NCBI RefSeq assembly: GCF_000189555.1
Contig: NC_017276.1
Reading direction: 5' to 3' (one strand)
Origin: Saccharolobus islandicus REY15A
GTDB lineage: Archaea > Thermoproteota > Thermoprotei_A > Sulfolobales > Sulfolobaceae
DNA length: 64,000 nucleotides
Notes under the pieces: generated by a model
The model's database searches: none
The model's input: the letters and a program-made list of their open reading frames with translations, nothing else
Told to the model about the DNA's origin: nothing
Made by a program: the position numbers and the translations under genes
In this document: positions 1 through 64,000 of the stretch, piece by piece
Numbering within the stretch: the stretch's first letter is position 1
Layout: the number at the start of each line of letters is the position of its first letter

Positions 1-2
1 CT

Positions 3-968
3 GCAATAGCCCAAGAGGAAATATCTAGAGTTTGGGCCTCGTTATCTACGAGAGTATCTGTTGGAGGCCTATTCATGACTCCAATATTGCTTTTCGGTAA
101 TGAAGAACAGAAGAAAAAGTACGTTACTCCAGTGGCTAGAGGAGATAAAGTCGCAGCTTTTGCTAATACTGAACCAGCCGCTGGATCTGACGTTGCTGGA
201 ATACAAACAATTGCTAAAAAGATAAATGGTAAGTACGTTATTAATGGTAGAAAAATCTTTATCACCAATGGTGGGATAGCTGACTATTACGTAGTTACAG
301 CTAGGACATCACCCCCAGAGCCCAATGCCAGATGGAAAGGGATATCGATGTTCATAGTAGAAAGGGAATGGAAAGGAGTTAAGGTATTAAATAGAATTGA
401 GACTATGGGACTAAGGGCTTCAAACACTGCAGAGTTAGCCTTTGAGGATGTTGAAGTCCCCGCAGAAAATCTACTAGGAGAAGAGGGAAACGGGTTTAAG
501 TACGCAATGGCGACTTTTGATAGGACAAGGGTTGGTGTTGCCGCTCAAGGAGTTGGTGTTGCACAAGCCGCGCTAGAGAGAATGGTTACATATTCTACTC
601 AGAGGTTTGCTTTCCAGAGTCCATTGATAGGATTTCAGATGGTTCAAGAGAAGATAGCTGAATCGCTAACTGAAGTAAATACTGCAAGACTACTTACGTA
701 CTGGGCAGCTAGTTTATTTGATCGTGGTCTTGAGAATGAGGCTATAGTAGCAGCATCAATGGCGAAATTGTACGCAACAGATATTGCAGAGAAGGTTGCA
801 ATTAGGGCAATAACTGTTCATGGTGGATATGGTGTAGCTACTTCTACTGGTGTAGAGAGATTGTTGAGAGATGTTGAGGTAATGAGAATATATGAAGGTG
901 CTAACGATATTCAAAAACTAGTTATATTAAGGGAAACTGCGAGAAGACTCCTCGGAATTAAGATGTAA
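3..968 (+). CDS. Acyl-CoA dehydrogenase (5'-partial; ORF runs off the window start)
   Basis: Motifs AFANTEPAAGSD, VINGRKIFITNG, IYEGANDIQ. The frame is open upstream of the ORF-track ATG at 75 (AIAQEEISRVWASLSTRVSVGGLF from position 3), so the true start is outside the window. Confidence 0.93.
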   Translation, partial: AIAQEEISRVWASLSTRVSVGGLFMTPILLFGNEEQKKKYVTPVARGDKVAAFANTEPAAGSDVAGIQTIAKKINGKYVINGRKIFITNGGIADYYVVTARTSPPEPNARWKGISMFIVEREWKGVKVLNRIETMGLRASNTAELAFEDVEVPAENLLGEEGNGFKYAMATFDRTRVGVAAQGVGVAQAALERMVTYSTQRFAFQSPLIGFQMVQEKIAESLTEVNTARLLTYWAASLFDRGLENEAIVAASMAKLYATDIAEKVAIRAITVHGGYGVATSTGVERLLRDVEVMRIYEGANDIQKLVILRETARRLLGIKM

Positions 969-1002
969 AATTTTTTATAGTTGTTTTTCTAAGTATTATA
1001 AC

Positions 1003-2616
1003 ATGAATAGCGAATATTACGAGTACCAATTAACAATAGATAAGATATTAGATTCTGGTTCTAGAAGTTTTTCAGATAGAGAAATAGTATACAGAGATAT
1101 TAGACGATATACCTTTAGATCTTTCGCAAATTCTGTAAAAAGGTTAGCAAATGGATTAAGAAAGATAGGAGTTAAGAAAGGGGAAAAGATAGGAGTTATA
1201 GATTGGGATACTGATGTCTATATGCATAATTATTATGCAATACCAATGTTAGGCGCAGTGCTACACACGGTAAATATCAGATATCCCTTGGAGTTAATAG
1301 CAAAGACAATATTACACGCAGAGGATAGGTATTTAGTAGTAAGAGACGAGTTCATGCCACTTATTGAAAAAGCAAAGGGAATAATGCCTGTGGGAATGAA
1401 AGTGATATCCTATAGTGATTCTAAGGAAAAGGTGAGAAGCCCATTAGATACAATAGATTTTTGGGAATTGATTGAGTCAAATGAGCCATCGGAAGAGGAG
1501 ATTAACGTTAATGAAAGCGATATGGCAACGATCTTTTACACTTCTGGTACTACTGGAGAACCAAAGGGCGTATGGTTTAATCATAGGAAAATAGTATTAC
1601 ATGCAATGAGCGTAAGCCTAGTTGGTGCTAGACCCCCATTAAGCTTGACATCAAACGACGTATATATGATCCTAGTACCAATGTTCCACGTGCACGCTTG
1701 GGGATATCCATATGTAGCACTGATGGCAGGAGTTAAATACGTTTTACCCGGTAAATACGATTACAGTTTTATACTAAGGTTAATGGATAAGGAGAACGTA
1801 ACATATTCAGCCATGGTACCAACTATACTGTATCTATTGCTAACAAACCCAGATGCTCCTAAATACCTTCACGTATTCAAAAGATGGAAAGTTACAATAG
1901 GAGGTTCCGCTCTACCAGAAGGATTAGCCAAAAAGGCGAAAGAATTAGGTATTACTGTAATAGGAGGATATGGGTTATCTGAAACTTGCCCAGTATTGTC
2001 AGTCGGTTATTATAACTCTGCAATTGAAGGATTGGACGACAACACTAAATTTATGGAACAAATAACTGCCGGGGCACCAATTCCTTTAGTTCAAATTAAA
2101 ATTGTCGATCCAGCTACTGGAAAGGAAAAGGAGACTGGTAAGATAGGGGAAATAGTAGTTAGAGCACCGTGGTTAACTCAAGAGTATTATAAGGATCCAG
2201 AAAAGACTAAGGCATTATGGAAGGGAGGATGGTTACACACCGGTGACTTAGCCTACATGGACCAGTACGGATATATACATATAGTTGATAGAGAGAAGGA
2301 CGCAATAAAGAGCGGTGGAGAATTCATTCCTTCACTACTCTTAGAGAACGCCATATCATTACATCCCAAGGTGTCTCAAGTTGCAGTAGTTGGAATTAAG
2401 GACGAGAAATGGGGAGAAAGACCAGCTGCATTCATAGTTCCGAAAGAGCAAGTGTCAGAAGAGGAAATAAGGCAATTCCTATTGAAACTTGCGGACGAGG
2501 GTAAAATTCAAAAGTGGTGGATTCCAGATAGATTTATATTCATAAGTTCCATGCCACTAACTTCAACCAATAAGATAGATAAAAAGGTACTTAGAGACAT
2601 GACACAAACTAAATAA
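1003..2616 (+). CDS. AlkK/ttLC-FACS-type medium/long-chain acyl-CoA synthetase (AMP-forming)
   Basis: YTSGTTGEPKG AMP-binding loop, MFHVHAWG.PY, YGLSET, WLHTGD, IKSGGE. Confidence 0.92.
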   Translation: MNSEYYEYQLTIDKILDSGSRSFSDREIVYRDIRRYTFRSFANSVKRLANGLRKIGVKKGEKIGVIDWDTDVYMHNYYAIPMLGAVLHTVNIRYPLELIAKTILHAEDRYLVVRDEFMPLIEKAKGIMPVGMKVISYSDSKEKVRSPLDTIDFWELIESNEPSEEEINVNESDMATIFYTSGTTGEPKGVWFNHRKIVLHAMSVSLVGARPPLSLTSNDVYMILVPMFHVHAWGYPYVALMAGVKYVLPGKYDYSFILRLMDKENVTYSAMVPTILYLLLTNPDAPKYLHVFKRWKVTIGGSALPEGLAKKAKELGITVIGGYGLSETCPVLSVGYYNSAIEGLDDNTKFMEQITAGAPIPLVQIKIVDPATGKEKETGKIGEIVVRAPWLTQEYYKDPEKTKALWKGGWLHTGDLAYMDQYGYIHIVDREKDAIKSGGEFIPSLLLENAISLHPKVSQVAVVGIKDEKWGERPAAFIVPKEQVSEEEIRQFLLKLADEGKIQKWWIPDRFIFISSMPLTSTNKIDKKVLRDMTQTK

Positions 2617-2639
2617 ACTATCAAGTGGTAGATTAAAGT

Positions 2640-3827
2640 ATGAGAAATGTAGCAATTATCGGAACTGGACACACCAAATTCGGGGTAAGGACAGATGTTA
2701 ATTTGCAAGAACTAGCATGGGAAGCTGTTAAACAAGCTCTTGAAGAAGCAAACATAGATCAAAATGAAATACAATACTTCGTTGTTGGTAATGTAGGGAA
2801 TTGGAGTTCCGAGGAATTACCAGCAGTAATAGTAGGGGAGTATTGTAACCTAACACCAAAGGGGACTATGAGAGTTGAGGCAGCATGTTCCACTGGAAGC
2901 GCAGCAATAAGAGATGCCTATCTAGCAATTAAATCTGGTGAAGCAGATATAGCACTAGTCGTAGGAGTAGAACAAATGCATCAAGCACCTAATCCCCAAG
3001 TAGTTGAACTAATTGGCAGGGCTGGGGGTTATTTCTGGGAGTTTGAGAACTTTGGGCTTACCTTCCCAGGATATTACGCACTTCACGCCTCCGCATATAT
3101 GGCTAAATATGGTATGAAAGAGGAAGACTTAGGAAAGATCGCCATTAAGAATCATTATTATGGGGCTAAGAACCCTTATGCACAATTTCAAAAGGAAATA
3201 ACTATGGAGGAATATTTGAAGTCCAAACCAGTTGCTTATCCCTTGAAGCTTCTGGACTCCTCTCCAATTACTGACGGTGCTGCTGCAATAGTCTTAGCAT
3301 CTGAGGAAGTTGCTAAAAAGATAACTGATTCTCCAGTATGGATAGTATCACAAGGAGTTGCTAGTGGCACTGCAAACTTGAGTAGGAGAACTGACTTCAC
3401 ACATATAGAAGCAGCTCACATTGCAGCACAGCAAGCGTATAAGAGAGCTAGAATAGAATTCGATAACGCATGGAAGAACTTCGACGTAGCAGATGTGCAT
3501 GATTGTTTCACAATAGCGGAAATAATGGCATATGAAGATTTAGGATTCGCAAAAAGAGGTGAGGGATACCTATTGGCAAGAGAAGAACAAACATACATAG
3601 GAGGGAAAATACCAGTAAACGTTGATGGAGGGTTGAAAGCAAAGGGACACCCAATAGGGGCAACTGGGGTAAGTATGGCAGTATCAATAACAAGACAGTT
3701 ATTATACAGAGCACATAAGGGAACACAAGTGGAAGTTAGGAACGGGATGGGAATAACGCACAACGTGGGAGGAACTGGACATTACGCATACGTAACAATA
3801 TACTCAACTAGGAGGCCATCTACATGA
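2640..3827 (+). CDS. Archaeal thiolase (acetyl-CoA C-acyltransferase, SCP2-like)
   Basis: VEAACSTG active Cys, DVHDCFTIAE, GLKAKGHPIGATG, HNVGG. Confidence 0.92.
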   Translation: MRNVAIIGTGHTKFGVRTDVNLQELAWEAVKQALEEANIDQNEIQYFVVGNVGNWSSEELPAVIVGEYCNLTPKGTMRVEAACSTGSAAIRDAYLAIKSGEADIALVVGVEQMHQAPNPQVVELIGRAGGYFWEFENFGLTFPGYYALHASAYMAKYGMKEEDLGKIAIKNHYYGAKNPYAQFQKEITMEEYLKSKPVAYPLKLLDSSPITDGAAAIVLASEEVAKKITDSPVWIVSQGVASGTANLSRRTDFTHIEAAHIAAQQAYKRARIEFDNAWKNFDVADVHDCFTIAEIMAYEDLGFAKRGEGYLLAREEQTYIGGKIPVNVDGGLKAKGHPIGATGVSMAVSITRQLLYRAHKGTQVEVRNGMGITHNVGGTGHYAYVTIYSTRRPST

Positions 3828-4360
3828 GTCTAAATGAAATAAGGGATAAGATGCAAAAGGAAATTTCCCAATCACTGTTGATGCTTGATAACGCGATAAA
3901 GACAACTAAATTACCAATAGTGAATGAACAAAAGACTAATAACCCCCTTTGGATTGACGTAAGGGAGATTGACCTAAGGTATCAAATTCCAGTTAAAAGG
4001 ATATTCAAATTCTTTGAGGGATTAAGGGAGGGTAAAATTCTAGCCACGAAATGTCCAAAGTGTGGCTCAATATATTTTCCGCCTCAAGATGATTGTCCAA
4101 AATGCAAAATATCAAATTTAGAATGGATTGAAATGCCTAAGGAAGGTGAAATTGTGGCATATACCGTAGTTAACGTCAAACCTCCCTCATTCTCTCACTA
4201 TCAAGATTATATAGTGGGTATAGCTAGGATGAGTAATGGAGTAAATGTTCTAGGCTGGGTAAGGGCTAAGGAAGTTAGAGTCAGGATGAAGGTTAAACTT
4301 GAGGTTATTGAGAGGAAACCAGAAGGATATCTAACTTATGAACTGGTTCCAGTAGGTTGA
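3824..4360 (+). CDS. DUF35 Zn-ribbon/OB-fold thiolase partner protein
   Basis: CPKC...CPKC zinc ribbon plus OB fold; overlaps the thiolase stop by 4 nt, the usual thiolase-DUF35 pairing. Confidence 0.88.
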   Translation: MSLNEIRDKMQKEISQSLLMLDNAIKTTKLPIVNEQKTNNPLWIDVREIDLRYQIPVKRIFKFFEGLREGKILATKCPKCGSIYFPPQDDCPKCKISNLEWIEMPKEGEIVAYTVVNVKPPSFSHYQDYIVGIARMSNGVNVLGWVRAKEVRVRMKVKLEVIERKPEGYLTYELVPVG

Positions 4361-4366
4361 AATTTC

Positions 4367-5479
4367 ATGATAAGAAATGTATTGGTAGTTGGAGCAGGGA
4401 CAATGGGCCACGGAATTGCCGAAGTTTCAGCCATAGCTGGGTATAACGTTTATCTGAGTGATGTATCTAAAGATATATTGAATAACGCAATACAGAAGGT
4501 CAAGTGGAGTTTGGAGAAATTATATGAAAAAGGTAACTTAAAGGAAAGTGTTGAGGACGTTTTAGGAAGAATTAAAACCATAGAAGGGTTATCGAATGAG
4601 TTAAGGGAAATTGATATATCAATAGAAGCAATACCAGAGAAATTGGATTTAAAGAGACAACTATTTTCTAAGCTTGAGGAACTATTACCCAATAATGCGA
4701 TATTGGCTACTAATACTAGTAGCTTACCAATTACGGAAATTGCTTCTGCTGTAAAAAGGCAAGAAAGGGTTATAGGAACTCACTTCTTTAATCCCCCAGT
4801 GTTAATGCAGTTAGTGGAGATAATAAGGGGAAGTAAAACTTCAGACGACACTGTTAAACAGACTTATGAATTCATTAAATCCCTTAGAAAGATACCAATA
4901 ATGGTTAATAAGGACGTACCGGGATTTGTAGTTAACAGAATATTATTGAGGATTATCACCACAGCTTGCATGCTTGTTGAAAAGGGGATTTGTGAATATA
5001 CTGCGATAGACGCAGTAGCTAGATATAAATTGGGATTTCCAATGGGAATTTTTGAACTTGTGGATTACACTGGTGTGGATGTTAACTATTACGTAAGCTC
5101 TGCAATGATGGAAAGGGGATTTAAGGCCTATCCGTGTAAGACACTAGAGGAGATGACAAAAAAGGGAGATCTCGGCGTAAAGAGCGGAAAAGGGTTCTAT
5201 ACTTATCCATCAAATAAGTATATTAAGCCTAATTTACCTCCACAACTAGCTGAAAAAATAAATCCGTTATACATTATAGCTCCTGCGATAAGTGAGGCAA
5301 ATTGGATGGTTAAAAACGGAATTGCAAGCAAGGAAGATATTGACCTAGGTGTCAGATTAGGATTAAGCTTTCCTAAAGGCATTTTCGATTACGAAAGGGA
5401 GTTTGGAAGAGAAAGTGTAACTAAGGCCTTAGAAGACTTGAGGAGAATTTCTAGTATGGAAGAGTATTTACCGGAATAA
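4367..5479 (+). CDS. 3-hydroxyacyl-CoA dehydrogenase
   Basis: GAGTMGHG Rossmann motif, EAIPEKLDLK, TNTSSL, THFFNP, PGFVVNR, KGDLGVKSGKGFY. Confidence 0.92.
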   Translation: MIRNVLVVGAGTMGHGIAEVSAIAGYNVYLSDVSKDILNNAIQKVKWSLEKLYEKGNLKESVEDVLGRIKTIEGLSNELREIDISIEAIPEKLDLKRQLFSKLEELLPNNAILATNTSSLPITEIASAVKRQERVIGTHFFNPPVLMQLVEIIRGSKTSDDTVKQTYEFIKSLRKIPIMVNKDVPGFVVNRILLRIITTACMLVEKGICEYTAIDAVARYKLGFPMGIFELVDYTGVDVNYYVSSAMMERGFKAYPCKTLEEMTKKGDLGVKSGKGFYTYPSNKYIKPNLPPQLAEKINPLYIIAPAISEANWMVKNGIASKEDIDLGVRLGLSFPKGIFDYEREFGRESVTKALEDLRRISSMEEYLPE

Positions 5480-5486
5480 AAAATGG

Positions 5487-5951
5487 TTAAATTTTCTTAA
5501 TGAATTCACAATATATTTCTCTGAATCCCATTTTTCTATAGAACGAAATTGCTATTAAATTTCTAGAAGGGAATTCAGCTCCTAGTATCTCTATTCCCCT
5601 CTCTTTCAACTCGCTTATTATGAAATTTACTATCTCATTACCTACTCCCTGCCTTCTGTATGAAGGATGTACGTAAAACTCCCTAATTAATGCTTCCTTT
5701 TCCGGTGTATAAAATATCCTATCTATTATTAAAACCCTGGCAGTGCCAACTATCCTACCTTGATCTTCCGCTACTACTATCATCTCATTTTGATCTTCAA
5801 GACTCTTCTCTACCACTTTGTTAATCCTTTCCTCCAAATTCTCTGGAGTCAATAGTAGTGGATCGAATTCGCTGTTTAACCTATACATCCTACTGAAAAA
5901 ATCTATTAACGTTTTGACGTCCTCTTTAGTAGCCCTCCTTATGGTGACCAT
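5487..5951 (-). CDS. GNAT family N-acetyltransferase
   Basis: [13 protein letters not shown] acetyl-CoA-binding motif; [11 protein letters not shown]. Confidence 0.88.
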
Positions 5952-7237
5952 GTGGATATCACCAAATTCATTATCTTCCTAGCCCTTAATATTCTCTCCT
6001 TAGCGATTTCCCTGAACTCTTCTCTACTCTTTTTAACTCTAGCTAACCCTAATTCTACTGCCTTACTAGCCACTGCTGCTGCTTCCTCATAAAACGCCTC
6101 CCATTCATCCATTCTAGGTATTATGTAGTTCTCATTTATCCCCTTATCCCTAGCGTATTTAGCTAGAGCTTCAGAGGCTGCAATCGTCATCTCATCTGTT
6201 ATCGCCTTTGCTCTACTATCTAAAACTCCCCTAAATATTGCAGGGAAAATTAGGGAGTTATTAACTTGGTTAGGGAAATCACTTCTACCCGTTGCAACAA
6301 TCTTCGCTCCTGCCTCCTTAGCGTCTTGCGGCCATATCTCTGGAACTGGATTGGCTAAGGCAAATACTATTGCGTCCTTATTCATCAGACTTATCCATTC
6401 CTTCTTTATTACATTTGGACCTGGAGTAGATGCCGCAACTACTGCATCTGCGCCACTAAACGCGTCCTTTATCTCCTTAGCTTCCCATTTATTCGTCTTT
6501 ATAGCCAATTCGTACTTCCACTTATGATATAACATTAAGTGATCTACGTCCTCTCTATCAGCATACAATGGACCTTTGCTATCAATCATTACAATATTTT
6601 CGTATTTGAATCCATATTTAGCTAAAATTCTAGCTGCTGCAATATTTGATGCTCCAGCTCCGTAAAATACGACTTTACTTTCCTTAGGGTCTTTATTGGT
6701 TAATATCATCGCATTAATCAACCCTGCTAGGATAGCTGCCGCAGTACCTTGTTGATCATCATGCCATACTGGAATATTCAACATGGATTGCAATTTTTCC
6801 AGAATATAGAAACACTTTGGTGACTCAATATCTTCAAGATTAATCCCGCCAAAGGACGTTTCCAGAGCTTTTACAACATTTGTGAACTCATCTGCACTCT
6901 TTACGTTAATTGGCAAAGGTATTGCGTCAACTCCTCCTAAGTATTTGAACAATAGAGATTTCCCTTCCATCACTGGCATTGCTGCAGTTGGGCCAATATT
7001 TCCTAATCCCAAAACCCTAGTTCCGTCTGTTACTACTGCTATCGTGTTCCACCTACTTGTTAACTCAAAGCTCTTATCCGGATCCTTATAAATCGCCTTA
7101 GATACCTCAGCAACACCTGGGGTGTATATGAGAGCGAAATCGTTATAAGAGGTGATAGGAACTTTCGGATATATCTCAATTTTTCCCTCGTATTTCCTTG
7201 ACAGTTCTACAGCATCAACCATGAAAAAATATATCAT
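5939..7237 (-). CDS. NAD(P)-dependent malic enzyme (probable start 7222, MVDAVELS)
   Basis: [52 protein letters not shown]. Confidence 0.93.
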
Positions 7238-7309
7238 AAAACAAATTTATAAATGAATACGCTGACTTTTGTTAGGTAACTTTAAAGTTTACTCCCAAAC
7301 ATTTAGCAC

Positions 7310-8134
7310 GTGAAAATATTAAAATACCTGCTACCTTATGTAACGATAACGTCATTTAACTACTACTTCGCAAAGGATGCTATAACGTTTTCATCACCTA
7401 TCTTTTTCAATCTCATTAGGTATGTTATCTCTTCTATTATATTTTTATCAATTAGTAGGGGAAAGATTATCTTTAACAGAGACGTAATACAATTGGCAGT
7501 TTACACTACAGTATCATCATTATTATGGGCGTATGGTTTACTTTATGTAAGCCCAGCTGAGTCAGCTGTGCTAAGCTATACAATGCCCTTGTTTTCAATA
7601 CCCATTTCCTTTATCATCTTATTGGAAAGACCCGCGGTACTTGAGATTGTTGGAGTAGTAATAGGTTTCTCAGGCGTAATTTTATACGGTTTACCATTGG
7701 TTCATGGTCTTACACTATTTGGTTCAATTATAACTATCGTCAATGCCCTATTTTGGGGGTTATTTACAGTTTTCTACAGAAAATTAAAGGGTTACGATCC
7801 TATAACAGTAAATGCAAGTCAATTCTCGATAGGTAGCATAATCCTAGCATTACTACTCCCAATACACCATAACATTGATCCAAACCCAGAATTTTATATA
7901 GGAATCGCGTATACTTCAACTTTAGGTGGGGCCATTTCCTTCTTCCTTTGGAACATGATGGTTAAGGCTGAGAAGATACCTAAGGTAACAGTTCTCAGCT
8001 TCTCTGTGCCTATTCTAACTACTCTAGTAGAGTTCCTACTGTACCACGTTTTACCTTTTCCTATACAGTTATTCGGCATTTTCTTGATGTTTTTGGGAAT
8101 TTTAATCTCTAGATCAAGAACATTATTAAGTTAA
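7310..8134 (+). CDS. EamA/DMT family transporter
   Basis: About 10 hydrophobic segments in two EamA-like repeats (AESAVLSYTMPLF). Confidence 0.8.
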   Translation: MKILKYLLPYVTITSFNYYFAKDAITFSSPIFFNLIRYVISSIIFLSISRGKIIFNRDVIQLAVYTTVSSLLWAYGLLYVSPAESAVLSYTMPLFSIPISFIILLERPAVLEIVGVVIGFSGVILYGLPLVHGLTLFGSIITIVNALFWGLFTVFYRKLKGYDPITVNASQFSIGSIILALLLPIHHNIDPNPEFYIGIAYTSTLGGAISFFLWNMMVKAEKIPKVTVLSFSVPILTTLVEFLLYHVLPFPIQLFGIFLMFLGILISRSRTLLS

Positions 8135-8144
8135 ACTTTTTAAT

Positions 8145-8498
8145 GTGATTTTAAAAGATGAAAATATGGCAAAAGTTCTCTTCTTAATAATGTCTGGAGA
8201 CGAGAAGTTCGATCTAGCAATGAGAATGGCTTATAACTCAGTGAAAAATAAGAGATATGAAGACGTTAAAGTGATATATTTCGGACCAAGTCAGAAGAAA
8301 TTAACACAATTGGATGGCGATATGAAAAACATGTTCCAAGAGCTCCTTCAAAATAAAATAGTAGACTCTGCTTGCATAGGAGTTGCGCAGGCAATGAACA
8401 TAAAGCCACATCTAGAGAATTTAGGAGTGTCATTGATGCCAGCCGGTGAGAGAGTATCCTATTACGTCAATCAAGGATATGAGGTAATAACGTTTTGA
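8145..8498 (+). CDS. DsrE/DsrF-like protein
   Basis: VKVIYFGPSQ strand, conserved SAC Cys, C-terminal GYEVITF typical of the DsrE fold. Confidence 0.7.
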   Translation: MILKDENMAKVLFLIMSGDEKFDLAMRMAYNSVKNKRYEDVKVIYFGPSQKKLTQLDGDMKNMFQELLQNKIVDSACIGVAQAMNIKPHLENLGVSLMPAGERVSYYVNQGYEVITF

Positions 8499-8836
8499 AC
8501 ATATGGCTAGTTAGTGCTGGAATAGCTATTTTACAAACACTTTTAGGAAATATAATCGTTTTTTACAACTCTCCTTATCTATTGCTACTTCACGTCTTTG
8601 TTGCAATTATACTTTTAGCACTAGCGATCTATGGATATTTTAGGGTAAAACTACAAATGGAAAAGAGAATCCTTGCAGGAAATATTGGATTGATAGTGAT
8701 TACTGGCGCATTAGGGTATCTATATACCATAAACGCTTCTCCAATAATCTCCATAATTCATCTCCTTTTGGCAATTGGAATCGTATCTAATTTTTCACTA
8801 CTTTATGGATTTGAGAGAGGACAAAAATATAAGTAG
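8495..8836 (+). CDS. Small 4-TM hypothetical membrane protein
   Basis: TTG start overlaps the dsrE-like stop; four hydrophobic helices, with His in TM2 and TM4 (LLLLHVFV, SIIHLLL). Confidence 0.65.
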   Translation: MNIWLVSAGIAILQTLLGNIIVFYNSPYLLLLHVFVAIILLALAIYGYFRVKLQMEKRILAGNIGLIVITGALGYLYTINASPIISIIHLLLAIGIVSNFSLLYGFERGQKYK

Positions 8837-8893
8837 ATATAATTCACTTACAAACAAACAAATCAATTTATAAGTAACTAAACTTAATATTAT

Positions 8894-9208
8894 TTGATGC
8901 TATTCCTTCTATGGTTTAAGATAAAACAACCAACTAATATAACGCAAAAGCAGTTAATGGAAATATGGAAAAGGGAAGCTGAGGCAGCAATGCCAGCAGT
9001 TAAGGCTGGGAAGATAAAGGGTTTGTATAAGGTAACTGGAAGAAGAGAGGTTGTAGCAATAATAGATGTTAACTCTCATGAGGAATTAGACGAGATTTTA
9101 GAGACCCTACCAATAGTTAAGGAGCTCGGTCATTCACTAACAATAGAAGTAACCGCAATTCATCCTTATGAAAACTTTTATGAACTAATGAAAAAATTAC
9201 TACAATAA
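8894..9208 (+). CDS. Muconolactone delta-isomerase-like protein
   Basis: About 100 aa with E.E.A..., GKI..LYKV.G...V.AI.DV.SHEELDEILETLP, matching the MIase/CatC fold pattern. Confidence 0.65.
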   Translation: MMLFLLWFKIKQPTNITQKQLMEIWKREAEAAMPAVKAGKIKGLYKVTGRREVVAIIDVNSHEELDEILETLPIVKELGHSLTIEVTAIHPYENFYELMKKLLQ

Positions 9209-9237
9209 GATTCGAGTTAAAAAATGTAAATAATTTT

Positions 9238-9816
9238 TTATTTCATTATTGGTCTTCCTACTGGAGGACTCTTGCCTAAGCTCTCAGCTACTACAATAGC
9301 TAGTCCAGTATACCAGGCTGCAATTGCCGTTAATATTCCTACATATCCACCGGCATGGGATAATCCAACATTTCCAGTCATAGCTCCCACTCCAAGTAGG
9401 AAGAACGTTATCCACAGTAATAAAAATGTCATGAATAATCCTAGATTTGCCTTAAACGTGCCAAACCACATTGCTAGCGTAAAGATTCCAAACGCAATTA
9501 ATACCAGGCCTATAGCTTGAGGTGTGACTCCTCCAAAGAATCCTCCCGCAGTAAGGAAATACCACTCCCAAAATGCACCATAAGTAAAGAAGGCTGTATA
9601 GCCAAAAGTGTTCCCTGCCCTCCATTCCAATATTCCGGCTAATAGCTGAGCCAATCCTCCATAAAACGCCGCTAATCCCAACACCACAGATGCCCCTTGT
9701 GTTATTAACCCTGCATTGAAGGTAGATAACACGAGTGTAGTTAGTGCGAAACCAGAAAGTCCTAAGGGGGCTGGATTTGCCCTTTTTTGTTCTGTCATGA
9801 CATTTTTATATAGCAA
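9238..9816 (-). CDS. Acetate uptake transporter (SatP/YaaH/GPR1-FUN34 family)
   Basis: N-terminal NPAPLGL signature, [16 protein letters not shown]; 6 TM; divergent from acs. Confidence 0.9.
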
Positions 9817-9891
9817 TAATATACTTATAAAGTTTATTACCTTACAGTATTCTACTTAACATTTATTACCTAGAATTCCATTATATAGCAT

Positions 9892-11892
9892 ATGTCAGTA
9901 ACGTGGGCTCTACCTTTTGATCAAAAGATAAACCCAAAACTGAATTCAAATAGGCTAGTAAGTATAAATACGTATAAAGAGATTCACAGCCAAACGGTAA
10001 AAGATTACAAACAATTTTGGGCATCTGTAGCCTCGGAAATTGACTGGTTCAAACCATGGGAGAAAACACTAGACGATAGTAATCCTCCATTCTATAAGTG
10101 GTTCGTAGGTGGAGAGCTTAACGCCTCTTATCTAACTGTAGATAGGCACGTTAAGAGCTGGAGGAAGAATAAGGTTGCCATAATATGGGAAGGAGAACCA
10201 GTGGACGAGAAGGGAAACCCAAAGGAGGTTAGGAAGTTAACATATTACGATCTATATAGGGAAGTTAATAGAGTAGCCTATCTCTTGAAGGAGAAATACG
10301 GGTTAAAGAAAGGTGATGCAATAGCGATTTACCTTCCAATGATACCGGAATTACCAATATTCATGTTAGCTGCTGCTAGGATCGGAGTAGTCTTTACGGT
10401 GGTGTTCTCAGGGTTTAGCGCTGACGCATTGGCAAATAGGATTAATGACGCCGAAGCCAAGTTACTAATTACCGCAGATGGAGGATGGAGAAGGGGTAAA
10501 GTTGTTGACTTAAAGGGAATTGTAGATAAGGCTTTGGAGAAGACCCCAACAATAAAGGATGTAATAGTAGTTAGAAGGATAGGTAATAAGGTCAACATGG
10601 TTGAAGGTAGGGATAAGTACTTTGATGAAGTAATCAAGGACATTCCACAAAATGTTTACGTTGAACCAGAAAGGATGAAATCTGAAGACCCGTTATATAT
10701 ACTCTATACCTCTGGAACCACTGGAAAACCTAAGGGTATAGTCCACGATATTGGAGGGTATATGACATTATTACACGCTACAATGAAGTGGGTATTCGAT
10801 ATAAGGGATGACGACATTTACTGGTGTACCGCAGATATAGGATGGGTTACTGGACACTCTTACATTGTGTTTGGACCATTAATGGAAGGAGCAACTGAAA
10901 TAATGTATGAAGGAGCCTTGGATTATCCACAACCGGATAGGTGGGTATCGATAATTGAAAGGTATGGGATCACAATCCTTTATACCTCACCCACTGCAAT
11001 TAGAAGCTTCATGAAATATGGTGATAATTGGGTTAAGGCTCACATTACCTCCACTGTTAGGCTAATGCATTCTGTAGGTGAACCAATAAATCCGGAAGCT
11101 TGGGAGTGGCTATGGAAATTAGTCGGTAGAGAGGAGGTACCATTTGGAAGCACTTGGTGGATGACTGAGACTGGAGGTATTCTAATATCTCATTTACCAG
11201 GATTGTATCTTGTGCCAATGAAACCTGGGACAAATGGCCCACCAATATTGGGAATTGAGCCAGATGTAATTAATGAAGATGGGAAACAAGTTAACCTTGA
11301 GGAAAGAGGATATCTTGTTATAAAGAATCCGTGGCCTGGAATGCCATTAACAATTTACAAGGATCCTGAAAGATACGTGAAGGTGTATTGGAGTAGATTC
11401 CCTGGAATGTTCTATGTTGGTGATTACGCTGTTAAGGACAAGGATGGATACTTCTGGATATTAGGGAGGGCTGATGAAGTTATCAAGGTAGCTGGGCATA
11501 GGTTAGGTACATATGAGTTAGAATCAGCTTTAATTGAACATCCTGCAGTTGCGGAAGCAGCGGTAATTGGAGTCCCAGACCCAGTTAAGGGAGAGGTGCC
11601 TTATGCGTTTGTAATTTTGAGGCAAGGTTATACACCTAATACGCAGCTTTCACAAGAGATACTGAAGACGGTAAGAGATAAGGTGGGACCTATAGCTACT
11701 ATAGATAAGATACTCTTCGTGGGTAAGTTGCCTAAAACGAGAAGTGGAAAGATAATGAGAAGAGTTGTAAGGGCTGTTGCAACTAGGGCAGAAGTGGGAG
11801 ATATAACTACACTGGAGGATGAGGCTTCTGTAGAGGAGATTAAAAAAGCTTTAGAGGAGTTTAAGGCAGAGTTTGAAAAGATTAACAAATAA
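9892..11892 (+). CDS. acs: Acetyl-CoA synthetase (AMP-forming)
   Basis: YTSGTTGKPKG, WCTADIGWVTGHSY, VGEPINP, TWWMTETG, LPKTRSGKIMRR. Confidence 0.95.
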   Translation: MSVTWALPFDQKINPKLNSNRLVSINTYKEIHSQTVKDYKQFWASVASEIDWFKPWEKTLDDSNPPFYKWFVGGELNASYLTVDRHVKSWRKNKVAIIWEGEPVDEKGNPKEVRKLTYYDLYREVNRVAYLLKEKYGLKKGDAIAIYLPMIPELPIFMLAAARIGVVFTVVFSGFSADALANRINDAEAKLLITADGGWRRGKVVDLKGIVDKALEKTPTIKDVIVVRRIGNKVNMVEGRDKYFDEVIKDIPQNVYVEPERMKSEDPLYILYTSGTTGKPKGIVHDIGGYMTLLHATMKWVFDIRDDDIYWCTADIGWVTGHSYIVFGPLMEGATEIMYEGALDYPQPDRWVSIIERYGITILYTSPTAIRSFMKYGDNWVKAHITSTVRLMHSVGEPINPEAWEWLWKLVGREEVPFGSTWWMTETGGILISHLPGLYLVPMKPGTNGPPILGIEPDVINEDGKQVNLEERGYLVIKNPWPGMPLTIYKDPERYVKVYWSRFPGMFYVGDYAVKDKDGYFWILGRADEVIKVAGHRLGTYELESALIEHPAVAEAAVIGVPDPVKGEVPYAFVILRQGYTPNTQLSQEILKTVRDKVGPIATIDKILFVGKLPKTRSGKIMRRVVRAVATRAEVGDITTLEDEASVEEIKKALEEFKAEFEKINK

Positions 11893-11966
11893 GATACAAG
11901 AAATTAATATTTTTTTATAATTCTATATAGGTAGATTTTTAAGAATGCTTATACATTATTATATCA

Positions 11967-12410
11967 ATGGATTCTCAAAACTATGACATTGAAAAAATTT
12001 TACAGAGATATGATAGCGATTATGTATTTCATTATTTAGGTGTGAAAATTTTAGAGATAAAGGAGGGATATGCTAAAACACAAATACCGTTCAAGAAGGA
12101 GCTGACAAGAAGGGGAAATATTCTAAATGGTGGAATGATAGTTGCGTCCATAGACTACACAGGTGGATTGGCAGTTCTATCAATAAACGATGGAATGGAT
12201 CAAGTAACACAAGAACTAAAGGTAAATTTCCTAGAGCCAATGTATAGGGGGCCGTTTACTGTTGAAGCAAATGTAATAAGAAAAGGTAGAACTGCAGTTG
12301 CAGTGGAGATTACTTTTAAAGACGTTGAGGGAAGTCTTGGGGCGATTGGATTGGGAACGTGGTACATAATAAGGGATAAGAAAATTAACATGAATGTTCA
12401 ACCTCAATAA
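11967..12410 (+). CDS. PaaI family hot-dog thioesterase
   Basis: [14 protein letters not shown] motif, [11 protein letters not shown]. Confidence 0.85.
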
Positions 12411-12459
12411 TTTGCACAAATAATAAAACTTTATAAGGTTTAGATACAAAATAACTTTA

Positions 12460-13860
12460 ATGGAATTACCGTCAGTTTTAGCTCCCTTTAAGAGAGATCC
12501 AACGTTTTATCCATCTCCAAAGATGGCCATGAAATCACCTCCAGAGGACTTAGCTTATGTTGCTTGCTTATACACCGGAACTGGAATAAATAGGCCAGAT
12601 TTCATAGCAGTAGTTGATGTAAAGCCTGAATCGGAAACTTATTCTAAGGTAATCCATAAGGTTGAATTATCATATGTCAATGATGAGCTGCACCATTTTG
12701 GTTGGAATGCTTGTAGTTCCGCCTTATGCCCTAATGGAAGACCAAATTTTGAGAGAAGATTCTTAGTTGTACCCGGTTTACGTTCCTCAAGGATTTATAT
12801 AGTAGATACAAAATTAAACCCTAGACAGCCTAATATAGTTAAAACTATAGAACCAGAGGAGGTTAAGAAAGTAACGGGCTACAGTAGGCTACATACAGTA
12901 CATTGTGGGCCAGATGGTATCTACATAAGTGCTTTTGGCAATGAAAACGGTGAGGGTCCGGGGGGAATTTTAATGTTAGACCATTACAGTTTTGAACCTT
13001 TAGGCAAGTGGGAGATAGATAGGAGTGACCAATATTTGGCTTACGATTTCTGGTGGAATTTACCAAATGAAGTAATGGTAACTAGTGAGTGGGCAGTGCC
13101 AAACACTATTGAGAACGGGCTTCGATTGGAACATCTTAAAGATAGGTATGGAAATAGGATACACTTCTGGGACTTGAGGAGAAGAAAGAAGGTATCAAGC
13201 GTAACCCTTGGTGAAGAGAATAGGATGGCGTTAGAGCTTAGACCCCTACATGACCCAACTAAACTCATGGGATTCATAAATATGGTAGTAAGCCTAAAGG
13301 ATCTGAGCAGTTCAATCTGGTTATGGTACTACGAAGATGGCAAGTGGAATGCGGAAAAGGTTATTGAAATCCCTGCGGAACCTACTGAGGGAGGACTGCC
13401 TGAGATATTGAAACCATTTAAGGCTGTACCACCATTAGTTACTGATATAGACTTAAGCCTTGATGATAAGTTCCTTTACGTTAGCTTATGGGGTATAGGA
13501 GAGATTAGGCAGTACGACGTGAGTAATCCATTTAAACCAGTACTTACTGGAAAGGTAAAATTGGGAGGTATATTTCATAGGGCTGACCATCCCTCAGATC
13601 ATAAACTTACTGGAGCTCCTCAGATGATTGAAATCAGTAGGGACGGAAAAAGAGTTTACGTTACCAATTCCCTATATAGTACTTGGGATAATCAATTCTA
13701 TCCAGAGGGCTTAAAGGGATGGATGGTTAAACTAAATGCTAATCCAGATGGAGGTTTAGATGTGGATAAGGAGTTCTTCGTGGATTTTGGAGAGGCTAGA
13801 TCACATCAAGTTAGGTTAAGGGGAGGAGATGCTTCCTCTGACTCTTATTGCTATCCTTAG
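12460..13860 (+). CDS. Selenium-binding protein 56 / methanethiol oxidase family beta-propeller
   Basis: FYPSP, DELHHFGWNACSS, LHTVHC, YDFWW, GAPQMIEISRDGKRVYVTNSLYSTWDNQFYP. Confidence 0.93.
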   Translation: MELPSVLAPFKRDPTFYPSPKMAMKSPPEDLAYVACLYTGTGINRPDFIAVVDVKPESETYSKVIHKVELSYVNDELHHFGWNACSSALCPNGRPNFERRFLVVPGLRSSRIYIVDTKLNPRQPNIVKTIEPEEVKKVTGYSRLHTVHCGPDGIYISAFGNENGEGPGGILMLDHYSFEPLGKWEIDRSDQYLAYDFWWNLPNEVMVTSEWAVPNTIENGLRLEHLKDRYGNRIHFWDLRRRKKVSSVTLGEENRMALELRPLHDPTKLMGFINMVVSLKDLSSSIWLWYYEDGKWNAEKVIEIPAEPTEGGLPEILKPFKAVPPLVTDIDLSLDDKFLYVSLWGIGEIRQYDVSNPFKPVLTGKVKLGGIFHRADHPSDHKLTGAPQMIEISRDGKRVYVTNSLYSTWDNQFYPEGLKGWMVKLNANPDGGLDVDKEFFVDFGEARSHQVRLRGGDASSDSYCYP

Positions 13861-14386
13861 CCTAGGGATAGTAGAGGGGCTAGATCCCTATAAGGGATTA
13901 CTTTTTTCTTATTATTTTCACTCATTTAGAAAGGTGAATGAATCATACATAGTCCCTATCATATCGAGTATTACATACTATATGATTGGTATTATGATAG
14001 CAGTATTGCTTAACATTAGCGATAATATATTAACTAGAGGAATAATGTTTTCTCTTTTATTGGTACACGTGATAATAAAACTCGTAATAGCTAAAGTTCT
14101 CCACTATCCAGGCAATATGAAACCTAAAATATTAAACGTTATCCAATGGTCAACCTTGAATTCAATAATTCAGATGAATTTTATAATACTTCTCACCCTC
14201 TCAATTCTCTCGAAACTAAGTCTTATCCTTTTACCTATTATAGTGGTAATTGTAAGGGAAACTACGTACTGTTTATCTGTGAAAAATAATAAAATTCTCT
14301 TTAAACTGACTGAATATAATTTTGATTATTTCTACTTAATGACGGTATTATTACTAGCTATTGTCATCATTCTACCTCTATTATGA
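13829..14386 (+). CDS. Hypothetical multi-pass membrane protein coupled to SBP56
   Basis: Overlaps the SBP56 3' end by 32 nt; 5-6 TM helices; N-terminal LGIVEGLDPYKG motif. Confidence 0.65.
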   Translation: MLPLTLIAILSLGIVEGLDPYKGLLFSYYFHSFRKVNESYIVPIISSITYYMIGIMIAVLLNISDNILTRGIMFSLLLVHVIIKLVIAKVLHYPGNMKPKILNVIQWSTLNSIIQMNFIILLTLSILSKLSLILLPIIVVIVRETTYCLSVKNNKILFKLTEYNFDYFYLMTVLLLAIVIILPLL

Positions 14387-14552
14387 TGTTTTCATGATCC
14401 TTAAATAACTCATGTAAAGAAATCCAAATCTTAGCTCTATCACAGTATCTATTGCTTTTCACCCTTATTTTCGTAAATTTTTTGTTCCTGCTAATTTGTA
14501 TTTCTGCATTGGGGTCAAATTTCCTTACAGTCTCCCTCACCTTATCCAACAT
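14367..14552 (-). CDS. Small hypothetical protein (61 aa)
   Basis: Fills the gap between genes, has a TATA-like element upstream and a normal composition; no family recognised. Confidence 0.55.
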   Translation of the reverse strand: MLDKVRETVRKFDPNAEIQISRNKKFTKIRVKSNRYCDRAKIWISLHELFKDHENIIIEVE

Positions 14553-14585
14553 AGATATATAATAGTCTAGGTAAATTTTAAGATT

Positions 14586-15002
14586 ATGATTAATAGAAGA
14601 GGATTAACAATTATGACTGTTTTCTCGTTTATTTACGCTATCCTCGAACTAGGAATACAATGGGATCCTTCCAAGGTTTTAAGTTCGCCAGCGTGGATAA
14701 AAAGTGTATTCACTCCAGCAGTATCACTTTATTTCTACAGAGTAATTTATATTTCAATTTTTGGCTTTCCTTCATATCTTGCATCGCGTAAACTATTACC
14801 CGCTGAGACAGTATGGTACTTAATTTAGGGATCAATAGTTGAGGATATTATGTATTGGATAGTTGATCTTAAGCTACCGTTTTCATGGGCCTGGTTTTAT
14901 CCAGTGTATTTTGATATACCGATAGATGACTTGATAGGAGTGGTGATTTTAGCGGCAATGTACAAATTGATTAAGCAAAAATCTAAAGCTGGAATGAATT
15001 GA
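14586..15002 (+). pseudogene. Membrane protein gene interrupted by an in-frame TAG at 14826-14828
   Basis: The same frame continues after TAG as GSIVEDIMYWIVDLKLPFSWAWFYPVYFDIPIDDLIGVVILAAMYKLIKQKSKAGMN to TGA at 15000-15002. Confidence 0.7.
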
Positions 15003-15004
15003 TA

Positions 15005-16129
15005 TTAAATTTTTATCCTTTTTATTTGATACAAATAAATAGTTGCGGAAACAAGACCGAATGAAGCCATTATTCCCCATAAAATGACGGGAGTATATAA
15101 ATAATAGTTCATAAGCTCACTTACTAACGATGATCCCGATACCCTGCCGATTCCAGTAACCATACTATATAATCCAATTTGTCTCCCCCTAGAACTCTGA
15201 TTTGTTAAAGAATTGGCAATGGCTTGTGATAGTGGTGTCACTATCATTTCAGCAATTGTTATAATCACAATGTCAATAGATGCCACTAGAAAGTTAGTGA
15301 TGAATGCAACTCCGAAATATCCAGAGGCGTAAATTAACGTCCCAATCACGATTAACCACAACCTCTTACTTATAAGTCTCCCAACCAGATCTTGTAACGC
15401 TACTATCATAATTCCATTTATGGCAAATAATATACTGACTTGAAATTCTGTGAAATGAAGTTGGGCATTATAATACGTTAGTAAACCGAATCCCAACTGA
15501 CCAACCAACACGAAAGTAAGGAAGGTAGAAATTAGGAAGAGAATAAATTGGTTGTTAACATTAAAATTTAAAATATTTCCCCCACCCTTAAATTCCGGTA
15601 ATAATCTTACTAGAGGTATTGGGATGATCGCAATCAGACTTGATACCAGTAATAGCGTCTTAAATCCATAGAATGTGAAAATATATCCACCAATTAAGGG
15701 CCCTAAAGCCCATCCCGCATTAATTCCAACCCTTTGCCTACTAAACGCCTTAACTAAATCAGCCCTTTTGTAGATATCCCCTACTATTGCAGTAGAAGAT
15801 ATATTGTATATAGTATTAAAGAATGTTTGTAATAAAATCAGTCCTGCTATAGGTATAGGCAGATTTACTAGATACGCCGTAAATAGAGCCAATGAGGAAA
15901 CAATCATGGAAAGAACCATTGCATTTCTCCTCCCAATATAGTCAACTACTATTCCTCCACTAATTGACGCAATAACATTTAAAAACGCTTGGATTAAGTA
16001 AAATATCGAAACAGTATCTAGCGAGAATCCATAAAGTTTATATAATGCAAATCCGATAAACGGCCAAATTATGGAACCACTAAAAGACCTTACTCCTCCT
16101 ATAATTGCTATTCTATTTATCTCTTTCAT
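15005..16129 (-). CDS. MFS transporter
   Basis: GGIVVDYIGRR motif A; about 12 TM. Confidence 0.85.
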   Translation of the reverse strand: MKEINRIAIIGGVRSFSGSIIWPFIGFALYKLYGFSLDTVSIFYLIQAFLNVIASISGGIVVDYIGRRNAMVLSMIVSSLALFTAYLVNLPIPIAGLILLQTFFNTIYNISSTAIVGDIYKRADLVKAFSRQRVGINAGWALGPLIGGYIFTFYGFKTLLLVSSLIAIIPIPLVRLLPEFKGGGNILNFNVNNQFILFLISTFLTFVLVGQLGFGLLTYYNAQLHFTEFQVSILFAINGIMIVALQDLVGRLISKRLWLIVIGTLIYASGYFGVAFITNFLVASIDIVIITIAEMIVTPLSQAIANSLTNQSSRGRQIGLYSMVTGIGRVSGSSLVSELMNYYLYTPVILWGIMASFGLVSATIYLYQIKRIKI

Positions 16130-16244
16130 ATCTCACTTTACTTTATGCGAGGTATAAAATGTTGAGCATTATATACTGTTTAAATAACTTAAATTCTTTT
16201 CTAAGCAGTTAATTTTTAAAACAACAGTTTAAAGAAGAGCTCAA

Positions 16245-17588
16245 ATGGAGCCAGAAAAGTTCACGTGGGATTCAGGTAAGGCAATAATATCCCAATTTAT
16301 AGGATTCCTTCTAGATTCCTATGATTTGACAATGATTTTAAGCATAGCTCCAGTGTTAGCTAAGGTAATTCTACCACCTGCAAGCCCACTAATTGCGACA
16401 TTTAATATCATTCTTTCCTACTCCCTAACAATAATATTCAGACCCTTAGGTTCAGCAATATTTGGAAATTTAGGAGATAAGATAGGTAGGAGAGCTGACT
16501 TAATAATTACGGTTTTGGGTTTAGGAATTACTAGTGCACTTACTTCGGCATTGCCAACTTATGCCCAAGCTGGAATTCTCTCATTCGCTCTATTCGCTTT
16601 AATAAGAGTTGCGGTAGGCATTTTTGCTGGTGGAGAATACTCAGCTGGTCATCCATTTGCTATGGAATGGACACCATATAAATGGAGAGGGTTTGTTAGT
16701 GGATTAGTTCAAGGTGGTTTCTCATTTGGTGCAGCCTTGGCTGCTGTGGTAGAGGGCATCTTCATAGGAATTTATGGTGTATCTGGTGTTGTGGAGTTTG
16801 CGTGGAGATATGTGTTTTTAACTGCTGTAATACCAGCTTTCATAGCCTTAGCAGTAAGACTCGCTATGAAAGAAACACCAGTTTTTGAAGATGTCAAAAA
16901 GAAGAACCTAGTCAGAAGGACACCATTAGTAGATTTGTTTAAACCACCTTATAGAAGAGATTTCTTTCAAGTCATGGCATATATGACGGGGATGTTCTTC
17001 TTCGCTTATTCTCTATTTGCATTTGTACCTACTATTTTAGAACATAGTCCATCAATATTTAGCCTTGGAGAGGCAAACTACATATATAGCATCGGTACTT
17101 ACGCTGCATTCGCTGGTGCAGTAATGTTCGGTACCTTATCCCAGTATGTTGGAAGAAGAAGGTTAACAATAATATGGAGTATAATCACCTTTATCATTGC
17201 AATACCAATTTATTATGGGCTTATTACTGCAGCAATTGCGGGTAACGCTATAACTGCTATGTTATTTTCAATTATCATCGGTATAATAACACAAGGACCT
17301 TGGGGAATAATACCCATCTACTTATCTGAAAGATTTAAAGCATCAATGAGGGCTTCTGGAGTGGGTTTCGGCTATTCCTCTGGAATTTTCATAGGTGGTT
17401 GGTTCAGTATATATGTGCCTCTAATGCATAACTACTTGTTTAAGTCATTAGATACACCGAATAACATATGGTTCTCTACGGCAGTATTATTGATGATTGG
17501 AGCTTTAATAGTTGGTATTGCACAATACTTCGGACCAGAAACACTAGGAACTAAATTGGCTGAAGAACCACAAAAAACCATAGAATAA
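16245..17588 (+). CDS. MFS transporter, metabolite:H+ symporter-like
   Basis: [34 protein letters not shown]..., [12 protein letters not shown]. Confidence 0.88.
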
Positions 17589-18680
17589 AATGGAAAAGTA
17601 CAGCTTTTTAAAAAGGATTTTAATTTTTTCAAAAACTTTTATTTTATCTTTTTTTACATACACTAATACCTCCTCACCAGAATGTATTGGATGATCAGAA
17701 TACGTGAATATTTCATCATCCGAATTTAACGGAGTTATAGTTATCCTAAATAAACCTCCCTGATAACCTATAACTTTGACCCTCCCCTTTCCCACTAAAG
17801 TCCAAGCGTCATCCCTAATGACATCTTTCGATAACTTCACATCTTCTGGTCTAATACCAATTAGCACTTTATCATTAGAGATACTAACTGGAAATCTGAA
17901 ACTGCCTATAACTACTCCCTCATTAGTCACCTTTCCCTCCAGTTCATTAATTTCACCTATGAGACTAGCAACTTGAATTGATACTGGATTATCATATACC
18001 TCTTCAGGCTTACCCACTTGAACCAATTTGCCTTTAACCAATACCCCTACCCTATCAGCAATGGCGAAAATATCAGCGGGATCATGACTGACGATAAGTA
18101 AGGTTACTCCTAATCTACTTTGGACTTCTTTAACTAAAGCTCTAGCACTATCTCTCATCCTGGCATCTAAATTGCTAAATGGTTCATCAAGCAAAAGCAA
18201 AGATGGATCTTTAACTAAAGCTCTAGCTAATGCAACTCTTTGTTGTTGTCCTCCAGACAATTCCCTAGGAAGGTGATTTAAAACGTGATGAATATCCAAA
18301 ATCTTGGCTACTTCCTCAACCCTTTTCCTTATCTCCTCCTTACTCATCTTCATATTAGTTAAAGGAAACGCAATATTCTCAAACGCCGTTAAATTAGGAT
18401 ATAGAGCCCAAGTTTGAAATACCATCCCGATTTTCCTGTCTTCTGGAGGTACTAGTAGTTTGCCATTTGAAGCAACTAATTTGTCATCGAAGTACAGTTC
18501 CCCGGTAGAAGGTACATCTAAGCCTGCAATTATTCTCATGAAGGTTGTCTTACCAGCTCCGCTCGGTCCCAATATTCCAAATCTCTCTCCATTTTCAATT
18601 GTTATATTAACGTTATCCAATGCTATTACTTTGCCTTTCTTAAAAACTTTAGAGATGTTTTTTACAATAATCTTAACCAT
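17544..18680 (-). CDS. glcV: Glucose ABC transporter ATPase GlcV (stop lost; 25-aa C-terminal extension)
   Basis: [28 protein letters not shown]-terminus. As recalled, it matches the 353-aa S. solfataricus GlcV up to KVFEK, then reads through. Confidence 0.92.
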
Positions 18681-18683
18681 CTT

Positions 18684-19547
18684 TTACACCCCTTTACCTC
18701 CTCCACCTAATGCCATTAGTCCTCTTATAAAGTATCTTCCAAGAAAAACAAATATTGCAAGTGGTATTATACTTGCAAGCATTCCAGCCGCGAATGTATC
18801 ATTATATAAAGTACCATAAGCACCACTATATGATAATACAGCTATTGACGTTAGTTTCATTCCTGGAGTTGTTACTAACACTAACGGGATAAAGAAGTTA
18901 TTCCATGTCTGTATTATAATAAATATTAACGTTGAAATGAAGCCCGGCATAGAAAGTGGAAACACTATCTTCAAGAATATCTTTAAATCTCCAGTCCCAT
19001 CCATCTTTGCCGCCTCAATTAAACTCCTCGGAATCACTGTGATAAACATTGACATTAATAAAGCTCCAGTAGGTATATAAAATATCAATAACGCAAATAT
19101 TATACCTATGTAAGTATCTAAAAATCCCATGCTTACCATTAGCCTAGTCAACGGTAATAGTGTAGCTTCTTGGGGAATAAATGTAGCTAGTGATATTAGA
19201 GAGAATAAAACGTCACTTATGGCTGAAGAAGCTCTACTAAACGAGTAAGATAATGTATAGAAGAAATATGCACCCATGGCACCTAAGAATGCTGAAATGA
19301 ACGAAGTAGGAATAACAATTATTAGACTATTGATTAGAGGTTTAGCTAGTGATAAAAGGACTGAGGCGTAAGCTTCGAACGTAATTTTGGTAGGTGGTAC
19401 TAAAACTGGAGTAGATAGAACTTCAAAATTACTCTTAAACCCATTTATGAGCATTGCATAAACTGGTATAAGCCATATAACACTGATAATTGCTAATGCT
19501 AGATAATGTAAACTTGCCTTTATTACTGGCCTCATCTTCTTATCCAC
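18684..19547 (-). CDS. glcU: Glucose ABC transporter permease GlcU (probable start ATG 19535, overlapping the glcT stop)
   Basis: EAAKMDG EAA loop, WNNFF.PL; directly upstream of glcV. Confidence 0.88.
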   Translation of the reverse strand: MDKKMRPVIKASLHYLALAIISVIWLIPVYAMLINGFKSNFEVLSTPVLVPPTKITFEAYASVLLSLAKPLINSLIIVIPTSFISAFLGAMGAYFFYTLSYSFSRASSAISDVLFSLISLATFIPQEATLLPLTRLMVSMGFLDTYIGIIFALLIFYIPTGALLMSMFITVIPRSLIEAAKMDGTGDLKIFLKIVFPLSMPGFISTLIFIIIQTWNNFFIPLVLVTTPGMKLTSIAVLSYSGAYGTLYNDTFAAGMLASIIPLAIFVFLGRYFIRGLMALGGGGKGV

Positions 19548-19663
19548 CTCCTAATTACAGTCAAGGCATACGGAATAATAATTATCGTAGCAACTAATGT
19601 TATTATCGTAGCAACCGCTGTAGCTTGAGAGAAATACTCCACGGTGAAAAGGTAATACATATA
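19532..19663 (-). pseudogene. glcT: 3'-terminal fragment of the glucose ABC permease GlcT
   Basis: Translates YMYYLFTVEYFSQATAVATIITLVATIIIIPYALTVIRRWIRR*, a typical last helix of a sugar permease, ending in ATGA overlap with glcU. Upstream sequence belongs to a different gene. Confidence 0.8.
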
Positions 19664-20484
19664 ATTTCGCTCACGGTATCTTTCTGTTATTTGGCTCTTA
19701 TATTACCTTTACCATAGCTGAGGTCTTAAAACAGACTCCATATTTCTCATTACCTATTGCATTCTTATTAGGTGGGGCAATAGCGTTAATCCAATACTAT
19801 GGAGTATTGTTACCCCTAAGTATGAGAGGAGGTGGTTTAGTGTCACAAATGGTTGCTACTCTAGCCTTTTCCATATTACTATATGGAGGGCTAAACGCAT
19901 ATGCAAGCTATCTTGGCTATGTATACAATGTGCAATCTAGGGATGTAACCTTGGGATTCTTAGACTATGAATTAGGGGGAGGAATTAGAGCTGTTTTCCT
20001 AGTTTCCATCATTTTAGCGATAGCGTTTATACTCTCGCTTTACCTCTTTTTGAATAAGACTAGACTAGGCATATCCATTAGGGCTACAGTTGAAAACTCG
20101 TCATTGGCTGAAAGCATGGGTATAAATACGAAACTAGTTAAGGCAATTTCTTGGTTTTTGGCTGGAGGTATAGCAAGTGCTGCCGGCTCCTTATATCCTT
20201 TACAATTCGTATTTTCACCCACACTTGCATATTCAATATTACTAAGCATATTCGCAGCAAGTGTACTAGGAGGTTTAATGAGCCTATTTGGCGGGTTTAT
20301 AGGCGGGTTTATAGAGGGATTCATTGAGAAATACATAATGGCTGAATTATCGATCTATTTATCCCCAGTAATAGGAGTGAGTCCTTTCGTTATCAACCAA
20401 TACTCAACGTTAGTACCACTCATAGTAGTTGCAGCAGTTCTCTTAATAGCGCCAAATGGGATTATGGGAATAAGGGTGAAATGA
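19657..20484 (+). pseudogene. livH: 5'-truncated branched-chain amino acid ABC permease (LivH-like)
   Basis: The frame extends upstream of the ATG at 19807 to TYNFAHGIFLLFGSY (the LivH NFAHG motif normally about 30-40 aa in). No start codon; an in-frame TGA lies in glcT-derived DNA just upstream. Confidence 0.8.
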
Positions 20485-21530
20485 TGGCAGTAGATATTTC
20501 CTCTCTTATTTTAGCCATAGTCTTAGACTTCTCAGTATATTTGATGGTTGTAATATCATTAAATGTAGAAATAGGATTAACTGGAGTTCCAAATTTTGGT
20601 AGAGTCCTAGCGTATGCTGGAGGAGCATTCATAGCTGGAGCAATACCGGGAAGGATTTTACAGCTAATATATGGACTTCACAGTGATTATATTCTTAATA
20701 ATCCCTCTGTAATAGCAGAGATAAACGATAAATTGCTTCAACAACCGTTAATGGCTCTTGCAATTTTAATTCTTACCCTAATTCTAGCAGGGATAGTTGG
20801 GGCGGCCTTAGGTTATATTTCATCTTATCCTGCTTTGAGATTAAGAGAGGATTACTTGGGAATACTATTATTGGTAGCTGGGACTTCACTGGTAGTAATA
20901 GGGATTACTTACCCACCAATAGTGGGAGGCACAGTAGGTGTTCAAGTTCCCGCTGTATTTAACGCACTTCTAGGTCAAGGATCTAGCTTATATTATAAGA
21001 TATCGATAGTGTTGTTAGCATTTTCATTAGTGATGCTTCTTCTATTCAACCTAACATCGAACTCCCCAATGGGAAGAGTGTTCAGAGCAGTCAGAGAAAA
21101 TGAGGATCTAGTAGAAGTTCTAGGTAGAGATATAGGTGTAATCAGAGGTAAGGCAATGGCATTAGGAGGATTTCTAGCGGGCATAGCAGGATCGCTTTAC
21201 GCTTTTTATATAGGTTCAGTATTTGCAGGTGCATTCGATAATTTAACGTGGTCATTTAACCCATATTTAATGTTAGTATTGGGAGGTGCAGGGACTTCAA
21301 TAGGCGCAATGCTAGGAGCACTAATATATTCCACCTTATATCACGTTATCGATTTGTACAAACAAACAATAGGGTATTATCTGCATTTTGATGCAGTATG
21401 GCTACAATATATGTTATTTGGACTTATACTAACAATAATCCTTATAATACGACCTCAAGGTATTGTCGTAGAAAAAGCTAAGCCATTAGTAAAACCGAAA
21501 GCTAAGGATGAGGAAAAACTAACTAGTTAA
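20481..21530 (+). CDS. livM: Branched-chain amino acid ABC permease (LivM-like)
   Basis: G.TGVPNFG, LRLREDYLGI, SPMGRVFRAVRENE, MLVLGGAGT..GAMLGA. Confidence 0.88.
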   Translation: MMAVDISSLILAIVLDFSVYLMVVISLNVEIGLTGVPNFGRVLAYAGGAFIAGAIPGRILQLIYGLHSDYILNNPSVIAEINDKLLQQPLMALAILILTLILAGIVGAALGYISSYPALRLREDYLGILLLVAGTSLVVIGITYPPIVGGTVGVQVPAVFNALLGQGSSLYYKISIVLLAFSLVMLLLFNLTSNSPMGRVFRAVRENEDLVEVLGRDIGVIRGKAMALGGFLAGIAGSLYAFYIGSVFAGAFDNLTWSFNPYLMLVLGGAGTSIGAMLGALIYSTLYHVIDLYKQTIGYYLHFDAVWLQYMLFGLILTIILIIRPQGIVVEKAKPLVKPKAKDEEKLTS

Positions 21531-21839
21531 AGAGAGATTTTTCTGGTTATAAGTTATCTGATACCGTTCATAAAACGCGGGGCGAAGTTTCTATAGATTA
21601 AGGGCGTCCAATGAAAACCAGGCCGAATCTAGTGCGAAACTGACTTCCTTATATAAAACATATAGTCAAGTCTGTGTAATACAGATCTAACTAGTATGTC
21701 TTCACTTGTAGTGTAAACATTAAGTTATAAATTTTCTTCCTAATATCCCAAAACGTATATAAGTGTATCAGTTTGACGGCTTCTCCTCTTGAAGATCCGT
21801 TAACTTAATTAATTTGCAGTTCAATGATTACAAAAGATC

Positions 21840-22212
21840 GAAAGCCTCATCTTTTCAAGGTGGGGATGATAAATATTTAAATATATCCTTTTCTAACGAA
21901 TATTTAATGGCTTATGAGGGAACCCAATCAGAGCAATAGTTTCCATGAAGATTGGCTAACAGACTCTCCTAGCCCTCTCAAACCTTTATGTAAAAACATT
22001 AAGATAAGTTCTCTTCTGGCTAAAAGAAAATAAGATAGACCCTAATGAGAATGTTGTGTTAGGAGTTATTCACCAAGAGCTTTATGAAAAGCTGAGAGAG
22101 GAGTTCCAACTACCGGCTAAGATTGCTGAAGATTATAGGGATATCATTTCGATTTACAAGGATTAGTTAAACAATCCTGGAAGGGCACCCCATTTATAGT
22201 TGTGGAAGTCAG
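21840..22212 (+). mobile_element. Internally deleted, decayed IS200/IS605 (TnpB-only, ISC1316-like) element
   Basis: Left hairpin gaaagcctcatcttttcaaggtggggatga, tnpB 5' remnant, right-end-like ccccatttatagttgtggaagtcag. Confidence 0.65.
21907..22199 (+). pseudogene. tnpB: TnpB N-terminal fragment with multiple stops
   Basis: PIRAIVSMKIG*QTLLALSNLYVKTLR*VLFWLKENKIDPNENVVLGVIHQELYEKLREEFQLPAKIAEDYRDIISIYKD*LNNPGRAP resembles the Sulfolobus TnpB N-terminus (IRATVSMKIAL...FWLKEN...HEELY..LREE..LP.KVAED.YRD) as recalled. Confidence 0.75.
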
Positions 22213-22214
22213 AC

Positions 22215-22724
22215 TCAATAGCTAAGCTCCTTCAGCTTATCTTCTAATTTTTCGTCCCAAATATCTTCAAAGTATTTTTTAATATTACGCTTTATGAACT
22301 CCACTACAGTGAGTATATCTCTTTCTACTTCTCCTTTATCCTTATAATTTACAAAATTGGGATCAAAGCCGTTATATGAGAAGGAATGAAGGAGGAGTGC
22401 AGTTTTAACTATTAATTGCACATCATAGCCAAGCTTTTCTAGATCGTAAGATATTCCTATTAAACCAGTAGTTGGTGCCGAGTATCCCACTCTCTCATAC
22501 CAGTCCTTCTCTTTTTCTGACTTCGATTGTACAATTTTATCAAAGTTCTTTATAACTAGTGCGCTAACCATGGCCTTGACTGTAATAAAGGCTTTAGATG
22601 AGGCGTTAGTTATCATTCCCTTTTTAAGCATTTCTAAAGCTAGTTTACCTTCAGTAAGGGTCTCCATTACTTTTACGTAAACGTAAGATCTAGGATCAGC
22701 CTTGTAATCTAGAACCTCATACAT
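22215..22724 (-). CDS. PaREP1 family protein
   Basis: E.L.E..LALE.L..G...NAS.KAF..VKA.VSAL pattern, LH...Y.G; typical of crenarchaeal PaREP1/HEPN-like proteins. Confidence 0.75.
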   Translation of the reverse strand: MYEVLDYKADPRSYVYVKVMETLTEGKLALEMLKKGMITNASSKAFITVKAMVSALVIKNFDKIVQSKSEKEKDWYERVGYSAPTTGLIGISYDLEKLGYDVQLIVKTALLLHSFSYNGFDPNFVNYKDKGEVERDILTVVEFIKRNIKKYFEDIWDEKLEDKLKELSY

Positions 22725-23083
22725 TAAGTTTATATTAAGAAACTTCCTTTTAACTTTGTGGAGCTAATGGTTTGTTGAATCCTTCAATTTTCTTAGGCGT
22801 CAAGCTCGTTAAATTTTATTAAATTCAAAATCAAGCGTTAGATTAAAAGTAAGCTTAGCATTAGATCAGATAAAAATTGAAGCTATCTATAAAGCATCTG
22901 TAAACCTAAAATAATATTATATACATATTATATACTGTGAATCTTGAAGAATTGCTCGTAAGGTAACAATTAGTATAGTTCTTACATTGCTTTTTTTGTA
23001 TAAGCATAAAACGTAGAGTATATAACCAAGCTTATTTCATTAATAATGAAAATTTATAAGATAGCAAGTTAAACATAACATTT

Positions 23084-23170
23084 ATGTGTTATGAAAAATA
23101 TGAGAAAGCTATGATACAGCAGAGGAAGGCAAAAAAACATAGAGTAATTGAAACTATCCCAGTAAAGTAA
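23084..23170 (+). CDS. Putative small protein (28 aa) MCYEKYEKAMIQQRKAKKHRVIETIPVK
   Basis: Below the ORF-track cutoff; BRE/TATA (gaaaatttataag, 23048-23060) correctly spaced for a leaderless transcript. Confidence 0.4.
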   Translation: MCYEKYEKAMIQQRKAKKHRVIETIPVK

Positions 23171-23180
23171 GTAGGTTAGA

Positions 23181-23564
23181 TTAAATCCTCTTTTCTTTTA
23201 ATTTAATATATTTTTTATATAGTTTATTAACCTCTCTACTATTCACTTTTCTTCCATGTGCTCTTAACCCTCCGCTAAACTTATATGGGATATGAAGTAT
23301 TTCATGAATCATTACTTTAATTTTATCCTCATTGGATAATCTGTCAAATCTTTCTGAAACTAGTTCTATTACGTAGAGGGGTTCTAAATTAAAAGTCTCA
23401 AGTACAATTTTAGGGACTGCCCAAATTCTAGCTATTGCCTTAGATTTAGCTCCATAGGAGTACACAACTCTTACCCTATCTAAATTAATGTAGTCTAATC
23501 CGAGAATAATAACAATATCTCTTAACAAATCTTCACCGTCTCGAGACCTAACATACTTTATCAT
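23181..23564 (-). CDS. Putative Zn metallopeptidase (HExxH)
   Basis: IHEILHIP motif; ARIWAVP; YVIELVSERFD. Confidence 0.75.
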   Translation of the reverse strand: MIKYVRSRDGEDLLRDIVIILGLDYINLDRVRVVYSYGAKSKAIARIWAVPKIVLETFNLEPLYVIELVSERFDRLSNEDKIKVMIHEILHIPYKFSGGLRAHGRKVNSREVNKLYKKYIKLKEKRI

Positions 23565-24262
23565 ACCTTAAAGTTCAATATCAACCATATTAACTTATCC
23601 ACGGTATCAGCTAAGATCTTTTTACCAAGTTCTTCATCAATTCGGATCGGTTTTCCATCATTAAGTACTCCGAATTGATTAGCTTCCTTAGTTGAATAAT
23701 AAACGAATACTCCATCTCTAACATCATAACTTTTTATCTCTTCTATTTTATTTAACCTCACTACTCTCTTATCTATTGCGTATATTTTTGACGTTTCTAC
23801 TGTACCAGCGTGAAGATCATTTACGTTGAATAGCAGTTTCTCCTCTTCACCAAATATGTTGAAAATCATTACTTTAGCATTGCTATATTTCATATTAAAT
23901 TCCCTTTGAACTAATGGAAGAAAATAGGAATTCCCGCCATGACCATTGACTATGATTATCCTCCTTAGTCCCAAATCCTTGAAAATGCTTTCAAGTAAAT
24001 CATTAAAGAACGAGATTGCGGTTTGAAAGGATAAAGAGATGAAAGGAAAACCCTTGTGTTCTAAAGATACACCATAATATACTGTGGGAAAGAGTAGCGT
24101 AGTCTCCTTTAATTTTTCCTCTGCTTTAGAAGCTACATATTCCGAAATTATACTATCAGTACCCATTGGTAAGTGGGGGCCATGTTGTTCTATACTTCCA
24201 ACTGGCACTAATCCGACTAGATCCTCCCTTATCTCATCCCTTGTTATTTCTATTAATTTCAT
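23561..24262 (-). CDS. Creatininase family amidohydrolase
   Basis: PVGSIEQHGPHLPMGTD, SLEH.GFP, NGHGGN, DLHAGTVETS. Confidence 0.88.
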   Translation of the reverse strand: MKLIEITRDEIREDLVGLVPVGSIEQHGPHLPMGTDSIISEYVASKAEEKLKETTLLFPTVYYGVSLEHKGFPFISLSFQTAISFFNDLLESIFKDLGLRRIIIVNGHGGNSYFLPLVQREFNMKYSNAKVMIFNIFGEEEKLLFNVNDLHAGTVETSKIYAIDKRVVRLNKIEEIKSYDVRDGVFVYYSTKEANQFGVLNDGKPIRIDEELGKKILADTVDKLIWLILNFKV

Positions 24263-24370
24263 GTGATAAGAGTTTCCTAGTTGAAGAAAAATAGTTTACT
24301 AAATAAGTATCGTGAAGTAACTATAGACTTTTGTTCTTGATAACTTAGATAGTGAACAACCCCGCCTTAC

Positions 24371-25586
24371 CGGTAGACCCAAAATCATATTAGAAAAAAT
24401 ATTTCTGGTAGGATAATATCGAATTTATAAAAGATAAAGAAATTTATAAGAGTATAAAGAATTCAATTGAAGAAAGGGTTTAAGGTGAGGGAGATGGCGT
24501 ATTACCACGTGAATAACCAAGATGGTAACACCAGGTCTCCCTCACCAAAATTCAACAAATAGGATATAAATTACTTTCCATGTTGAACTTCCAAGGGGAA
24601 AAGGTAGAGGAGGTAGCGAAAACTCTCATCTCCGCGTGTTTGTGGAACGATTCAGTAGAGAACAAGTCCAGAGCGTATGACGTATCCCCACAGACCGTGA
24701 GGAATTACGTAGAGAAACAAGGGATGGAAGTGACTGAAAAGCTATTGGAAAGAGCTAGGAAAATATCCTTGGAGATATTAAAGGGAGTGAATGAGATAGA
24801 TCTCTCAATAGACTGGACAACCAAGACGTGGTATGGGAAACCAGTGAAAGGGCTCGGGAGCTCTGAAAAAGGAAACTCGTGGAACTACGCAACTGCAACA
24901 ACCAAGTATAAGGGGAAAGTGCTTTTACTTGCCTTTATTCCGCAAGTGAACGGTATGACTAAGGACGAGATAGTGAAGGCTCTTGTTGAACAAGTAATGG
25001 CAATGGGATTCAAGATAAGGTTGATAACTCTTGACGCTGGTTTCTATACTGTTGACGTGCTCAACTTCATTTCACAGTTTAAGTACATAATTGCTGTTCC
25101 GGTTGGGGACGTGAAGGTGTACGAGGAGTTTGACGGGGATTACACAACTAATAGTAAGAGGCATAGGAGGGATGAGCAGGTCAAGTTCAGGCTTCTCGTG
25201 TACAGCAAGGAAAAAGTGGGGAGAAAGAAGAAGAGTCTTGTTTACTTCGCTAGGGCTACTAACCTAGACCTATCCAAGAGGGAAGTGTTGGATTTGTACA
25301 ATAAGGTAAGAGGTCCCATAGAGACCTCTTATAGGAACATTAAGGCTTTTCTTCCATTTACTAGTTCTACTAAGTTTGTTTTCCGCACGTTGATCTTCGT
25401 GCTGGCCCTTGTACTCTACTCCTTATATACCATATTCAAGGGGGAGGTGGGGAGAGAGGAGTTTAGATTATTATTAATTCTTTTATTTCCTGATTTATTC
25501 AATCCAGAGAATTTTACATTTAATGTAATTGAAACGCTTATTTATACTATAGATTTATTTTTAAGGAGGTGATTTTGGGTCTACCG
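24371..25586 (+). mobile_element. ISH3-family insertion sequence (ISC1200/ISC1225-like), 1216 bp
   Basis: Perfect 17-bp terminal inverted repeats cggtagacccaaaatca (24371-24387) and tgattttgggtctaccg (25570-25586); flanks ttac/tcac (4-bp duplication with one mismatch); higher GC than surrounding DNA. Confidence 0.93.
24580..25572 (+). CDS. ISH3-family DDE transposase (N-terminal codons from ATG 24522 are out of frame)
   Basis: SIDWT, TLDAGF, IETSYR catalytic motifs; the stop codon lies inside the right TIR. Confidence 0.9.
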   Translation: MLNFQGEKVEEVAKTLISACLWNDSVENKSRAYDVSPQTVRNYVEKQGMEVTEKLLERARKISLEILKGVNEIDLSIDWTTKTWYGKPVKGLGSSEKGNSWNYATATTKYKGKVLLLAFIPQVNGMTKDEIVKALVEQVMAMGFKIRLITLDAGFYTVDVLNFISQFKYIIAVPVGDVKVYEEFDGDYTTNSKRHRRDEQVKFRLLVYSKEKVGRKKKSLVYFARATNLDLSKREVLDLYNKVRGPIETSYRNIKAFLPFTSSTKFVFRTLIFVLALVLYSLYTIFKGEVGREEFRLLLILLFPDLFNPENFTFNVIETLIYTIDLFLRR

Positions 25587-25748
25587 TCACGGAAGGGGAC
25601 TTTCGCCCCCTTAATCCCTAATTAAGTTAAACCTACAAGTTGACCTAATTTGTACAGTCTTATTAGTGATTCTGTTTCCTTTTCCCTTCCGAATGGATTA
25701 TTTGTTGGTTTTCCGTAAACAAACCACAATCTACTGGTACCACTAATT

Positions 25749-26666
25749 TTAAAGATTTAGTGAGAGTACGCTCATTCCTTCATAGATAATATTCGCAGCT
25801 AACATTGTGGTGATTTCGCTTACATCATATGGTGGGGCAACTTCTACAACATCAAATCCAACTAGTTTATCAAATCTCAGCTTTCTGATAATTTCTATAA
25901 TTTCGAAGCTTGTCAAACCACCCACTTCTGGCGTACCAGTCCCAGGGGCAAACGCCGGATCTACAACATCTATATCAATGGAAACGTGTGTGGGACCAGA
26001 TAGGGAATTTATTTCCCTTATAACAGAATCTAAATTATACTTTAAATCTCTAATTGTGAAACTCTTCACTCCTAACCTCTCCTTATCTTTAAGATCTTCT
26101 TTCGAGAACGTTGAGGCCCTAATTCCTCCTTGTATAGCTTCTTTGATTAAGCCCTCTTCAATTGCCCTCCTCAACCACGTACCATGCGTATGTTTCTTAC
26201 CCCAATAGGAATCCCAGAAGTCGTAATGTGAATCCAAGTGTATGATATTTATTTTTCCATACTTCTTATTTAAAGCCCTTAAAACGGGTAACGTGATTGA
26301 GTGATCTCCACCAGCTATAAAGGGCACTAGGTTTTTTGATGATATTATTTCATAAAGATTCGTTTGTATTATGTTCATTGTATCCTCAATGTACCCCGGA
26401 ATAATGTTTATATCACCCATATCACAAGCGTTAAGCTTATCAAAAGGATAAGTATCTAGGAATTGATTGTAAGGTCTTAATAATCTAGATCCTTGTCTTA
26501 TTCCCATTGGTCCAAATCTGGCTCCCGGTCTATAAGTTACAGCATCATCGAAAGGTATTCCTAAAAACGCCGCCTTTATTTCCTCATCTCTTCCGCAAAT
26601 TGGTAATCTACCGAAGGTAGAAATTTGTGTGAAGCGTGGAGATTTTAACGCGTCTATTTGCCTCAT
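25749..26666 (-). CDS. speB: Agmatinase (ureohydrolase)
   Basis: GARFGP, GGDHSIT, DSHYD, SIDIDVVDPAFAPGTGTPE. Confidence 0.92.
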   Translation of the reverse strand: MRQIDALKSPRFTQISTFGRLPICGRDEEIKAAFLGIPFDDAVTYRPGARFGPMGIRQGSRLLRPYNQFLDTYPFDKLNACDMGDINIIPGYIEDTMNIIQTNLYEIISSKNLVPFIAGGDHSITLPVLRALNKKYGKINIIHLDSHYDFWDSYWGKKHTHGTWLRRAIEEGLIKEAIQGGIRASTFSKEDLKDKERLGVKSFTIRDLKYNLDSVIREINSLSGPTHVSIDIDVVDPAFAPGTGTPEVGGLTSFEIIEIIRKLRFDKLVGFDVVEVAPPYDVSEITTMLAANIIYEGMSVLSLNL

Positions 26667-26848
26667 AACTATATCTTACTTTTATGATATTTTTAATTTA
26701 ACGTTATAAGATAGTCCTTCTTATAAACGAGTCTTTACTTCTTTGCCATAACTAATGTTATTGTGTAATTTCTCAATATTTCGTCCCTCAAAAGTTTAAT
26801 TAGACTTTATGATACAAATTTCATGAGTTAGGAGAGTTAATTAATTAA

Positions 26849-27517
26849 TTAGGTAATTCTTTCCTTATTACTCACCAACTTTTTAGCAGTGCTAAATATT
26901 TCAACCAGCATATTCATTGTTAGCCTTCCAGTTTTCATGTTCCTTGGACTTGGATGGTAGCTTCCTATTAGCCATATTATTGACATATCTGGCTTTGTAA
27001 CCTTTACTAAAGCACCATGATAAAATTTTACGTTAGGAACGCTATATCCAATTTTTTTAAAAACGTAAATGATTGAATCCCATGCGACTTTACCAAATGC
27101 GATATAAACTTTTGCGTTTTCTAGCATCCTTACCTCCTCTTCCAAGAATGTTGAACAGTTAATTATCTCATCCTTATTAGGCTTATTTTGTGGAGGTGCA
27201 CATTTCACTGCAGAGGTAATGTAAACACGAAACACCTTTAAGCCATCATCCTTAGAAATTGAAAACGGCTGATTTGCAAATCCAACTGCATATAAAGCAT
27301 TGGTAAGATTATTAGAACTCTCATCTCCGGTAAACATTCTTCCGGTCCTATTTCCCCCATTCGCTGCTGGTGCTAAGCCTATTATCACTATTTCAGCATT
27401 AATCTCACCATTTGGAGGAACTGGCTTTTTCCAGTAATTATCGGGAAAGGAGTTTCTATATTGTGTAAGTCTAGGGCACTTGTTGCACGAAATTAGCCTA
27501 GATATAAAGTTTTCCAC
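26849..27517 (-). CDS. Uracil-DNA glycosylase, family 5 (4Fe-4S)
   Basis: CNKCPRL, GLAPAANGGNRTGRMFTGD, VKCAPPQNKP, YHPSPRN. Confidence 0.9.
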   Translation of the reverse strand: MENFISRLISCNKCPRLTQYRNSFPDNYWKKPVPPNGEINAEIVIIGLAPAANGGNRTGRMFTGDESSNNLTNALYAVGFANQPFSISKDDGLKVFRVYITSAVKCAPPQNKPNKDEIINCSTFLEEEVRMLENAKVYIAFGKVAWDSIIYVFKKIGYSVPNVKFYHGALVKVTKPDMSIIWLIGSYHPSPRNMKTGRLTMNMLVEIFSTAKKLVSNKERIT

Positions 27518-27555
27518 TAATCTCTTTTTGTAACAAAAGAATTTTAAGCTTTTAT

Positions 27556-27819
27556 TTACAATTTAGTGGCAATATACCTAATTATTGTTTTCTTTAGAAA
27601 ATTAACAATAACAAGATTATTACTATTATCGTCAACTACCTCACATTCACCAGTATCCTTATTACATTTTATCCAATAGTTTTCAATCTTTATGCCATTC
27701 TGTTTGACGTCAGTTATCAAAGTGTTAAATTCGGTATCCTTTCTAATAGTTTCCAGTTTGAATCCGAAAATATCTGGTCTCTCCACGAGATACTTAATGT
27801 CGGAGATTGAAACTCCCAT
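27556..27819 (-). CDS. Hypothetical protein (87 aa)
   Basis: ORF with an upstream TATA-like element; no family recognised. Confidence 0.6.
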   Translation of the reverse strand: MGVSISDIKYLVERPDIFGFKLETIRKDTEFNTLITDVKQNGIKIENYWIKCNKDTGECEVVDDNSNNLVIVNFLKKTIIRYIATKL

Positions 27820-27856
27820 TATAAATAGAAACTACATAGTAAAATATAAGCTCTAT

Positions 27857-28144
27857 TCAATCTGAGAAGAGAGATTCGTCTATGTTATATGCGTAAATAT
27901 CATCGCTGACTTTAAACACTTTTATATCACTATCTATATCACTTATCGGTATTTCATACTTTACATTATCATTTCCCTTTTCATTAAATCTTATGGAATT
28001 TCCATTCACTTCCCCATAATAAATCATTCTCTCGCCATTGCAGACTGTTATAAATATGAATTTCTCATTTTTACAAAGACTTAGAAATGATTGGCATTCC
28101 CTTTTATCTTTAATTAATGTTCTTAGAATTGCAGAATAATCCAT
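27857..28144 (-). CDS. Hypothetical protein (95 aa)
   Basis: ORF with an upstream tttttaaa TATA; no family recognised. Confidence 0.6.
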   Translation of the reverse strand: MDYSAILRTLIKDKRECQSFLSLCKNEKFIFITVCNGERMIYYGEVNGNSIRFNEKGNDNVKYEIPISDIDSDIKVFKVSDDIYAYNIDESLFSD

Positions 28145-28300
28145 AACTAATAGTTTTTAATATGGTTTAAAAAGCACTATCCCTAATAATACCAAAATAC
28201 TAAGATATGAATGTTATTATAGCGCAATGTTATTTTAATCTTGTGTATCATTGTTTAAATCTTTAATAGATATTTTCTTAATAAATGTTTAAATTCACTT

Positions 28301-28933
28301 ATGTCCGTATGTAGTGGGATGAAGTTAGTTGTTTCTTGTATGGATAGGAGATTAAATTCTTATCTGAAGAAAAAGTATCCAGATGCTATAGTCATTAGAA
28401 ATGCTGGAGCCAATGTTAATTCACTTTTGATAACGTTCGAAAAATACAAGGATAGAGTTGATGAGGTGATTTTATTACCCCATACCGATTGTGGGGCAAT
28501 GAAGGTTGTTTACTCCTCCTTAAAAGAAGGAAAGAAAATAACATCGCTTGTTGAGGAGAAGCTAGTGAGTCAGTTTAGCTCAAAGAAATTTAGCTCCCTT
28601 TCAGAGTTGGAAAGGTTGAACATGGAAATTCAAAAGGAAAATCTGAAAAGAATATTTGGAGATAAAGTAAGGACTGAGTTAATAGATATAAATAAGATAG
28701 AAATTCCACCTTCTAACGAGCCTTACATGGCCTACGTAAGTAAACCTTCCCAGTTAGCTGAATTGAGTTCAAATATCTACCATATTTCAGCTGAAGATAA
28801 GGAAATTTGGGACAGTTTAGATATAGCAGTCTACGCTATGAAGATAAATAAAATTATAACTCCAGACGAGAAAACTGTTGAAAAGATAAAAGCTGCCTAC
28901 CCTTCAGTTATCGTCTCTACTACTTCTTTCTAA
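28301..28933 (+). CDS. Beta-class carbonic anhydrase-like protein
   Basis: Zn ligands CMDRR and HTDCG; IRNAGA. Confidence 0.8.
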   Translation: MSVCSGMKLVVSCMDRRLNSYLKKKYPDAIVIRNAGANVNSLLITFEKYKDRVDEVILLPHTDCGAMKVVYSSLKEGKKITSLVEEKLVSQFSSKKFSSLSELERLNMEIQKENLKRIFGDKVRTELIDINKIEIPPSNEPYMAYVSKPSQLAELSSNIYHISAEDKEIWDSLDIAVYAMKINKIITPDEKTVEKIKAAYPSVIVSTTSF

Positions 28934-29471
28934 TATAGTTAAAGGATTCAATTACTACTGAAGCAGGATCCTTGAAGTCAGATAACGATAAGTGAAAATC
29001 ATCTATAAGTGAAGCAGAGTAGAGAATTGACTCAATTACGGCCTCTTTGGGTATACTTAGCTCCTCAGTTACTTGTGAAATTTCCTTTCCTTCATATAGT
29101 TTGTTTAGAACATCTACTACTTTCACATTAGAATTTTTTATTGTAGGCTCATATTTATTATTTTCATTTTCCTTATCTATGAAAGCGTAGCTAGTAGGTC
29201 CTAATTTTCTCTTCAACCGTCTTGGGACTTTCGGCTTTACTTTCTTATAATATTTTAATATTTTCATCACATCAATGGCGTATTTTATACACTCCTTGAT
29301 TTGTTTTAAGTTTATTTGATTGTAAAACGTCTTTGAAACTTCGTCAAATGTTTTATCTTTTGCAAGTTCATATAGTACGCTTTCCGGCCTGATTAAAGTT
29401 CCAGCTATATGTGGTCTCCCAAAATGAATATCCTTATACACTACGATGTAATCGTAACCTGGAAGGTCCAC
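28920..29471 (-). CDS. Tandem DUF433 (HTH) domain protein
   Basis: I.FG.P.I.GT.I....VL and P.IKNS.V.V..VL..L..G...EI..EL.IP.E.V.ESI.YS repeats. Confidence 0.7.
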   Translation of the reverse strand: MDLPGYDYIVVYKDIHFGRPHIAGTLIRPESVLYELAKDKTFDEVSKTFYNQINLKQIKECIKYAIDVMKILKYYKKVKPKVPRRLKRKLGPTSYAFIDKENENNKYEPTIKNSNVKVVDVLNKLYEGKEISQVTEELSIPKEAVIESILYSASLIDDFHLSLSDFKDPASVVIESFNYIRKK

Positions 29472-29509
29472 ATTGAACTTTTTACTTTCTTATTTATTAA
29501 GATTATATA

Positions 29510-30823
29510 TTATAGTGTCGAATATAATTTTAGAAATTCCTCAGTATGTTTTATAGCTTTATAGTAGTCATCTATCCTAATATTTTCATTAGGCGCATGC
29601 GCATTCGAGTAATACCCTCCAGCACCTATTGCACTGACTGCATCCCTTATCCCCAACTTATAAACAAAAAGCCCCATGGGTTGCGTACCAGCAGAATTAG
29701 GAATAACTTGTGGTTCAGTGCCATATACTCTTCTAGCGGATTCTATCATTGCCTTGACTACTGGAGAGTTAACTGATGTCCTAACAGGATATTCGAAGCC
29801 ATGAGTAATTATTTCTCCATTAAAGCCAACCTTTTGGAGGTGTTTCTTCAACAGCTCGAAAATCTTGTAAGGATCTTGATTAGGGACTAGCCTAAAATCC
29901 AATTTCGCAAATGCTCTATGCGGTACGATTGTTTTACTGCCCTTTCCAGTATATCCACATTCGAATCCATCAATATTACAAGTTGGATAAGTTAGTAATG
30001 CTTCAGCAATCTTTTCCCTATCAGAATACCTTAATTCTTTAAACCCTAACGCTTTCCTTAGTTCCTCTACATCGATATCATATTTCTTTATTAACTCTCT
30101 TTCTTCTTCCGTTAATTCTCTTACATCATTATAAAACCCCTCAATCAACACTCTTCCTTCCATATCTACCAATGTAGATATTACCTTAGATAGGTCTATG
30201 CATGGATTTCTAACCAAGGGCGCATTTGAAGAGTGTAGATCTTTAGTTCCATAGTCAAGCACTAGTTCAACATATAATAACCCTTTTACTCCTAGCACTA
30301 TTTGTGGTCTTCCTTTAGGGTCTAAACCAGCACCCTCCATTATCACTGAATCTGCCTTTAGTTTATTAGCGTTCTTTTCGATATAGTCTTCCAAATTTAC
30401 ACTGCCAATTTCCTCCTCTCCCTCGTAAAGTAATTTCACGTTAACATTCAATTCGTGCTTATCTATTAAGTGCTTAATAGCAAATAGCCTTGCCATTAAA
30501 GTTCCTTTATTGTCCGAGGCTCCTCTGGCGTAGATTCTGTCATTTTCAATTGTTGCTGAAAAGGGTGCTCTTTTCCACTCGCTTATTGGATCCACTGGTT
30601 GAACGTCATAATGGTTGTAAACAAGTAGCGTTTTTTTAGCATTAACGTTAATTTCAGCATACACTACCGGATGACCCTTAGTCTTCTCAATATTTGACTT
30701 TACGCCCAATAATTTCTCGATGGTTTCCTTGAGATAGTTCGCCGTTTCTTCTATTCCTTCTCCAGTTGCAGATATAGAGGGTTTCTTTAAGAATTCAATT
30801 AAAGTATAAAGTTCCTCATCCAC
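29510..30823 (-). CDS. M20 family metallopeptidase/deacetylase (ArgE/DapE-like)
   Basis: YNHYDVQP, RGASDNKG, EGEEEIGS, DLHSS, HAPNENI. Confidence 0.88.
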   Translation of the reverse strand: MDEELYTLIEFLKKPSISATGEGIEETANYLKETIEKLLGVKSNIEKTKGHPVVYAEINVNAKKTLLVYNHYDVQPVDPISEWKRAPFSATIENDRIYARGASDNKGTLMARLFAIKHLIDKHELNVNVKLLYEGEEEIGSVNLEDYIEKNANKLKADSVIMEGAGLDPKGRPQIVLGVKGLLYVELVLDYGTKDLHSSNAPLVRNPCIDLSKVISTLVDMEGRVLIEGFYNDVRELTEEERELIKKYDIDVEELRKALGFKELRYSDREKIAEALLTYPTCNIDGFECGYTGKGSKTIVPHRAFAKLDFRLVPNQDPYKIFELLKKHLQKVGFNGEIITHGFEYPVRTSVNSPVVKAMIESARRVYGTEPQVIPNSAGTQPMGLFVYKLGIRDAVSAIGAGGYYSNAHAPNENIRIDDYYKAIKHTEEFLKLYSTL

Positions 30824-30879
30824 TAGAGAATAATGTATTCTGTCTTTTTAAGTATGTTGGTTTGAATTTTAAAAATGTT

Positions 30880-30900
30880 AGTCATAAAGTTTTTATGATT
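30880..30900. promoter_or_regulatory. Imperfect palindrome agtcataaa-gtt-tttatgatt, candidate operator upstream of abfD
   Basis: 8/9 matching arms, about 20-40 nt upstream of the abfD TATA (ctttataaa) in the divergent intergenic region. Confidence 0.35.
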
Positions 30901-30952
30901 ATATTTATTGGCATATATCTAACTTTATAAACTAGTTCTACTATTATATAAT

Positions 30953-32470
30953 ATGGTTCTAAGAACTGGGGAAGAGTACGTTAATGCAATTAGGCATAGG
31001 AATAAGGTTGAAATTTACGTTATGGGGAAGGAAGTAAAGGATGTAACAGAGCACCCTTTCTTAAAGCCTTCAGTACTTGCATTTAAAGCAACTTATGATG
31101 CAGCCCATGAGGAGGATAGTAAATCTTTAGGTAGAGCATGGAGTTCCTTTATTAATGAAGAGGTAAATAGATTCACCCATATCCATAGATATCCAGAGGA
31201 TTTGGCAGTCAAGGTTAAACTTCTGAGAAAGATTAGTCACAAAACGGGAGCTTGTTTTCAAAGATGCGTAGGTTGGGACGCACTAAATACAATATACGTC
31301 ACCTCCAGACTTATGGCGGAAAGGGGTAAAAAGGAGTATTATGAGAGATTTGTTGAATATCTGAAATACGTTCAAAAGAATGATATAGCGTTAGCTGGAG
31401 CCATGACCGATGTTAAAGGTGTAAGAACGTTAAGACCTAATGAACAACCTCACGCCTACTTAAGAGTAACTCAGGTTACTAAAGATGGTATTTATGTCTC
31501 AGGTGCTAAGGCTAATATAACCGGAATAGCAGCATCTGAAGAAATTATTGTAATGCCAACTAGAGCAATGGGTGAGAAAGATAAGGATTTTGCGGTAGCC
31601 TTTTCCATCCCCTTAGATACTGAGAGTATTAAAGTTATAATAGGAAGACAAGTTAATGATGGGAGAAGGTTAGAAGAAGGGGAGATAGATGGATTGCCCT
31701 ATCGCACTAATCATGAGGGCTTGGTAATATTTGATAACGTCTTCGTTCCAATGGAAAGAGTGTTTATGTTAGGGGATTGGCAGATGAGCGGAATCCTAGT
31801 TGAAATTTTCAGCTCCTATCATAGGCAAGGCTATGGAGGTTGTAAATCTGGATTAGGGGATGTGATAATTGGCGCAGCATATAATTTAGCTAAACAAATT
31901 GGAGTTGAAAAAGCTCCACATATTCAGAACAAGCTGAATGAAATGGTTTTGTTGAATGAGAACATGTATGGAAGTGGTATTGCTGCCAGTCTAGACGCAG
32001 TTAAGTTATGTGAGGATGGGTGCTGGTGGGTGAATCCCATGTTTGCAAACGTTACTAAGCAATTAGTTACGAGATTTCCTTACGAGATTACTAAGTTTTC
32101 AACGGATATCGCAGGAGGTATAATAGGCACTGCTCCTAGTGAGTGGGACTTAAAGAACCCTAAACTTAAACCATATATTGAGAAGTACCTACAAGGTATG
32201 ATGGACTACAGTACGGAAGATAGGCTAAGAATGGTAAGATTATTGGAGAATATAGGGTTTAGTGTAGCGTTTCTCATTGAGTCAGTTCACGGAGCAGGTA
32301 GTCCAGAGGCTCAGAGAATTGCCATAAATAGGGTTTATGATTACGAGTATGCTGAAAAGATTGCTAAATACTTATCACAAATAGAGAAGAGAATTGAGTT
32401 TAAGGAAAACGCAGAGCCTTGGAGAAGTACAGATACGGAAAAGCTAGCTAATAATGGAGGCCAAAAATAA
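30953..32470 (+). CDS. abfD: 4-hydroxybutyryl-CoA dehydratase (3HP/4HB cycle type)
   Basis: Carries the Fe-S ligand motifs CFQRCVG and HRQGYGGC, plus AMTDVKG and ESVHGAGSP. These distinguish it from 4-hydroxyphenylacetate 3-hydroxylase. Confidence 0.88.
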
Positions 32471-32486
32471 ATAATTAAAAAAGTTT

Positions 32487-33239
32487 TTATACTATGTTAA
32501 TGTATGCATACATAAGGTCTCTTTCAGTAACTATTCCAACTAATTTTTGATTTTCCATAACTGGTAATGTGCCTATTCTCTTTTCTATCATCAATTTAGC
32601 CGCATTTAATATACTGTAATATCTGCTAATAGTTATTGGGTTTTTAGTACCAGCATCTAGGACTTTTCCTATGTTTTTATTCTTAGCTAGATATTTAACT
32701 ATATCAGCTGCAGTAATTATGCCAATCAGTTTGTTATTCTTGCTAAATACTGGTAATCTCCTCACGTTATTCATGGCCATTAGTTTGGCAGCTTCTAATA
32801 TTGTGCTTTCCTCACCTATGGATACTACGTTACTTGACATCACGGAATCAACTAATCCAGAGAACATCGAGGATGCTATTAGTTTCAAGACCTCTCTTTC
32901 AGTAAAAATACCCACAATAGCGTTATTATCAACTACTGGAATTCCTCCAATATTGTTCATTAACATTATTCTAACTACATGATTGACGTCATCATTGGGC
33001 GAGACAGTAATTAAATCCTTACTCATTATATCCTTAACCTTTAAATCGTATATATTAGTCCCGTATTCGCTGAAAGAGGCAACAACATCCCTAGTAGAAA
33101 CCATTCCAATAGGCTTTTCCTCCTTCAAAACAACAATTCTACCTGTTGGATTATTGGAAAGTATATCAATTGCCTCCTTTAAGGAGGACTCTGGGAAAAC
33201 AGTTATTACAATAGGATTTGCTACATCAAGCACTTTCAT
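32487..33239 (-). CDS. CBS-domain protein (4 CBS repeats)
   Basis: Repeated V.DIM...LITV, GIFTERE, GIITAADI, GIVTERDL. Confidence 0.88.
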   Translation of the reverse strand: MKVLDVANPIVITVFPESSLKEAIDILSNNPTGRIVVLKEEKPIGMVSTRDVVASFSEYGTNIYDLKVKDIMSKDLITVSPNDDVNHVVRIMLMNNIGGIPVVDNNAIVGIFTEREVLKLIASSMFSGLVDSVMSSNVVSIGEESTILEAAKLMAMNNVRRLPVFSKNNKLIGIITAADIVKYLAKNKNIGKVLDAGTKNPITISRYYSILNAAKLMIEKRIGTLPVMENQKLVGIVTERDLMYAYINIV

Positions 33240-33272
33240 ATATAATATATTGTCATGATAGTTAAAAAAGTT

Positions 33273-33806
33273 TCAAATGACGACTCTTGTGCTTTTCCCT
33301 ACCTTCTCCACATTTCTCAACAATTCCCTATAATCACTTACAAAGGTAAAATTGTGCAATTTCATGTTTATCTCATAATATCCCTCTCTATCCTTAGCCT
33401 TGATCATCAGCCTATCGTTCCTATAACTTACACTATAGTAGTATGAGCTTGACGACAACGTTGTTTCATTATCTCCATATTTTGAAATTGGGTTTTCTGC
33501 TAAAATAATAGATCTTATTTCAAAAAATGTTTTCGATAATATTAGTTCCACAAAGCCTTCGATGTCCTCCTTTTCGGAAACGAATATTGCTATGGAACTA
33601 GTAGCTGAGAGAAACGGATCATTTCTCAACGCGTAATCCAAATTCTCGAACAAGTGAATGCTATTTAAGCCGTCTAATGGGAAGTTCCACAACTCCTCAT
33701 AACTAGCCATATAAGGCTTTCCATTAACTATAGCCCTTATTTTGAAATTATATGATGAGCATACAACATTAGCTGGTATCCTTTTCCTATCGTCAAGACA
33801 GTACAT
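33273..33806 (-). CDS. Hypothetical protein (177 aa)
   Basis: Long ORF filling the gap; no family recognised. Confidence 0.65.
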   Translation of the reverse strand: MYCLDDRKRIPANVVCSSYNFKIRAIVNGKPYMASYEELWNFPLDGLNSIHLFENLDYALRNDPFLSATSSIAIFVSEKEDIEGFVELILSKTFFEIRSIILAENPISKYGDNETTLSSSSYYYSVSYRNDRLMIKAKDREGYYEINMKLHNFTFVSDYRELLRNVEKVGKSTRVVI

Positions 33807-33904
33807 CTTTAATCATAATATTTCTTATCAACTTATATCTTAAATAATGATTATAATCTAGTTGCCTTATTTGGCTAATGACTTATATAGTTGTTTAACC
33901 TTTC

Positions 33905-35650
33905 TTGATAGTTATGAAAACACTTGGATTCATATCAAATCAGATAACATCAGCCCTAATTGATTTATCCTCAATTGTTTGGTTTCCAGTACCCAAGTTC
34001 GACTCTCCGTCAGTGTTCACTAGGTTGTTAGATGAAGATGGAGGAGAGTTTTCCATATTACCAAAAGGACAAGAAATAATAGCTGTTAAACAAGAATATG
34101 TTTATCCATTAGTAATAATGACTGTCATACGTACTAAGCAAGGCGAAATAAATATTACTGATCTCATACCATTGGGTGAAACAGTAATTATAAGAAAGGT
34201 TGAATCGGAAATTCCTTTTAAGGTCGTGTTTAGACCTAGATTCTATTATTCTCTATACAAGCCCATAATCGGTGGTAGTAAATTTGTAAATCCAAGAGGA
34301 AGGGATTGTATAGCGTTTCTTTACGACTTTTCAGGCAAGGTCAAAAGATCCGGAAATTACGTTTGGAATTTTAGTAATGGGAAAGGATATTTAATAGCCA
34401 ACTATGCCTCTGACGTTAAACACGGCGTTTTTAGCGAAAGGGGTTCAACGTTAAATGCCATGTATGAAAGATCATTTGAAAATACGATAAACTATTGGAA
34501 AAGTACTGATGTGAAAGACGTTAAATCATTTAATGACCTTTATAAGGCATCCATATATACAATGCTAGGCTCTATTTATGCGCCTTCTGGAGGAGTAGTT
34601 GCAGCTCCTACAACTTCTTTACCAGAAGTTGAAGGTGGAAAGAGAAATTGGGATTATAGATTTGCATGGATAAGAGATTCTTCGATTATAGCTGAAGCCT
34701 TGTTAGAAGCTGGATTCATTGTAGAAGCTAGAAGAATAATAAACTTCTTACTTTCACTCATAAATTTCTCGTCAAAGCCATTTTACTATCCCCTATATAC
34801 AATAGAAGGTACAATTCCTCCCCCTGAAAGGAAATTACGATGGCTATCTGGATACAAGAATTCTAAACCAGTAAGAATAGGAAACGGGGCTTCTTCTCAG
34901 ATTCAATTAGATATCGAAGGATTTTTCATTTCGGCTCTTTATAAATATGTAAAGTTGACTAATGATCAAGTGTTTCTGAAAGACGTTTTTAGTAAAGTGA
35001 AGTACATTGGGGACTGGATAGCAGAGAATTGGAGCTTAAAAGATTCTGGTATTTGGGAGGATAGGGGGAGTCCTCAACACTATACTCACTCTAAAATTAT
35101 GATGTGGATAGCACTGGATAAAATTGGAAAACTAGCAAACTTAATCGGATATGCTGACATTTGGGCTAAAGAGAGGGATAAGCTTAGAAACTGGATATTC
35201 ACTAACTGTGTAAAGAACAATTATTTTATCAGATATTGTGGGAATACTGATGATGTAGATTCATCATTACTATCAGCATCATTATATGGGTTTATTGAAG
35301 TTAACGATAATATATTTATTAATACCCTGACGAAAATTGAAAATGACCTAAAAACTGATGTATTTGTGAAAAGATACAAGACCGATTTCATGGGAGAAGC
35401 GAAACACCCATTTTTGCTGACTACAGTATGGCTTGCTAGAGTTTATATGCGATTAGAAAAAATAGATGGTGCTATAGAAATATTGGATAAGATCAATAAG
35501 ATTTCAAGAGAACTACATTTAGTGGGTGAACATATCGACGTAGAAAAAGGGGAGTTTACTGGCAACTTTCCTCAAATTTTTGTACATGGGCAGTTAGTAA
35601 TTGCAATAAAAGAGCTTAACGAGATGTTAACTGATAAAAATATTATATAG
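33905..35650 (+). CDS. GH15 glycoside hydrolase (trehalase/glucoamylase-like); probable start ATG 33914
   Basis: PKFDSPSVF, AAPTTSLPE..GG.RNWDYRFAWIRD, SGIWEDRG, GEHID, GNFPQ. Confidence 0.9.
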   Translation: MIVMKTLGFISNQITSALIDLSSIVWFPVPKFDSPSVFTRLLDEDGGEFSILPKGQEIIAVKQEYVYPLVIMTVIRTKQGEINITDLIPLGETVIIRKVESEIPFKVVFRPRFYYSLYKPIIGGSKFVNPRGRDCIAFLYDFSGKVKRSGNYVWNFSNGKGYLIANYASDVKHGVFSERGSTLNAMYERSFENTINYWKSTDVKDVKSFNDLYKASIYTMLGSIYAPSGGVVAAPTTSLPEVEGGKRNWDYRFAWIRDSSIIAEALLEAGFIVEARRIINFLLSLINFSSKPFYYPLYTIEGTIPPPERKLRWLSGYKNSKPVRIGNGASSQIQLDIEGFFISALYKYVKLTNDQVFLKDVFSKVKYIGDWIAENWSLKDSGIWEDRGSPQHYTHSKIMMWIALDKIGKLANLIGYADIWAKERDKLRNWIFTNCVKNNYFIRYCGNTDDVDSSLLSASLYGFIEVNDNIFINTLTKIENDLKTDVFVKRYKTDFMGEAKHPFLLTTVWLARVYMRLEKIDGAIEILDKINKISRELHLVGEHIDVEKGEFTGNFPQIFVHGQLVIAIKELNEMLTDKNII

Positions 35651-35672
35651 ATAAGAAAGTAAGATTAGATTA

Positions 35673-36866
35673 GTGATAAGGCCAGAATTATGCATAAGGT
35701 GTAGAGGAGCAAAGTACCTTTGCGGTCTTTCATACTGTCCAATCATAGTTAATACTAAAACGGTAAGAATAGATTTCAAGGAGGTATATGGTTCTTCCCC
35801 ACCAACCGTCTTTGTAGGTAGATTTAGTTATCCCAAAATTACAATTTATCCCTCTACTCCGCCAATTTTGGGTGATACAACTAAGTTTGAAGACTCCAAA
35901 TATTGGCTTAATACTGACTTAAGTGAGTTCTTATCGATGAGGCTTTCCTTAGTTAGAGGTGGTGTCAAATATCACAGAGATGATGCAAGATTACCAGATA
36001 GGTTTTTACTGGATATTCAGAGTATAACAATATCATCGAGACCAGTTGAATTGGATTTAAGGCTGAAGAGAATACCTTCTGGAGGTATTTTAGATGAAAG
36101 TCTGCCACCTCTAGGTCCTTCGGCACCATTGGAAAAGCTTGAAATAGCTACATTGCCTCCTCCCTTAGCAGTAGTAGAGAAGGTTTATGATGATAACGAT
36201 ATGAGAGCAAAAGATGGTATAATGAAATTATACAATGCAGGGATTGACGTAGAAAAAATATCCAAGATATTAAGTATTGGTGGAATTGGGAAGGAAAGAA
36301 AATTAGTACCTACAAGATGGAGTATAACAGCAGTGGATAAGGCTATTTCCGATACTCTAATTGAGAATATAAAGAGTTATGACACGATAGACAAGGTTGA
36401 AGTATATTTCAGAAAACATAATAAGAATATTTTCATCGCAATTCTTCTTCCTAGAGATTGGAGCTTTGAATGGGGAGAAGCCTGGTATCCTGGAAGTACT
36501 TGGAATAAGTTTGGCAACTATGTTGATATAGAAGTGGATAACGAAAGGTATCATGGTAGATCTGATTATCCAGAAATAGGTGGCTGTTATTACGCTTCTA
36601 GATTAGGGGTGACGGAATTCTTGGCAAGCAGAAAGAGACAAGCCACTGCAATACTATGGAGGGAAATATATGAAGGATTCAACTTGCCAGTAGGTGTTTG
36701 GTTTGTTAGGGAAAACGTTAGGGAAATGTTTAAAGGCAAGCCAGTAGTATTTGACGACATAACTACTGCCTTAAATTTCGTTAAGAGATTATTAAGGTCT
36801 GATTTAAAGCAGTGGTTAAGCAAGTCATTACTCTCCTTTAATACCATTGATAAGTGGTTAAAATGA
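35673..36866 (+). CDS. Nre family DNA repair protein
   Basis: N-terminal C..C.G....CG...CP Zn motif, GSSPP.VFVG, RKLVPTRWSITAVD, GGCYYA.RL; C-terminal PIP-like TIDKWL. Confidence 0.85.
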   Translation: MIRPELCIRCRGAKYLCGLSYCPIIVNTKTVRIDFKEVYGSSPPTVFVGRFSYPKITIYPSTPPILGDTTKFEDSKYWLNTDLSEFLSMRLSLVRGGVKYHRDDARLPDRFLLDIQSITISSRPVELDLRLKRIPSGGILDESLPPLGPSAPLEKLEIATLPPPLAVVEKVYDDNDMRAKDGIMKLYNAGIDVEKISKILSIGGIGKERKLVPTRWSITAVDKAISDTLIENIKSYDTIDKVEVYFRKHNKNIFIAILLPRDWSFEWGEAWYPGSTWNKFGNYVDIEVDNERYHGRSDYPEIGGCYYASRLGVTEFLASRKRQATAILWREIYEGFNLPVGVWFVRENVREMFKGKPVVFDDITTALNFVKRLLRSDLKQWLSKSLLSFNTIDKWLK

Positions 36867-37639
36867 TTGTAAAGTCCATTAGGGTGAAATCTGCTTTAAG
36901 TAAATCTGGATTGAAAGAGTTAAACTATAGTCTAAATCCTTATTTAGGTTGTGTATTTTCTTGCCCCTATTGTTATGCCCCCAATTTCACTCCAGATAGG
37001 GAGGCTTCAGAAAATTGGGGGAAAGTTGTAGCCGTTAAGGAGAACTTGCTTGAGGTTTTAGAGAGAGAAGTGAAAATCTATAAGAGGGGAGTAGTTGGGA
37101 TATCTACGATAACTGATGCTTATCAACCAATAGAGGCTTTAAGAAAGCTCACTAGGGAAAGTCTAAAGATATTATTAAAAAATGGTTTCAGAGTTTCAAT
37201 TCAGACCAAGTCACCCTTAGTTTTAAGGGATATTGACTTACTCTTAGAATACAAGGATAGAGTTGATGTTGGATTTACAGTTACTAGTTTAAATAATAAG
37301 TTAGAACTTAACGCACCTCCAGCTAAAGGTAGATTGAGAGCCTTAGAGAAACTCAGTAATGAAGGGCTAGAAACTTGGATTTTCCTAGGGCCTATTATTC
37401 AAGGTGTAAATGATGCTGAGATAGAGAATATAATCCGAGAAATTTCAAATATTAAGGTAAGGGTAATTTTCGACAGTTTCCATTACTATAGGGGGTTAAA
37501 ATTTAAGGAGGGTTCTACGCAGTGGTGGGTTAATTTGAGGAATAGAATATTGGAGAATTGTAAGAGATATGGTATGGAATGCCATGAAGAAAGTGAGGAT
37601 TGGATTTATGAAAAAAGAAGATATTATAAAACTTTTTAG
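36854..37639 (+). CDS. SplB-like radical SAM protein
   Basis: NPYLGCVFSCPYCYA (CxxxCxxC), TDAYQP.E, QTKSPLVLRDIDL; overlaps the nre 3' end. Confidence 0.85.
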   Translation: MVKMIVKSIRVKSALSKSGLKELNYSLNPYLGCVFSCPYCYAPNFTPDREASENWGKVVAVKENLLEVLEREVKIYKRGVVGISTITDAYQPIEALRKLTRESLKILLKNGFRVSIQTKSPLVLRDIDLLLEYKDRVDVGFTVTSLNNKLELNAPPAKGRLRALEKLSNEGLETWIFLGPIIQGVNDAEIENIIREISNIKVRVIFDSFHYYRGLKFKEGSTQWWVNLRNRILENCKRYGMECHEESEDWIYEKRRYYKTF

Positions 37640-37641
37640 CC

Positions 37642-38013
37642 TTAGATTCCAGCTACTTCTCTTAATGTCTTAAATATTTGATTGAAATCTGCCTCAGTAA
37701 GTCTAACGAACACTCCATAATTTCCCATTACGCATACTACATACTCTCCTGCAGCTACAGCCCACCCTAAGAATGGCGTCCATCTCATTCCAGAAATCTT
37801 TGTGAAAGACTCTGCTTCCACAGTTCCCATTAAAGTGTTAGCTGCTACCATCTTTGCTATCATCTCAGCCATCTCCTTAGGCATTGGTCCCTGATACTCT
37901 ACAAGTTTTCCATCTGGTGTATATTCTCCAGCAGCTATTGCTCCTTTTAATTGCATTAGTTTATCGAGCTTTTCACTCATTTTTTCACCTCTACTAAATA
38001 TTAGATAAATCAT
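37642..38013 (-). CDS. DUF2173 / Roadblock-like protein (probable start 37980, MSEKLD)
   Basis: L..L.GA.AAGE...DGKL..Y.G, MVAANT.M, P..GWAV..G.Y.VCV.G..GVFV. Confidence 0.7.
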   Translation of the reverse strand: MIYLIFSRGEKMSEKLDKLMQLKGAIAAGEYTPDGKLVEYQGPMPKEMAEMIAKMVAANTLMGTVEAESFTKISGMRWTPFLGWAVAAGEYVVCVMGNYGVFVRLTEADFNQIFKTLREVAGI

Positions 38014-38186
38014 TTTAATAAATTTTATGATTAAACATTATAAAAAAGTATAACATATCAAGTTTTATTTTATTTATTTTCTCTAAAGTTTAACAAAATA
38101 ACGTATAAAATCATCCTAAAGTTTACGTCGATAAAATGTCATAAAGTTTAAATATTAGTCTATTTTTAATAAAAATTAAGATAAAA

Positions 38187-39458
38187 TCATCCTTCCTCCA
38201 GATATCTAAATATCCATGAAGCAATTAAGAGTATAATCCCTGCAACTATAAAATCTATACCGTAACTAATATAGTGCGTGATATAACCAGATAAAAGTGA
38301 CCCCACAAATAATGATATCCCTACTACTGTACTATAAACTCCAAGTCCAGTTCCTTGCCTTCTCTCCCCAACAATTTTGAATATTAAGGTAGTAGATGAG
38401 GAGTAAAATACTGCATAGGCAATTCCGGCTGCCAATGGATAGAATATTAATCCAGAGATTAATATTGGAATACCTAAAAATAGTTGGGCAAATATACCAA
38501 GTAAAACGTATGACACACCTCTCAGGATAAGTGAAATGTATGCTAATCCTTTCTCATCTTTATTCTCCAGTAACGTTGAGGATATCCTAAATCCTAAAAT
38601 TTGAAATATCATACCAACGCTTATTACAGCCAACACTTCAGATTTATTTAATCCCTTCACGTACAAACCTGCTGGATATACAGTATTGAATATTCCGCTG
38701 CTTATGTAAAATAACACTATTCCTAAGTAAAGTAGAGGAATGTAATTAATGGGTTTCCTAAATAATCTACTCACGGAAAACATTTTAAAGTGATGAATAT
38801 TAGGTAGATGAAGGAACATCATTGGCAAGTGTCTCATTCTAGTCAAAAACGATTCCTTATTGTGTATAATAGCTGCCCTTTCAAATGTAATTATGGGTTT
38901 AGGTAGTATTTTTACGCTTGCAATTAACGTAGCCAGTACTGAAAATCCCAGTATTTCCTCTATTTGGTCAATTCTTAAGAGAATTACTAGAAAAGTCGAA
39001 ACAACTAATCCTAGCAAGACACCTATAGAGGAGAATAAAGAGAATCTTGAGAAGAGAGAGCCCCAGTGTTTTTTCTCAGCGGACTCCATTATTAGTAAAT
39101 TGAATGGTGTTGTTGACGCAGTGCTCATAAATGTAATTAAAGCGTAATTTAAGGTAATTAATGAGATACTTTTCATGAAGGGCATTACAATAAGGGGAAT
39201 TGAAACTCCAGCTAAGCTTAGCAATATTTGTTTCTTTCTATCCATCTTGTCAGCTAGGAATCCCCATATTATTGAAGCTGGAATTAGAACAGCGTTACTT
39301 AAGGAGATAGCGTATGCTACGTCAATTGCATTCCCTCCAAGCGAAAGAATCTGTAATGTTACTAACGTGGATAAAGGACCTATTGAAGTATTATAAGGTA
39401 TCACTAGATACATCCATCTGGTATCCTTATACTTAATCATTACTTGTTTTAGCCACAA
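38187..39458 (-). CDS. MFS transporter
   Basis: WGFLADKMDRKK motif A; 12 TM. Confidence 0.85.
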   Translation of the reverse strand: MWLKQVMIKYKDTRWMYLVIPYNTSIGPLSTLVTLQILSLGGNAIDVAYAISLSNAVLIPASIIWGFLADKMDRKKQILLSLAGVSIPLIVMPFMKSISLITLNYALITFMSTASTTPFNLLIMESAEKKHWGSLFSRFSLFSSIGVLLGLVVSTFLVILLRIDQIEEILGFSVLATLIASVKILPKPIITFERAAIIHNKESFLTRMRHLPMMFLHLPNIHHFKMFSVSRLFRKPINYIPLLYLGIVLFYISSGIFNTVYPAGLYVKGLNKSEVLAVISVGMIFQILGFRISSTLLENKDEKGLAYISLILRGVSYVLLGIFAQLFLGIPILISGLIFYPLAAGIAYAVFYSSSTTLIFKIVGERRQGTGLGVYSTVVGISLFVGSLLSGYITHYISYGIDFIVAGIILLIASWIFRYLEEG

Positions 39459-39593
39459 TGTAATGTTTAAAAGTTTTATTGTAAAGTTTAACGAAAAGTA
39501 GATCCTTGTATAAGTTTAAATTTTTTAAATATGAAAAACAAGAGGATGCTCAGACAGAAAATAAATTTAATCCCAGTCCGAATGTGAAAGTGT

Positions 39594-40382
39594 ATGAAAA
39601 TAAAAAAGGGAGATACAGAAGCTGAAATTTTAACAAAAGGTGCATATCTTAATGCGTTTAGAATAGGAAGTAAAGATATGATATTAAAGGGTGATCTGGA
39701 GAGACCAACAAGGGGTGGTATGGCGATTCTAATACCATATTCAAATAGAGTGAAAAATGCAGAGTATATATTTGAGGGAGTAAAATATACCTTACCTCAA
39801 AATAGGGAGGGAAATGCAATACATGGACTAGTAATGGACAAGGAATTCAGCGTGGTAACCAAAAGTGACGATAGCGTTAGTTTGGAGCATGTTTTAGAAC
39901 ATGAAGGATATCCTTCTAGACTGGATTGTTTAATAACCTACAAGGTTTTCAAATATGGTCTTAGGACAAAGATAGTTGTAAGAAATGTGGGAAATAAAAG
40001 AGCCCCGTTGACAGTTGGCGCGCATCCCTACTTTATTACAGCTGACGATTGGAGGATAATAGTGGAAAAGGAGGAAAGCGTAAAGAAGTGTGTAAGTTTC
40101 AATAAAATTCCTACTGGGGAATTGATAAAGACTAAACTTGAGCATACTGATTATGATGATTGTTTCTTGATAAGTGGAAGTATTCAATTACATTCCTCAT
40201 ATTCAAAAGTTAGAATTACAAGACGAAACATGCCGTTTGTCCAAATATATACTGGTATAAGGGGCACAGTTGCGATAGAACCTATGAGTGGTGCTCCAGA
40301 TGCGTATCACAATGGTTTAGGACTTAAAATATTGGAGCCAAATGAAAGCTCATATTTTGCGTTTGCGTTTCGTTTCCACTAA
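39594..40382 (+). CDS. Aldose 1-epimerase (mutarotase-like)
   Basis: PYSNRV, GNAIHG, GAHPYF, AIEPMSGAPDA. Confidence 0.85.
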   Translation: MKIKKGDTEAEILTKGAYLNAFRIGSKDMILKGDLERPTRGGMAILIPYSNRVKNAEYIFEGVKYTLPQNREGNAIHGLVMDKEFSVVTKSDDSVSLEHVLEHEGYPSRLDCLITYKVFKYGLRTKIVVRNVGNKRAPLTVGAHPYFITADDWRIIVEKEESVKKCVSFNKIPTGELIKTKLEHTDYDDCFLISGSIQLHSSYSKVRITRRNMPFVQIYTGIRGTVAIEPMSGAPDAYHNGLGLKILEPNESSYFAFAFRFH

Positions 40383-40453
40383 ACGTTTTTATATATAGGT
40401 AATCTTCTATATAAATCAATAAGATTTATATTTTAAAATTATATATTAGATTT

Positions 40454-41263
40454 ATGCCCTATGCAGAAGAAATGGAAGTGAAAGCTAATAGATCTCAGTT
40501 ATTGTCGTTCTTTATAGACCCAGTGAGGTTTACTGGAATATTAGGTCATCTGATGATTGTCAATATATTTGATAAGAGTGAAAATAAATTTGTGACAATG
40601 GGTAGTCTAAAAAATCCAGAGAATAGGTTCAAAGTTCTCTATGTAATTGGAGATCCTGAATCACGAGTGACAATGTTCTCGGGTACAATGGAAGGACCTA
40701 TGCTTACATTTAATACTATTACATATAAAGGGGAAGGGGATAATGGGAAATTAACATGGAAGACAGATCTCATTTTGACAGAATTAGGTAGACTAACAAG
40801 AATAAAAGTGGTTGTTGATGTGAAGCAAAGCTTCGGTTTTCTAGATAAAGTCAGAATGGGAGATTTTGATTTTGCAACACATTTAGTAAAAGAGCACATA
40901 GCACCATTTCTAAGATTTTATTTCAAGCCTTCTATAAACGAAGAAACTCCAACCCTTAATGAGGTATTTAGATTTAGAGGAAGCGTTGAAGAGGTTATAT
41001 TGAAATTAAGGGAAGTTATGATAAATATTAAACAAGGAGGTATAATTATTCTTGGAGAAGATTATAATATAATGACATCAATTGTCAATGGAGAAGTTTC
41101 TCATGCACAGATAAATAACATGGATGTGAATGGAAATGAGGTATTCGCATATTTGCTTAAGGCTAGCGGAAATGTAGAATTAATCGCGTATGAGATTTCT
41201 TTAGATGATTTAATATTTAAGAACTTAAAAAAGAGACTGGAAGAAGTAAAAGCTAGATCATGA
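40454..41263 (+). CDS. Hypothetical protein with an N-terminal START/SRPBCC-like fold
   Basis: R..LL.FF.DP....GILGH pattern and a beta-rich core resembling Sulfolobales START-like lipid-binding proteins; tentative. Confidence 0.5.
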   Translation: MPYAEEMEVKANRSQLLSFFIDPVRFTGILGHLMIVNIFDKSENKFVTMGSLKNPENRFKVLYVIGDPESRVTMFSGTMEGPMLTFNTITYKGEGDNGKLTWKTDLILTELGRLTRIKVVVDVKQSFGFLDKVRMGDFDFATHLVKEHIAPFLRFYFKPSINEETPTLNEVFRFRGSVEEVILKLREVMINIKQGGIIILGEDYNIMTSIVNGEVSHAQINNMDVNGNEVFAYLLKASGNVELIAYEISLDDLIFKNLKKRLEEVKARS

Positions 41264-42298
41264 TGTTTTTTGTGTAATTCTACAAGATGCTGAGCTACTT
41301 ATTAATCTAGGTGCAATCTGTTCTGTGATTAAATATACCTCATAATCCCTTTCTTTGGACAAGTATTCAACGTTAGCTTCAGAGAAAACTAAAATGTCAA
41401 ATCCCTGCTTACTAATTATGTAAATTTCATCATTATTGACAATGTCCGTAGGTACTACATTTCCTATCTCCTTTATCATTTCAATTTCGTAGGTCCCAGT
41501 TCTATCAACTACCCTAAATGTTTTAGAATAGTTTGAGCTAGATATCAATACGTAAATATCTTTCCCGAATCCCTCTTTAGCTAAATTCTCATACGCTTTT
41601 AGAACATCGAGTAGAATATTTCCAGAAATATTCCAATCAGATGCGGTTATTTGCGAGCCCATTTTTAGAGGGGATAACGGATGATTCTTTAGCAATAGTT
41701 GATTCTCTGTCTTAGCAAAAGATTTACCAGCCACTATAGCTGTCCTTCTTGAATCGTTCTTCTGACCCGAATAAAATTTAACTTGAGAACTAATTAATGG
41801 AACTTCATATAGTGTCACACTTTTGCTTTGAACCGTATCACCCGAATCTTCTTTTACTTCTGAAAAAGGTACAGTAGTAGATTCATATTTTATCATATTT
41901 CCTATATTTCTTACTACTCTATTTGACATAATTCCCTCAATTATCCAGCTCACTATAGGGTCTTTACGACTCTCGCTAGGTGTGGGCTGAATTAAAGGAA
42001 AATCCTTACTTTCTCCAATTAGTTTGGAGGCTTCTTCCCATCCCTTTTTAAAATAACTGAAATCCTCTGGAGAAAGTTGGTATAGCAATCTTAGGAATTC
42101 CCCAAAATGAGTCATCTCCTCCCTAGTTATATCCTCATGTACTTTTCTTAACTTCTCGTCATCTATATATTTATTTTGTTGTAAATAAAAGTTTATAGCA
42201 TCGATCTCAGCAGCTATCGCATTTCTTATAGCTCTGACAGCTTCCTCTTTGTCAAATTTTTCTTTTCTAGTTAAAGTAGAGGGGTCATTAGAGAACAA
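41258..42298 (-). CDS. Family 1 encapsulin shell protein with N-terminal ferritin-like (Flp) fusion
   Basis: N-terminal AIAAEIDAINFY...EE..H.GE ferroxidase motifs followed by a roughly 240-aa HK97/linocin-like domain (EVPLISSQVKF, E..LL). Confidence 0.82.
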   Translation of the reverse strand: MFSNDPSTLTRKEKFDKEEAVRAIRNAIAAEIDAINFYLQQNKYIDDEKLRKVHEDITREEMTHFGEFLRLLYQLSPEDFSYFKKGWEEASKLIGESKDFPLIQPTPSESRKDPIVSWIIEGIMSNRVVRNIGNMIKYESTTVPFSEVKEDSGDTVQSKSVTLYEVPLISSQVKFYSGQKNDSRRTAIVAGKSFAKTENQLLLKNHPLSPLKMGSQITASDWNISGNILLDVLKAYENLAKEGFGKDIYVLISSSNYSKTFRVVDRTGTYEIEMIKEIGNVVPTDIVNNDEIYIISKQGFDILVFSEANVEYLSKERDYEVYLITEQIAPRLISSSASCRITQKTS

Positions 42299-42372
42299 AG
42301 ACTTAACACCCTTATATTTTATAATACTATATATAAAAATTATGATGCCTCCTTAAGTTTTCTCTTATCATA

Positions 42373-42406
42373 CTAAATTCCTCTTACTCTAAAGGGCGAG
42401 GCTTTC
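42373..42406 (-). repeat. IS200/IS605-end-like palindromic repeat copy
   Basis: Minus strand reads gaaagcctcgccctttagagtaagaggaatttag; it encodes the last residues (ESLAL*) of the upstream ATPase. Confidence 0.6.
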
Positions 42407-43738
42407 TGTCTCATTCCTTGTAAACGTTTGATATTGATCAAAAAGGATCTTTATTCTCTCTTCTAACAGAAATATGTCACCATTTAATATTTTTACAACT
42501 TCTAGTGTAGGAATATTTAGGACATATATGTCATTAATATTAATATTGATATTAGTTATTATGAATCTACCCCTAACCTTATATATTTTCTTCTCATGTT
42601 CAACTTCCTCAACTTTACTTAACAATTTCAATTCCTCCTCATTATGTAATCTTCCGTCATTTGAGAATACTACATCTCCTAAGAATACTTGATTATCTGC
42701 AATGAAGAACAAACCCACTACTAGACTCTTTCCGTCAATTTCTATTCTCTTTCCTCTTGGATGAACGTAGCTTATCCCAAACTCTTTACTTATATTACTT
42801 AGTAAATCCCTAACCTTCTTTTCAAATTCCTTAGCATCATCTTCCGGATTCCTCAAGCTAGTGTATTTCCTTAATTCGTTTCTAATACACTCCACGTCAT
42901 TTTTCTCGCAAACTTTTTCAACTTTATCCATTTCATTTCGTATAAATTGTAATATTGAACTCACATTGGTTATCTCCTTACTACTCCACAATGTAATAAT
43001 TATGGGTAAAATATCCTCTCCTAGATCCTTACAATACGCCTCAACAATTTCCTTTATGTCCTCAGTTGTTAAGGCGTCATCAAGGGGAATTCTGCTCTCC
43101 TCAATCCTCCTTCTTATTGCTAGGTCAGAAATCTTGCTGTAAGCTTCAGTAGGCATTGCCATAACTATTGGTATCTCGAGCCCTGCATTGATTAGTCTGT
43201 GTATTAGGCTTAAGTGATAGTCCCTTATTTCATCAACTAGTAAGACTGGCTTACCCAAATTCTTCATATCTCTTAACGCATTTATCATTCCATCAAAATT
43301 CCTTTCGTAGTTAAAACAGTAAACCCTCAAAAAGGGATTGTTGTATTTATTACAAATCTTCAATAACCAATCCTCAAATTTAACTCCAGTTATTTTTTTC
43401 CAAAACGAATATCCAAGCTTCCCCTTTACCTTTTGCAATTCGGGTAGAACCTTTTCCCTCAATTCGAACTGATTAATCTTGGTCCAAAATTCCTCATCTA
43501 TACTTTGCTTATTAGCTAAGTCTAGATAAATCGTTAAGTTATTACTTTTCGTTATTTCCTCTATTTTCTTAAGCAATGTAGTCTTTCCCATTCCTGGCTG
43601 TCCAACTACTGATGCTACTTCGTTATTTCTTACCACATCCAATGCCTTTTCCAGGTACTTCCTATAAGTTGGACCTACTAATATGACACTTTTAGATGAC
43701 CAGGTGGTTACAGTTACTCTAGGTATTTCACAAACCAT
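42389..43738 (-). CDS. P-loop ATPase (STAND/AAA-like) with a degenerate nuclease-like C-terminal domain
   Basis: Walker A GQPGMGKT, Walker B VLLVDE; C-terminal EFEKKV...GLF...GDVVFS resembles a PD-(D/E)xK fold lacking canonical residues. Confidence 0.75.
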   Translation of the reverse strand: MVCEIPRVTVTTWSSKSVILVGPTYRKYLEKALDVVRNNEVASVVGQPGMGKTTLLKKIEEITKSNNLTIYLDLANKQSIDEEFWTKINQFELREKVLPELQKVKGKLGYSFWKKITGVKFEDWLLKICNKYNNPFLRVYCFNYERNFDGMINALRDMKNLGKPVLLVDEIRDYHLSLIHRLINAGLEIPIVMAMPTEAYSKISDLAIRRRIEESRIPLDDALTTEDIKEIVEAYCKDLGEDILPIIITLWSSKEITNVSSILQFIRNEMDKVEKVCEKNDVECIRNELRKYTSLRNPEDDAKEFEKKVRDLLSNISKEFGISYVHPRGKRIEIDGKSLVVGLFFIADNQVFLGDVVFSNDGRLHNEEELKLLSKVEEVEHEKKIYKVRGRFIITNINININDIYVLNIPTLEVVKILNGDIFLLEERIKILFDQYQTFTRNETESLAL

Positions 43739-43740
43739 GT

Positions 43741-44241
43741 TTATCTCCTTCTTTTAATTATTCCGTAAGTCACGCCCTTTCTCGTAAATCCCTCATCTCC
43801 TCCTGCTATCAAATCATAATTTTCCTCTATGTATTTTCTAAATTTCGAGTAGAATTCTTCCTTAGAAAGTCCGAGTTCTATCCTTATTCTCTCTAAAGGC
43901 GCATATCCTAAAGAATCCTTTATCCTATCATAAGCTTCATCAAAATCCTTATATGAAAAACTCTTTGATTCTATTAATTTCTGTAATAAATCGAGCATTC
44001 TATGAATCTCATCCCTTAATATTTTCAACTCCTCTGCTACGTTTAAACTATCTATTGGCTCAAAACTAACTTTACCCTTATTTTCAACTCTTCTTATTTT
44101 TCTCTCTTTCTCTAATTCCTCAAGTACTTGTGTGATGCTTTCGTCCTTAAATTTTCTCTTAATCTTGGATATTGAAACGGGCTTCTGTGAGTTTTTATAC
44201 TCATTCAGTATAAGAGTAAAAACGTCATCCTTACTGATCAT
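43741..44241 (-). CDS. wHTH - coiled coil - wHTH hypothetical protein
   Basis: N-terminal PVSISKIKRKF...VLEELEKERKIRR winged-helix pattern, central heptads, C-terminal basic domain; ends 2 nt before the ATPase ATG. Confidence 0.65.
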   Translation of the reverse strand: MISKDDVFTLILNEYKNSQKPVSISKIKRKFKDESITQVLEELEKERKIRRVENKGKVSFEPIDSLNVAEELKILRDEIHRMLDLLQKLIESKSFSYKDFDEAYDRIKDSLGYAPLERIRIELGLSKEEFYSKFRKYIEENYDLIAGGDEGFTRKGVTYGIIKRRR

Positions 44242-44559
44242 GGTAATGGTTTTAGTTCCAAAAGGTTCATAAGCCTTACAGCCCTTAATACTAGCTTTAA
44301 ACGCTTAAAAAGATATAAGCAAAAAGTGGTCATAATTTCCTTCCATCCTTTTCCCCAATCCTTCACCTTTAGGCTCTAACGGATGAAGAATATAGTGTAT
44401 GTTCTTCTCGACGTCTTAAATTATATATGTACTCAAACCAAAACCTTAATACCATCAGCTAGAGGCTTTTGAGAAAAAATTATTGGTTTAGCCAGTGATT
44501 CAGAGAGGTCTCTGAAGAATAAAAATTTTGTATTCTCATTATAATCTTATCTTCTACCA

Positions 44560-45093
44560 TTATCCCAAAAGATATTTTCTTACAAATATTTTTATGTCCT
44601 TAACTTTTCTTAGAGATTTTAAATTTGCTACAATACTATCAACTTTTGTACTATCCTTTTTTCCTATATTTATGCTTTCAGCCTCACTTATGCCTAACTG
44701 ACTTAAATAGTATAGTCTATCCTTTTTTAGGATCAGACCCCTTTTTGATAAGTTATGTAAACGAGAATCTATTCTTGGACTATATATAAAGTATCTTCTA
44801 TTCCATTTAATTGAGAAAATTGGATTCTGCACGTTGTAATGTCTAGATAAATAATCGTAAAGTAGAAATGAAAGTACGAAAAGCCTAGTCTTGTCAGCTC
44901 CTTCACCATATTTATATATTGTAAATAACGTTAGTGAATCAACAGTCATGTGATAAACTACCTCCTGTTCTCTACATAACTTTTCTACGTTACTTTCCGC
45001 TACCGACTTCAAAATATAATAAAGGGAAGTCCAAGATCCATATATTTCAATCTCATCCAAAGCCTCCTTCAAAAGTTGTTGTAATCTATTCAT
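44560..45093 (-). CDS. Hypothetical protein with a YwgA/SocA-like winged helix
   Basis: IYSPRIDSRLHNLSKRGLI...YYLS..G; TAATG overlap with the GH15 stop. Confidence 0.55.
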   Translation of the reverse strand: MNRLQQLLKEALDEIEIYGSWTSLYYILKSVAESNVEKLCREQEVVYHMTVDSLTLFTIYKYGEGADKTRLFVLSFLLYDYLSRHYNVQNPIFSIKWNRRYFIYSPRIDSRLHNLSKRGLILKKDRLYYLSQLGISEAESINIGKKDSTKVDSIVANLKSLRKVKDIKIFVRKYLLG

Positions 45094-46847
45094 TAAACTA
45101 GCCTCTCCTCTAATTCTACTATGGTCATTACCAGTCCTGCATGGGGAAATGCTTGAGGAAAGTTCCCCCTAGGTTCACAAGTATTTTGATCTAGGTGTTC
45201 AGCGAGTAATAATGACGATGTAGAACAATTTATTAGTTTCTCAATTACTTTTTTCGCCTTGCCTATTTCTCCTAACCTAATATAAACCCTGGTTAGCCAT
45301 GTCGATACTAAGGTAAAAGGATGCTTCGCACTCCCCATAAAGTCATCCTTATATCTTAATAAAAAACCATCTGAAATCATTAAATCTTTCTCGATTTTTT
45401 CATGTGTCTTTAAAAATCTAGGATCTTTAGCATCTATAAAGTCGTATAATGGTAAGGTAAGCAATGCAGAATCCACTGAATCACTTCCGTAATACCTCGT
45501 AAAGTAACCAAGTTTTTCTGAGTATCCATTATCAAGAACGTCCTTTCTAATTTCTTCGGCGGTACTAATCCACTCCTCAGCCTCGTTCTTATATCCTAAT
45601 TCCTTTGCGAGTTTACTAGCCCTATCAAGTGCTACCCAATTCATAACTTTAGTATGTGTGAAATGTTCCTCTACCCCTCTTTGCTCCCATAAATCAGTAC
45701 TTTTCCATTTCCAACTCTTCTTGGTCCATTCAGCTATTGCCTCTATAGCCCACCATATTTCGTTAACATATTTCGAATCTTTACTGGTATTGTAATATTC
45801 ATATAATGCATTCATATAGGCACCTTCAACGTCCATTTGTATTTGCATATAAGCTGCATTTCCAACTCTAACTGGAAACGATTTCTTATGGCCCTCGAGC
45901 CAATCCAGAATTTCCTCTGCAGGTGGTGCAGTTCCATCTATTGTGTAAAGCGGATGATCAAAACTCTTAGATGATGGATCTACCATTGCAGTTAGAAAGC
46001 TTATTATATCCCTAGCCTTTACTAGCAATCCTGCCTTTATTAATGCTTCAGCTGAATATGACGCATCTCTAATCCAAACATATCTATAATCCCAATTTCT
46101 TGACCCACCAATTATCTCTGGAAGAGAAGTAGTTGGAGCTGCTATAATTCCTCCAGACGGTTCATAAATTAAGCCAAGAAGTACCAGCAATGACCTATAA
46201 TACGCGTCCCTATATATGTTAACCTTTTTAGCGTTCTCTAACCTTCCTTTCCAATATTTTATAGCCTTGTTTAAGGCTTCATATGGTTCGGAATAGACAA
46301 AGCCCTTATTACTGAATAGACCATATCGTAAATCCTTGGAGTAAAGTAAGTATATATAACCTTTACCTTTCTTCAACGTGAACTCAGTATTGTCAAGGGG
46401 TACATATTCACCTCCTATCAGTATTTCTATACCTTCTTTAGATTTAGGATTTCTAAATATTAAGCCCCTTCTAGCTTTAATTATAGCTGGTGTTACAAGG
46501 CCATATTCAAAAAATGGCTTTATATCTACTTTTAAATCTATTTCACTCTCATATATTCGTATAATTCCCGATAATGATAAGGGTAGGAAGTCTAATATTT
46601 CAGCCTTACCTTTCTCACTTTTGAATACAGTCCTTAAAATCAATGTATTTTCAACATAATCTTCATGGATTATGTCGTATTTTTCATCTGCTGGCCTTAT
46701 ACTGAAATATCCTCCTCTTTCTTCATCCAAAATTCTTGTGAAAATTGATGAAGAATCAAATTTAGGTAATGGTAACCATTCAACACTACCGTTTTTTATT
46801 AAAGCTGACGTAATGCCATTGGAAAGAAATTCGTAGTATCTTATCAC
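45093..46847 (-). CDS. GH15 glycoside hydrolase (trehalase-like), second paralog
   Basis: AAPTTSLPE..GG.RNWDYRYVWIRD, DLWEQRG, LAEHLD, GNFPQAFPH. Confidence 0.9.
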   Translation of the reverse strand: MIRYYEFLSNGITSALIKNGSVEWLPLPKFDSSSIFTRILDEERGGYFSIRPADEKYDIIHEDYVENTLILRTVFKSEKGKAEILDFLPLSLSGIIRIYESEIDLKVDIKPFFEYGLVTPAIIKARRGLIFRNPKSKEGIEILIGGEYVPLDNTEFTLKKGKGYIYLLYSKDLRYGLFSNKGFVYSEPYEALNKAIKYWKGRLENAKKVNIYRDAYYRSLLVLLGLIYEPSGGIIAAPTTSLPEIIGGSRNWDYRYVWIRDASYSAEALIKAGLLVKARDIISFLTAMVDPSSKSFDHPLYTIDGTAPPAEEILDWLEGHKKSFPVRVGNAAYMQIQMDVEGAYMNALYEYYNTSKDSKYVNEIWWAIEAIAEWTKKSWKWKSTDLWEQRGVEEHFTHTKVMNWVALDRASKLAKELGYKNEAEEWISTAEEIRKDVLDNGYSEKLGYFTRYYGSDSVDSALLTLPLYDFIDAKDPRFLKTHEKIEKDLMISDGFLLRYKDDFMGSAKHPFTLVSTWLTRVYIRLGEIGKAKKVIEKLINCSTSSLLLAEHLDQNTCEPRGNFPQAFPHAGLVMTIVELEERLV

Positions 46848-46990
46848 GCGAATAGTAGAGAGTTTGTCCTAAAAAATTTTAGTCTTAAGTGTTAATAGTT
46901 GAATGTCTAATGGTAAAACATTAGCAAATTTTCATTCGCTAATAACAATAGATGCTTTATTTTATCCCTATTAAAATGATGGGCACAGAA

Positions 46991-47025
46991 CTGACTTTTC
47001 CCCACCACCCTAAAGGGTTTCGGTT
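46991..47025 (-). repeat. IS200/IS605-end-like palindromic repeat copy
   Basis: Plus strand ctgacttttccccaccaccctaaagggtttcgg; minus strand ends ...ggggaaaagtcag; lies in the GH15/GT4 divergent intergenic region. Confidence 0.5.
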
Positions 47026-47057
47026 TTAATATTTTTAAGGTTCTCTCAATAAGGCTG

Positions 47058-48455
47058 ATGAACACAATAGATATAAATTTGTATATTGATTTGCCCTTAT
47101 TTCAAGATAAACATAAATGGATAAATGTGGAAAAGAATAGTATGTATAGCGTTGCTATTAATACTCAAACACCACCAATAAGATTTACATTAACATACAG
47201 AGATTTATTGGAAAAGTATGGCTATCTGGAGCCTCCAATAGATCTTGGTTTATTAAGTAATGAGGATTATCACACTTCAGTTGGTGGAGTTGCGAAAATG
47301 ATGTTGAGTCTCATAAACGCTAATGCCTTCTCGAAATCTAGATGGGTCTCATTAGGACCAGGTTACCCTCCATCGGTAAAAATGACTAGTACTGAAGTTC
47401 ATTTCGTAGATATAGAAGCTAAATCTTTAGTGAATTATACTAGATTTAAAGAGGGTCTATATAATGAAGCTCACGGACTAGGTAAATATGAACTTGTAGG
47501 AGAAGAGTATATAGCTTATGCAAATTATAATTGGCTTTCAGCTCAGAAATTATTGGAATTTTATAAAGACACAGATATCTATTTTATAAATGACTTTCAA
47601 CAGTTATTGGTAGGGGGAATAATTGGACCTTCTGCTCCAGCGGTTTTATGGTATCATATACCCTTTGTTCCAGAGAATTTAAGCAAAAAATTAAGGGAAT
47701 TTCTGATTAAAGCATTTGAGAGCTTCGATCTAGTGATCTTAAGCACAAAAAGGGATCTGGAAGGTCTAGTAAGAACTGGAGCTAAAGTCAAAGTTAAACA
47801 AATTTACCCATTCATAGACCCTTCAGATTATAAGACAGTTGGAAAGAAGGAGATTCAATACGTCGAGGATAAGTATGGATTTAAGGGTGATGATAAGGTA
47901 GTTTTAGTTGTTGCGAGAATGGATCCAATGAAAAGTCAAGACTTGGCGATATCCGCAATAAAGAATGTTGACGCTAAATTAGTATTAGCTGGGGATGGTA
48001 GTTTTACCAGTAGGACTCTGGGGCATGATAAGGGAAGTATGTGGGTAAGTAGGTTAAAGGAATTAGCGAGGAGCTTAGGAGTACAGAATAAGGTCGTATT
48101 TACCGGCTATGTGCCAGATGATGAATTATTTGCACTTTATCAAAGGGCTAACGTGGTTCTTTTACCTTCTAGGATAGAGGGATTTGGGCTAGCAGTATGT
48201 GAAGGTTGGGTTTACGGAAAACCAGCAGTCGTAAGTAGTGGTACTGGGGTTAGTGAACTAATTATAGAGGGAGGAAATGGTTTCGTATTTAAATCCGGAA
48301 ATGTTGAAGAATTGGCTGAAAAACTAAAGTTAGCACTAAAGGATGAGAAGGTTGGATCACTAGGACGAGAAACCGTTAAGAAGTGCTCAGTGAACAATGC
48401 TGTAAATGAACTGAGGGAAGCATTTGACCTAGCGTCTGAAGAGTATAAGAAATAA
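47058..48455 (+). CDS. GT4 (GT-B) glycosyltransferase, possibly trehalose-related
   Basis: [39 protein letters not shown]; divergent from a GH15 gene. Confidence 0.82.
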
Positions 48456-48457
48456 CG

Positions 48458-49357
48458 TTACTGATTATCGAGCATGGATTTTAACTTCTCCCACACGTTA
48501 TCTATATATTGCTCTAAAATCTTTATTTGATCCTCTGTCAATCTCTTGAATCTTCCTTGAACACTCAGAAAGTCTCTTATAGGTCTTCTAGTTCTTCTGT
48601 CAAGACAATGTAAACTTTCTGAACTAATGCTTAATTTTCCATTATAGTATTCAAAGAGGGGCCAATAGCAAGTCTGTACTGCCAATTTTGCCACTTCAGC
48701 AGTTTTTGAAGGATCAAATAACCAACCGTAAGGATCAGGAGTTAGGACGTGAATATATTTGAAACCTTCGACTTGCTTGGCTTTCTTTAACTTCTCTATA
48801 TAATCATGTGGATATCCTACAGATGCAGTAGCCACATAAGGTACGTTATGCGCTATCATTAATAATGGCAAGTTTTTCTTATTTTCCTTTTTTCCCTCTG
48901 GAGTAGTAGTAGTAATTGCTCCAAAGGGAGTTGAGCCACTTCTCTGCCCTCCACTATTCATATAGGCCTCGTTATCCACAGTAAGGTAGAGTATATTATC
49001 ATTTCTCTCAGCAGCTCCGCTTAATGATGCAAATCCTATATCAGCACTTCCTCCATCTCCAGCCCAAACCACTACAGTGACATTCTTACCTCTTTGTTTA
49101 TACGCTCTAGCCAAACCAGCAGCCGTAGCTGGACCAGCCGCAAAGGCAACGTTCACAGTAGGCAAGTTGTAAGCATTATAAGGCGCATTTCCTTGTATTA
49201 CTGAGGAACATCCCGCAACTACTACTAGAACCATATCTTTACCTAGTCCCATTCCTAGCATTCTCATTGCCATATTCTCTGGGCAGCCGGGACAAGCTGA
49301 AGTCCCGGATAAGATACCATTATGCTTATTCAATATCTCTCGGAGTCCTAAACTCAA
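48458..49357 (-). CDS. porB: 2-oxoacid:ferredoxin oxidoreductase beta subunit (TPP-binding)
   Basis: ACPGCP, AGCSSV, WAGDGG..DIG, DNEAYMNSGGQRS. Confidence 0.9.
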   Translation of the reverse strand: MSLGLREILNKHNGILSGTSACPGCPENMAMRMLGMGLGKDMVLVVVAGCSSVIQGNAPYNAYNLPTVNVAFAAGPATAAGLARAYKQRGKNVTVVVWAGDGGSADIGFASLSGAAERNDNILYLTVDNEAYMNSGGQRSGSTPFGAITTTTPEGKKENKKNLPLLMIAHNVPYVATASVGYPHDYIEKLKKAKQVEGFKYIHVLTPDPYGWLFDPSKTAEVAKLAVQTCYWPLFEYYNGKLSISSESLHCLDRRTRRPIRDFLSVQGRFKRLTEDQIKILEQYIDNVWEKLKSMLDNQ

Positions 49358-50528
49358 TCTTCCCCACCTCCTTTGGATAATACCAAATTACGTCATCCTT
49401 TAAGCCTTCTACAAACTTGTTAAATATATACAATAGCTCGCTCTTGTTAACTGTAACACCTCCCAACCCACTCACTACACCTTTTACCTGTGGTACAATG
49501 TCCGATATTGTGGACTTTACTTCAACGTAAAGTGGTCCTCCACCCCTACCAAAACTCGTACTTCTATCTAACACTAGAACAGCCCTTTTATCCTTCAACG
49601 CATTTCTTATCTCCTTCTCACTCCAAGGTCTAAGATACCTTATTCTTAACATGCCTATTTTTATCCCCTTCTCCCTTAATGTATCTACAGCCTCCATGGC
49701 ATCTCCTGCCCAAGCTCCCATTAAAACTATTGCGTAATCCGCATCTTCTAGTTTATACGACACATTTAGTGTGGAGTAATCTCCTAATGGATTAATTTTC
49801 TTATTATATTCTCTTCCTATTTCTTTTATTATATTCTCTGAATTTCTAAGTGCTAAATCTATTGATTCCCTTAGTCTCATATAGCCCTCCGGAGGGAATA
49901 TGTTACCCATACCTATTGGGTCCTCTGGATCTATCACATATGGCTGTCTCCTTGGAGGTAAGAATTCGTCTACTTGATCTTGATCGGGTATTAGCACATT
50001 AGTCTTAGTATGCGAAAGGATGAATCCATCCATACCGACCATCATTGGTAAGAATACTCTCTCATCCTCTGAAATCCTAAACGCTTGTAAAGTTAGATCT
50101 AATGCTTCTTGCGGATTGGATGCAAAAGCCATTATCCATCCACTATCCCTCTCACTTGTAAAGTCGGTATGCTCATTCCAAATGTTCCAAGGAGCTCCTA
50201 CTGCTCTAGTACCTACAACCATTACTACTGGTACTCTACTCCCAGCCACCCACCAAATCATTTCGTGCATGTAAAGCAGGCCTTGCGATGCGGTAGCAGT
50301 AAAAGCCCTAACACCACCTAAAGCAGCACCGAACGTTGCAGCCATTGCCGAGTGCTCACTTTCAACTCTCACTATTTCGGTTTCAATTTCACCTTTAGCT
50401 CTCATCTCAGCTAATTTCTCAATTATCGTAGTTTGTGGCGTTATTGGGTATATTCCTGTAACTCCTACTCTCGCTAGTTTCACACCTAACGCAACAGCTT
50501 CATTTCCAGAAATAATCTTTCTAATCAT
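49326..50528 (-). CDS. porA: 2-oxoacid:ferredoxin oxidoreductase alpha subunit
   Basis: YPITPQT, ESEHSAM, TASQGL, DGFILSHT. Confidence 0.9.
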   Translation of the reverse strand: MIRKIISGNEAVALGVKLARVGVTGIYPITPQTTIIEKLAEMRAKGEIETEIVRVESEHSAMAATFGAALGGVRAFTATASQGLLYMHEMIWWVAGSRVPVVMVVGTRAVGAPWNIWNEHTDFTSERDSGWIMAFASNPQEALDLTLQAFRISEDERVFLPMMVGMDGFILSHTKTNVLIPDQDQVDEFLPPRRQPYVIDPEDPIGMGNIFPPEGYMRLRESIDLALRNSENIIKEIGREYNKKINPLGDYSTLNVSYKLEDADYAIVLMGAWAGDAMEAVDTLREKGIKIGMLRIRYLRPWSEKEIRNALKDKRAVLVLDRSTSFGRGGGPLYVEVKSTISDIVPQVKGVVSGLGGVTVNKSELLYIFNKFVEGLKDDVIWYYPKEVGKIEFRTPRDIE

Positions 50529-50824
50529 TGCTCATTCACCATACTTATAGCCTTAACTGGGCATACATTGGCACAAACTCCACAGCCTTTGCAATACTCA
50601 TAATCCACTCTTACCTTACCATTGCTAGGGACTATTGTGGATTCTGGGCAAAACATAAAACACACTTTACAGCCTATGCACTTGTTATAATCAACAACAG
50701 GTTTTACTATTCTCCATGCTCCAGTTCTTCCTCCAGCACCCTTATTGGGTCTAGTTACAGGAAAGTATTGATATTCAAGCAGTGACATACTCAACACCAA
50801 CTTGTTCATAGGCCAATCTTGCAC
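50525..50824 (-). CDS. porD: 2-oxoacid:ferredoxin oxidoreductase delta subunit (2x4Fe-4S)
   Basis: TGAWR..KP, CIGCKVCFMFCP, DYEYCKGCGVCANVCP. Confidence 0.9.
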   Translation of the reverse strand: MQDWPMNKLVLSMSLLEYQYFPVTRPNKGAGGRTGAWRIVKPVVDYNKCIGCKVCFMFCPESTIVPSNGKVRVDYEYCKGCGVCANVCPVKAISMVNEQ

Positions 50825-51329
50825 CTTTTATGTTGAGTTCAGCTATTTTGCCTCCAAATTCCTCTTCTATTGCTTGCTCAAGTGAAGATAATTTAGGTAT
50901 TCCCATTACCCTTATTAACGCTCCTAAGATGATTACGTTCACCATCGGCCACCCTGACTTTACTAGGCCTAGATCTGTTGCAATTTTAGTTGCATTAACG
51001 TGAAAAGTTCTCCAGTTAAGATCCGGTTTGGAAGGTGAATTTAATATTATCGTCGAAGTATCTTTTAGTCCTCTGAACAAATTCCTAGATATTTGGAGAA
51101 GGGAATTATCTATTACGACCAAGTAATCTGGTTCTTCTACTGGGGAAGTAACCCTAATCGGGTTCTCGGATATTCTACAATATGCCTCTATTTCTGCACC
51201 TCTCCTTTCCGCTCCATAAATGGGAAAAGAAGAAGTGTAAAGGTTTTCATATCCAGCTGCTTCAGCTAATAGTTGAGAAGCCGTTACAACACCTTGTCCA
51301 CCTCTACCGTGGAATCTTATTTCGAGCAA
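50775..51329 (-). CDS. porG: 2-oxoacid:ferredoxin oxidoreductase gamma subunit
   Basis: EIRFHGRGGQG, YGAERRGA, N..ILGA. Confidence 0.9.
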   Translation of the reverse strand: MLEIRFHGRGGQGVVTASQLLAEAAGYENLYTSSFPIYGAERRGAEIEAYCRISENPIRVTSPVEEPDYLVVIDNSLLQISRNLFRGLKDTSTIILNSPSKPDLNWRTFHVNATKIATDLGLVKSGWPMVNVIILGALIRVMGIPKLSSLEQAIEEEFGGKIAELNIKGARLAYEQVGVEYVTA

Positions 51330-51392
51330 TAAATAACCACCTATTAGAACTGTATACTCTTCATCGTTTAAAAAACTAACTATAAAAAATGT

Positions 51393-52589
51393 TTAAACTT
51401 TAGGTAAGCCGTAATATATAACTTTTTCATAAAATTCTTTCCTATGTTCGGTTTCAGAAACAATATTCATAATTTCAACTATAATGATAATTTCAGGAAT
51501 TATGATTGAAATTAATGATATGAGAATCGAAACAATGTTGAGGCTCGTTCTAACTTTAGACCTCATGTGATTAGAGATTATTTCTATAGCTAATATTATC
51601 ACTAATGGAATAATAGTTATTGGATCGTGGGTTAAAAAGTATGCAATTGGTAGAGACATTGTAAAGATACTCCCTACGAATGAAACTGGAGTATCAGCCT
51701 TATACCACGACGGCCTACTTTTCAACATATAGATCATAATACTTGAGATAACTCCAGCGGTTAGAAATACTAACGCGGGATAGTAAAATACGGGTTTGAC
51801 TATACTTAAGATATAGAATAGTATCGATAAGGATGAAAATAATACTTCTCTGCTTAACCAAGATGTCTTCAAGTTGTAAATAACTCTGTAAAACCTATCA
51901 GTTCTCCTAGCGTGATTTACTGATAAGAGTAAAGAAGCTACTAGTAAGATAACGCTTACAATACTCCAGAATGGCAATTTAAAGAGAGAATAACCCAACG
52001 CGAATTCACTCCCAATTGTAAAAGCTAATAGTCCCAAGTAATTCTCCTCCTTTTTAGTATGTAAAACATTTGCTTTAAGGCTCTCCTTTATTTCTGGTTG
52101 TTTTATTACTATCCTTGGTTTAGTTATCTCCGAGGGAGGAAGATAATCTACTTCTGCCTCTCCTTTCTCTATCCAACCAAATGCTAATGCCCCTGTAGGA
52201 CAAGCTTCGACACAGTATGGTATGCCCTTTCCCTCTGCTAAACGAGCATAACAAAAGTTGCATTTAGTCATGATTCCTTCATTATTGAACTTTAAAGCCT
52301 CATATGGACAAGCCCACGTACAGAATCCACATCCTATACATTTATCATCTCTTATTCTGACTATTCCCATTTCGTTCTTCTCTATTGCATTAGCGGGGCA
52401 TACTTGCATACACGTTGGATTATCGCAATGATTACAAGCAATTGAGAGCGCTGTTTTACTCTCACCATATGGCATCACGATTAAGCTTCTCCAGTTAAGG
52501 TTACCATAAGCTTTATTGCAAGCATCAACGCAAGCGTTACAGATTATGCACTTATTATGGTCAAATATGAATCCTAATTTCCTTTCCAT
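51393..52589 (-). CDS. DmsB-like 4x4Fe-4S domain fused to a DmsC-like membrane anchor
   Basis: CIICNACVDAC, CNHCDNPTCMQVCP, CIGCGFCTWACP, CNFC...CVEACP; then S..H......YRV......SWLSRE and about 8 TM helices. Confidence 0.85.
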   Translation of the reverse strand: MERKLGFIFDHNKCIICNACVDACNKAYGNLNWRSLIVMPYGESKTALSIACNHCDNPTCMQVCPANAIEKNEMGIVRIRDDKCIGCGFCTWACPYEALKFNNEGIMTKCNFCYARLAEGKGIPYCVEACPTGALAFGWIEKGEAEVDYLPPSEITKPRIVIKQPEIKESLKANVLHTKKEENYLGLLAFTIGSEFALGYSLFKLPFWSIVSVILLVASLLLSVNHARRTDRFYRVIYNLKTSWLSREVLFSSLSILFYILSIVKPVFYYPALVFLTAGVISSIMIYMLKSRPSWYKADTPVSFVGSIFTMSLPIAYFLTHDPITIIPLVIILAIEIISNHMRSKVRTSLNIVSILISLISIIIPEIIIIVEIMNIVSETEHRKEFYEKVIYYGLPKV

Positions 52590-52655
52590 ATGTTAATATC
52601 TCGTAAAATAGGTTAATAACATTAGCTTTATATCGATATAAATTGATTAAATTTT

Positions 52656-52904
52656 ATGGAAACACCATTTTACAAATACGCATTAATGAGGAATTTCATA
52701 AGAGAGATGATAGAACATGACTCCATTAGTGATTTTGTAAAGGAAAAATTGACTAGTGATCTAGAAATGAAGAATAGATTTTGTAATGAAGATGAGGATA
52801 CTTTAAAACAGTTGATCAGCGAGGTTATTGAATACGTTACTTTGGGTAAAGGGAAGGGAAAAGAAGAGGAAATTTTGAATGCGATAACTAGCTCATGTCG
52901 TTAA
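52656..52904 (+). CDS. Hypothetical protein (82 aa)
   Basis: Acidic helical ORF with upstream TATA; converges on and overlaps the Mo-subunit stop. Confidence 0.6.
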   Translation: METPFYKYALMRNFIREMIEHDSISDFVKEKLTSDLEMKNRFCNEDEDTLKQLISEVIEYVTLGKGKGKEEEILNAITSSCR

Positions 52905-55176
52905 TTAGCTGTAATACATACTCTGGAGTTATTGGTATTTCAATCCTATTGATTGGTTTCTTTAGTATGTCCTCTAAGGCATTAATGATAGCAGCTGGAG
53001 GTACAGTAGCTCCTCCTTCCGCAACACCTTTAGTGCCTAGCGGTGTAAAAGGTGAAGGGCTAATCATATGTTGGATCTCGAATTTAGGTACCTCTTCTGC
53101 CGATGGAATCCAATAGTCTGCAAAAGAAGTTTGCCTTGGAATCCCATTTTCATCATATTCAACTTTCTCTAAGAGCGATGCTCCTATCCCCATTGTAGTA
53201 CCTCCCATTAGTTGTCCATCCACTATCATTGGGTTTATCATAGTTCCGCAATCGCTCAATACTACGTACTTAAGTATTTTTATAAATCCAGTATCCTTAT
53301 CAACCTTAATTACCACACCATGTGCGTTAACACCATAGGTCGTGGAGAAATTCACTCTTCTCTTATCATCAGCTACGTTTACATTATATGAATTGATGGT
53401 AACCGAAACGTCTAATCCTATTTCGTCTCCTATTAAGTACGATCTGTTATATATCATGTTAACTGCTTCCTTAATAGAGAACGACTTGTTACTTATTTTT
53501 ACTATTCCATTATCTATTTTTACCTCGTCTTTTTCAACGTTGAACATTTTAGCTAAGTACTCTCTCATTTTTTCCTTTAATTTTAGGGCAGCGGTGTAAA
53601 CAGCTGAAATACCGACTACAGAGAATCTGCTACCATAAAATCCTGTCCCTGGGGGACCTGCAGTATCGCCTAATACGACTTTCACGTCATCAATCGGAAT
53701 ACCTAGAACATCAGCAACTACTTGGGATATACTAGTTTCATGCCCTGTACCCATAGTATTAGTTGAGAGAAACACCGTAACGTCGCCTCCGCTATCTATC
53801 CTCATATACACACCCTCATAGTAAGGTGTCCTAGGTTTATTGACAACTAGCGTTTGGAAAGCTAATGAAGATCCAGGTTCCAATGCGAATGCTATCCCAA
53901 TTCCCGTGTACTTATCCTTGTCCTTTACTTCCAGTTGACTAACAAGTTTCTTTAATGCCTCTCTGTAATTTCCACTATCATATACTGCACCCGTTATGTG
54001 TTCATAAGGAAGTTTATCAATGAAATTTTTCATTCTTAATTCCATCTCATCAATTCCACTTACTTTAGAAACGCTTTTCACGAGGTTTTCCAATACTAGA
54101 ACTGCTGGTGGAATTCCTAGTCCCCTATATGCCCCCGTTGGTGGTTTATTCGTAACTACTCCGGATACTCTGAACTTAAGGTATTTCATTTTATATGGAC
54201 CAACCAATTGATATATTTGTCTGAGAATTGGTAAGGGTTGGTAAGTATGCAAATATGCCCCAAAGTCCTCTACTAAGTCAATTATTGCTCCTAATAGTTC
54301 ATCCCCCTTATATAAAATCTTTGCAGTGTAATGTCTATCTGGTCCATGAATTGCAGAAATTATATGTTCATATCGAGTCTCTATATACTTTACCGGCCTT
54401 CCAGTTATTATTGAAGCTAATGCTGTCATAGCTATGGGTTTTAGAAAGATCTTTCCGCCAAACCCTCCTCCAGAGTCTGGGACAATTAACCTGACCTTAG
54501 ATCTAGGAATATTGAAGATAATGCTTAATGCCGTCTTAAAGACTTGTGGAACTTGTGTATTTGCATATATTGTTAAGTTTCCGCTAATCTTATCAAATTC
54601 AGCTATTACCCCATTGGTTTCAAGAGGAGCCGGTAGGATCCTATTATATCTAAACTTTTTTTCTACGTAATTGTAATCCTTTGGCTCCTCTCCATATTCG
54701 AAAATATCGCTATACACAATGTTGGAGCCTAGTTCTTTGTGTAAAGTAGGTGAGTTAGGACCTATTGCCTTAAATGGATCAGTTATCGGCTCTCTAGGTT
54801 CATAATCCACGTCAATTAGTTCCAATGTATCATAAACCTCATATCTATCCCTACCTAATACTAATCCTATTGGTTCTCCAAAATACTTTGCCTCATCCTT
54901 AGCTAAAATATACTCCTTTGGTACTCTCTTAAGATCAGGGACGAAAAAGTTGGGCAATGGCGAAAATTCCTTTGTATCTTCAAACGTTATTACGCTGAAA
55001 CCTCTTTCCTCAACCCTTTTGGGATCAATCTTGAATTTAGCCCAAGCATAATTCGACCTCAATACTGCCATGTATAGTATGTTAGGAAAGTAAATGTCGT
55101 CAATGTATCTACCTTTTCCAGTCAAAAATCGTAAATCTTCAACTCTCTTAACTGGACTACCAATGTACAAGGTCAC
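52888..55176 (-). CDS. Xanthine-dehydrogenase-family molybdopterin-binding large subunit (CoxL/CutL-like; not a bona fide CO dehydrogenase)
   Basis: RVEDLRFLTG.G.Y.DD, GGGFGGK, AYRG.G (not AYxCSFR), MGTGHET, DCG.MINP..VDGQ..GG, KGVAEG. Confidence 0.88.
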   Translation of the reverse strand: MTLYIGSPVKRVEDLRFLTGKGRYIDDIYFPNILYMAVLRSNYAWAKFKIDPKRVEERGFSVITFEDTKEFSPLPNFFVPDLKRVPKEYILAKDEAKYFGEPIGLVLGRDRYEVYDTLELIDVDYEPREPITDPFKAIGPNSPTLHKELGSNIVYSDIFEYGEEPKDYNYVEKKFRYNRILPAPLETNGVIAEFDKISGNLTIYANTQVPQVFKTALSIIFNIPRSKVRLIVPDSGGGFGGKIFLKPIAMTALASIITGRPVKYIETRYEHIISAIHGPDRHYTAKILYKGDELLGAIIDLVEDFGAYLHTYQPLPILRQIYQLVGPYKMKYLKFRVSGVVTNKPPTGAYRGLGIPPAVLVLENLVKSVSKVSGIDEMELRMKNFIDKLPYEHITGAVYDSGNYREALKKLVSQLEVKDKDKYTGIGIAFALEPGSSLAFQTLVVNKPRTPYYEGVYMRIDSGGDVTVFLSTNTMGTGHETSISQVVADVLGIPIDDVKVVLGDTAGPPGTGFYGSRFSVVGISAVYTAALKLKEKMREYLAKMFNVEKDEVKIDNGIVKISNKSFSIKEAVNMIYNRSYLIGDEIGLDVSVTINSYNVNVADDKRRVNFSTTYGVNAHGVVIKVDKDTGFIKILKYVVLSDCGTMINPMIVDGQLMGGTTMGIGASLLEKVEYDENGIPRQTSFADYWIPSAEEVPKFEIQHMISPSPFTPLGTKGVAEGGATVPPAAIINALEDILKKPINRIEIPITPEYVLQLINDMS

Positions 55177-56369
55177 ACCTTATAACCAATGAATTTATTA
55201 TAAAGAAATCTTGCTGCACTAATCCTTTGAATATCGTTTGTCCCTTCATATGTTTTCATTATTTGTAGATCCCTTAGCATTCTCTCCAATCCGGTAGAGG
55301 TAGTAACGCCATAACCACCGTAGACACTCATAGCCCTTAATATAATTCTCTCAGCAGATTCGGTGGATATGAATTTCGCCAACGATGCTGCTACTGTGTA
55401 TTCGTTTTCTTTACCATTCTTGAACAATGTCCCGGCCCAATAGGTTATTAGTCTTGCCACTTCCAAATCCGCTAACGATTCAGAAACTTTGGTTTGAACT
55501 AATTGAAATTCCGCTAGTTTCTTTTCGAATGCAGTTCTTTGAAGTGAATAATTTATCATTTTCTCTAATGCAGCTTGTCCAATTCCTAAGGCTTGTGAAG
55601 CTACTATGGTCCTAGCGAAATCAAAAGAACTTACCGCATATTTAAATCCATTGCCTTCCTCTCCTAGTAGATTTTCGGCGGGTGTTTTCACATCCTCAAG
55701 TAAAATTTCAGCAGTATGTGAGGACTTTAATCCAGTAGTTTCGATTCTACTTACTGGTTTCACTGCGTCTTTCTCCACAACAAGCATTGATATGCCTTTC
55801 CATCTGGCCTTAGGATCTGGAGGTGATGTTCTAGCTGCAATTAAGTAATAATCAGCAATATCACCATTAGTTATGAAAATCTTTCTTCCATTTATCACAT
55901 ATTCACTATCTAATTTCTTTGCTGTTGTCTTTATACCAGCTACATCTGATCCAGCCACAGGCTCAGTAACAGCAAATGCAGCTACTTTATCGCCATTAGC
56001 TACTGGTGTGACATATTTTTTCTTTAATTCTTCGTTTCCAAACCTAGATAACGCATAAATAAACATCCAATTTATTAATAAAAATGTGCTAAATGAGGGC
56101 CAAATTCTAGCCATCTCCTCTGTTGCTGTAAGCAATGATAAATAATCCGCTCCTTGTCCCCCTAAATCTTGTCTAGCAAATAAGCCATATAGGCCTATTT
56201 CCTTAGCCTTTTGTTTAACCTCTAAAGGAATATCTAATTCTTTTTCACCTCTTTCAACATACTTTGCCAATATATTTTCAGCAAAATCCCTAACTGCACT
56301 TCTTAATAATTCATGATCTTGCGTTATTTCTACTTTAAAATCCTCCAAGGACTTAAAAGGAAATACCAT
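55173..56369 (-). CDS. Acyl-CoA dehydrogenase (paralog of the gene at 3..968)
   Basis: FAVTEPVAGSD, INGRKIFITNG, YEGTNDIQR. Confidence 0.92.
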   Translation of the reverse strand: MVFPFKSLEDFKVEITQDHELLRSAVRDFAENILAKYVERGEKELDIPLEVKQKAKEIGLYGLFARQDLGGQGADYLSLLTATEEMARIWPSFSTFLLINWMFIYALSRFGNEELKKKYVTPVANGDKVAAFAVTEPVAGSDVAGIKTTAKKLDSEYVINGRKIFITNGDIADYYLIAARTSPPDPKARWKGISMLVVEKDAVKPVSRIETTGLKSSHTAEILLEDVKTPAENLLGEEGNGFKYAVSSFDFARTIVASQALGIGQAALEKMINYSLQRTAFEKKLAEFQLVQTKVSESLADLEVARLITYWAGTLFKNGKENEYTVAASLAKFISTESAERIILRAMSVYGGYGVTTSTGLERMLRDLQIMKTYEGTNDIQRISAARFLYNKFIGYKV

Positions 56370-56393
56370 AAAATAAAATCGTTTTTATCATTA

Positions 56394-57257
56394 TTATTTT
56401 TTCCCTAGCTTACTCAACATAACTTTACAGAAATCGATTGCGTTGCCTACAACTAAGTAATCCGCGTTTTCAAGTATTGGTGCATTCTTATCAGTATTAA
56501 CAGCAACTATAATTTTCGAATCCCTTATACCAGCTATATGTTGAGGCTGACCAGATATTCCCAAGGCTATATATAATTTGGGCCTAATTCTTAAACCGGA
56601 TAAACCTATTTGCCTATCCTCTGAAACCCAATTGAGCTCAGCAGCTACCGGTCTGCTTCCACCAACTGCTCCACCTAACGCTTTTGCCAATTCTTCTGCG
56701 TATTTTACGTTTTCCTTAGATCCAATCCCTCTTCCTACGCCAACTACAATATCTGCAGTAGCTAAATTAACTCCAGAGGAAGTTGATTTTCTACCGGCAA
56801 TTTTAACCCTACCCTCTTTCAATTGAACCTTCTCTACACTAGGCTGAAGTTCCTTAGGTTGTAATTGTGCATTTGCAATAGTTATAACAATTGGTAACTC
56901 ACTCTCTAGAGTAACCAACCCCATTCCACTATAGGCTACCCTATTTAACGTGATTTTCTTATCTTCAACCTTTAGTGAGACTACATCAGTAACTATAGGT
57001 AACTTTAACCTCCCCGCTACTCTTCCAGCTATTGCCCTATCCCTTCTCACATTTCCAGTTAGTATTACATCTGGAGAGAGTGAAGATATTAGATCTACAA
57101 TACCATCTTCATCCATTTTATCAATAATGTATAGTTTGTTTACGAACTTAACGTTCTCGTTGTCGGATATTCCTATTACTTCTCCTCCGAAACTTTGAGC
57201 CACAGCTGCTGCCATTTTTAAGAATACTGGACTTTCAGAGAACACTACAGCTTTCAT
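56394..57257 (-). CDS. etfA: Electron transfer flavoprotein alpha subunit
   Basis: VGVGRG, GGSRP, QIGLSG, GISGQPQH.AG, VNTDKNAPI. Confidence 0.92.
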   Translation of the reverse strand: MKAVVFSESPVFLKMAAAVAQSFGGEVIGISDNENVKFVNKLYIIDKMDEDGIVDLISSLSPDVILTGNVRRDRAIAGRVAGRLKLPIVTDVVSLKVEDKKITLNRVAYSGMGLVTLESELPIVITIANAQLQPKELQPSVEKVQLKEGRVKIAGRKSTSSGVNLATADIVVGVGRGIGSKENVKYAEELAKALGGAVGGSRPVAAELNWVSEDRQIGLSGLRIRPKLYIALGISGQPQHIAGIRDSKIIVAVNTDKNAPILENADYLVVGNAIDFCKVMLSKLGKK

Positions 57258-57258
57258 A

Positions 57259-57987
57259 TTAGATCACCCCATCAGACTTTAAGTATTCAATTAATTTATC
57301 AACAGCCTTATTTATGTCACTTTCCTCAATAACTATTCTCTTTCGATTCACGATCATTGGTTTAATTTCCCTTATTCTAACCTTAGATTGTGCATCAAAT
57401 TTGACTTCCTTAACTGGCTTCTTAGAGGATTCCATTATTTGCTTAACGCTTGGGATTCTAGGAGTATTTATTTCACCACCAACACTCACAACTAAAGGTA
57501 GACTTGATTCAACAGTCTCAATATAGCTTACCATTCCCCTATCAGCTGTAACCTTATTTCCCTCGATCTTAAGTGATTTTACGTTCGAAATGTAAGGAAG
57601 GCCAAGAAGTTCAGAAACGTAAGCGGGTAAGGCTGAAGTTCCACTATCAGTTGTCATTTCCGAAAATAATATTATATCTGGATTTAGCGTCTTCACATTT
57701 TCAGCTATCGCCATAGCAGTAACGTAGACGTCTGGATCTTTAACTAAGATAGCTATTACTTCATCAACTCCCATAGCTAAGGCTTCCCTAATGCTTTTCC
57801 TATCGTTACTACCTACTGTAATACCCGTAACCTTACCTCCAAACTTCTCCTTTAACCTTATGGCTTCTTCAATAGCGTTCTTATCATAAGTACTTACCTT
57901 TAACGGGGCATCAGTATTTAGCTTGTCCCCCACAACCTTAACCATTTGATCATCTGGAACTATCTTAAAACCAACAACAATATTCAT
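57259..57987 (-). CDS. etfB: Electron transfer flavoprotein beta subunit
   Basis: K.VPD, YD.NAIEEA, ALAMG.D, INTPRIPS. Confidence 0.92.
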   Translation of the reverse strand: MNIVVGFKIVPDDQMVKVVGDKLNTDAPLKVSTYDKNAIEEAIRLKEKFGGKVTGITVGSNDRKSIREALAMGVDEVIAILVKDPDVYVTAMAIAENVKTLNPDIILFSEMTTDSGTSALPAYVSELLGLPYISNVKSLKIEGNKVTADRGMVSYIETVESSLPLVVSVGGEINTPRIPSVKQIMESSKKPVKEVKFDAQSKVRIREIKPMIVNRKRIVIEESDINKAVDKLIEYLKSDGVI

Positions 57988-58083
57988 ATTTTATTCTCGG
58001 ATTGACTATTTATAAAACTAGTCACAATTTCTAATATTTTAAGCAAAACTTTTTAGTGTTAAAAAGAAATATTAAGCGAGATT

Positions 58084-59967
58084 ATGATCTTGCTTCCAAT
58101 AATAATTACTATTACTATGCTTCTGGCCATGTTTTACGTAATTTACGAAGTGGAAAGGTGGAGATCAACAAGGAGAGTATTATTAGCACTATACGTTGAA
58201 GGAATGATGCTAACAATGAATATAGGAGGTTATCTTTATCTAATTAGCAACAATCCGTTCTACTTTTTGATAGCTAACTCCGCATATATGATTTTCGGAT
58301 TATATCCATTACTTATCGTGAAGGAAGTTAAAATGAGACAATTTGTATACAGCTTATTTGCGGTACTTATGGTAATTTCTGAAATAGCAATGGGAGCGTT
58401 AATTTACACTTTGGAAACCTCAATTCCAGCTAACATAGATACGTCTATTGGGAACATATACTTCGTGAGTGTAATGATGGTGGAAATGGCGTTTACGCTA
58501 ATCTTGTCCTTTAAAAATATTGATAAAACATTGAGGAACTATCTAATTGGTTTATTACTCTTAATGCCTTGGTTTCCCCAAGTGTTTCCTTTAATAAGTT
58601 TACCAATATGGCTCTCTACCATCATAATGATTGGGAATACGATACTAATTTACGATTCTCTGTATAAGCAGAGATTAAGGGCTTCACAAGAGACCTTTAC
58701 AACGATCGAATTAACATCTATTTTCACATTGATGATGATAGGGGAGTTCTTATTCTTCCTCTATGACACCTTAATAGTTTTTGACATATCTATGATAATA
58801 GGAATGGCGTGGTTCGTTTATAGGGCATTGGCTGGACCAAACCCGAGAAAAGGGAATTACACTAGAAATCCTTTATTGGCGTTCACAATAATCTTCCTCA
58901 CATTCATTATGGAATTCTTCATGGGAGGGGTATTGGATTTCGTTGAAGGAATCTTTTCGCCCAGAATTTCTGGATTTATAAATAGTCTAACATTACCGTG
59001 GCAACCCTTGACAAATCCAATAAATGCGTTGTGGGATTTCATAGACTTAGTTGGATCAGTTCTGGGTTCCATGTGGTTTTTAATAATGATGGGAATAGAG
59101 ATGGGATTCTTAGCGTTTAAGAAAATGTTAGAAATGAGAGTTAAGGAAGTAAGGGTTAGGATGAGTTTAATGATCCTAGCTTATGCGTTATACACTATTT
59201 ACATCCCAATGTTTAGCCCACTTTCAGATCGTCTACCCTACATACCCTATATGTGGTCAATGGGGATAGGAACGCTAGGAGGATTTTCAAATTCCGTACT
59301 CTTAGGTCTTATAGGAACTTACGTGGTTTACGCAATTCTCTCTTTCTTATTCGGCTCGAGAAATTTGTGTTCTGTAAGTTGTACTGCACCCTTAATGTAT
59401 CAAGGTACCTTTTATGATTCACTTAAGGTTTACAATAGAACCTCAAAAGTAGGGAGGAAGTTGATGACGTCCAGAAGACCGAATTGGGTTAAAGGGATAA
59501 CGCTTGGTGTTTCAATATTAGTACTAATAGCTGCAGTCATATCATATCTTAATTCATTGGGCATGATTAGTTTTACGCTATTTGGCACTGATATTACGTT
59601 TCTAATATATTTTATGTGGTTTGATATAATTTGGTATCTCTTATTCATTTCTATACCATTCCTAGGTACATTCGCGTGTGTTACCACTGGATATTGCTAT
59701 TGGGGAGTATTTAATCAAGCCATTAGTAGTATAGGTTTATTTAGATTGAAGGTAAAGGATCCGATGTTATGCGTTAACTGTAAGACAGTGGATTGTGCCT
59801 TTGCTTGTCCAGTTGGAATTACAGATATGAGGGGATGGTTTATAAAGAAAGGGGAGTTTAAGTCATTTAAGTGCGTTGGAATAGGCGAATGTGTTAATGC
59901 TTGTCCATATGATAACATTTATTTCTACGATGTAAGGCAATGGATAAAGGAAAGGTTTAAACACTAA
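58084..59967 (+). CDS. Polytopic membrane protein with a C-terminal NapH/MauN-like 4Fe-4S domain
   Basis: Many TM helices; CSVSC..P, C...GYCYWG, CVNCKTVDCAFACP, CVGIGECVNACP. Confidence 0.78.
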   Translation: MILLPIIITITMLLAMFYVIYEVERWRSTRRVLLALYVEGMMLTMNIGGYLYLISNNPFYFLIANSAYMIFGLYPLLIVKEVKMRQFVYSLFAVLMVISEIAMGALIYTLETSIPANIDTSIGNIYFVSVMMVEMAFTLILSFKNIDKTLRNYLIGLLLLMPWFPQVFPLISLPIWLSTIIMIGNTILIYDSLYKQRLRASQETFTTIELTSIFTLMMIGEFLFFLYDTLIVFDISMIIGMAWFVYRALAGPNPRKGNYTRNPLLAFTIIFLTFIMEFFMGGVLDFVEGIFSPRISGFINSLTLPWQPLTNPINALWDFIDLVGSVLGSMWFLIMMGIEMGFLAFKKMLEMRVKEVRVRMSLMILAYALYTIYIPMFSPLSDRLPYIPYMWSMGIGTLGGFSNSVLLGLIGTYVVYAILSFLFGSRNLCSVSCTAPLMYQGTFYDSLKVYNRTSKVGRKLMTSRRPNWVKGITLGVSILVLIAAVISYLNSLGMISFTLFGTDITFLIYFMWFDIIWYLLFISIPFLGTFACVTTGYCYWGVFNQAISSIGLFRLKVKDPMLCVNCKTVDCAFACPVGITDMRGWFIKKGEFKSFKCVGIGECVNACPYDNIYFYDVRQWIKERFKH

Positions 59968-60050
59968 GAACATTTTTTATTCACATTTAACTTTTTTACA
60001 GATGATCGAAAGATAACTTTTTATTATATAAAGTATAAAAGAGATATAGT

Positions 60051-61028
60051 ATGCCGTTAAAGACATTTGATACAATAATAGTTGGGGCAGGAATTGCTGG
60101 ATTAAGTGCTGCATTATATTCTTCTAGACAAAAACTATCAACGTTAGTACTATCAAAAGATCTTGGTGGGCAATTAACGTTAACAGATTTAATAGAGAAC
60201 TATCCCGGAATAGAGTCAACTGGAGGATTAAGTCTGGCACAAAAGATTGAGAAACAAGCTAAGAAGTTCGGCGCGGAATTCATTTATGGAGAAGAGGTTA
60301 AGGAGATAGCGCAAGAGTCTGACGTATTCATAATAAAGGGAATTAAAGGTGAATACGCTGGAAGAGCTATAATTTTAGCGTTTGGTAAAACGCCTAGGGA
60401 AATTAACGTCCCTGGAGAGCAAGAGTTTAAAGGAAAAGGAGTATCATACTGTGCAATATGTGATGCGGCATTCTTCAAGGGTAAGCCAGCAGCCGTAGTA
60501 GGCGAAGGCGAGCCTGGGATAGAAGCTATAGAGTTGTTGTCTAATTACGCAAATCCAGCATATTATATTACCTCATCGTCTTATCTGGCGGGTGAGGAGG
60601 AGATCGTGAAGAACGTGTTGAATAAGCCTAACGTTAAAATATTTACGTCCTCAAAAGTTTTAGAAATAAGAGGGAACAGTAAGGTTGAGGAGATTATGAT
60701 AAAGAAGGGAGATGAGATAATATCGTTGAGGGTTGATGGTGTTATAATTGAAATGGGTTATGTTCTGAAAACTGAGTTCCTAAAAGGCTTTGTTGAGTTA
60801 AATGAGAAAGGCGAGATAGTTGTCGATGAATTAGGAAGAACAAGTAGAGAGGGAGTATTTGCAGCGGGGGATGTTACTCAAACGCCGTATAAGCAAGCCG
60901 TTGTAGCTGCCGCTGAGGGAGTTAAGGCTTCATTATCAGCCTATAATTATATTAGAAGTAAGAAGGGTCTCCCACCAGTTAACGTAGATTGGAAAGCTGA
61001 AAAGAAGAAGGTTAGCTTCAGGCTCTAG
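60051..61028 (+). CDS. trxB: Thioredoxin reductase
   Basis: [24 protein letters not shown]...G..A. Confidence 0.9.
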
Positions 61029-61055
61029 CTTTTTATCTTTCTCTTTTTATTATTA

Positions 61056-62414
61056 TTGATGCAAACGTATTTTGTTCCTTTAGCTGTAGATCAAAATTAT
61101 AATGAGATAAATTTTCATAAACAAATTGCAATCTCCTTATTGAATTTGGATTTAGAGAGGAAGGAGAAAATAGTAAGAGCGTCAATAATAGGATGGCCCT
61201 TACTAATAAAAAAGACCGACCAAGGATTTTTAGTTTTAGATCAGACTTTAAAAACTTCCTCAAGAATACTAAAGTATCTCTACCCTCCATTCAATGATAT
61301 GGCTTCACAATTTTCTTCAATAAATGATTATACAACATTTGTATCTAATTTGAAGAAGATAAATTTAGAGCGAGTAAGCTCCAGTGAGATAACGCTAGTA
61401 GGTTTATTAAATTTTGAGATTGATAGGTTACTTAGAGTTGCAAAGAACACCTCAAACGTAAATTATCAATTATTTCTGCTAGATTCCAAAATCAGCGACC
61501 ATGACGTGAAGGTAATTAACGATACTTTGATTAACTTAAAAGCTGAGGCTTTATCCACAATAACGTCGCTGGAAAACCTATTAAAAGAAGTTGATGATGC
61601 TAGATTAAGGATAAAAAAGGATTATGTCAGTAAACTAGATGAGATTAATAAAAAATATAATGAGTTAATTGAAAACAAGAAAAAGGAGATTAATAACGAG
61701 ATTCAGAAAGTCTACAGTGAGATATATAATGAAACGAATAACGAGATTAACTCCCGAGTCTCAAGACTTGCTGATACGACAACTAGGCATGTTATTACAA
61801 GTTTAAAGTACGAAGGGGGAATTGTAGGAAAGGACGAATTTGAAAACTCTAAGAACGAATTTGAAAGTCTGTTAAATGAACTAAGACAAGTAAGGGATTC
61901 GATTGCTGGGAAATATTTGGAAGAGGTTAAAAATTTAAGAAAGGAACTTGACTCCTTATATTCCAATAAGAATTCTGAGATCGAGAATATAAATAAATCG
62001 ATTAGAGATTTGGATAGTCTTACTAACGACTTTAAGAATAAGGCTAATAAGATTAAAGAAGATGTTGAGAACTTCATTAAGTATATAGAATCGTTCTATA
62101 ATACTAAGCTAGATCTAACTGAGGATACTACTTTAATCGTGCCATTCCTTATAGCTAAAACAAATACAGGAAACACATTGGTAGTGGAACCTCAATTATA
62201 CAAGGGAAAGGCTAAGGGTATTCTGGGAAAGGTTTTCAAGAAGTCCGACCTATCTGAGACTTTATTGAATCTCCAAATCTTTACGGAATACTTAAAAATT
62301 ATTGATATTATTGATAACGTTAAGATGCACTCCATACAAGTGAACAGCGCATTTAAGGAAATTAAGGATGAAGGGTGGAAGAGTATTGATTCCCTAGAAG
62401 AATTTTACGACTGA
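61056..62414 (+). CDS. Coiled-coil hypothetical protein
   Basis: Heptad-rich centre (about aa 160-340) flanked by globular ends with GWPLL and IVPFLIA motifs. Confidence 0.7.
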   Translation: MMQTYFVPLAVDQNYNEINFHKQIAISLLNLDLERKEKIVRASIIGWPLLIKKTDQGFLVLDQTLKTSSRILKYLYPPFNDMASQFSSINDYTTFVSNLKKINLERVSSSEITLVGLLNFEIDRLLRVAKNTSNVNYQLFLLDSKISDHDVKVINDTLINLKAEALSTITSLENLLKEVDDARLRIKKDYVSKLDEINKKYNELIENKKKEINNEIQKVYSEIYNETNNEINSRVSRLADTTTRHVITSLKYEGGIVGKDEFENSKNEFESLLNELRQVRDSIAGKYLEEVKNLRKELDSLYSNKNSEIENINKSIRDLDSLTNDFKNKANKIKEDVENFIKYIESFYNTKLDLTEDTTLIVPFLIAKTNTGNTLVVEPQLYKGKAKGILGKVFKKSDLSETLLNLQIFTEYLKIIDIIDNVKMHSIQVNSAFKEIKDEGWKSIDSLEEFYD

Positions 62415-62447
62415 AAGCCTCGCCATTTATGGCAGGGATGAAATCAG
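62413..62447 (+). repeat. IS200/IS605-end-like hairpin between two convergent genes
   Basis: gaaagcctcgccatttatggcagggatgaaatcag; overlaps the stop codons of both flanking ORFs. Confidence 0.6.
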
Positions 62448-63040
62448 ACATGACCTGGTACAGCATTTACGCGTCTTATTACCAGAAAGTAGTAGAATAC
62501 TATCAACAACGCTATGTAGATGGCAAGATCTATATAATAAGGTAGAGGTATTAGATAAACTAGTATTAATAATAATGGAATGAAATAAATTAGTCCCCTA
62601 TATTTCGAAACCTTAGAAGTTCTGTATCTAGGATATGGCATTGTATTAGAGAAATTTGAGAGTAATACTAAGTAGACTATGATAATATATGGATCGTATG
62701 TATCATTAAGATATCCCTCTAAACCGTCTTGAATTCTCCTTATTTCACCCACCTCAGTGTTACTAGTGGTGAAGATTTTTACGCTATTCTCATACCCTCT
62801 CATGAATGCAACCAACTGAGGTCTGCTTACAATGAAATTGAACATACTATATTGTAGATTAAATTTTTTAATTTCACCGATCTTAGAATTGTATTGATAA
62901 ATCTCATAAGTATTAAACCCTTTGCGTTTTAGCAGTAAATTATAGCTACCCTCAACTCTTATTTGGTTACCCTCAACCTTAACAGTACACAACGTTAAAT
63001 CTTCTGAGCTTATTGTACCGTTAGAATATCTAAATATCAT
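62444..63040 (-). CDS. Hypothetical protein with two C-terminal TM helices
   Basis: Beta-rich N-terminus, then YFIPLLLILVYLI and YIDLAIYIALLIVFYYF. Confidence 0.7.
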   Translation of the reverse strand: MIFRYSNGTISSEDLTLCTVKVEGNQIRVEGSYNLLLKRKGFNTYEIYQYNSKIGEIKKFNLQYSMFNFIVSRPQLVAFMRGYENSVKIFTTSNTEVGEIRRIQDGLEGYLNDTYDPYIIIVYLVLLSNFSNTMPYPRYRTSKVSKYRGLIYFIPLLLILVYLIPLPYYIDLAIYIALLIVFYYFLVIRRVNAVPGHV

Positions 63041-63058
63041 TAGACTCTACTACTTTTG

Positions 63059-63202
63059 CTAGAATATTAGCTTTCTTCTCTTCTTAGCGTAATTTAGAGC
63101 ATATTTTCTAGACAATAAATACTTCCTACTTTTAAGATAGAAGTAGTAAGCCATGTAGACTCTCGGTAACCTAACATGGTAAAGACGAGATCTGTAACCC
63201 AT
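63059..63202 (-). CDS. Putative small basic protein (47 aa) MGYRSRLYHVRLPRVYMAYYFYLKSRKYLLSRKYALNYAKKRRKLIF
   Basis: Below the ORF-track cutoff; fills the gap between the 198-aa gene and mscS; no family recognised. Confidence 0.35.
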   Translation of the reverse strand: MGYRSRLYHVRLPRVYMAYYFYLKSRKYLLSRKYALNYAKKRRKLIF

Positions 63203-63313
63203 GTAGTGAAATAGTATTTAAGGATAATAAGGATTAGTTAACATTATAGGGAATGCTGATTTTTCCTATTATTAAACATAAGTGATATAAACGATTACTC
63301 AAAAGGTAATACC

Positions 63314-64000
63314 ATGGCTTTAAACGAGAGAAGAGTGATAGCAATTATCTTAACAGTGATATTAGCTGGAATAGCAATTGGTGGAGGAATTTTCGTATTA
63401 TCCAGCGTATTTAAAATAATTCCAAGTGATTATCTACTCTATATTTATGCTGGAATTTGGTTTATAGTAGCAGTTATCGTTTCATACTTCATAGGATCTC
63501 TCATAAGGAATAGGTTAGGAAATGTGATAGGGTACGATAATGCTAGTAGTGTTTCGTTTGTAGTTAGACTTATTGGGTATATTATAGCCTTTATAGGATT
63601 CTTTGTACTGGTGAGAGTGAGTTTAGGGGCAGCATTAGCAGCAGGCGGTTTCGCTGGATTGGTTTTAGGCTTAGCTTCACAAGATGTGCTTAGTAACATA
63701 TTCGGTGGGATAATGCTAGTAATTTCTAGACCGTATAAGGTAGGAGACAGAGTGACAATATCAACGTGGCAATATGGTCTAATAGCCCCGACTTATCCTC
63801 CAAAGTTCTTCTCCAATGATTTCTTGATTCCAGGATATACTGGTACAGTCACGGACATATCCTTGCTTTATACTACAATATTTACTGATGAGCAAGTTCC
63901 AGTAAAAATACCAAATAGTATAATGATTCAAGCTGCAATCTTCCTTCATAACAGAGAGGAAAGAAGGAAGGTTAGAACTAAGTATGAAGTTTCCAAGGAT
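63314..64000 (+). CDS. mscS: MscS family mechanosensitive channel (3'-partial)
   Basis: Missing from the ORF track because it runs off the window: MALNERRVIAII...GLVLGLASQDVLSNIFGG...RPYKVGDRV...G.V.DISLLYT...V.IPNS. Confidence 0.9.
   Translation, partial: MALNERRVIAIILTVILAGIAIGGGIFVLSSVFKIIPSDYLLYIYAGIWFIVAVIVSYFIGSLIRNRLGNVIGYDNASSVSFVVRLIGYIIAFIGFFVLVRVSLGAALAAGGFAGLVLGLASQDVLSNIFGGIMLVISRPYKVGDRVTISTWQYGLIAPTYPPKFFSNDFLIPGYTGTVTDISLLYTTIFTDEQVPVKIPNSIMIQAAIFLHNREERRKVRTKYEVSKD

Follow-up and report, generated by a model that had tools for sequence, protein, structure and literature searches.

The chromosome of Saccharolobus islandicus REY15A carries the remnants of two ABC transporter operons, glc and liv, joined end to end, very probably by one deletion of 5,834 bp that reached, in the REY15A lineage, from the 3' part of glcT to the 5' end of livH. 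Relatives with an intact locus preserve the ancestral arrangement, from which the structure of the event, its two breakpoints and their overlap of 2 bp can be read. The same junction is present in independently made assemblies, and other lineages have lost parts of this locus on their own. The event is an ordinary gene loss, IS-free and nearly blunt, in a published genome; no description of it was found in the literature searched, and an earlier mention may still exist.

In the genetics of Crenarchaeota, REY15A is one of the main model strains, as is its derivative E233S. Judged by its sequence, REY15A would lack both a transporter of the Liv type and the ABC transporter that has been characterised in S. 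solfataricus as taking up glucose with high affinity. This matters when carbon sources are chosen for REY15A and when glucose serves as a "non-inducing" sugar, and also in comparisons of REY15A with HVE10/4, LAL14/1 and S. solfataricus. The locus also offers a clean, base-pair-resolved case of stepwise operon decay in archaea. The repeated loss, together with the stepwise decay of glcV, is mildly interesting in an otherwise ordinary case.

The stretch of DNA analyzed herein, referred to as the window, is 64,000 nucleotides long. Its part 15749-36666 aligns without gaps and with 100% identity to 2185749-2206666 of CP002425.1, the REY15A chromosome of 2,522,992 bp. The coordinates differ throughout by 2,170,000, and by extrapolation from the compared part the whole window corresponds to CP002425.1 2,170,001-2,234,000.

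Ancestral arrangement and the junction

Intact loci were obtained by a look-up of the LivM protein of the window in public assemblies. They exhibit the order MFS gene (+), glcV (-), glcU (-), glcT (-), glcS (+, 554 aa), the gene of a Peripla_BP_6 binding protein (+, 468 aa), livG, livF, livH (306 aa), livM and PaREP1 (-). This order is found in loci L001, L005, L006, L023 (strain Y.G.57.14), L025 and L037-L046; strains and assemblies with it include M.14.25, LAL14/1, CP046616.1, the Mutnovsky strain AHJL01 and GCA_053498275.1. Consecutive accession numbers give the same order for HVE10/4, LAL14/1, Y.G.57.14, M.14.25 and S. shibatae. The glc and liv clusters of intact relatives are immediate neighbours that diverge from the glcT–glcS intergenic region.

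The flanks of the junction in the window are collinear with the intact loci at 99.0-99.8% identity. The left flank up to 19663 and the right flank from 19662 are each 99.8% identical to L005, with 11 substitutions in 6.5 kb, and exactly 5,834 bp (L005 3350-9183) are missing between them. Since the broken genes are neighbours in the intact relatives, a deletion suffices to explain the junction, and neither an inversion nor an IS is needed. The direction of the change is a loss and not a gain because the coding remnants are truncated. Strains with an intact locus have the very same LivM protein; this, and flanks so near to L005, mark the deletion as recent. A scan of genome contigs with intact GlcT returned only relatives with 60-77% identity (from a Sulfolobaceae MAG, Vulcanisaeta and Thermocladium) and none from Saccharolobus.

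The deleted DNA comprises 242-243 of the 285-286 glcT codons (85% of glcT), the divergent glcT–glcS intergenic region of 191 bp, the whole of glcS, the gene of the Peripla_BP_6 binding protein, livG and livF (encoding both liv ATPases), and the first 33 codons of livH, which include the first transmembrane segment of LivH. The divergent promoters probably lay in the deleted intergenic region. The preliminary description had correctly listed glcS, the liv binding protein, livG and livF as missing from the window, and its picture of two headless remnants that point apart with no IS between them is accurate. It had also taken the junction for a rearrangement that fused separate loci, by inversion or large deletion. 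Of these two, the deletion is borne out and the inversion is unsupported, as all intact relatives have the flanks in collinear order with 5.8 kb between them. The notion of separate loci does not hold either: with the operons adjoining in intact relatives, there is no reason to expect a reciprocal junction.

At 19662/19663, glcT on the minus strand, reduced to its last 43 codons, meets livH on the plus strand. The 132-nt piece of glcT encodes YMYYLFTVEYFSQATAVATIITLVATIIIIPYALTVIRRWIRR followed by the stop codon, which is identical to the C terminus of intact GlcT in relatives (YMYYLF...RRWIRR and stop); the earlier count of 43 codons is thus exact. On the 5' side of this piece, the minus-strand frame contains many stops, and in REY15A the remnant is annotated as an ORF of 42 aa. 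On the plus strand, the frame that follows the stop codon at 19645-19647 reads KGNTYNFAHGIFLLFG... and continues into the ORF ending at 20484. The livH remnant has an in-frame stop 4 codons upstream, matches Pfam BPD_transp_2 from profile position 29 of 269, and has been called by annotators as an ORF of 220, 256 or 268 aa. Its start is indeed missing, as had been described, but the cut lies near the 5' end (33 of 306 codons gone) and not in the middle of the gene. Intact LivH reads MIDPLIINTIVYGSILGLSSLSLTLTYLTTKIPNFAHG (...TTKIPNFAHG), hence the LivH-derived sequence in the window begins at N34. The start TYNFAHG that had been given for it is composite, meaning that the codons for T and Y are DNA from the glcT side read in another frame.

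The left parent reads ...GGTAATACATATA before and TAACTCGC... after the breakpoint, the right parent ...CTAAGATACC before and TAATTTCGCTCACGG... after it, and the window ...GGTAATACATATAATTTCGCTCACGG... across it. In the alignment with three intact relatives, the match of the left parent to the window extends as far as 19663 and that of the right parent begins at 19662, which leaves an overlap of 2 bp, TA. The microhomology of 7 bp (acatata) that had been proposed is not seen in these parental flanks; it had been read from the overlapping reading frames instead of from the parental sequences. Among 200,000 simulated deletions of 3-9 kb drawn in the same DNA, an overlap of at least 2 bp occurred with a probability of 0.18 and one of at least 7 bp with 0.0007. 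The observed overlap is therefore not longer than chance would give, and it lends no support to a microhomology-driven mechanism. An imperfect similarity between the breakpoints (TAACT-CGCT versus TAATTTCGCT) was considered as a slippage substrate and rejected, being 2 bp out of register with the junction. Most economically, the ends were joined illegitimately over the 2 bp, probably by end joining or by a replication template switch, and the joining would have been driven neither by homology nor by an IS.

No IS copy, IS end or IS footprint was found at the junction, where the two parental flanks account for the full sequence. An indirect part for ISs can be conceived in which two TA-targeting copies (IS630/Tc1-type) inserted into glcT and livH and then recombined, after which precise excision of the remaining copy left one TA. 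The dinucleotide shared at the junction is the target that IS630-family elements duplicate, Saccharolobus genomes are rich in ISs, and ISs are present both at a synteny break downstream (~24360-25597) and beside the deletion of strain Y.N.15.51. This course of events is nevertheless highly improbable. It takes four events where one suffices, it has left no remnant or footprint, and TA is expected by chance at this DNA composition; the ISs of Y.N.15.51 lie 217 bp off the junction and are separate from the deletion.

Still smaller is the probability of an inversion or translocation that fused distant loci and placed a reciprocal junction of the glcT and livH 5' parts elsewhere. In every intact relative, the broken genes are 5.8 kb apart on one stretch of DNA and oriented to each other as they are here, a plain deletion yields exactly the observed product, and the relatives' GlcS is on no REY15A contig among its 22 carriers; these points outweigh the IS-bounded synteny break only 4.7 kb away (24352-25626), which indicates that rearrangements do occur in the region.

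An assembly chimera, for which no supporting evidence was found, has practically no probability left: the finished chromosome CP002425.1, the separate draft GCA_016415645.1 (L004) and the Logan assembly of SRR5578742 (L008) agree in the identical junction, all with 100% identity, which rules out an assembly error, and the junction recurs in many Logan run assemblies and in 14 further similar places, with its specific products, the 378-aa GlcV and the 220-aa livH remnant, on 215 and 109 contigs, respectively. Hence, the single deletion of 5,834 bp is retained as the explanation of the junction. Its coordinates, those of the surrounding genes and those of the deletions in other lineages are compiled in Table 1.

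Table 1. Features of the window around the glcT/livH junction, and deletions of the locus placed on the Y.G.57.14 reference (L023)
Feature	Position	Strand	Description
MFS/Sugar_tr-family transporter	16245..17588	+	447 aa; Pfam MFS_1 and Sugar_tr
glcV, ATPase	17544..18680	-	378 aa (353 aa where the locus is intact); Pfam ABC_tran and GlcV_C_terminal
T6 homopolymer in glcV 3' end	17624..17629		T7 in intact relatives; alignment with L001/L005/L006
glcU permease	18684..19547	-	Pfam BPD_transp_1; 852 nt aligned to the reference without indels
glcT remnant	19532..19663	-	last 43 codons and stop of a 285-286-aa permease; from translations and the collinear left flank
Deletion junction	19662..19663		TA common to both parental flanks; CP002425.1 2,189,662-2,189,663
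livH remnant	19664..20484	+	HAAT-family permease of 306 aa, kept from residue 34 to residue 306; start codon and residues 1-33 gone
livM permease	20481..21530	+	intact; Pfam BPD_transp_2; exact protein in the intact loci L001, L005, L006
Deletion, REY15A	L023 4267-10100		5,834 bp; junction overlap 2 bp, TA; glcV frameshift at last codon
Deletion, Mutnovsky M.16 (AHJP01, AHJQ01, AHJT01 and others)	L023 4362-12475		8,114 bp; no overlap, one extra G
Deletion, Y.N.15.51	L023 4612 to ~12116-12120		junction overlap 0-3 bp
Deletion, L.S.2.15 and L.D.8.5 (Lassen)	L023 1264-6678		17-bp direct repeat (16/17) CTGGTCATCC[A/T]TTTGCT in MFS gene and glcS
Deletion, S. shibatae CP077713.1	L023 3203-11699

Remaining genes and status of the two transporters

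The MFS gene is the conserved left neighbour of glcV in all relatives. In GlcV, residues 1-352 are native and match the S. solfataricus GlcV (PDB 1OXS, E = 2.5e-218), and the GlcV-type C-terminal domain is present (PF17847, E = 1.2e-29). A deletion of 1 nt at nt 1052 of the gene puts the last codon out of frame and lengthens the protein by 25 aa. The C terminus ...VFEKN is thereby replaced by another one, and the lengthened gene shares 45 bp with the 3' end of the MFS gene, which is convergent to it. The shortened homopolymer is common to all REY15A-lineage assemblies seen. The frameshift probably arose after the deletion, as would be expected under relaxed selection. For GlcU, an exact look-up of the 287-aa protein with a GTG start gave no match, because annotators begin the gene at the ATG at 19535, which gives the 283 aa annotated in relatives.

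A glucose transporter of the GlcSTUV type contains two BPD_transp_1 permeases, GlcT and GlcU. Only GlcU is intact in the window, as GlcT retains 43 of 285-286 codons. GlcS is missing from the window, its gene lying wholly within the deleted DNA, and none of the 22 contigs that carry the GlcS of the closest relatives is from REY15A (0/22). An intact glcSTUV elsewhere in the genome, which would have overturned the earlier reading, is unsupported by this contig search, and a diverged or transposed second copy of the lost genes is unlikely. A transporter of the HAAT family contains two BPD_transp_2 permeases, a Peripla_BP_6 protein and two ATPases; of these, the window encodes a complete LivM and a LivH without residues 1-33. 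Both transporters have indeed lost essential parts, the glucose transporter GlcS, most of GlcT and the presumed divergent promoter region, and the Liv-type transporter its binding protein, its two ATPases and the 5' end of livH. The genes glcU, glcV, truncated livH and livM are orphans without binding proteins and, probably, without promoters. Both transporters are predicted to be non-functional in REY15A, and the orphan genes are likely untranscribed. REY15A is routinely grown in a medium of glucose plus tryptone (10.1101/2025.03.28.645846), and such growth neither proves nor disproves the uptake of glucose by another route.

Further structural variation is found downstream. The IS nearest to the junction is 1.24 kb long and sits exactly at the synteny break mentioned above. 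It contains a transposase gene (24580-25572, +) with the domains DUF4322 and DDE_Tnp_1, has imperfect terminal inverted repeats and exhibits no target-site duplication. On its left are genes of a creatininase-family protein, a metallopeptidase and PaREP1, which are found in all strains. On its right, the genes from arginase (-) and UDG (-) onward are located 115-160 kb away and in opposite orientation in Mutnovsky strains; hence, REY15A carries an IS-bounded inversion (or deletion) at this place, 4.7 kb from the glcT/livH junction. A 444-aa aminotransferase gene, which follows downstream of arginase in other strains, is missing at ~17252-17587 of L032, a Logan assembly of a close relative, and is present in L029 at 17092-18426.

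Independent losses in other lineages

Further deletions were traced by way of shortened GlcV proteins belonging to the same cluster and of the contexts of LivH, and their breakpoints were placed on the Y.G.57.14 reference. At least four additional independent deletions were found, all with different breakpoints, so that at least five are counted in total with that of REY15A (Table 1). The core common to all five, L023 4612-6678, consists of the 5' part of glcT, the intergenic region and most of glcS. Collateral loss differs between the events and concerns the liv genes in most of them and the MFS gene in the Lassen strains. GlcV has 353 aa in every intact locus seen. All three lineages that keep glcU and glcV have an intact glcU and an indel lesion in glcV: the frameshift at the last codon in REY15A, internal deletions that leave 167 aa in the Mutnovsky M.16 strains, and a frameshift at nt 370 in Y.N.15.51. 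The two ISs of Y.N.15.51 are inserted with their own 9-bp duplication. In this way, the locus provides a small set of natural deletion junctions, three with an overlap of 0-3 bp and one with a 17-bp repeat, from an organism that is not known to possess canonical Ku-dependent end joining.

The two Lassen strains have the same repeats and the same 5.4-kb deletion, and the mismatched base differs (A versus T; L021 6680-6696 in L.S.2.15 and L024 6679-6695 in L.D.8.5). This difference stems from two independent events at the same repeat, from a different resolution of a heteroduplex or from a later point change. The surviving liv cluster of L.S.2.15 (L021 7214-9277) looks eroded, with a binding protein of 433 instead of 468 aa and livG split into 196 and 59 aa.

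In the metagenome contigs L022, L027 and L028, homology ends between glcS and the liv binding-protein gene, upstream of the match to L023 7021. L022 has an IS1-family transposase, a cytochrome bd oxidase and a HEPN/NTP-transferase pair in place of glcSTUV. These contigs add one more structural form of the locus, associated with an IS. Locus L036 (CP160827.2, labelled S. solfataricus) was left out of the count of losses. Almost every glc and liv gene is fragmented there, the alignment to the reference has 15 gaps and 96.7% identity, and the split genes are probable indel errors of the assembly.

The recurrence is ascribed mainly to a relaxation of selection, the locus being dispensable. Segments are commonly gained and lost in S. 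islandicus, with 48 non-core segments of more than 5 kb among 12 Mutnovsky strains (PMC3283564), and repeated loss is therefore expected under relaxed selection alone. That the REY15A deletion and its independent counterparts were positively selected, as opposed to being neutral decay, is unlikely. The common core of the five deletions would fit such selection, as would the polymorphism within one hot-spring population, in which AHJL01 is intact and AHJP01, AHJQ01 and AHJT01 are deleted. As reasons, GlcS could be costly as an abundant surface-exposed glycoprotein, or it could be exploited by a virus. Against these points stand, besides the frequency of segmental loss, the unlike collateral losses. 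That three of the left breakpoints fall into 345 bp of glcT does not help either, since a rough estimate puts the probability of this clustering at ~0.09, which is not significant; a breakpoint hotspot in glcT is not claimed.

A more specific form, in which the 5' part of glcT and glcS are a recurrent target of selected loss and the shedding of an abundant surface glucose-binding protein with a pilin-like anchor is advantageous, is a little more doubtful again. If it were true, the advantage would consist in evading a GlcS-exploiting virus or toxin or in the saved cost of expression, and this trade-off would maintain the deletion polymorphism within the spring. Neutral decay under relaxed selection is the reading preferred for the five deletions.

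Comparison with known systems

The glcSTUV glucose ABC transporter of S. solfataricus P2 (SSO2847-2850, with the GlcV structures 1OXS-1OXX) is the closest known counterpart of the glc cluster. The glcV, glcU and glcT remnant of the window are orthologous to it, and intact S. islandicus relatives have the full four genes, with the 554-aa GlcS falling into the 90% cluster of the P2 GlcS. Unlike the S. solfataricus system, the window lacks glcS and 85% of glcT, and the end of glcV is frameshifted; hence, only a remnant is left. The liv cluster resembles the HAAT family (LivKHMGF-type, TC 3.A.1.4) in that the window encodes two BPD_transp_2 permeases, to which the relatives add a Peripla_BP_6 binding protein and two ATPases, one of them with a BCA_ABC_TP_C tail. 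It differs from a complete HAAT system, as merely livM and the 5'-truncated livH are kept.

As an event, the deletion is similar to the segmental deletions of Sulfolobaceae (PMC3283564), being a loss of accessory transport genes of several kilobases that is polymorphic among close relatives. As opposed to those, the REY15A breakpoints are resolved to the base pair inside two genes and involve no mobile element, and at least four other deletions have struck the locus independently. The short-homology deletion of the Lassen strains L.S.2.15 and L.D.8.5 is the nearest parallel in outcome, since it too removed glcS and glcT without an IS. The difference is in the junction: the Lassen strains have 17-bp (16/17) direct repeats, and the overlap is 2 bp in REY15A, none with one extra G in M.16, and 0-3 bp in Y.N.15.51.

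Follow-up and report, generated by a model that had tools for sequence, protein, structure and literature searches.

In the window (the whole 64-kb stretch of Saccharolobus islandicus DNA that was analysed), the nine genes considered here all lie on the minus strand and, read 5' to 3' on that strand, are ordered etfB-etfA-acd-coxL, then a gene for a DmsB-DmsC fusion protein, then porG-porD-porA-porB. Gene set, order, strand and coordinates were confirmed for all nine as given in the original prediction, which had also named an aerobic thermoacidophile as the host; in keeping with this, the fusion protein is 99% identical to one S. islandicus protein.

The first block includes etfB (57259–57987; Pfam ETF), etfA (56394–57257; Pfam ETF and ETF_alpha), acd (55173–56369), which encodes a short-chain-type acyl-CoA dehydrogenase with three ACAD Pfam domains, and a coxL-like gene (52888–55176) for the large subunit of a xanthine-oxidase-family Mo hydroxylase (Pfam Ald_Xan_dh_C, MoCoBD_1 and MoCoBD_2). 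The previously noted 4-nt overlap between acd and coxL is present (55176 versus 55173), and coxL is translationally coupled to acd.

The second block starts with the fusion gene (51393–52589; 398 aa; NCBIfam DMSO_dmsB 113 bits, Pfam Fer4_11 matches) and, after a conserved 63-nt spacer (51330–51392, minus strand), continues with the genes for the gamma (porG, 50775–51329), delta (porD, 50525–50824), alpha (porA, 49326–50528) and beta (porB, 48458–49357) subunits of an OFOR. The overlap is 4 nt between porD and porA and 32 nt between porA and porB. The 299-nt gap that separates coxL from the fusion gene contains a conserved plus-strand gene for an 82-aa protein (52656–52904), divergent from the fusion gene, and a compact divergent promoter region of 66 nt (52590–52655, by direct sequence reading). 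Hence, the etf-acd-coxL and fusion-por blocks are separate transcription units and not one operon.

The small divergent gene and intergenic regions

Homologues of the 82-aa protein (78–85 aa) are encoded at the same position, preceding the fusion gene, in 9 of 10 Sulfolobales loci. This is an orphan family, for which 27 clusters were found, every one from Sulfolobales and annotated as 'hypothetical'. F5, Y6, A9, L10, R12, N13 and two cysteines, C43 and C81, are invariant in the family alignment, and AF2 gave a five-helix model (pLDDT 91.9). A structure search returned no fold match, and no match was obtained in Pfam or NCBIfam. Its function may lie in regulation, or in an accessory or assembly role.

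The 66-nt control region includes a perfect 16-nt palindrome, TTTATATCGATATAAA, at 52627–52642 and a TATA-like TTATTAA at 52613–52619, which is located at -30 to -24 from the fusion ATG; AT-rich boxes occur at matching positions upstream in other loci. Reading of the sequence upstream of the fusion gene revealed no GGTG motif. In the fusion/porG spacer, a T6 tract directly after the stop codon (51384–51389) and a second T-tract, TTTTTTAAA, at 51367–51375 are followed by a GGTG motif at 51338–51341, 9–12 nt upstream of porG. The pattern TAAACATTTTTTAT...CTTTTTTAAA...GGTG(N7-8)TTG is repeated in most Sulfolobales loci examined. The spacer may thus act as a partial terminator with an internal promoter, or may be read through and supply an internal ribosome-binding site. 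The fusion and por genes are likely to be co-transcribed, though the T-tracts, as terminator plus internal promoter, might separate transcription of the fusion gene from that of porG.

The DmsB-DmsC fusion protein

Comparison by hhalign matched residues 1–148 of the fusion protein to Escherichia coli DmsB (probability 100%, E 1e-39) and residues ~214–320 to E. coli DmsC (probability 85%, E 6e-6); with both halves matched, the fusion recognised earlier is real. In a Pfam search, the window protein falls short of the DmsC family at E<0.01, and the DmsC homology rests on the 85% hhalign match, the precomputed PF04976 matches of orthologues, and agreement of residues and fold.

The N-terminal part (residues 1 to ~148) is a ferredoxin domain with four [4Fe-4S] motifs, and the 16 cluster cysteines are invariant across 43 fusions. 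Residues 185–388 make up an 8-helix quinone-binding membrane domain of the DmsC/NrfD type. The AF2 model (pLDDT 87.9) has 8 TM helices, and Foldseek related it to PsrB (2vpw_B, E 5e-9, TM-score 0.77) and PsrC (2vpw_C, E 2e-3). S223, H226, S243 and E248 align with Ser62, His65, Ser82 and Glu87 of DmsC, which are listed as quinone-site residues, while E379 and R383 align with DmsC Glu267 and Arg271, the latter being the TMH8 arginine reported in nearly all NrfD-like subunits (PMC8076601). H226, S243, E248, E379 and R383 are invariant in the alignment. In these residues, both the electron wire and the quinone site are intact.

The fusion protein lacks a signal or Tat peptide, its first cluster cysteine being residue 14, and Lys and Arg residues number 20 on the side of the membrane that carries the FeS domain versus 2 on the opposite side. 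The prediction is therefore that the FeS domain and the quinone site lie on the cytoplasmic side, together with the OFOR, which is itself devoid of signal peptides. A similar module facing the cytoplasm is already known from SoeABC (PMC8076601).

The four-subunit OFOR

PorG (184 aa, TTG start) belongs to Pfam POR (E 4e-38) and scores 230.9 bits with the NCBIfam PorC_KorC subfamily model (cut-off 81). PorD scores 113 bits with NCBIfam PorD_KorD (cut-off 60) and has two CxxCxxCxxxCP motifs for two [4Fe-4S] clusters. The listed GTG start of porD gives a product of 99 aa; as the orthologues measure 85–90 aa, translation probably begins near 50797. PorA (400 aa; Pfam POR_N and PFOR_II) reaches 399 bits with NCBIfam PorA_Arch, below the cut-off of 550, and its closest solved structure is the alpha subunit of Methanosarcina PFOR (9bt4_B, E 1e-83). 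PorB (299 aa, TTG start) exceeds the cut-off of the NCBIfam PorB equivalog (498.7 bits versus 405), and its GDG...N motif and Cys22/25/50 indicate binding of TPP and a proximal [4Fe-4S] cluster. By its motifs, the OFOR is intact, with the TPP motif, the beta-subunit cysteines, and both cluster motifs of the delta subunit in place.

OFORs with a delta subunit are usually oxygen-sensitive, which makes their presence in an aerobe odd. The OFORs so far purified from Sulfolobales are of the soluble, two-subunit type (PMC13768988, PMC9405506).

The kinship with PadEFGI that the original prediction had raised did not hold up in the profile scores. The Pad equivalog models gave 112, 69, 271 and 227 bits against cut-offs of 300, 150, 700 and 700, respectively, and POR/VOR models score above Pad for all four subunits. 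The PadI model matches residues 8–137 of the fusion protein as well as residues 15–296 of PorB; in phenylglyoxylate dehydrogenase, the beta subunit PadI combines DmsB-like and PorB-like domains in one chain, a precedent for the pairing of the two.

Conservation in Sulfolobales and contrast with bacterial relatives

In each of the 10 Sulfolobales loci examined, which represent 8 genera or lineages, porGDAB comes after the fusion gene and shares its strand. Two of the loci are from Saccharolobus, and one each from Sulfolobus acidocaldarius, Metallosphaera, Sulfurisphaera, Ca. Aramenus, Acidianus, Sulfolobaceae RB850M, Sulfodiicoccus and a related metagenome contig. As this arrangement is kept while the flanking genes differ, it is far beyond chance. 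The conserved unit consists of the divergent 82-aa gene and the fusion, porG, porD, porA and porB genes. The fusion-porG spacer is 47–73 nt in length, except in Sulfodiicoccus (L089): there, a frameshift in the fusion gene widens the gap, as called, to 216 nt.

This constancy bears on whether the fusion protein might be a free-standing ferredoxin:quinone oxidoreductase that re-oxidises the ferredoxin reduced by the OFOR and is merely co-located or co-regulated with porGDAB, with no stable complex. Such a role would draw on the same genomic context, and the T-tracts of the spacer together with a TATA-like box suggest that porG has a promoter of its own. Moreover, PorD already is the usual ferredoxin-docking exit, and the handling of OFOR electrons in aerobic Sulfolobales has been called enigmatic (PMC13768988). 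However, nothing would keep a ferredoxin oxidase of general function beside one OFOR operon in every genus, the more so as the abundant two-subunit OFORs are located elsewhere. In Sulfodiicoccus acidiphilus, both the fusion gene and porG seem to be frameshifted, a hint that the two share one fate. The free-standing enzyme is rather unlikely.

No DmsA-type gene was found by tblastn in the whole 64-kb window or in the fetched flanks, up to 10 kb on each side, of the other Sulfolobales loci. In contrast, nearly all bacterial full-length homologues of the fusion (L004-L032 and L034, counted where the flank was sufficient) have an adjacent gene for a DmsA-type Mo-bisPGD subunit, as does the nearest non-Sulfolobales homologue (L090), and a flank search revealed no por genes near the bacterial homologues or L090. 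Thus, the absence of DmsA, which the original prediction had singled out as the unusual part, stands, and the partner of the fusion gene differs: por genes in Sulfolobales, a DmsA-type gene in bacterial relatives. In the phylogenetic tree, the Sulfolobales fusions, 19 in number, group in a single long-stemmed clade with 100/99 support, a topology consistent with a single change of fusion partner.

The fusion protein could also anchor a catalytic subunit encoded elsewhere (DmsA/Sre/Ttr-type or other), in which case the por adjacency would be inherited gene order. Characterised DmsB/DmsC-type pairs and the bacterial fusions all serve a Mo-bisPGD subunit, and Sulfolobales do encode COG0243 enzymes elsewhere, e.g. 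SSO2795 (PMC2739297), but in S. solfataricus SSO2795 has its own adjacent COG0437 FeS subunit, SSO2794 (PMC2739297). Since the DmsA-type gene is almost always adjacent in bacteria, loss of this adjacency in every Sulfolobales genus with retention of por would be unparsimonious, and neutral gene order seldom persists at ~50% protein identity with both flanks reshuffled. A molybdoenzyme partner encoded outside the 64 kb covered may exist but is improbable. FCP and NrfD modules are known to serve non-molybdenum partners, as in Hyd-2 HybA/B, DsrO/P and QrcC/D (PMC8076601).

The neighbouring acd, etf and coxL genes

The best PDB matches of the acd product are Bcd/SCAD-type enzymes. An acd orthologue (60–75% identity) precedes the cluster, in the same orientation, in 6 of the 9 loci that could be assessed (the window, L087, L003, L006, L007 and L008) and is absent beside the cluster in Metallosphaera, S. 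acidocaldarius and Sulfodiicoccus. Association of acd with the module is therefore real but looser. Only Saccharolobus has the etfBA genes, for the electron-transfer flavoprotein of the ACAD, adjacent to the module; those of Sulfurisphaera are divergent and come with fixCX. Their link to the module is lineage-specific. The acd and ETF products fit a role of the OFOR in CoA-ester or amino-acid catabolism, and lie outside the invariant core.

It is quite improbable that the fusion protein is a quinone reductase for ETF and the acyl-CoA dehydrogenase, substituting for ETF-QO. The recurrence of acd upstream and the adjacency of etfBA in Saccharolobus, together with the absence of fixCX from the window, would suit this function, but the three groups lacking acd keep fusion-por with neither acd nor etf nearby, Sulfurisphaera etfBA has its own fixCX beside the cluster, and the invariant partner is por rather than etf.

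The coxL-like product scores 515 bits with NCBIfam glyceraldDH_alpha, under the cut-off of 790. An orthologue neighbours the cluster only in Saccharolobus and Acidianus copahuensis (62.6% in the latter), which places coxL outside the conserved module. Large subunits of the xanthine-oxidase family pair with CoxS ([2Fe-2S]) and CoxM rather than with proteins of the DmsB type, and the 64-kb window encodes neither of these partners.

The original prediction had offered two interpretations, one of which was a Pad-like pathway with CoxL in place of PadB: CoxL and DmsBC would oxidise the alpha carbon of an acyl-CoA, and the OFOR would decarboxylate the 2-oxoacid. The gene order superficially resembles padBCD-padEFGHI, the acd/coxL coupling by the 4-nt overlap has its counterpart in the A. 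copahuensis pairing, and the PadI, PadE, PadF and PadG models do match the fusion and por proteins. However, a Mo-bisPGD (PadB/DmsA) gene is missing from the window, as are the usual partners of CoxL; between coxL and the fusion gene lie a promoter region and a gene on the other strand; coxL is a neighbour in two genera only; and the scores are far under the Pad cut-offs, with POR models higher. Synteny largely refutes this pathway, which has hardly any likelihood left.

Discussion

The other interpretation, a membrane sink that passes electrons to caldariellaquinone, is favoured for the electrons of the OFOR, so that the original interpretation is supported in this part and lacks support in its Pad-like part. 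The invariant adjacency to por, the intact wire and quinone site, the predicted cytoplasmic location of the FeS domain, and the contrast in partner with bacteria all point in this direction. Based on genomic context and on sequence and structure prediction, the fusion protein is, on balance, judged to be probably the dedicated quinone-reducing membrane partner of the four-subunit OFOR, a re-used FCP/NrfD-type module.

In the proposed mechanism, the OFOR would decarboxylate a 2-oxoacid oxidatively in the cytoplasm to give acyl-CoA and CO2, and its substrate may be pyruvate or a wider range of 2-oxoacids, branched-chain ones among them. Electrons would exit through the two clusters of PorD, pass by a putative docking contact along the four clusters of the DmsB-like domain in the cytoplasm, and reach the DmsC-type site, where caldariellaquinone would be reduced at the cytoplasmic side of the 8-helix anchor. 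This direction of transfer is inferred, as would be any coupling to proton translocation. A direct drop from about -500 mV to the level of a quinone, near +100 mV, would lose energy as compared with a complex-I-type route.

The module might conversely run in reverse: with electrons from quinol and help from the membrane potential, the OFOR of autotrophic Sulfolobales would act as a pyruvate synthase and carboxylate acetyl-CoA reductively. Many of the organisms with the cluster (Metallosphaera, Acidianus, Sulfurisphaera) are facultative autotrophs, NrfD-type subunits have been proposed as ion conductors, and some run endergonic reactions (PMC8076601), and PORs with four subunits are capable of carboxylation in vitro (Xiao et al. 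2021, as summarised in PMC13768988). However, the cluster is found in obligate heterotrophs too, such as S. acidocaldarius and S. islandicus. Furthermore, the gap between caldariellaquinol and ferredoxin, estimated at ~600 mV, is far beyond the plausible reach of one anchor, and reverse operation is very improbable.

The preferred reading is thus a dedicated membrane partner of the OFOR: the invariant por adjacency suggests that the OFOR feeds electrons directly to the respiratory quinone pool. In Sulfolobales, a module that normally serves molybdenum enzymes is always found beside a pyruvate-type oxidoreductase, and, if the reading is true, the two would constitute a membrane-bound 2-oxoacid:quinone oxidoreductase that operates without a soluble ferredoxin step.

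Arrangement of the gene cluster

The genes etfB, etfA, acd, a coxL-like gene, the gene for the DmsB-DmsC fusion, porG, porD, porA and porB occupy positions 57987-48458 on the minus strand, with the por genes overlapping or closely spaced. Gene calls in the window and Pfam and NCBIfam domains bear out the original prediction on the placement of these nine genes, and the window coordinates on the 4-nt overlap of acd and the coxL-like gene. The same layout is found in S. solfataricus. The gap between the coxL-like gene and the fusion gene is 299 nt and contains a gene that had not been mentioned in the prediction. This gene encodes an 82-aa protein (52656-52904, plus strand) and is divergent from the fusion gene across a 66-nt control region. 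Since the gap holds an opposite-strand gene and a control region, etf-acd-coxL and fusion-por are separate transcription units.

The 66-nt region includes a perfect 16-nt palindrome, TTTATATCGATATAAA, at 52627-52642, which is identical in S. solfataricus and near-identical in S. acidocaldarius and could represent back-to-back TATA boxes or a regulator-binding site. A TATA-like box is present at -30 to -24 relative to the ATG of the fusion gene. The spacer between the fusion gene and porG is 63 nt long, conserved among genera, and carries two T6 tracts and a GGTG motif, the latter located 9-12 nt upstream of the TTG start of porG. By its sequence, the spacer could be read through, with a ribosome-binding site inside the transcript, or it could combine a partial terminator with an internal promoter.

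The 82-aa protein is predicted to be all-helical, with invariant C43 and C81 and, at the N-terminus, the motif FYxxALxRN. It has no match in Pfam, NCBIfam or PDB folds. The family is confined to Sulfolobales, where every member is annotated as 'hypothetical', and its gene is kept, divergent from the fusion gene, in nine of the ten Sulfolobales loci.

The DmsB-DmsC fusion protein

The fusion (52589-51393, minus strand) is a 398-aa protein with 99% identity to one from S. islandicus. Residues 1-148 align with full-length DmsB of E. coli (residues 1-188 of 205; hhalign probability 100%, E 1e-39) and include four complete [4Fe-4S] cysteine groups, C14/17/20/24, C52/55/60/64, C84/87/90/94 and C110/113/126/130. 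All 16 cysteines are invariant in an alignment of 43 fusion proteins. Foldseek matched this half of the protein to PsrB, ArrB, EbdB and FdnH with E values of 5e-9 to 9e-8. The N-terminal half therefore belongs to the DmsB/four-cluster protein (FCP) family by its 16 cysteines, sequence and fold; its score against the NCBIfam model DMSO_dmsB is 113 bits, under the equivalog cut-off of 214.

The C-terminal half is a DmsC/NrfD-type anchor, as it includes both the eight helices and the quinone-site residues of this group. In the AF2 model (pLDDT 87.9, pTM 0.85), eight TM helices lie within residues 185-388, and Foldseek matched the membrane half to PsrC (2vpw_C; probability 1.0, E 2e-3). Alignment of this half with E. 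coli DmsC by hhalign gave a probability of 85% and E 6e-6. The window fusion has no match to Pfam PF04976 (DmsC) at E<0.01; precomputed PF04976 matches are recorded for many of its orthologues. The quinone site of DmsC is formed by Ser62, His65, Ser82 and Glu87, and Arg271 of TMH8 is conserved in nearly all NrfD-like subunits (PMC8076601). These residues align with S223, H226, S243, E248 and R383 of the fusion, respectively, the last being inside an E-x3-R-x2-F-Y motif common to both proteins. Across the 43 fusions, archaeal and bacterial, H226, S243, E248, E379 and R383 do not vary, and 40 of the sequences have S223.

Neither a signal peptide nor a twin-arginine motif is present in the fusion, the N-terminus of which reads MERKLGFIFDHNKC, and the loops on the side of the FeS domain contain 20 Lys and Arg residues versus 2 on the opposite side. 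Hence, both the FeS domain and the quinone site would, by prediction, face the cytoplasm. The Tat export and outer-side (P) placement that are typical of DmsABC are not predicted for the fusion.

The oxidoreductase subunits

The Pfam domains expected of a four-subunit OFOR (POR, 2x[4Fe-4S], POR_N/PFOR_II and the TPP_enzyme_C set) were found in the products of porGDAB. The beta subunit includes the GDG...N motif for TPP and Cys22/25/50, and the delta subunit has two CxxCxxCxxxCP motifs. PorB passes the NCBIfam PorB equivalog (498.7 versus a cut-off of 405), the porG and porD products pass the PorC_KorC and PorD_KorD subfamily cut-offs, and PorA is under the cut-off of PorA_Arch (399 versus 550 bits). 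The subunits and cofactor motifs are those of a four-subunit OFOR of the POR/VOR group. Model scores do not separate the POR and VOR assignments: the beta subunit scored 499 bits with the POR model and 419 with the VOR model, both above their cut-offs, the alpha subunit scored 344 and 334 with the Pyrococcus POR and VOR models in addition to its PorA_Arch score, and the scores for the delta subunit were 102, 91 and 77.

Conservation of the fusion-por block

A scan of genome contigs with the fusion alignment, based on generic FeS patterns, gave at least 80 loci, with three from Sulfolobales among the matches listed. The remaining Sulfolobales loci were obtained by exact-protein look-ups, and the bacterial loci were used as a contrast set. 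In all ten readable Sulfolobales loci (the window, S. solfataricus, S. acidocaldarius, Metallosphaera, Sulfurisphaera, Ca. Aramenus, Acidianus copahuensis, Sulfolobaceae RB850M, Sulfodiicoccus and a related metagenome contig) the fusion gene is followed by porGDAB, and the genes that flank this block vary.

The original prediction also held that a catalytic subunit of the DMSO-reductase family is absent near the fusion. Searches by tblastn with E. coli DmsA and Bacteroidales DmsA-type queries confirmed this, as a DmsA-type gene was found neither in the 64-kb window nor in the flanks of the Sulfolobales loci. A Mo-bisPGD subunit is thus not encoded together with the B and C components, as it is for complex iron-sulfur molybdoenzymes (CISM) of the DmsABC type. 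The bacterial full-length homologues of the fusion, from Bacteroidales, Ignavibacteria and Acidobacteria, have an adjacent DmsA-type Mo-bisPGD gene in nearly all cases, and no por genes were found beside them in the loci examined. The gene for the nearest homologue outside the Sulfolobales has a Rieske gene on one side and a gene for a Mo-bisPGD protein on the other. Maximum-likelihood analysis placed the 19 fusions from Sulfolobales in one clade (support 100/99) on a long stem, a topology that fits one change of partner.

In the bacterial MAG contigs (L004-L032), a widespread two-gene unit encodes a DmsA-type Mo-bisPGD protein of ~680 aa, which lacks a Tat signal, directly before or near the DmsB-DmsC fusion. 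The Bacteroidales protein opens directly with the FS0 cysteine motif; in L004, the protein starts with MKAHNTACPRNCYSTC. This unit implies a putative, uncharacterised family of cytoplasm-facing, quinone-linked molybdoenzymes.

In Sulfodiicoccus acidiphilus (AP018553.1; locus L089, 8001-9907), the fusion gene appears to carry a frameshift close to the 3' end, which puts the C-terminal SE..R..F..YYGLP segment into a different frame, and porG is split into pieces of 56 and 116 aa. The related metagenome contig (L088) is intact. The frameshifts represent either joint pseudogenisation of the two genes, or sequencing or assembly error.

Neighbouring genes

An orthologue of acd (60-75% identity), which encodes a generic short-chain/Bcd-like ACAD, is located upstream on the same strand in six of the nine assessable loci, and is absent from the Metallosphaera, S. 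acidocaldarius and Sulfodiicoccus loci. The etfBA genes are adjacent only in Saccharolobus; in Sulfurisphaera they are divergent and accompanied by fixCX. Among the loci examined, only those of Saccharolobus and A. copahuensis have a coxL orthologue next to the block. At other loci, genes for thiolases, acyl-CoA synthetase, thioesterase and CitE-like lyases are found near the module. The acd, etf and coxL genes mark a neighbourhood for CoA-ester catabolism that is outside the invariant core.

The coxL-like gene (52888-55176, minus strand) is translationally coupled to acd by the 4-nt overlap, and the pairing is repeated in A. copahuensis (L007). Its product has the large-subunit domains of the xanthine-oxidase family (Pfam) and includes a GAYRGLG motif; hence, it is not a form-I CO dehydrogenase. 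From its sequence, it may be a hydroxylase acting on a CoA thioester. Genes for CoxS, CoxM and FixC were not found in the 64-kb window (the first two by tblastn with Metallosphaera queries), such that the large subunit is not encoded here with the partners of a CoxLMS-type heterotrimer. These may be encoded elsewhere.

Genes for HpcH/CitE-like acyl-CoA lyases lie directly beside fusion-por in Sulfurisphaera (L003, 14099-14899) and A. copahuensis (L007, 8997-9725), and the Sulfurisphaera locus additionally includes genes for thiolases, an acyl-CoA synthetase and a 4HBT thioesterase. The lyase neighbours hint at CoA-ester cleavage as a possible source of the OFOR substrate.

The gene divergent from etfB (58084-59967, plus strand) encodes a polytopic membrane protein of 627 aa that carries a 2x[4Fe-4S] ferredoxin domain at its C-terminus. 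The family is uncharacterised, occurs in Sulfolobales, other Thermoprotei and Thaumarchaeota, and is annotated as 'polyferredoxin' or 'integral membrane 4Fe-4S protein'. The M. sedula homologue adjoins a gene for haem-copper oxidase subunit I (L092). A role for the 627-aa protein as a conserved ETF partner was considered and dropped, as its homologues with 50% identity in M. sedula and S. acidocaldarius lack etf neighbours. The flanks at 44560-48455 and 60051-61028 appear unrelated to the module. They include genes for a GH15 glucoamylase/trehalase-like protein (45093-46847, minus strand), a GT4 glycosyltransferase (47058-48455, plus strand) and a thioredoxin-reductase-like flavoprotein (60051-61028, plus strand; 297 bits, under the equivalog cut-off of 343).

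Comparison with known systems

As one of two alternatives, the cluster had been proposed to specify a Pad-like acyl-CoA oxidation pathway that includes CoxL. PadCD are DmsB/DmsC-like, and PadI shows that electrons can leave an OFOR through a polyferredoxin domain of the DmsB type; both the fusion and PorB are matched by the PadI model. However, in the Pad system of Aromatoleum/Azoarcus the DmsBC-like pair serves a molybdoenzyme and not the OFOR, and the window has neither a PadB-type Mo subunit nor an adjacent PadH-type flavoprotein. Scores against the NCBIfam equivalogs are far under the cut-offs for PadE (112/300), PadF (69/150), PadG (271/700) and PadI (227/700). Given the lack of a Mo-bisPGD gene and these scores, membership of the Pad system was rejected. 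As coxL is also not conserved in the neighbourhood, the Pad-like pathway with CoxL was not upheld, and it is not plausible that CoxL would pair with a protein of the DmsB type.

The fusion resembles E. coli DmsABC in the FeS domain with four 4Fe-4S motifs, the DmsC quinone residues, the PxWY motif, the E-x3-R-x2-F-Y of TMH8 and the eight TM helices. It differs in that B and C are joined in one chain, with no DmsA and no Tat export, and in that the FeS domain and quinone site, which are periplasmic in DmsABC, are predicted to be cytoplasmic. Electrons would probably flow towards quinone in the fusion rather than from quinol as in DmsABC. The best structural match for both halves is Thermus thermophilus PsrBC (PDB 2vpw; PsrB, E 5e-9, TMt 0.77; PsrC, E 2e-3, TMt 0.52), in which the quinone site is likewise beside the last cluster of the FeS subunit. 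Unlike the fusion, Psr has a Mo-bisPGD catalytic subunit, faces the periplasm, and has B and C as separate proteins. By description, SoeABC is also comparable, as it combines a proposed cytoplasm-facing FCP with a DmsC-like anchor and reduces quinone, and SoeC shares the His65/Ser82 numbering with DmsC (PMC8076601). However, its subunits are unfused and the catalytic subunit, SoeA, is a molybdoenzyme.

Four-cluster proteins paired with a cofactor-less quinone-binding anchor are also known with non-molybdenum partners, as in HybA/HybB of Hyd-2, DsrO/DsrP, QrcC/QrcD and ActB/ActC of ACIII (PMC8076601). In these cases, the partners are hydrogenases, cytochromes or DsrK, and the complexes face the periplasm or are mixed in this respect. 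Neither an OFOR-linked complex nor a B-C fusion is included in the 2021 catalogue of NrfD proteins (PMC8076601).

The OFOR genes share the gamma-delta-alpha-beta order and domain set with four-subunit archaeal PFOR/VOR enzymes, such as those of Methanosarcina acetivorans (9bt4) and Pyrococcus (POR/VOR), and PorA from the window matches the M. acetivorans PFOR chain 9bt4_B with E 1e-83. Those enzymes are known as soluble proteins that reduce free ferredoxin, and the host considered here is an aerobe. A 2026 review of PFOR mentions neither DmsB/DmsC nor a membrane anchor for OFORs (PMC13768988). From Sulfolobales, only soluble two-subunit OFORs have been characterised (PMC13768988, PMC9405506). 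The 'porDAB' operon regulated by Ss-LrpB (Sso2128-2130) has permease and lrpB neighbours (PMC4046817), by which it would seem to be a paralogous locus distinct from this one.

Proposed role of the fusion-por module

The second alternative in the original prediction, a membrane sink for OFOR electrons, is favoured by the intact four-cluster wire and quinone site, the predicted orientation towards the side of the OFOR, and the constant adjacency to the OFOR genes. Also counted in its favour is the apparent descent of the fusion from a family whose other members serve a molybdoenzyme facing the cytoplasm. Given the electron outlet of PadI, the non-molybdenum partners in Hyd-2, Dsr and Qrc, and the synteny and site evidence, we propose that the fusion and the OFOR would together constitute a membrane-bound 2-oxoacid:quinone oxidoreductase, on the basis of conserved synteny and predicted topology. 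Functional coupling of the fusion to the OFOR is, on the sequence evidence, given somewhat better than even chances. In a looser version, the fusion would oxidise free ferredoxin; with the fusion gene next to porGDAB at every readable Sulfolobales locus, this is rated as less likely.

The membrane-bound oxidoreductase could take the form of a respiratory supercomplex of the Sulfolobales, in which the OFOR would be docked on the fusion, possibly with the 82-aa Cys protein as a subunit or assembly factor, and electrons would pass directly to caldariellaquinone without soluble ferredoxin. This more specific arrangement is put forward tentatively, its odds being on the lower side of even. The supercomplex may conserve energy, since ion conduction has been proposed for anchors of the NrfD type and the available potential span is about 600 mV.

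Literature searches on expression and biochemistry, on ferredoxin re-oxidation in Sulfolobales and on pyruvate synthase of M. sedula, with incomplete coverage of Sulfolobus omics, gave no paper on this cluster. The module and the enzyme are each known; their combination and the predicted orientation appear new. How low-potential OFOR electrons are returned to the respiratory chain in aerobic archaea is a standing question, and S. acidocaldarius and S. islandicus are genetically tractable, making the hypothesis directly testable there. If correct, a membrane FeS/quinone module dedicated to an OFOR would give electrons a new way into the respiratory chain of archaea, and the widespread FCP/NrfD module would gain, in the OFOR, a catalytic partner beyond those catalogued in 2021 (PMC8076601). 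It could also explain why Sulfolobales retain an OFOR of the oxygen-sensitive type with a delta subunit besides their robust two-subunit enzymes.
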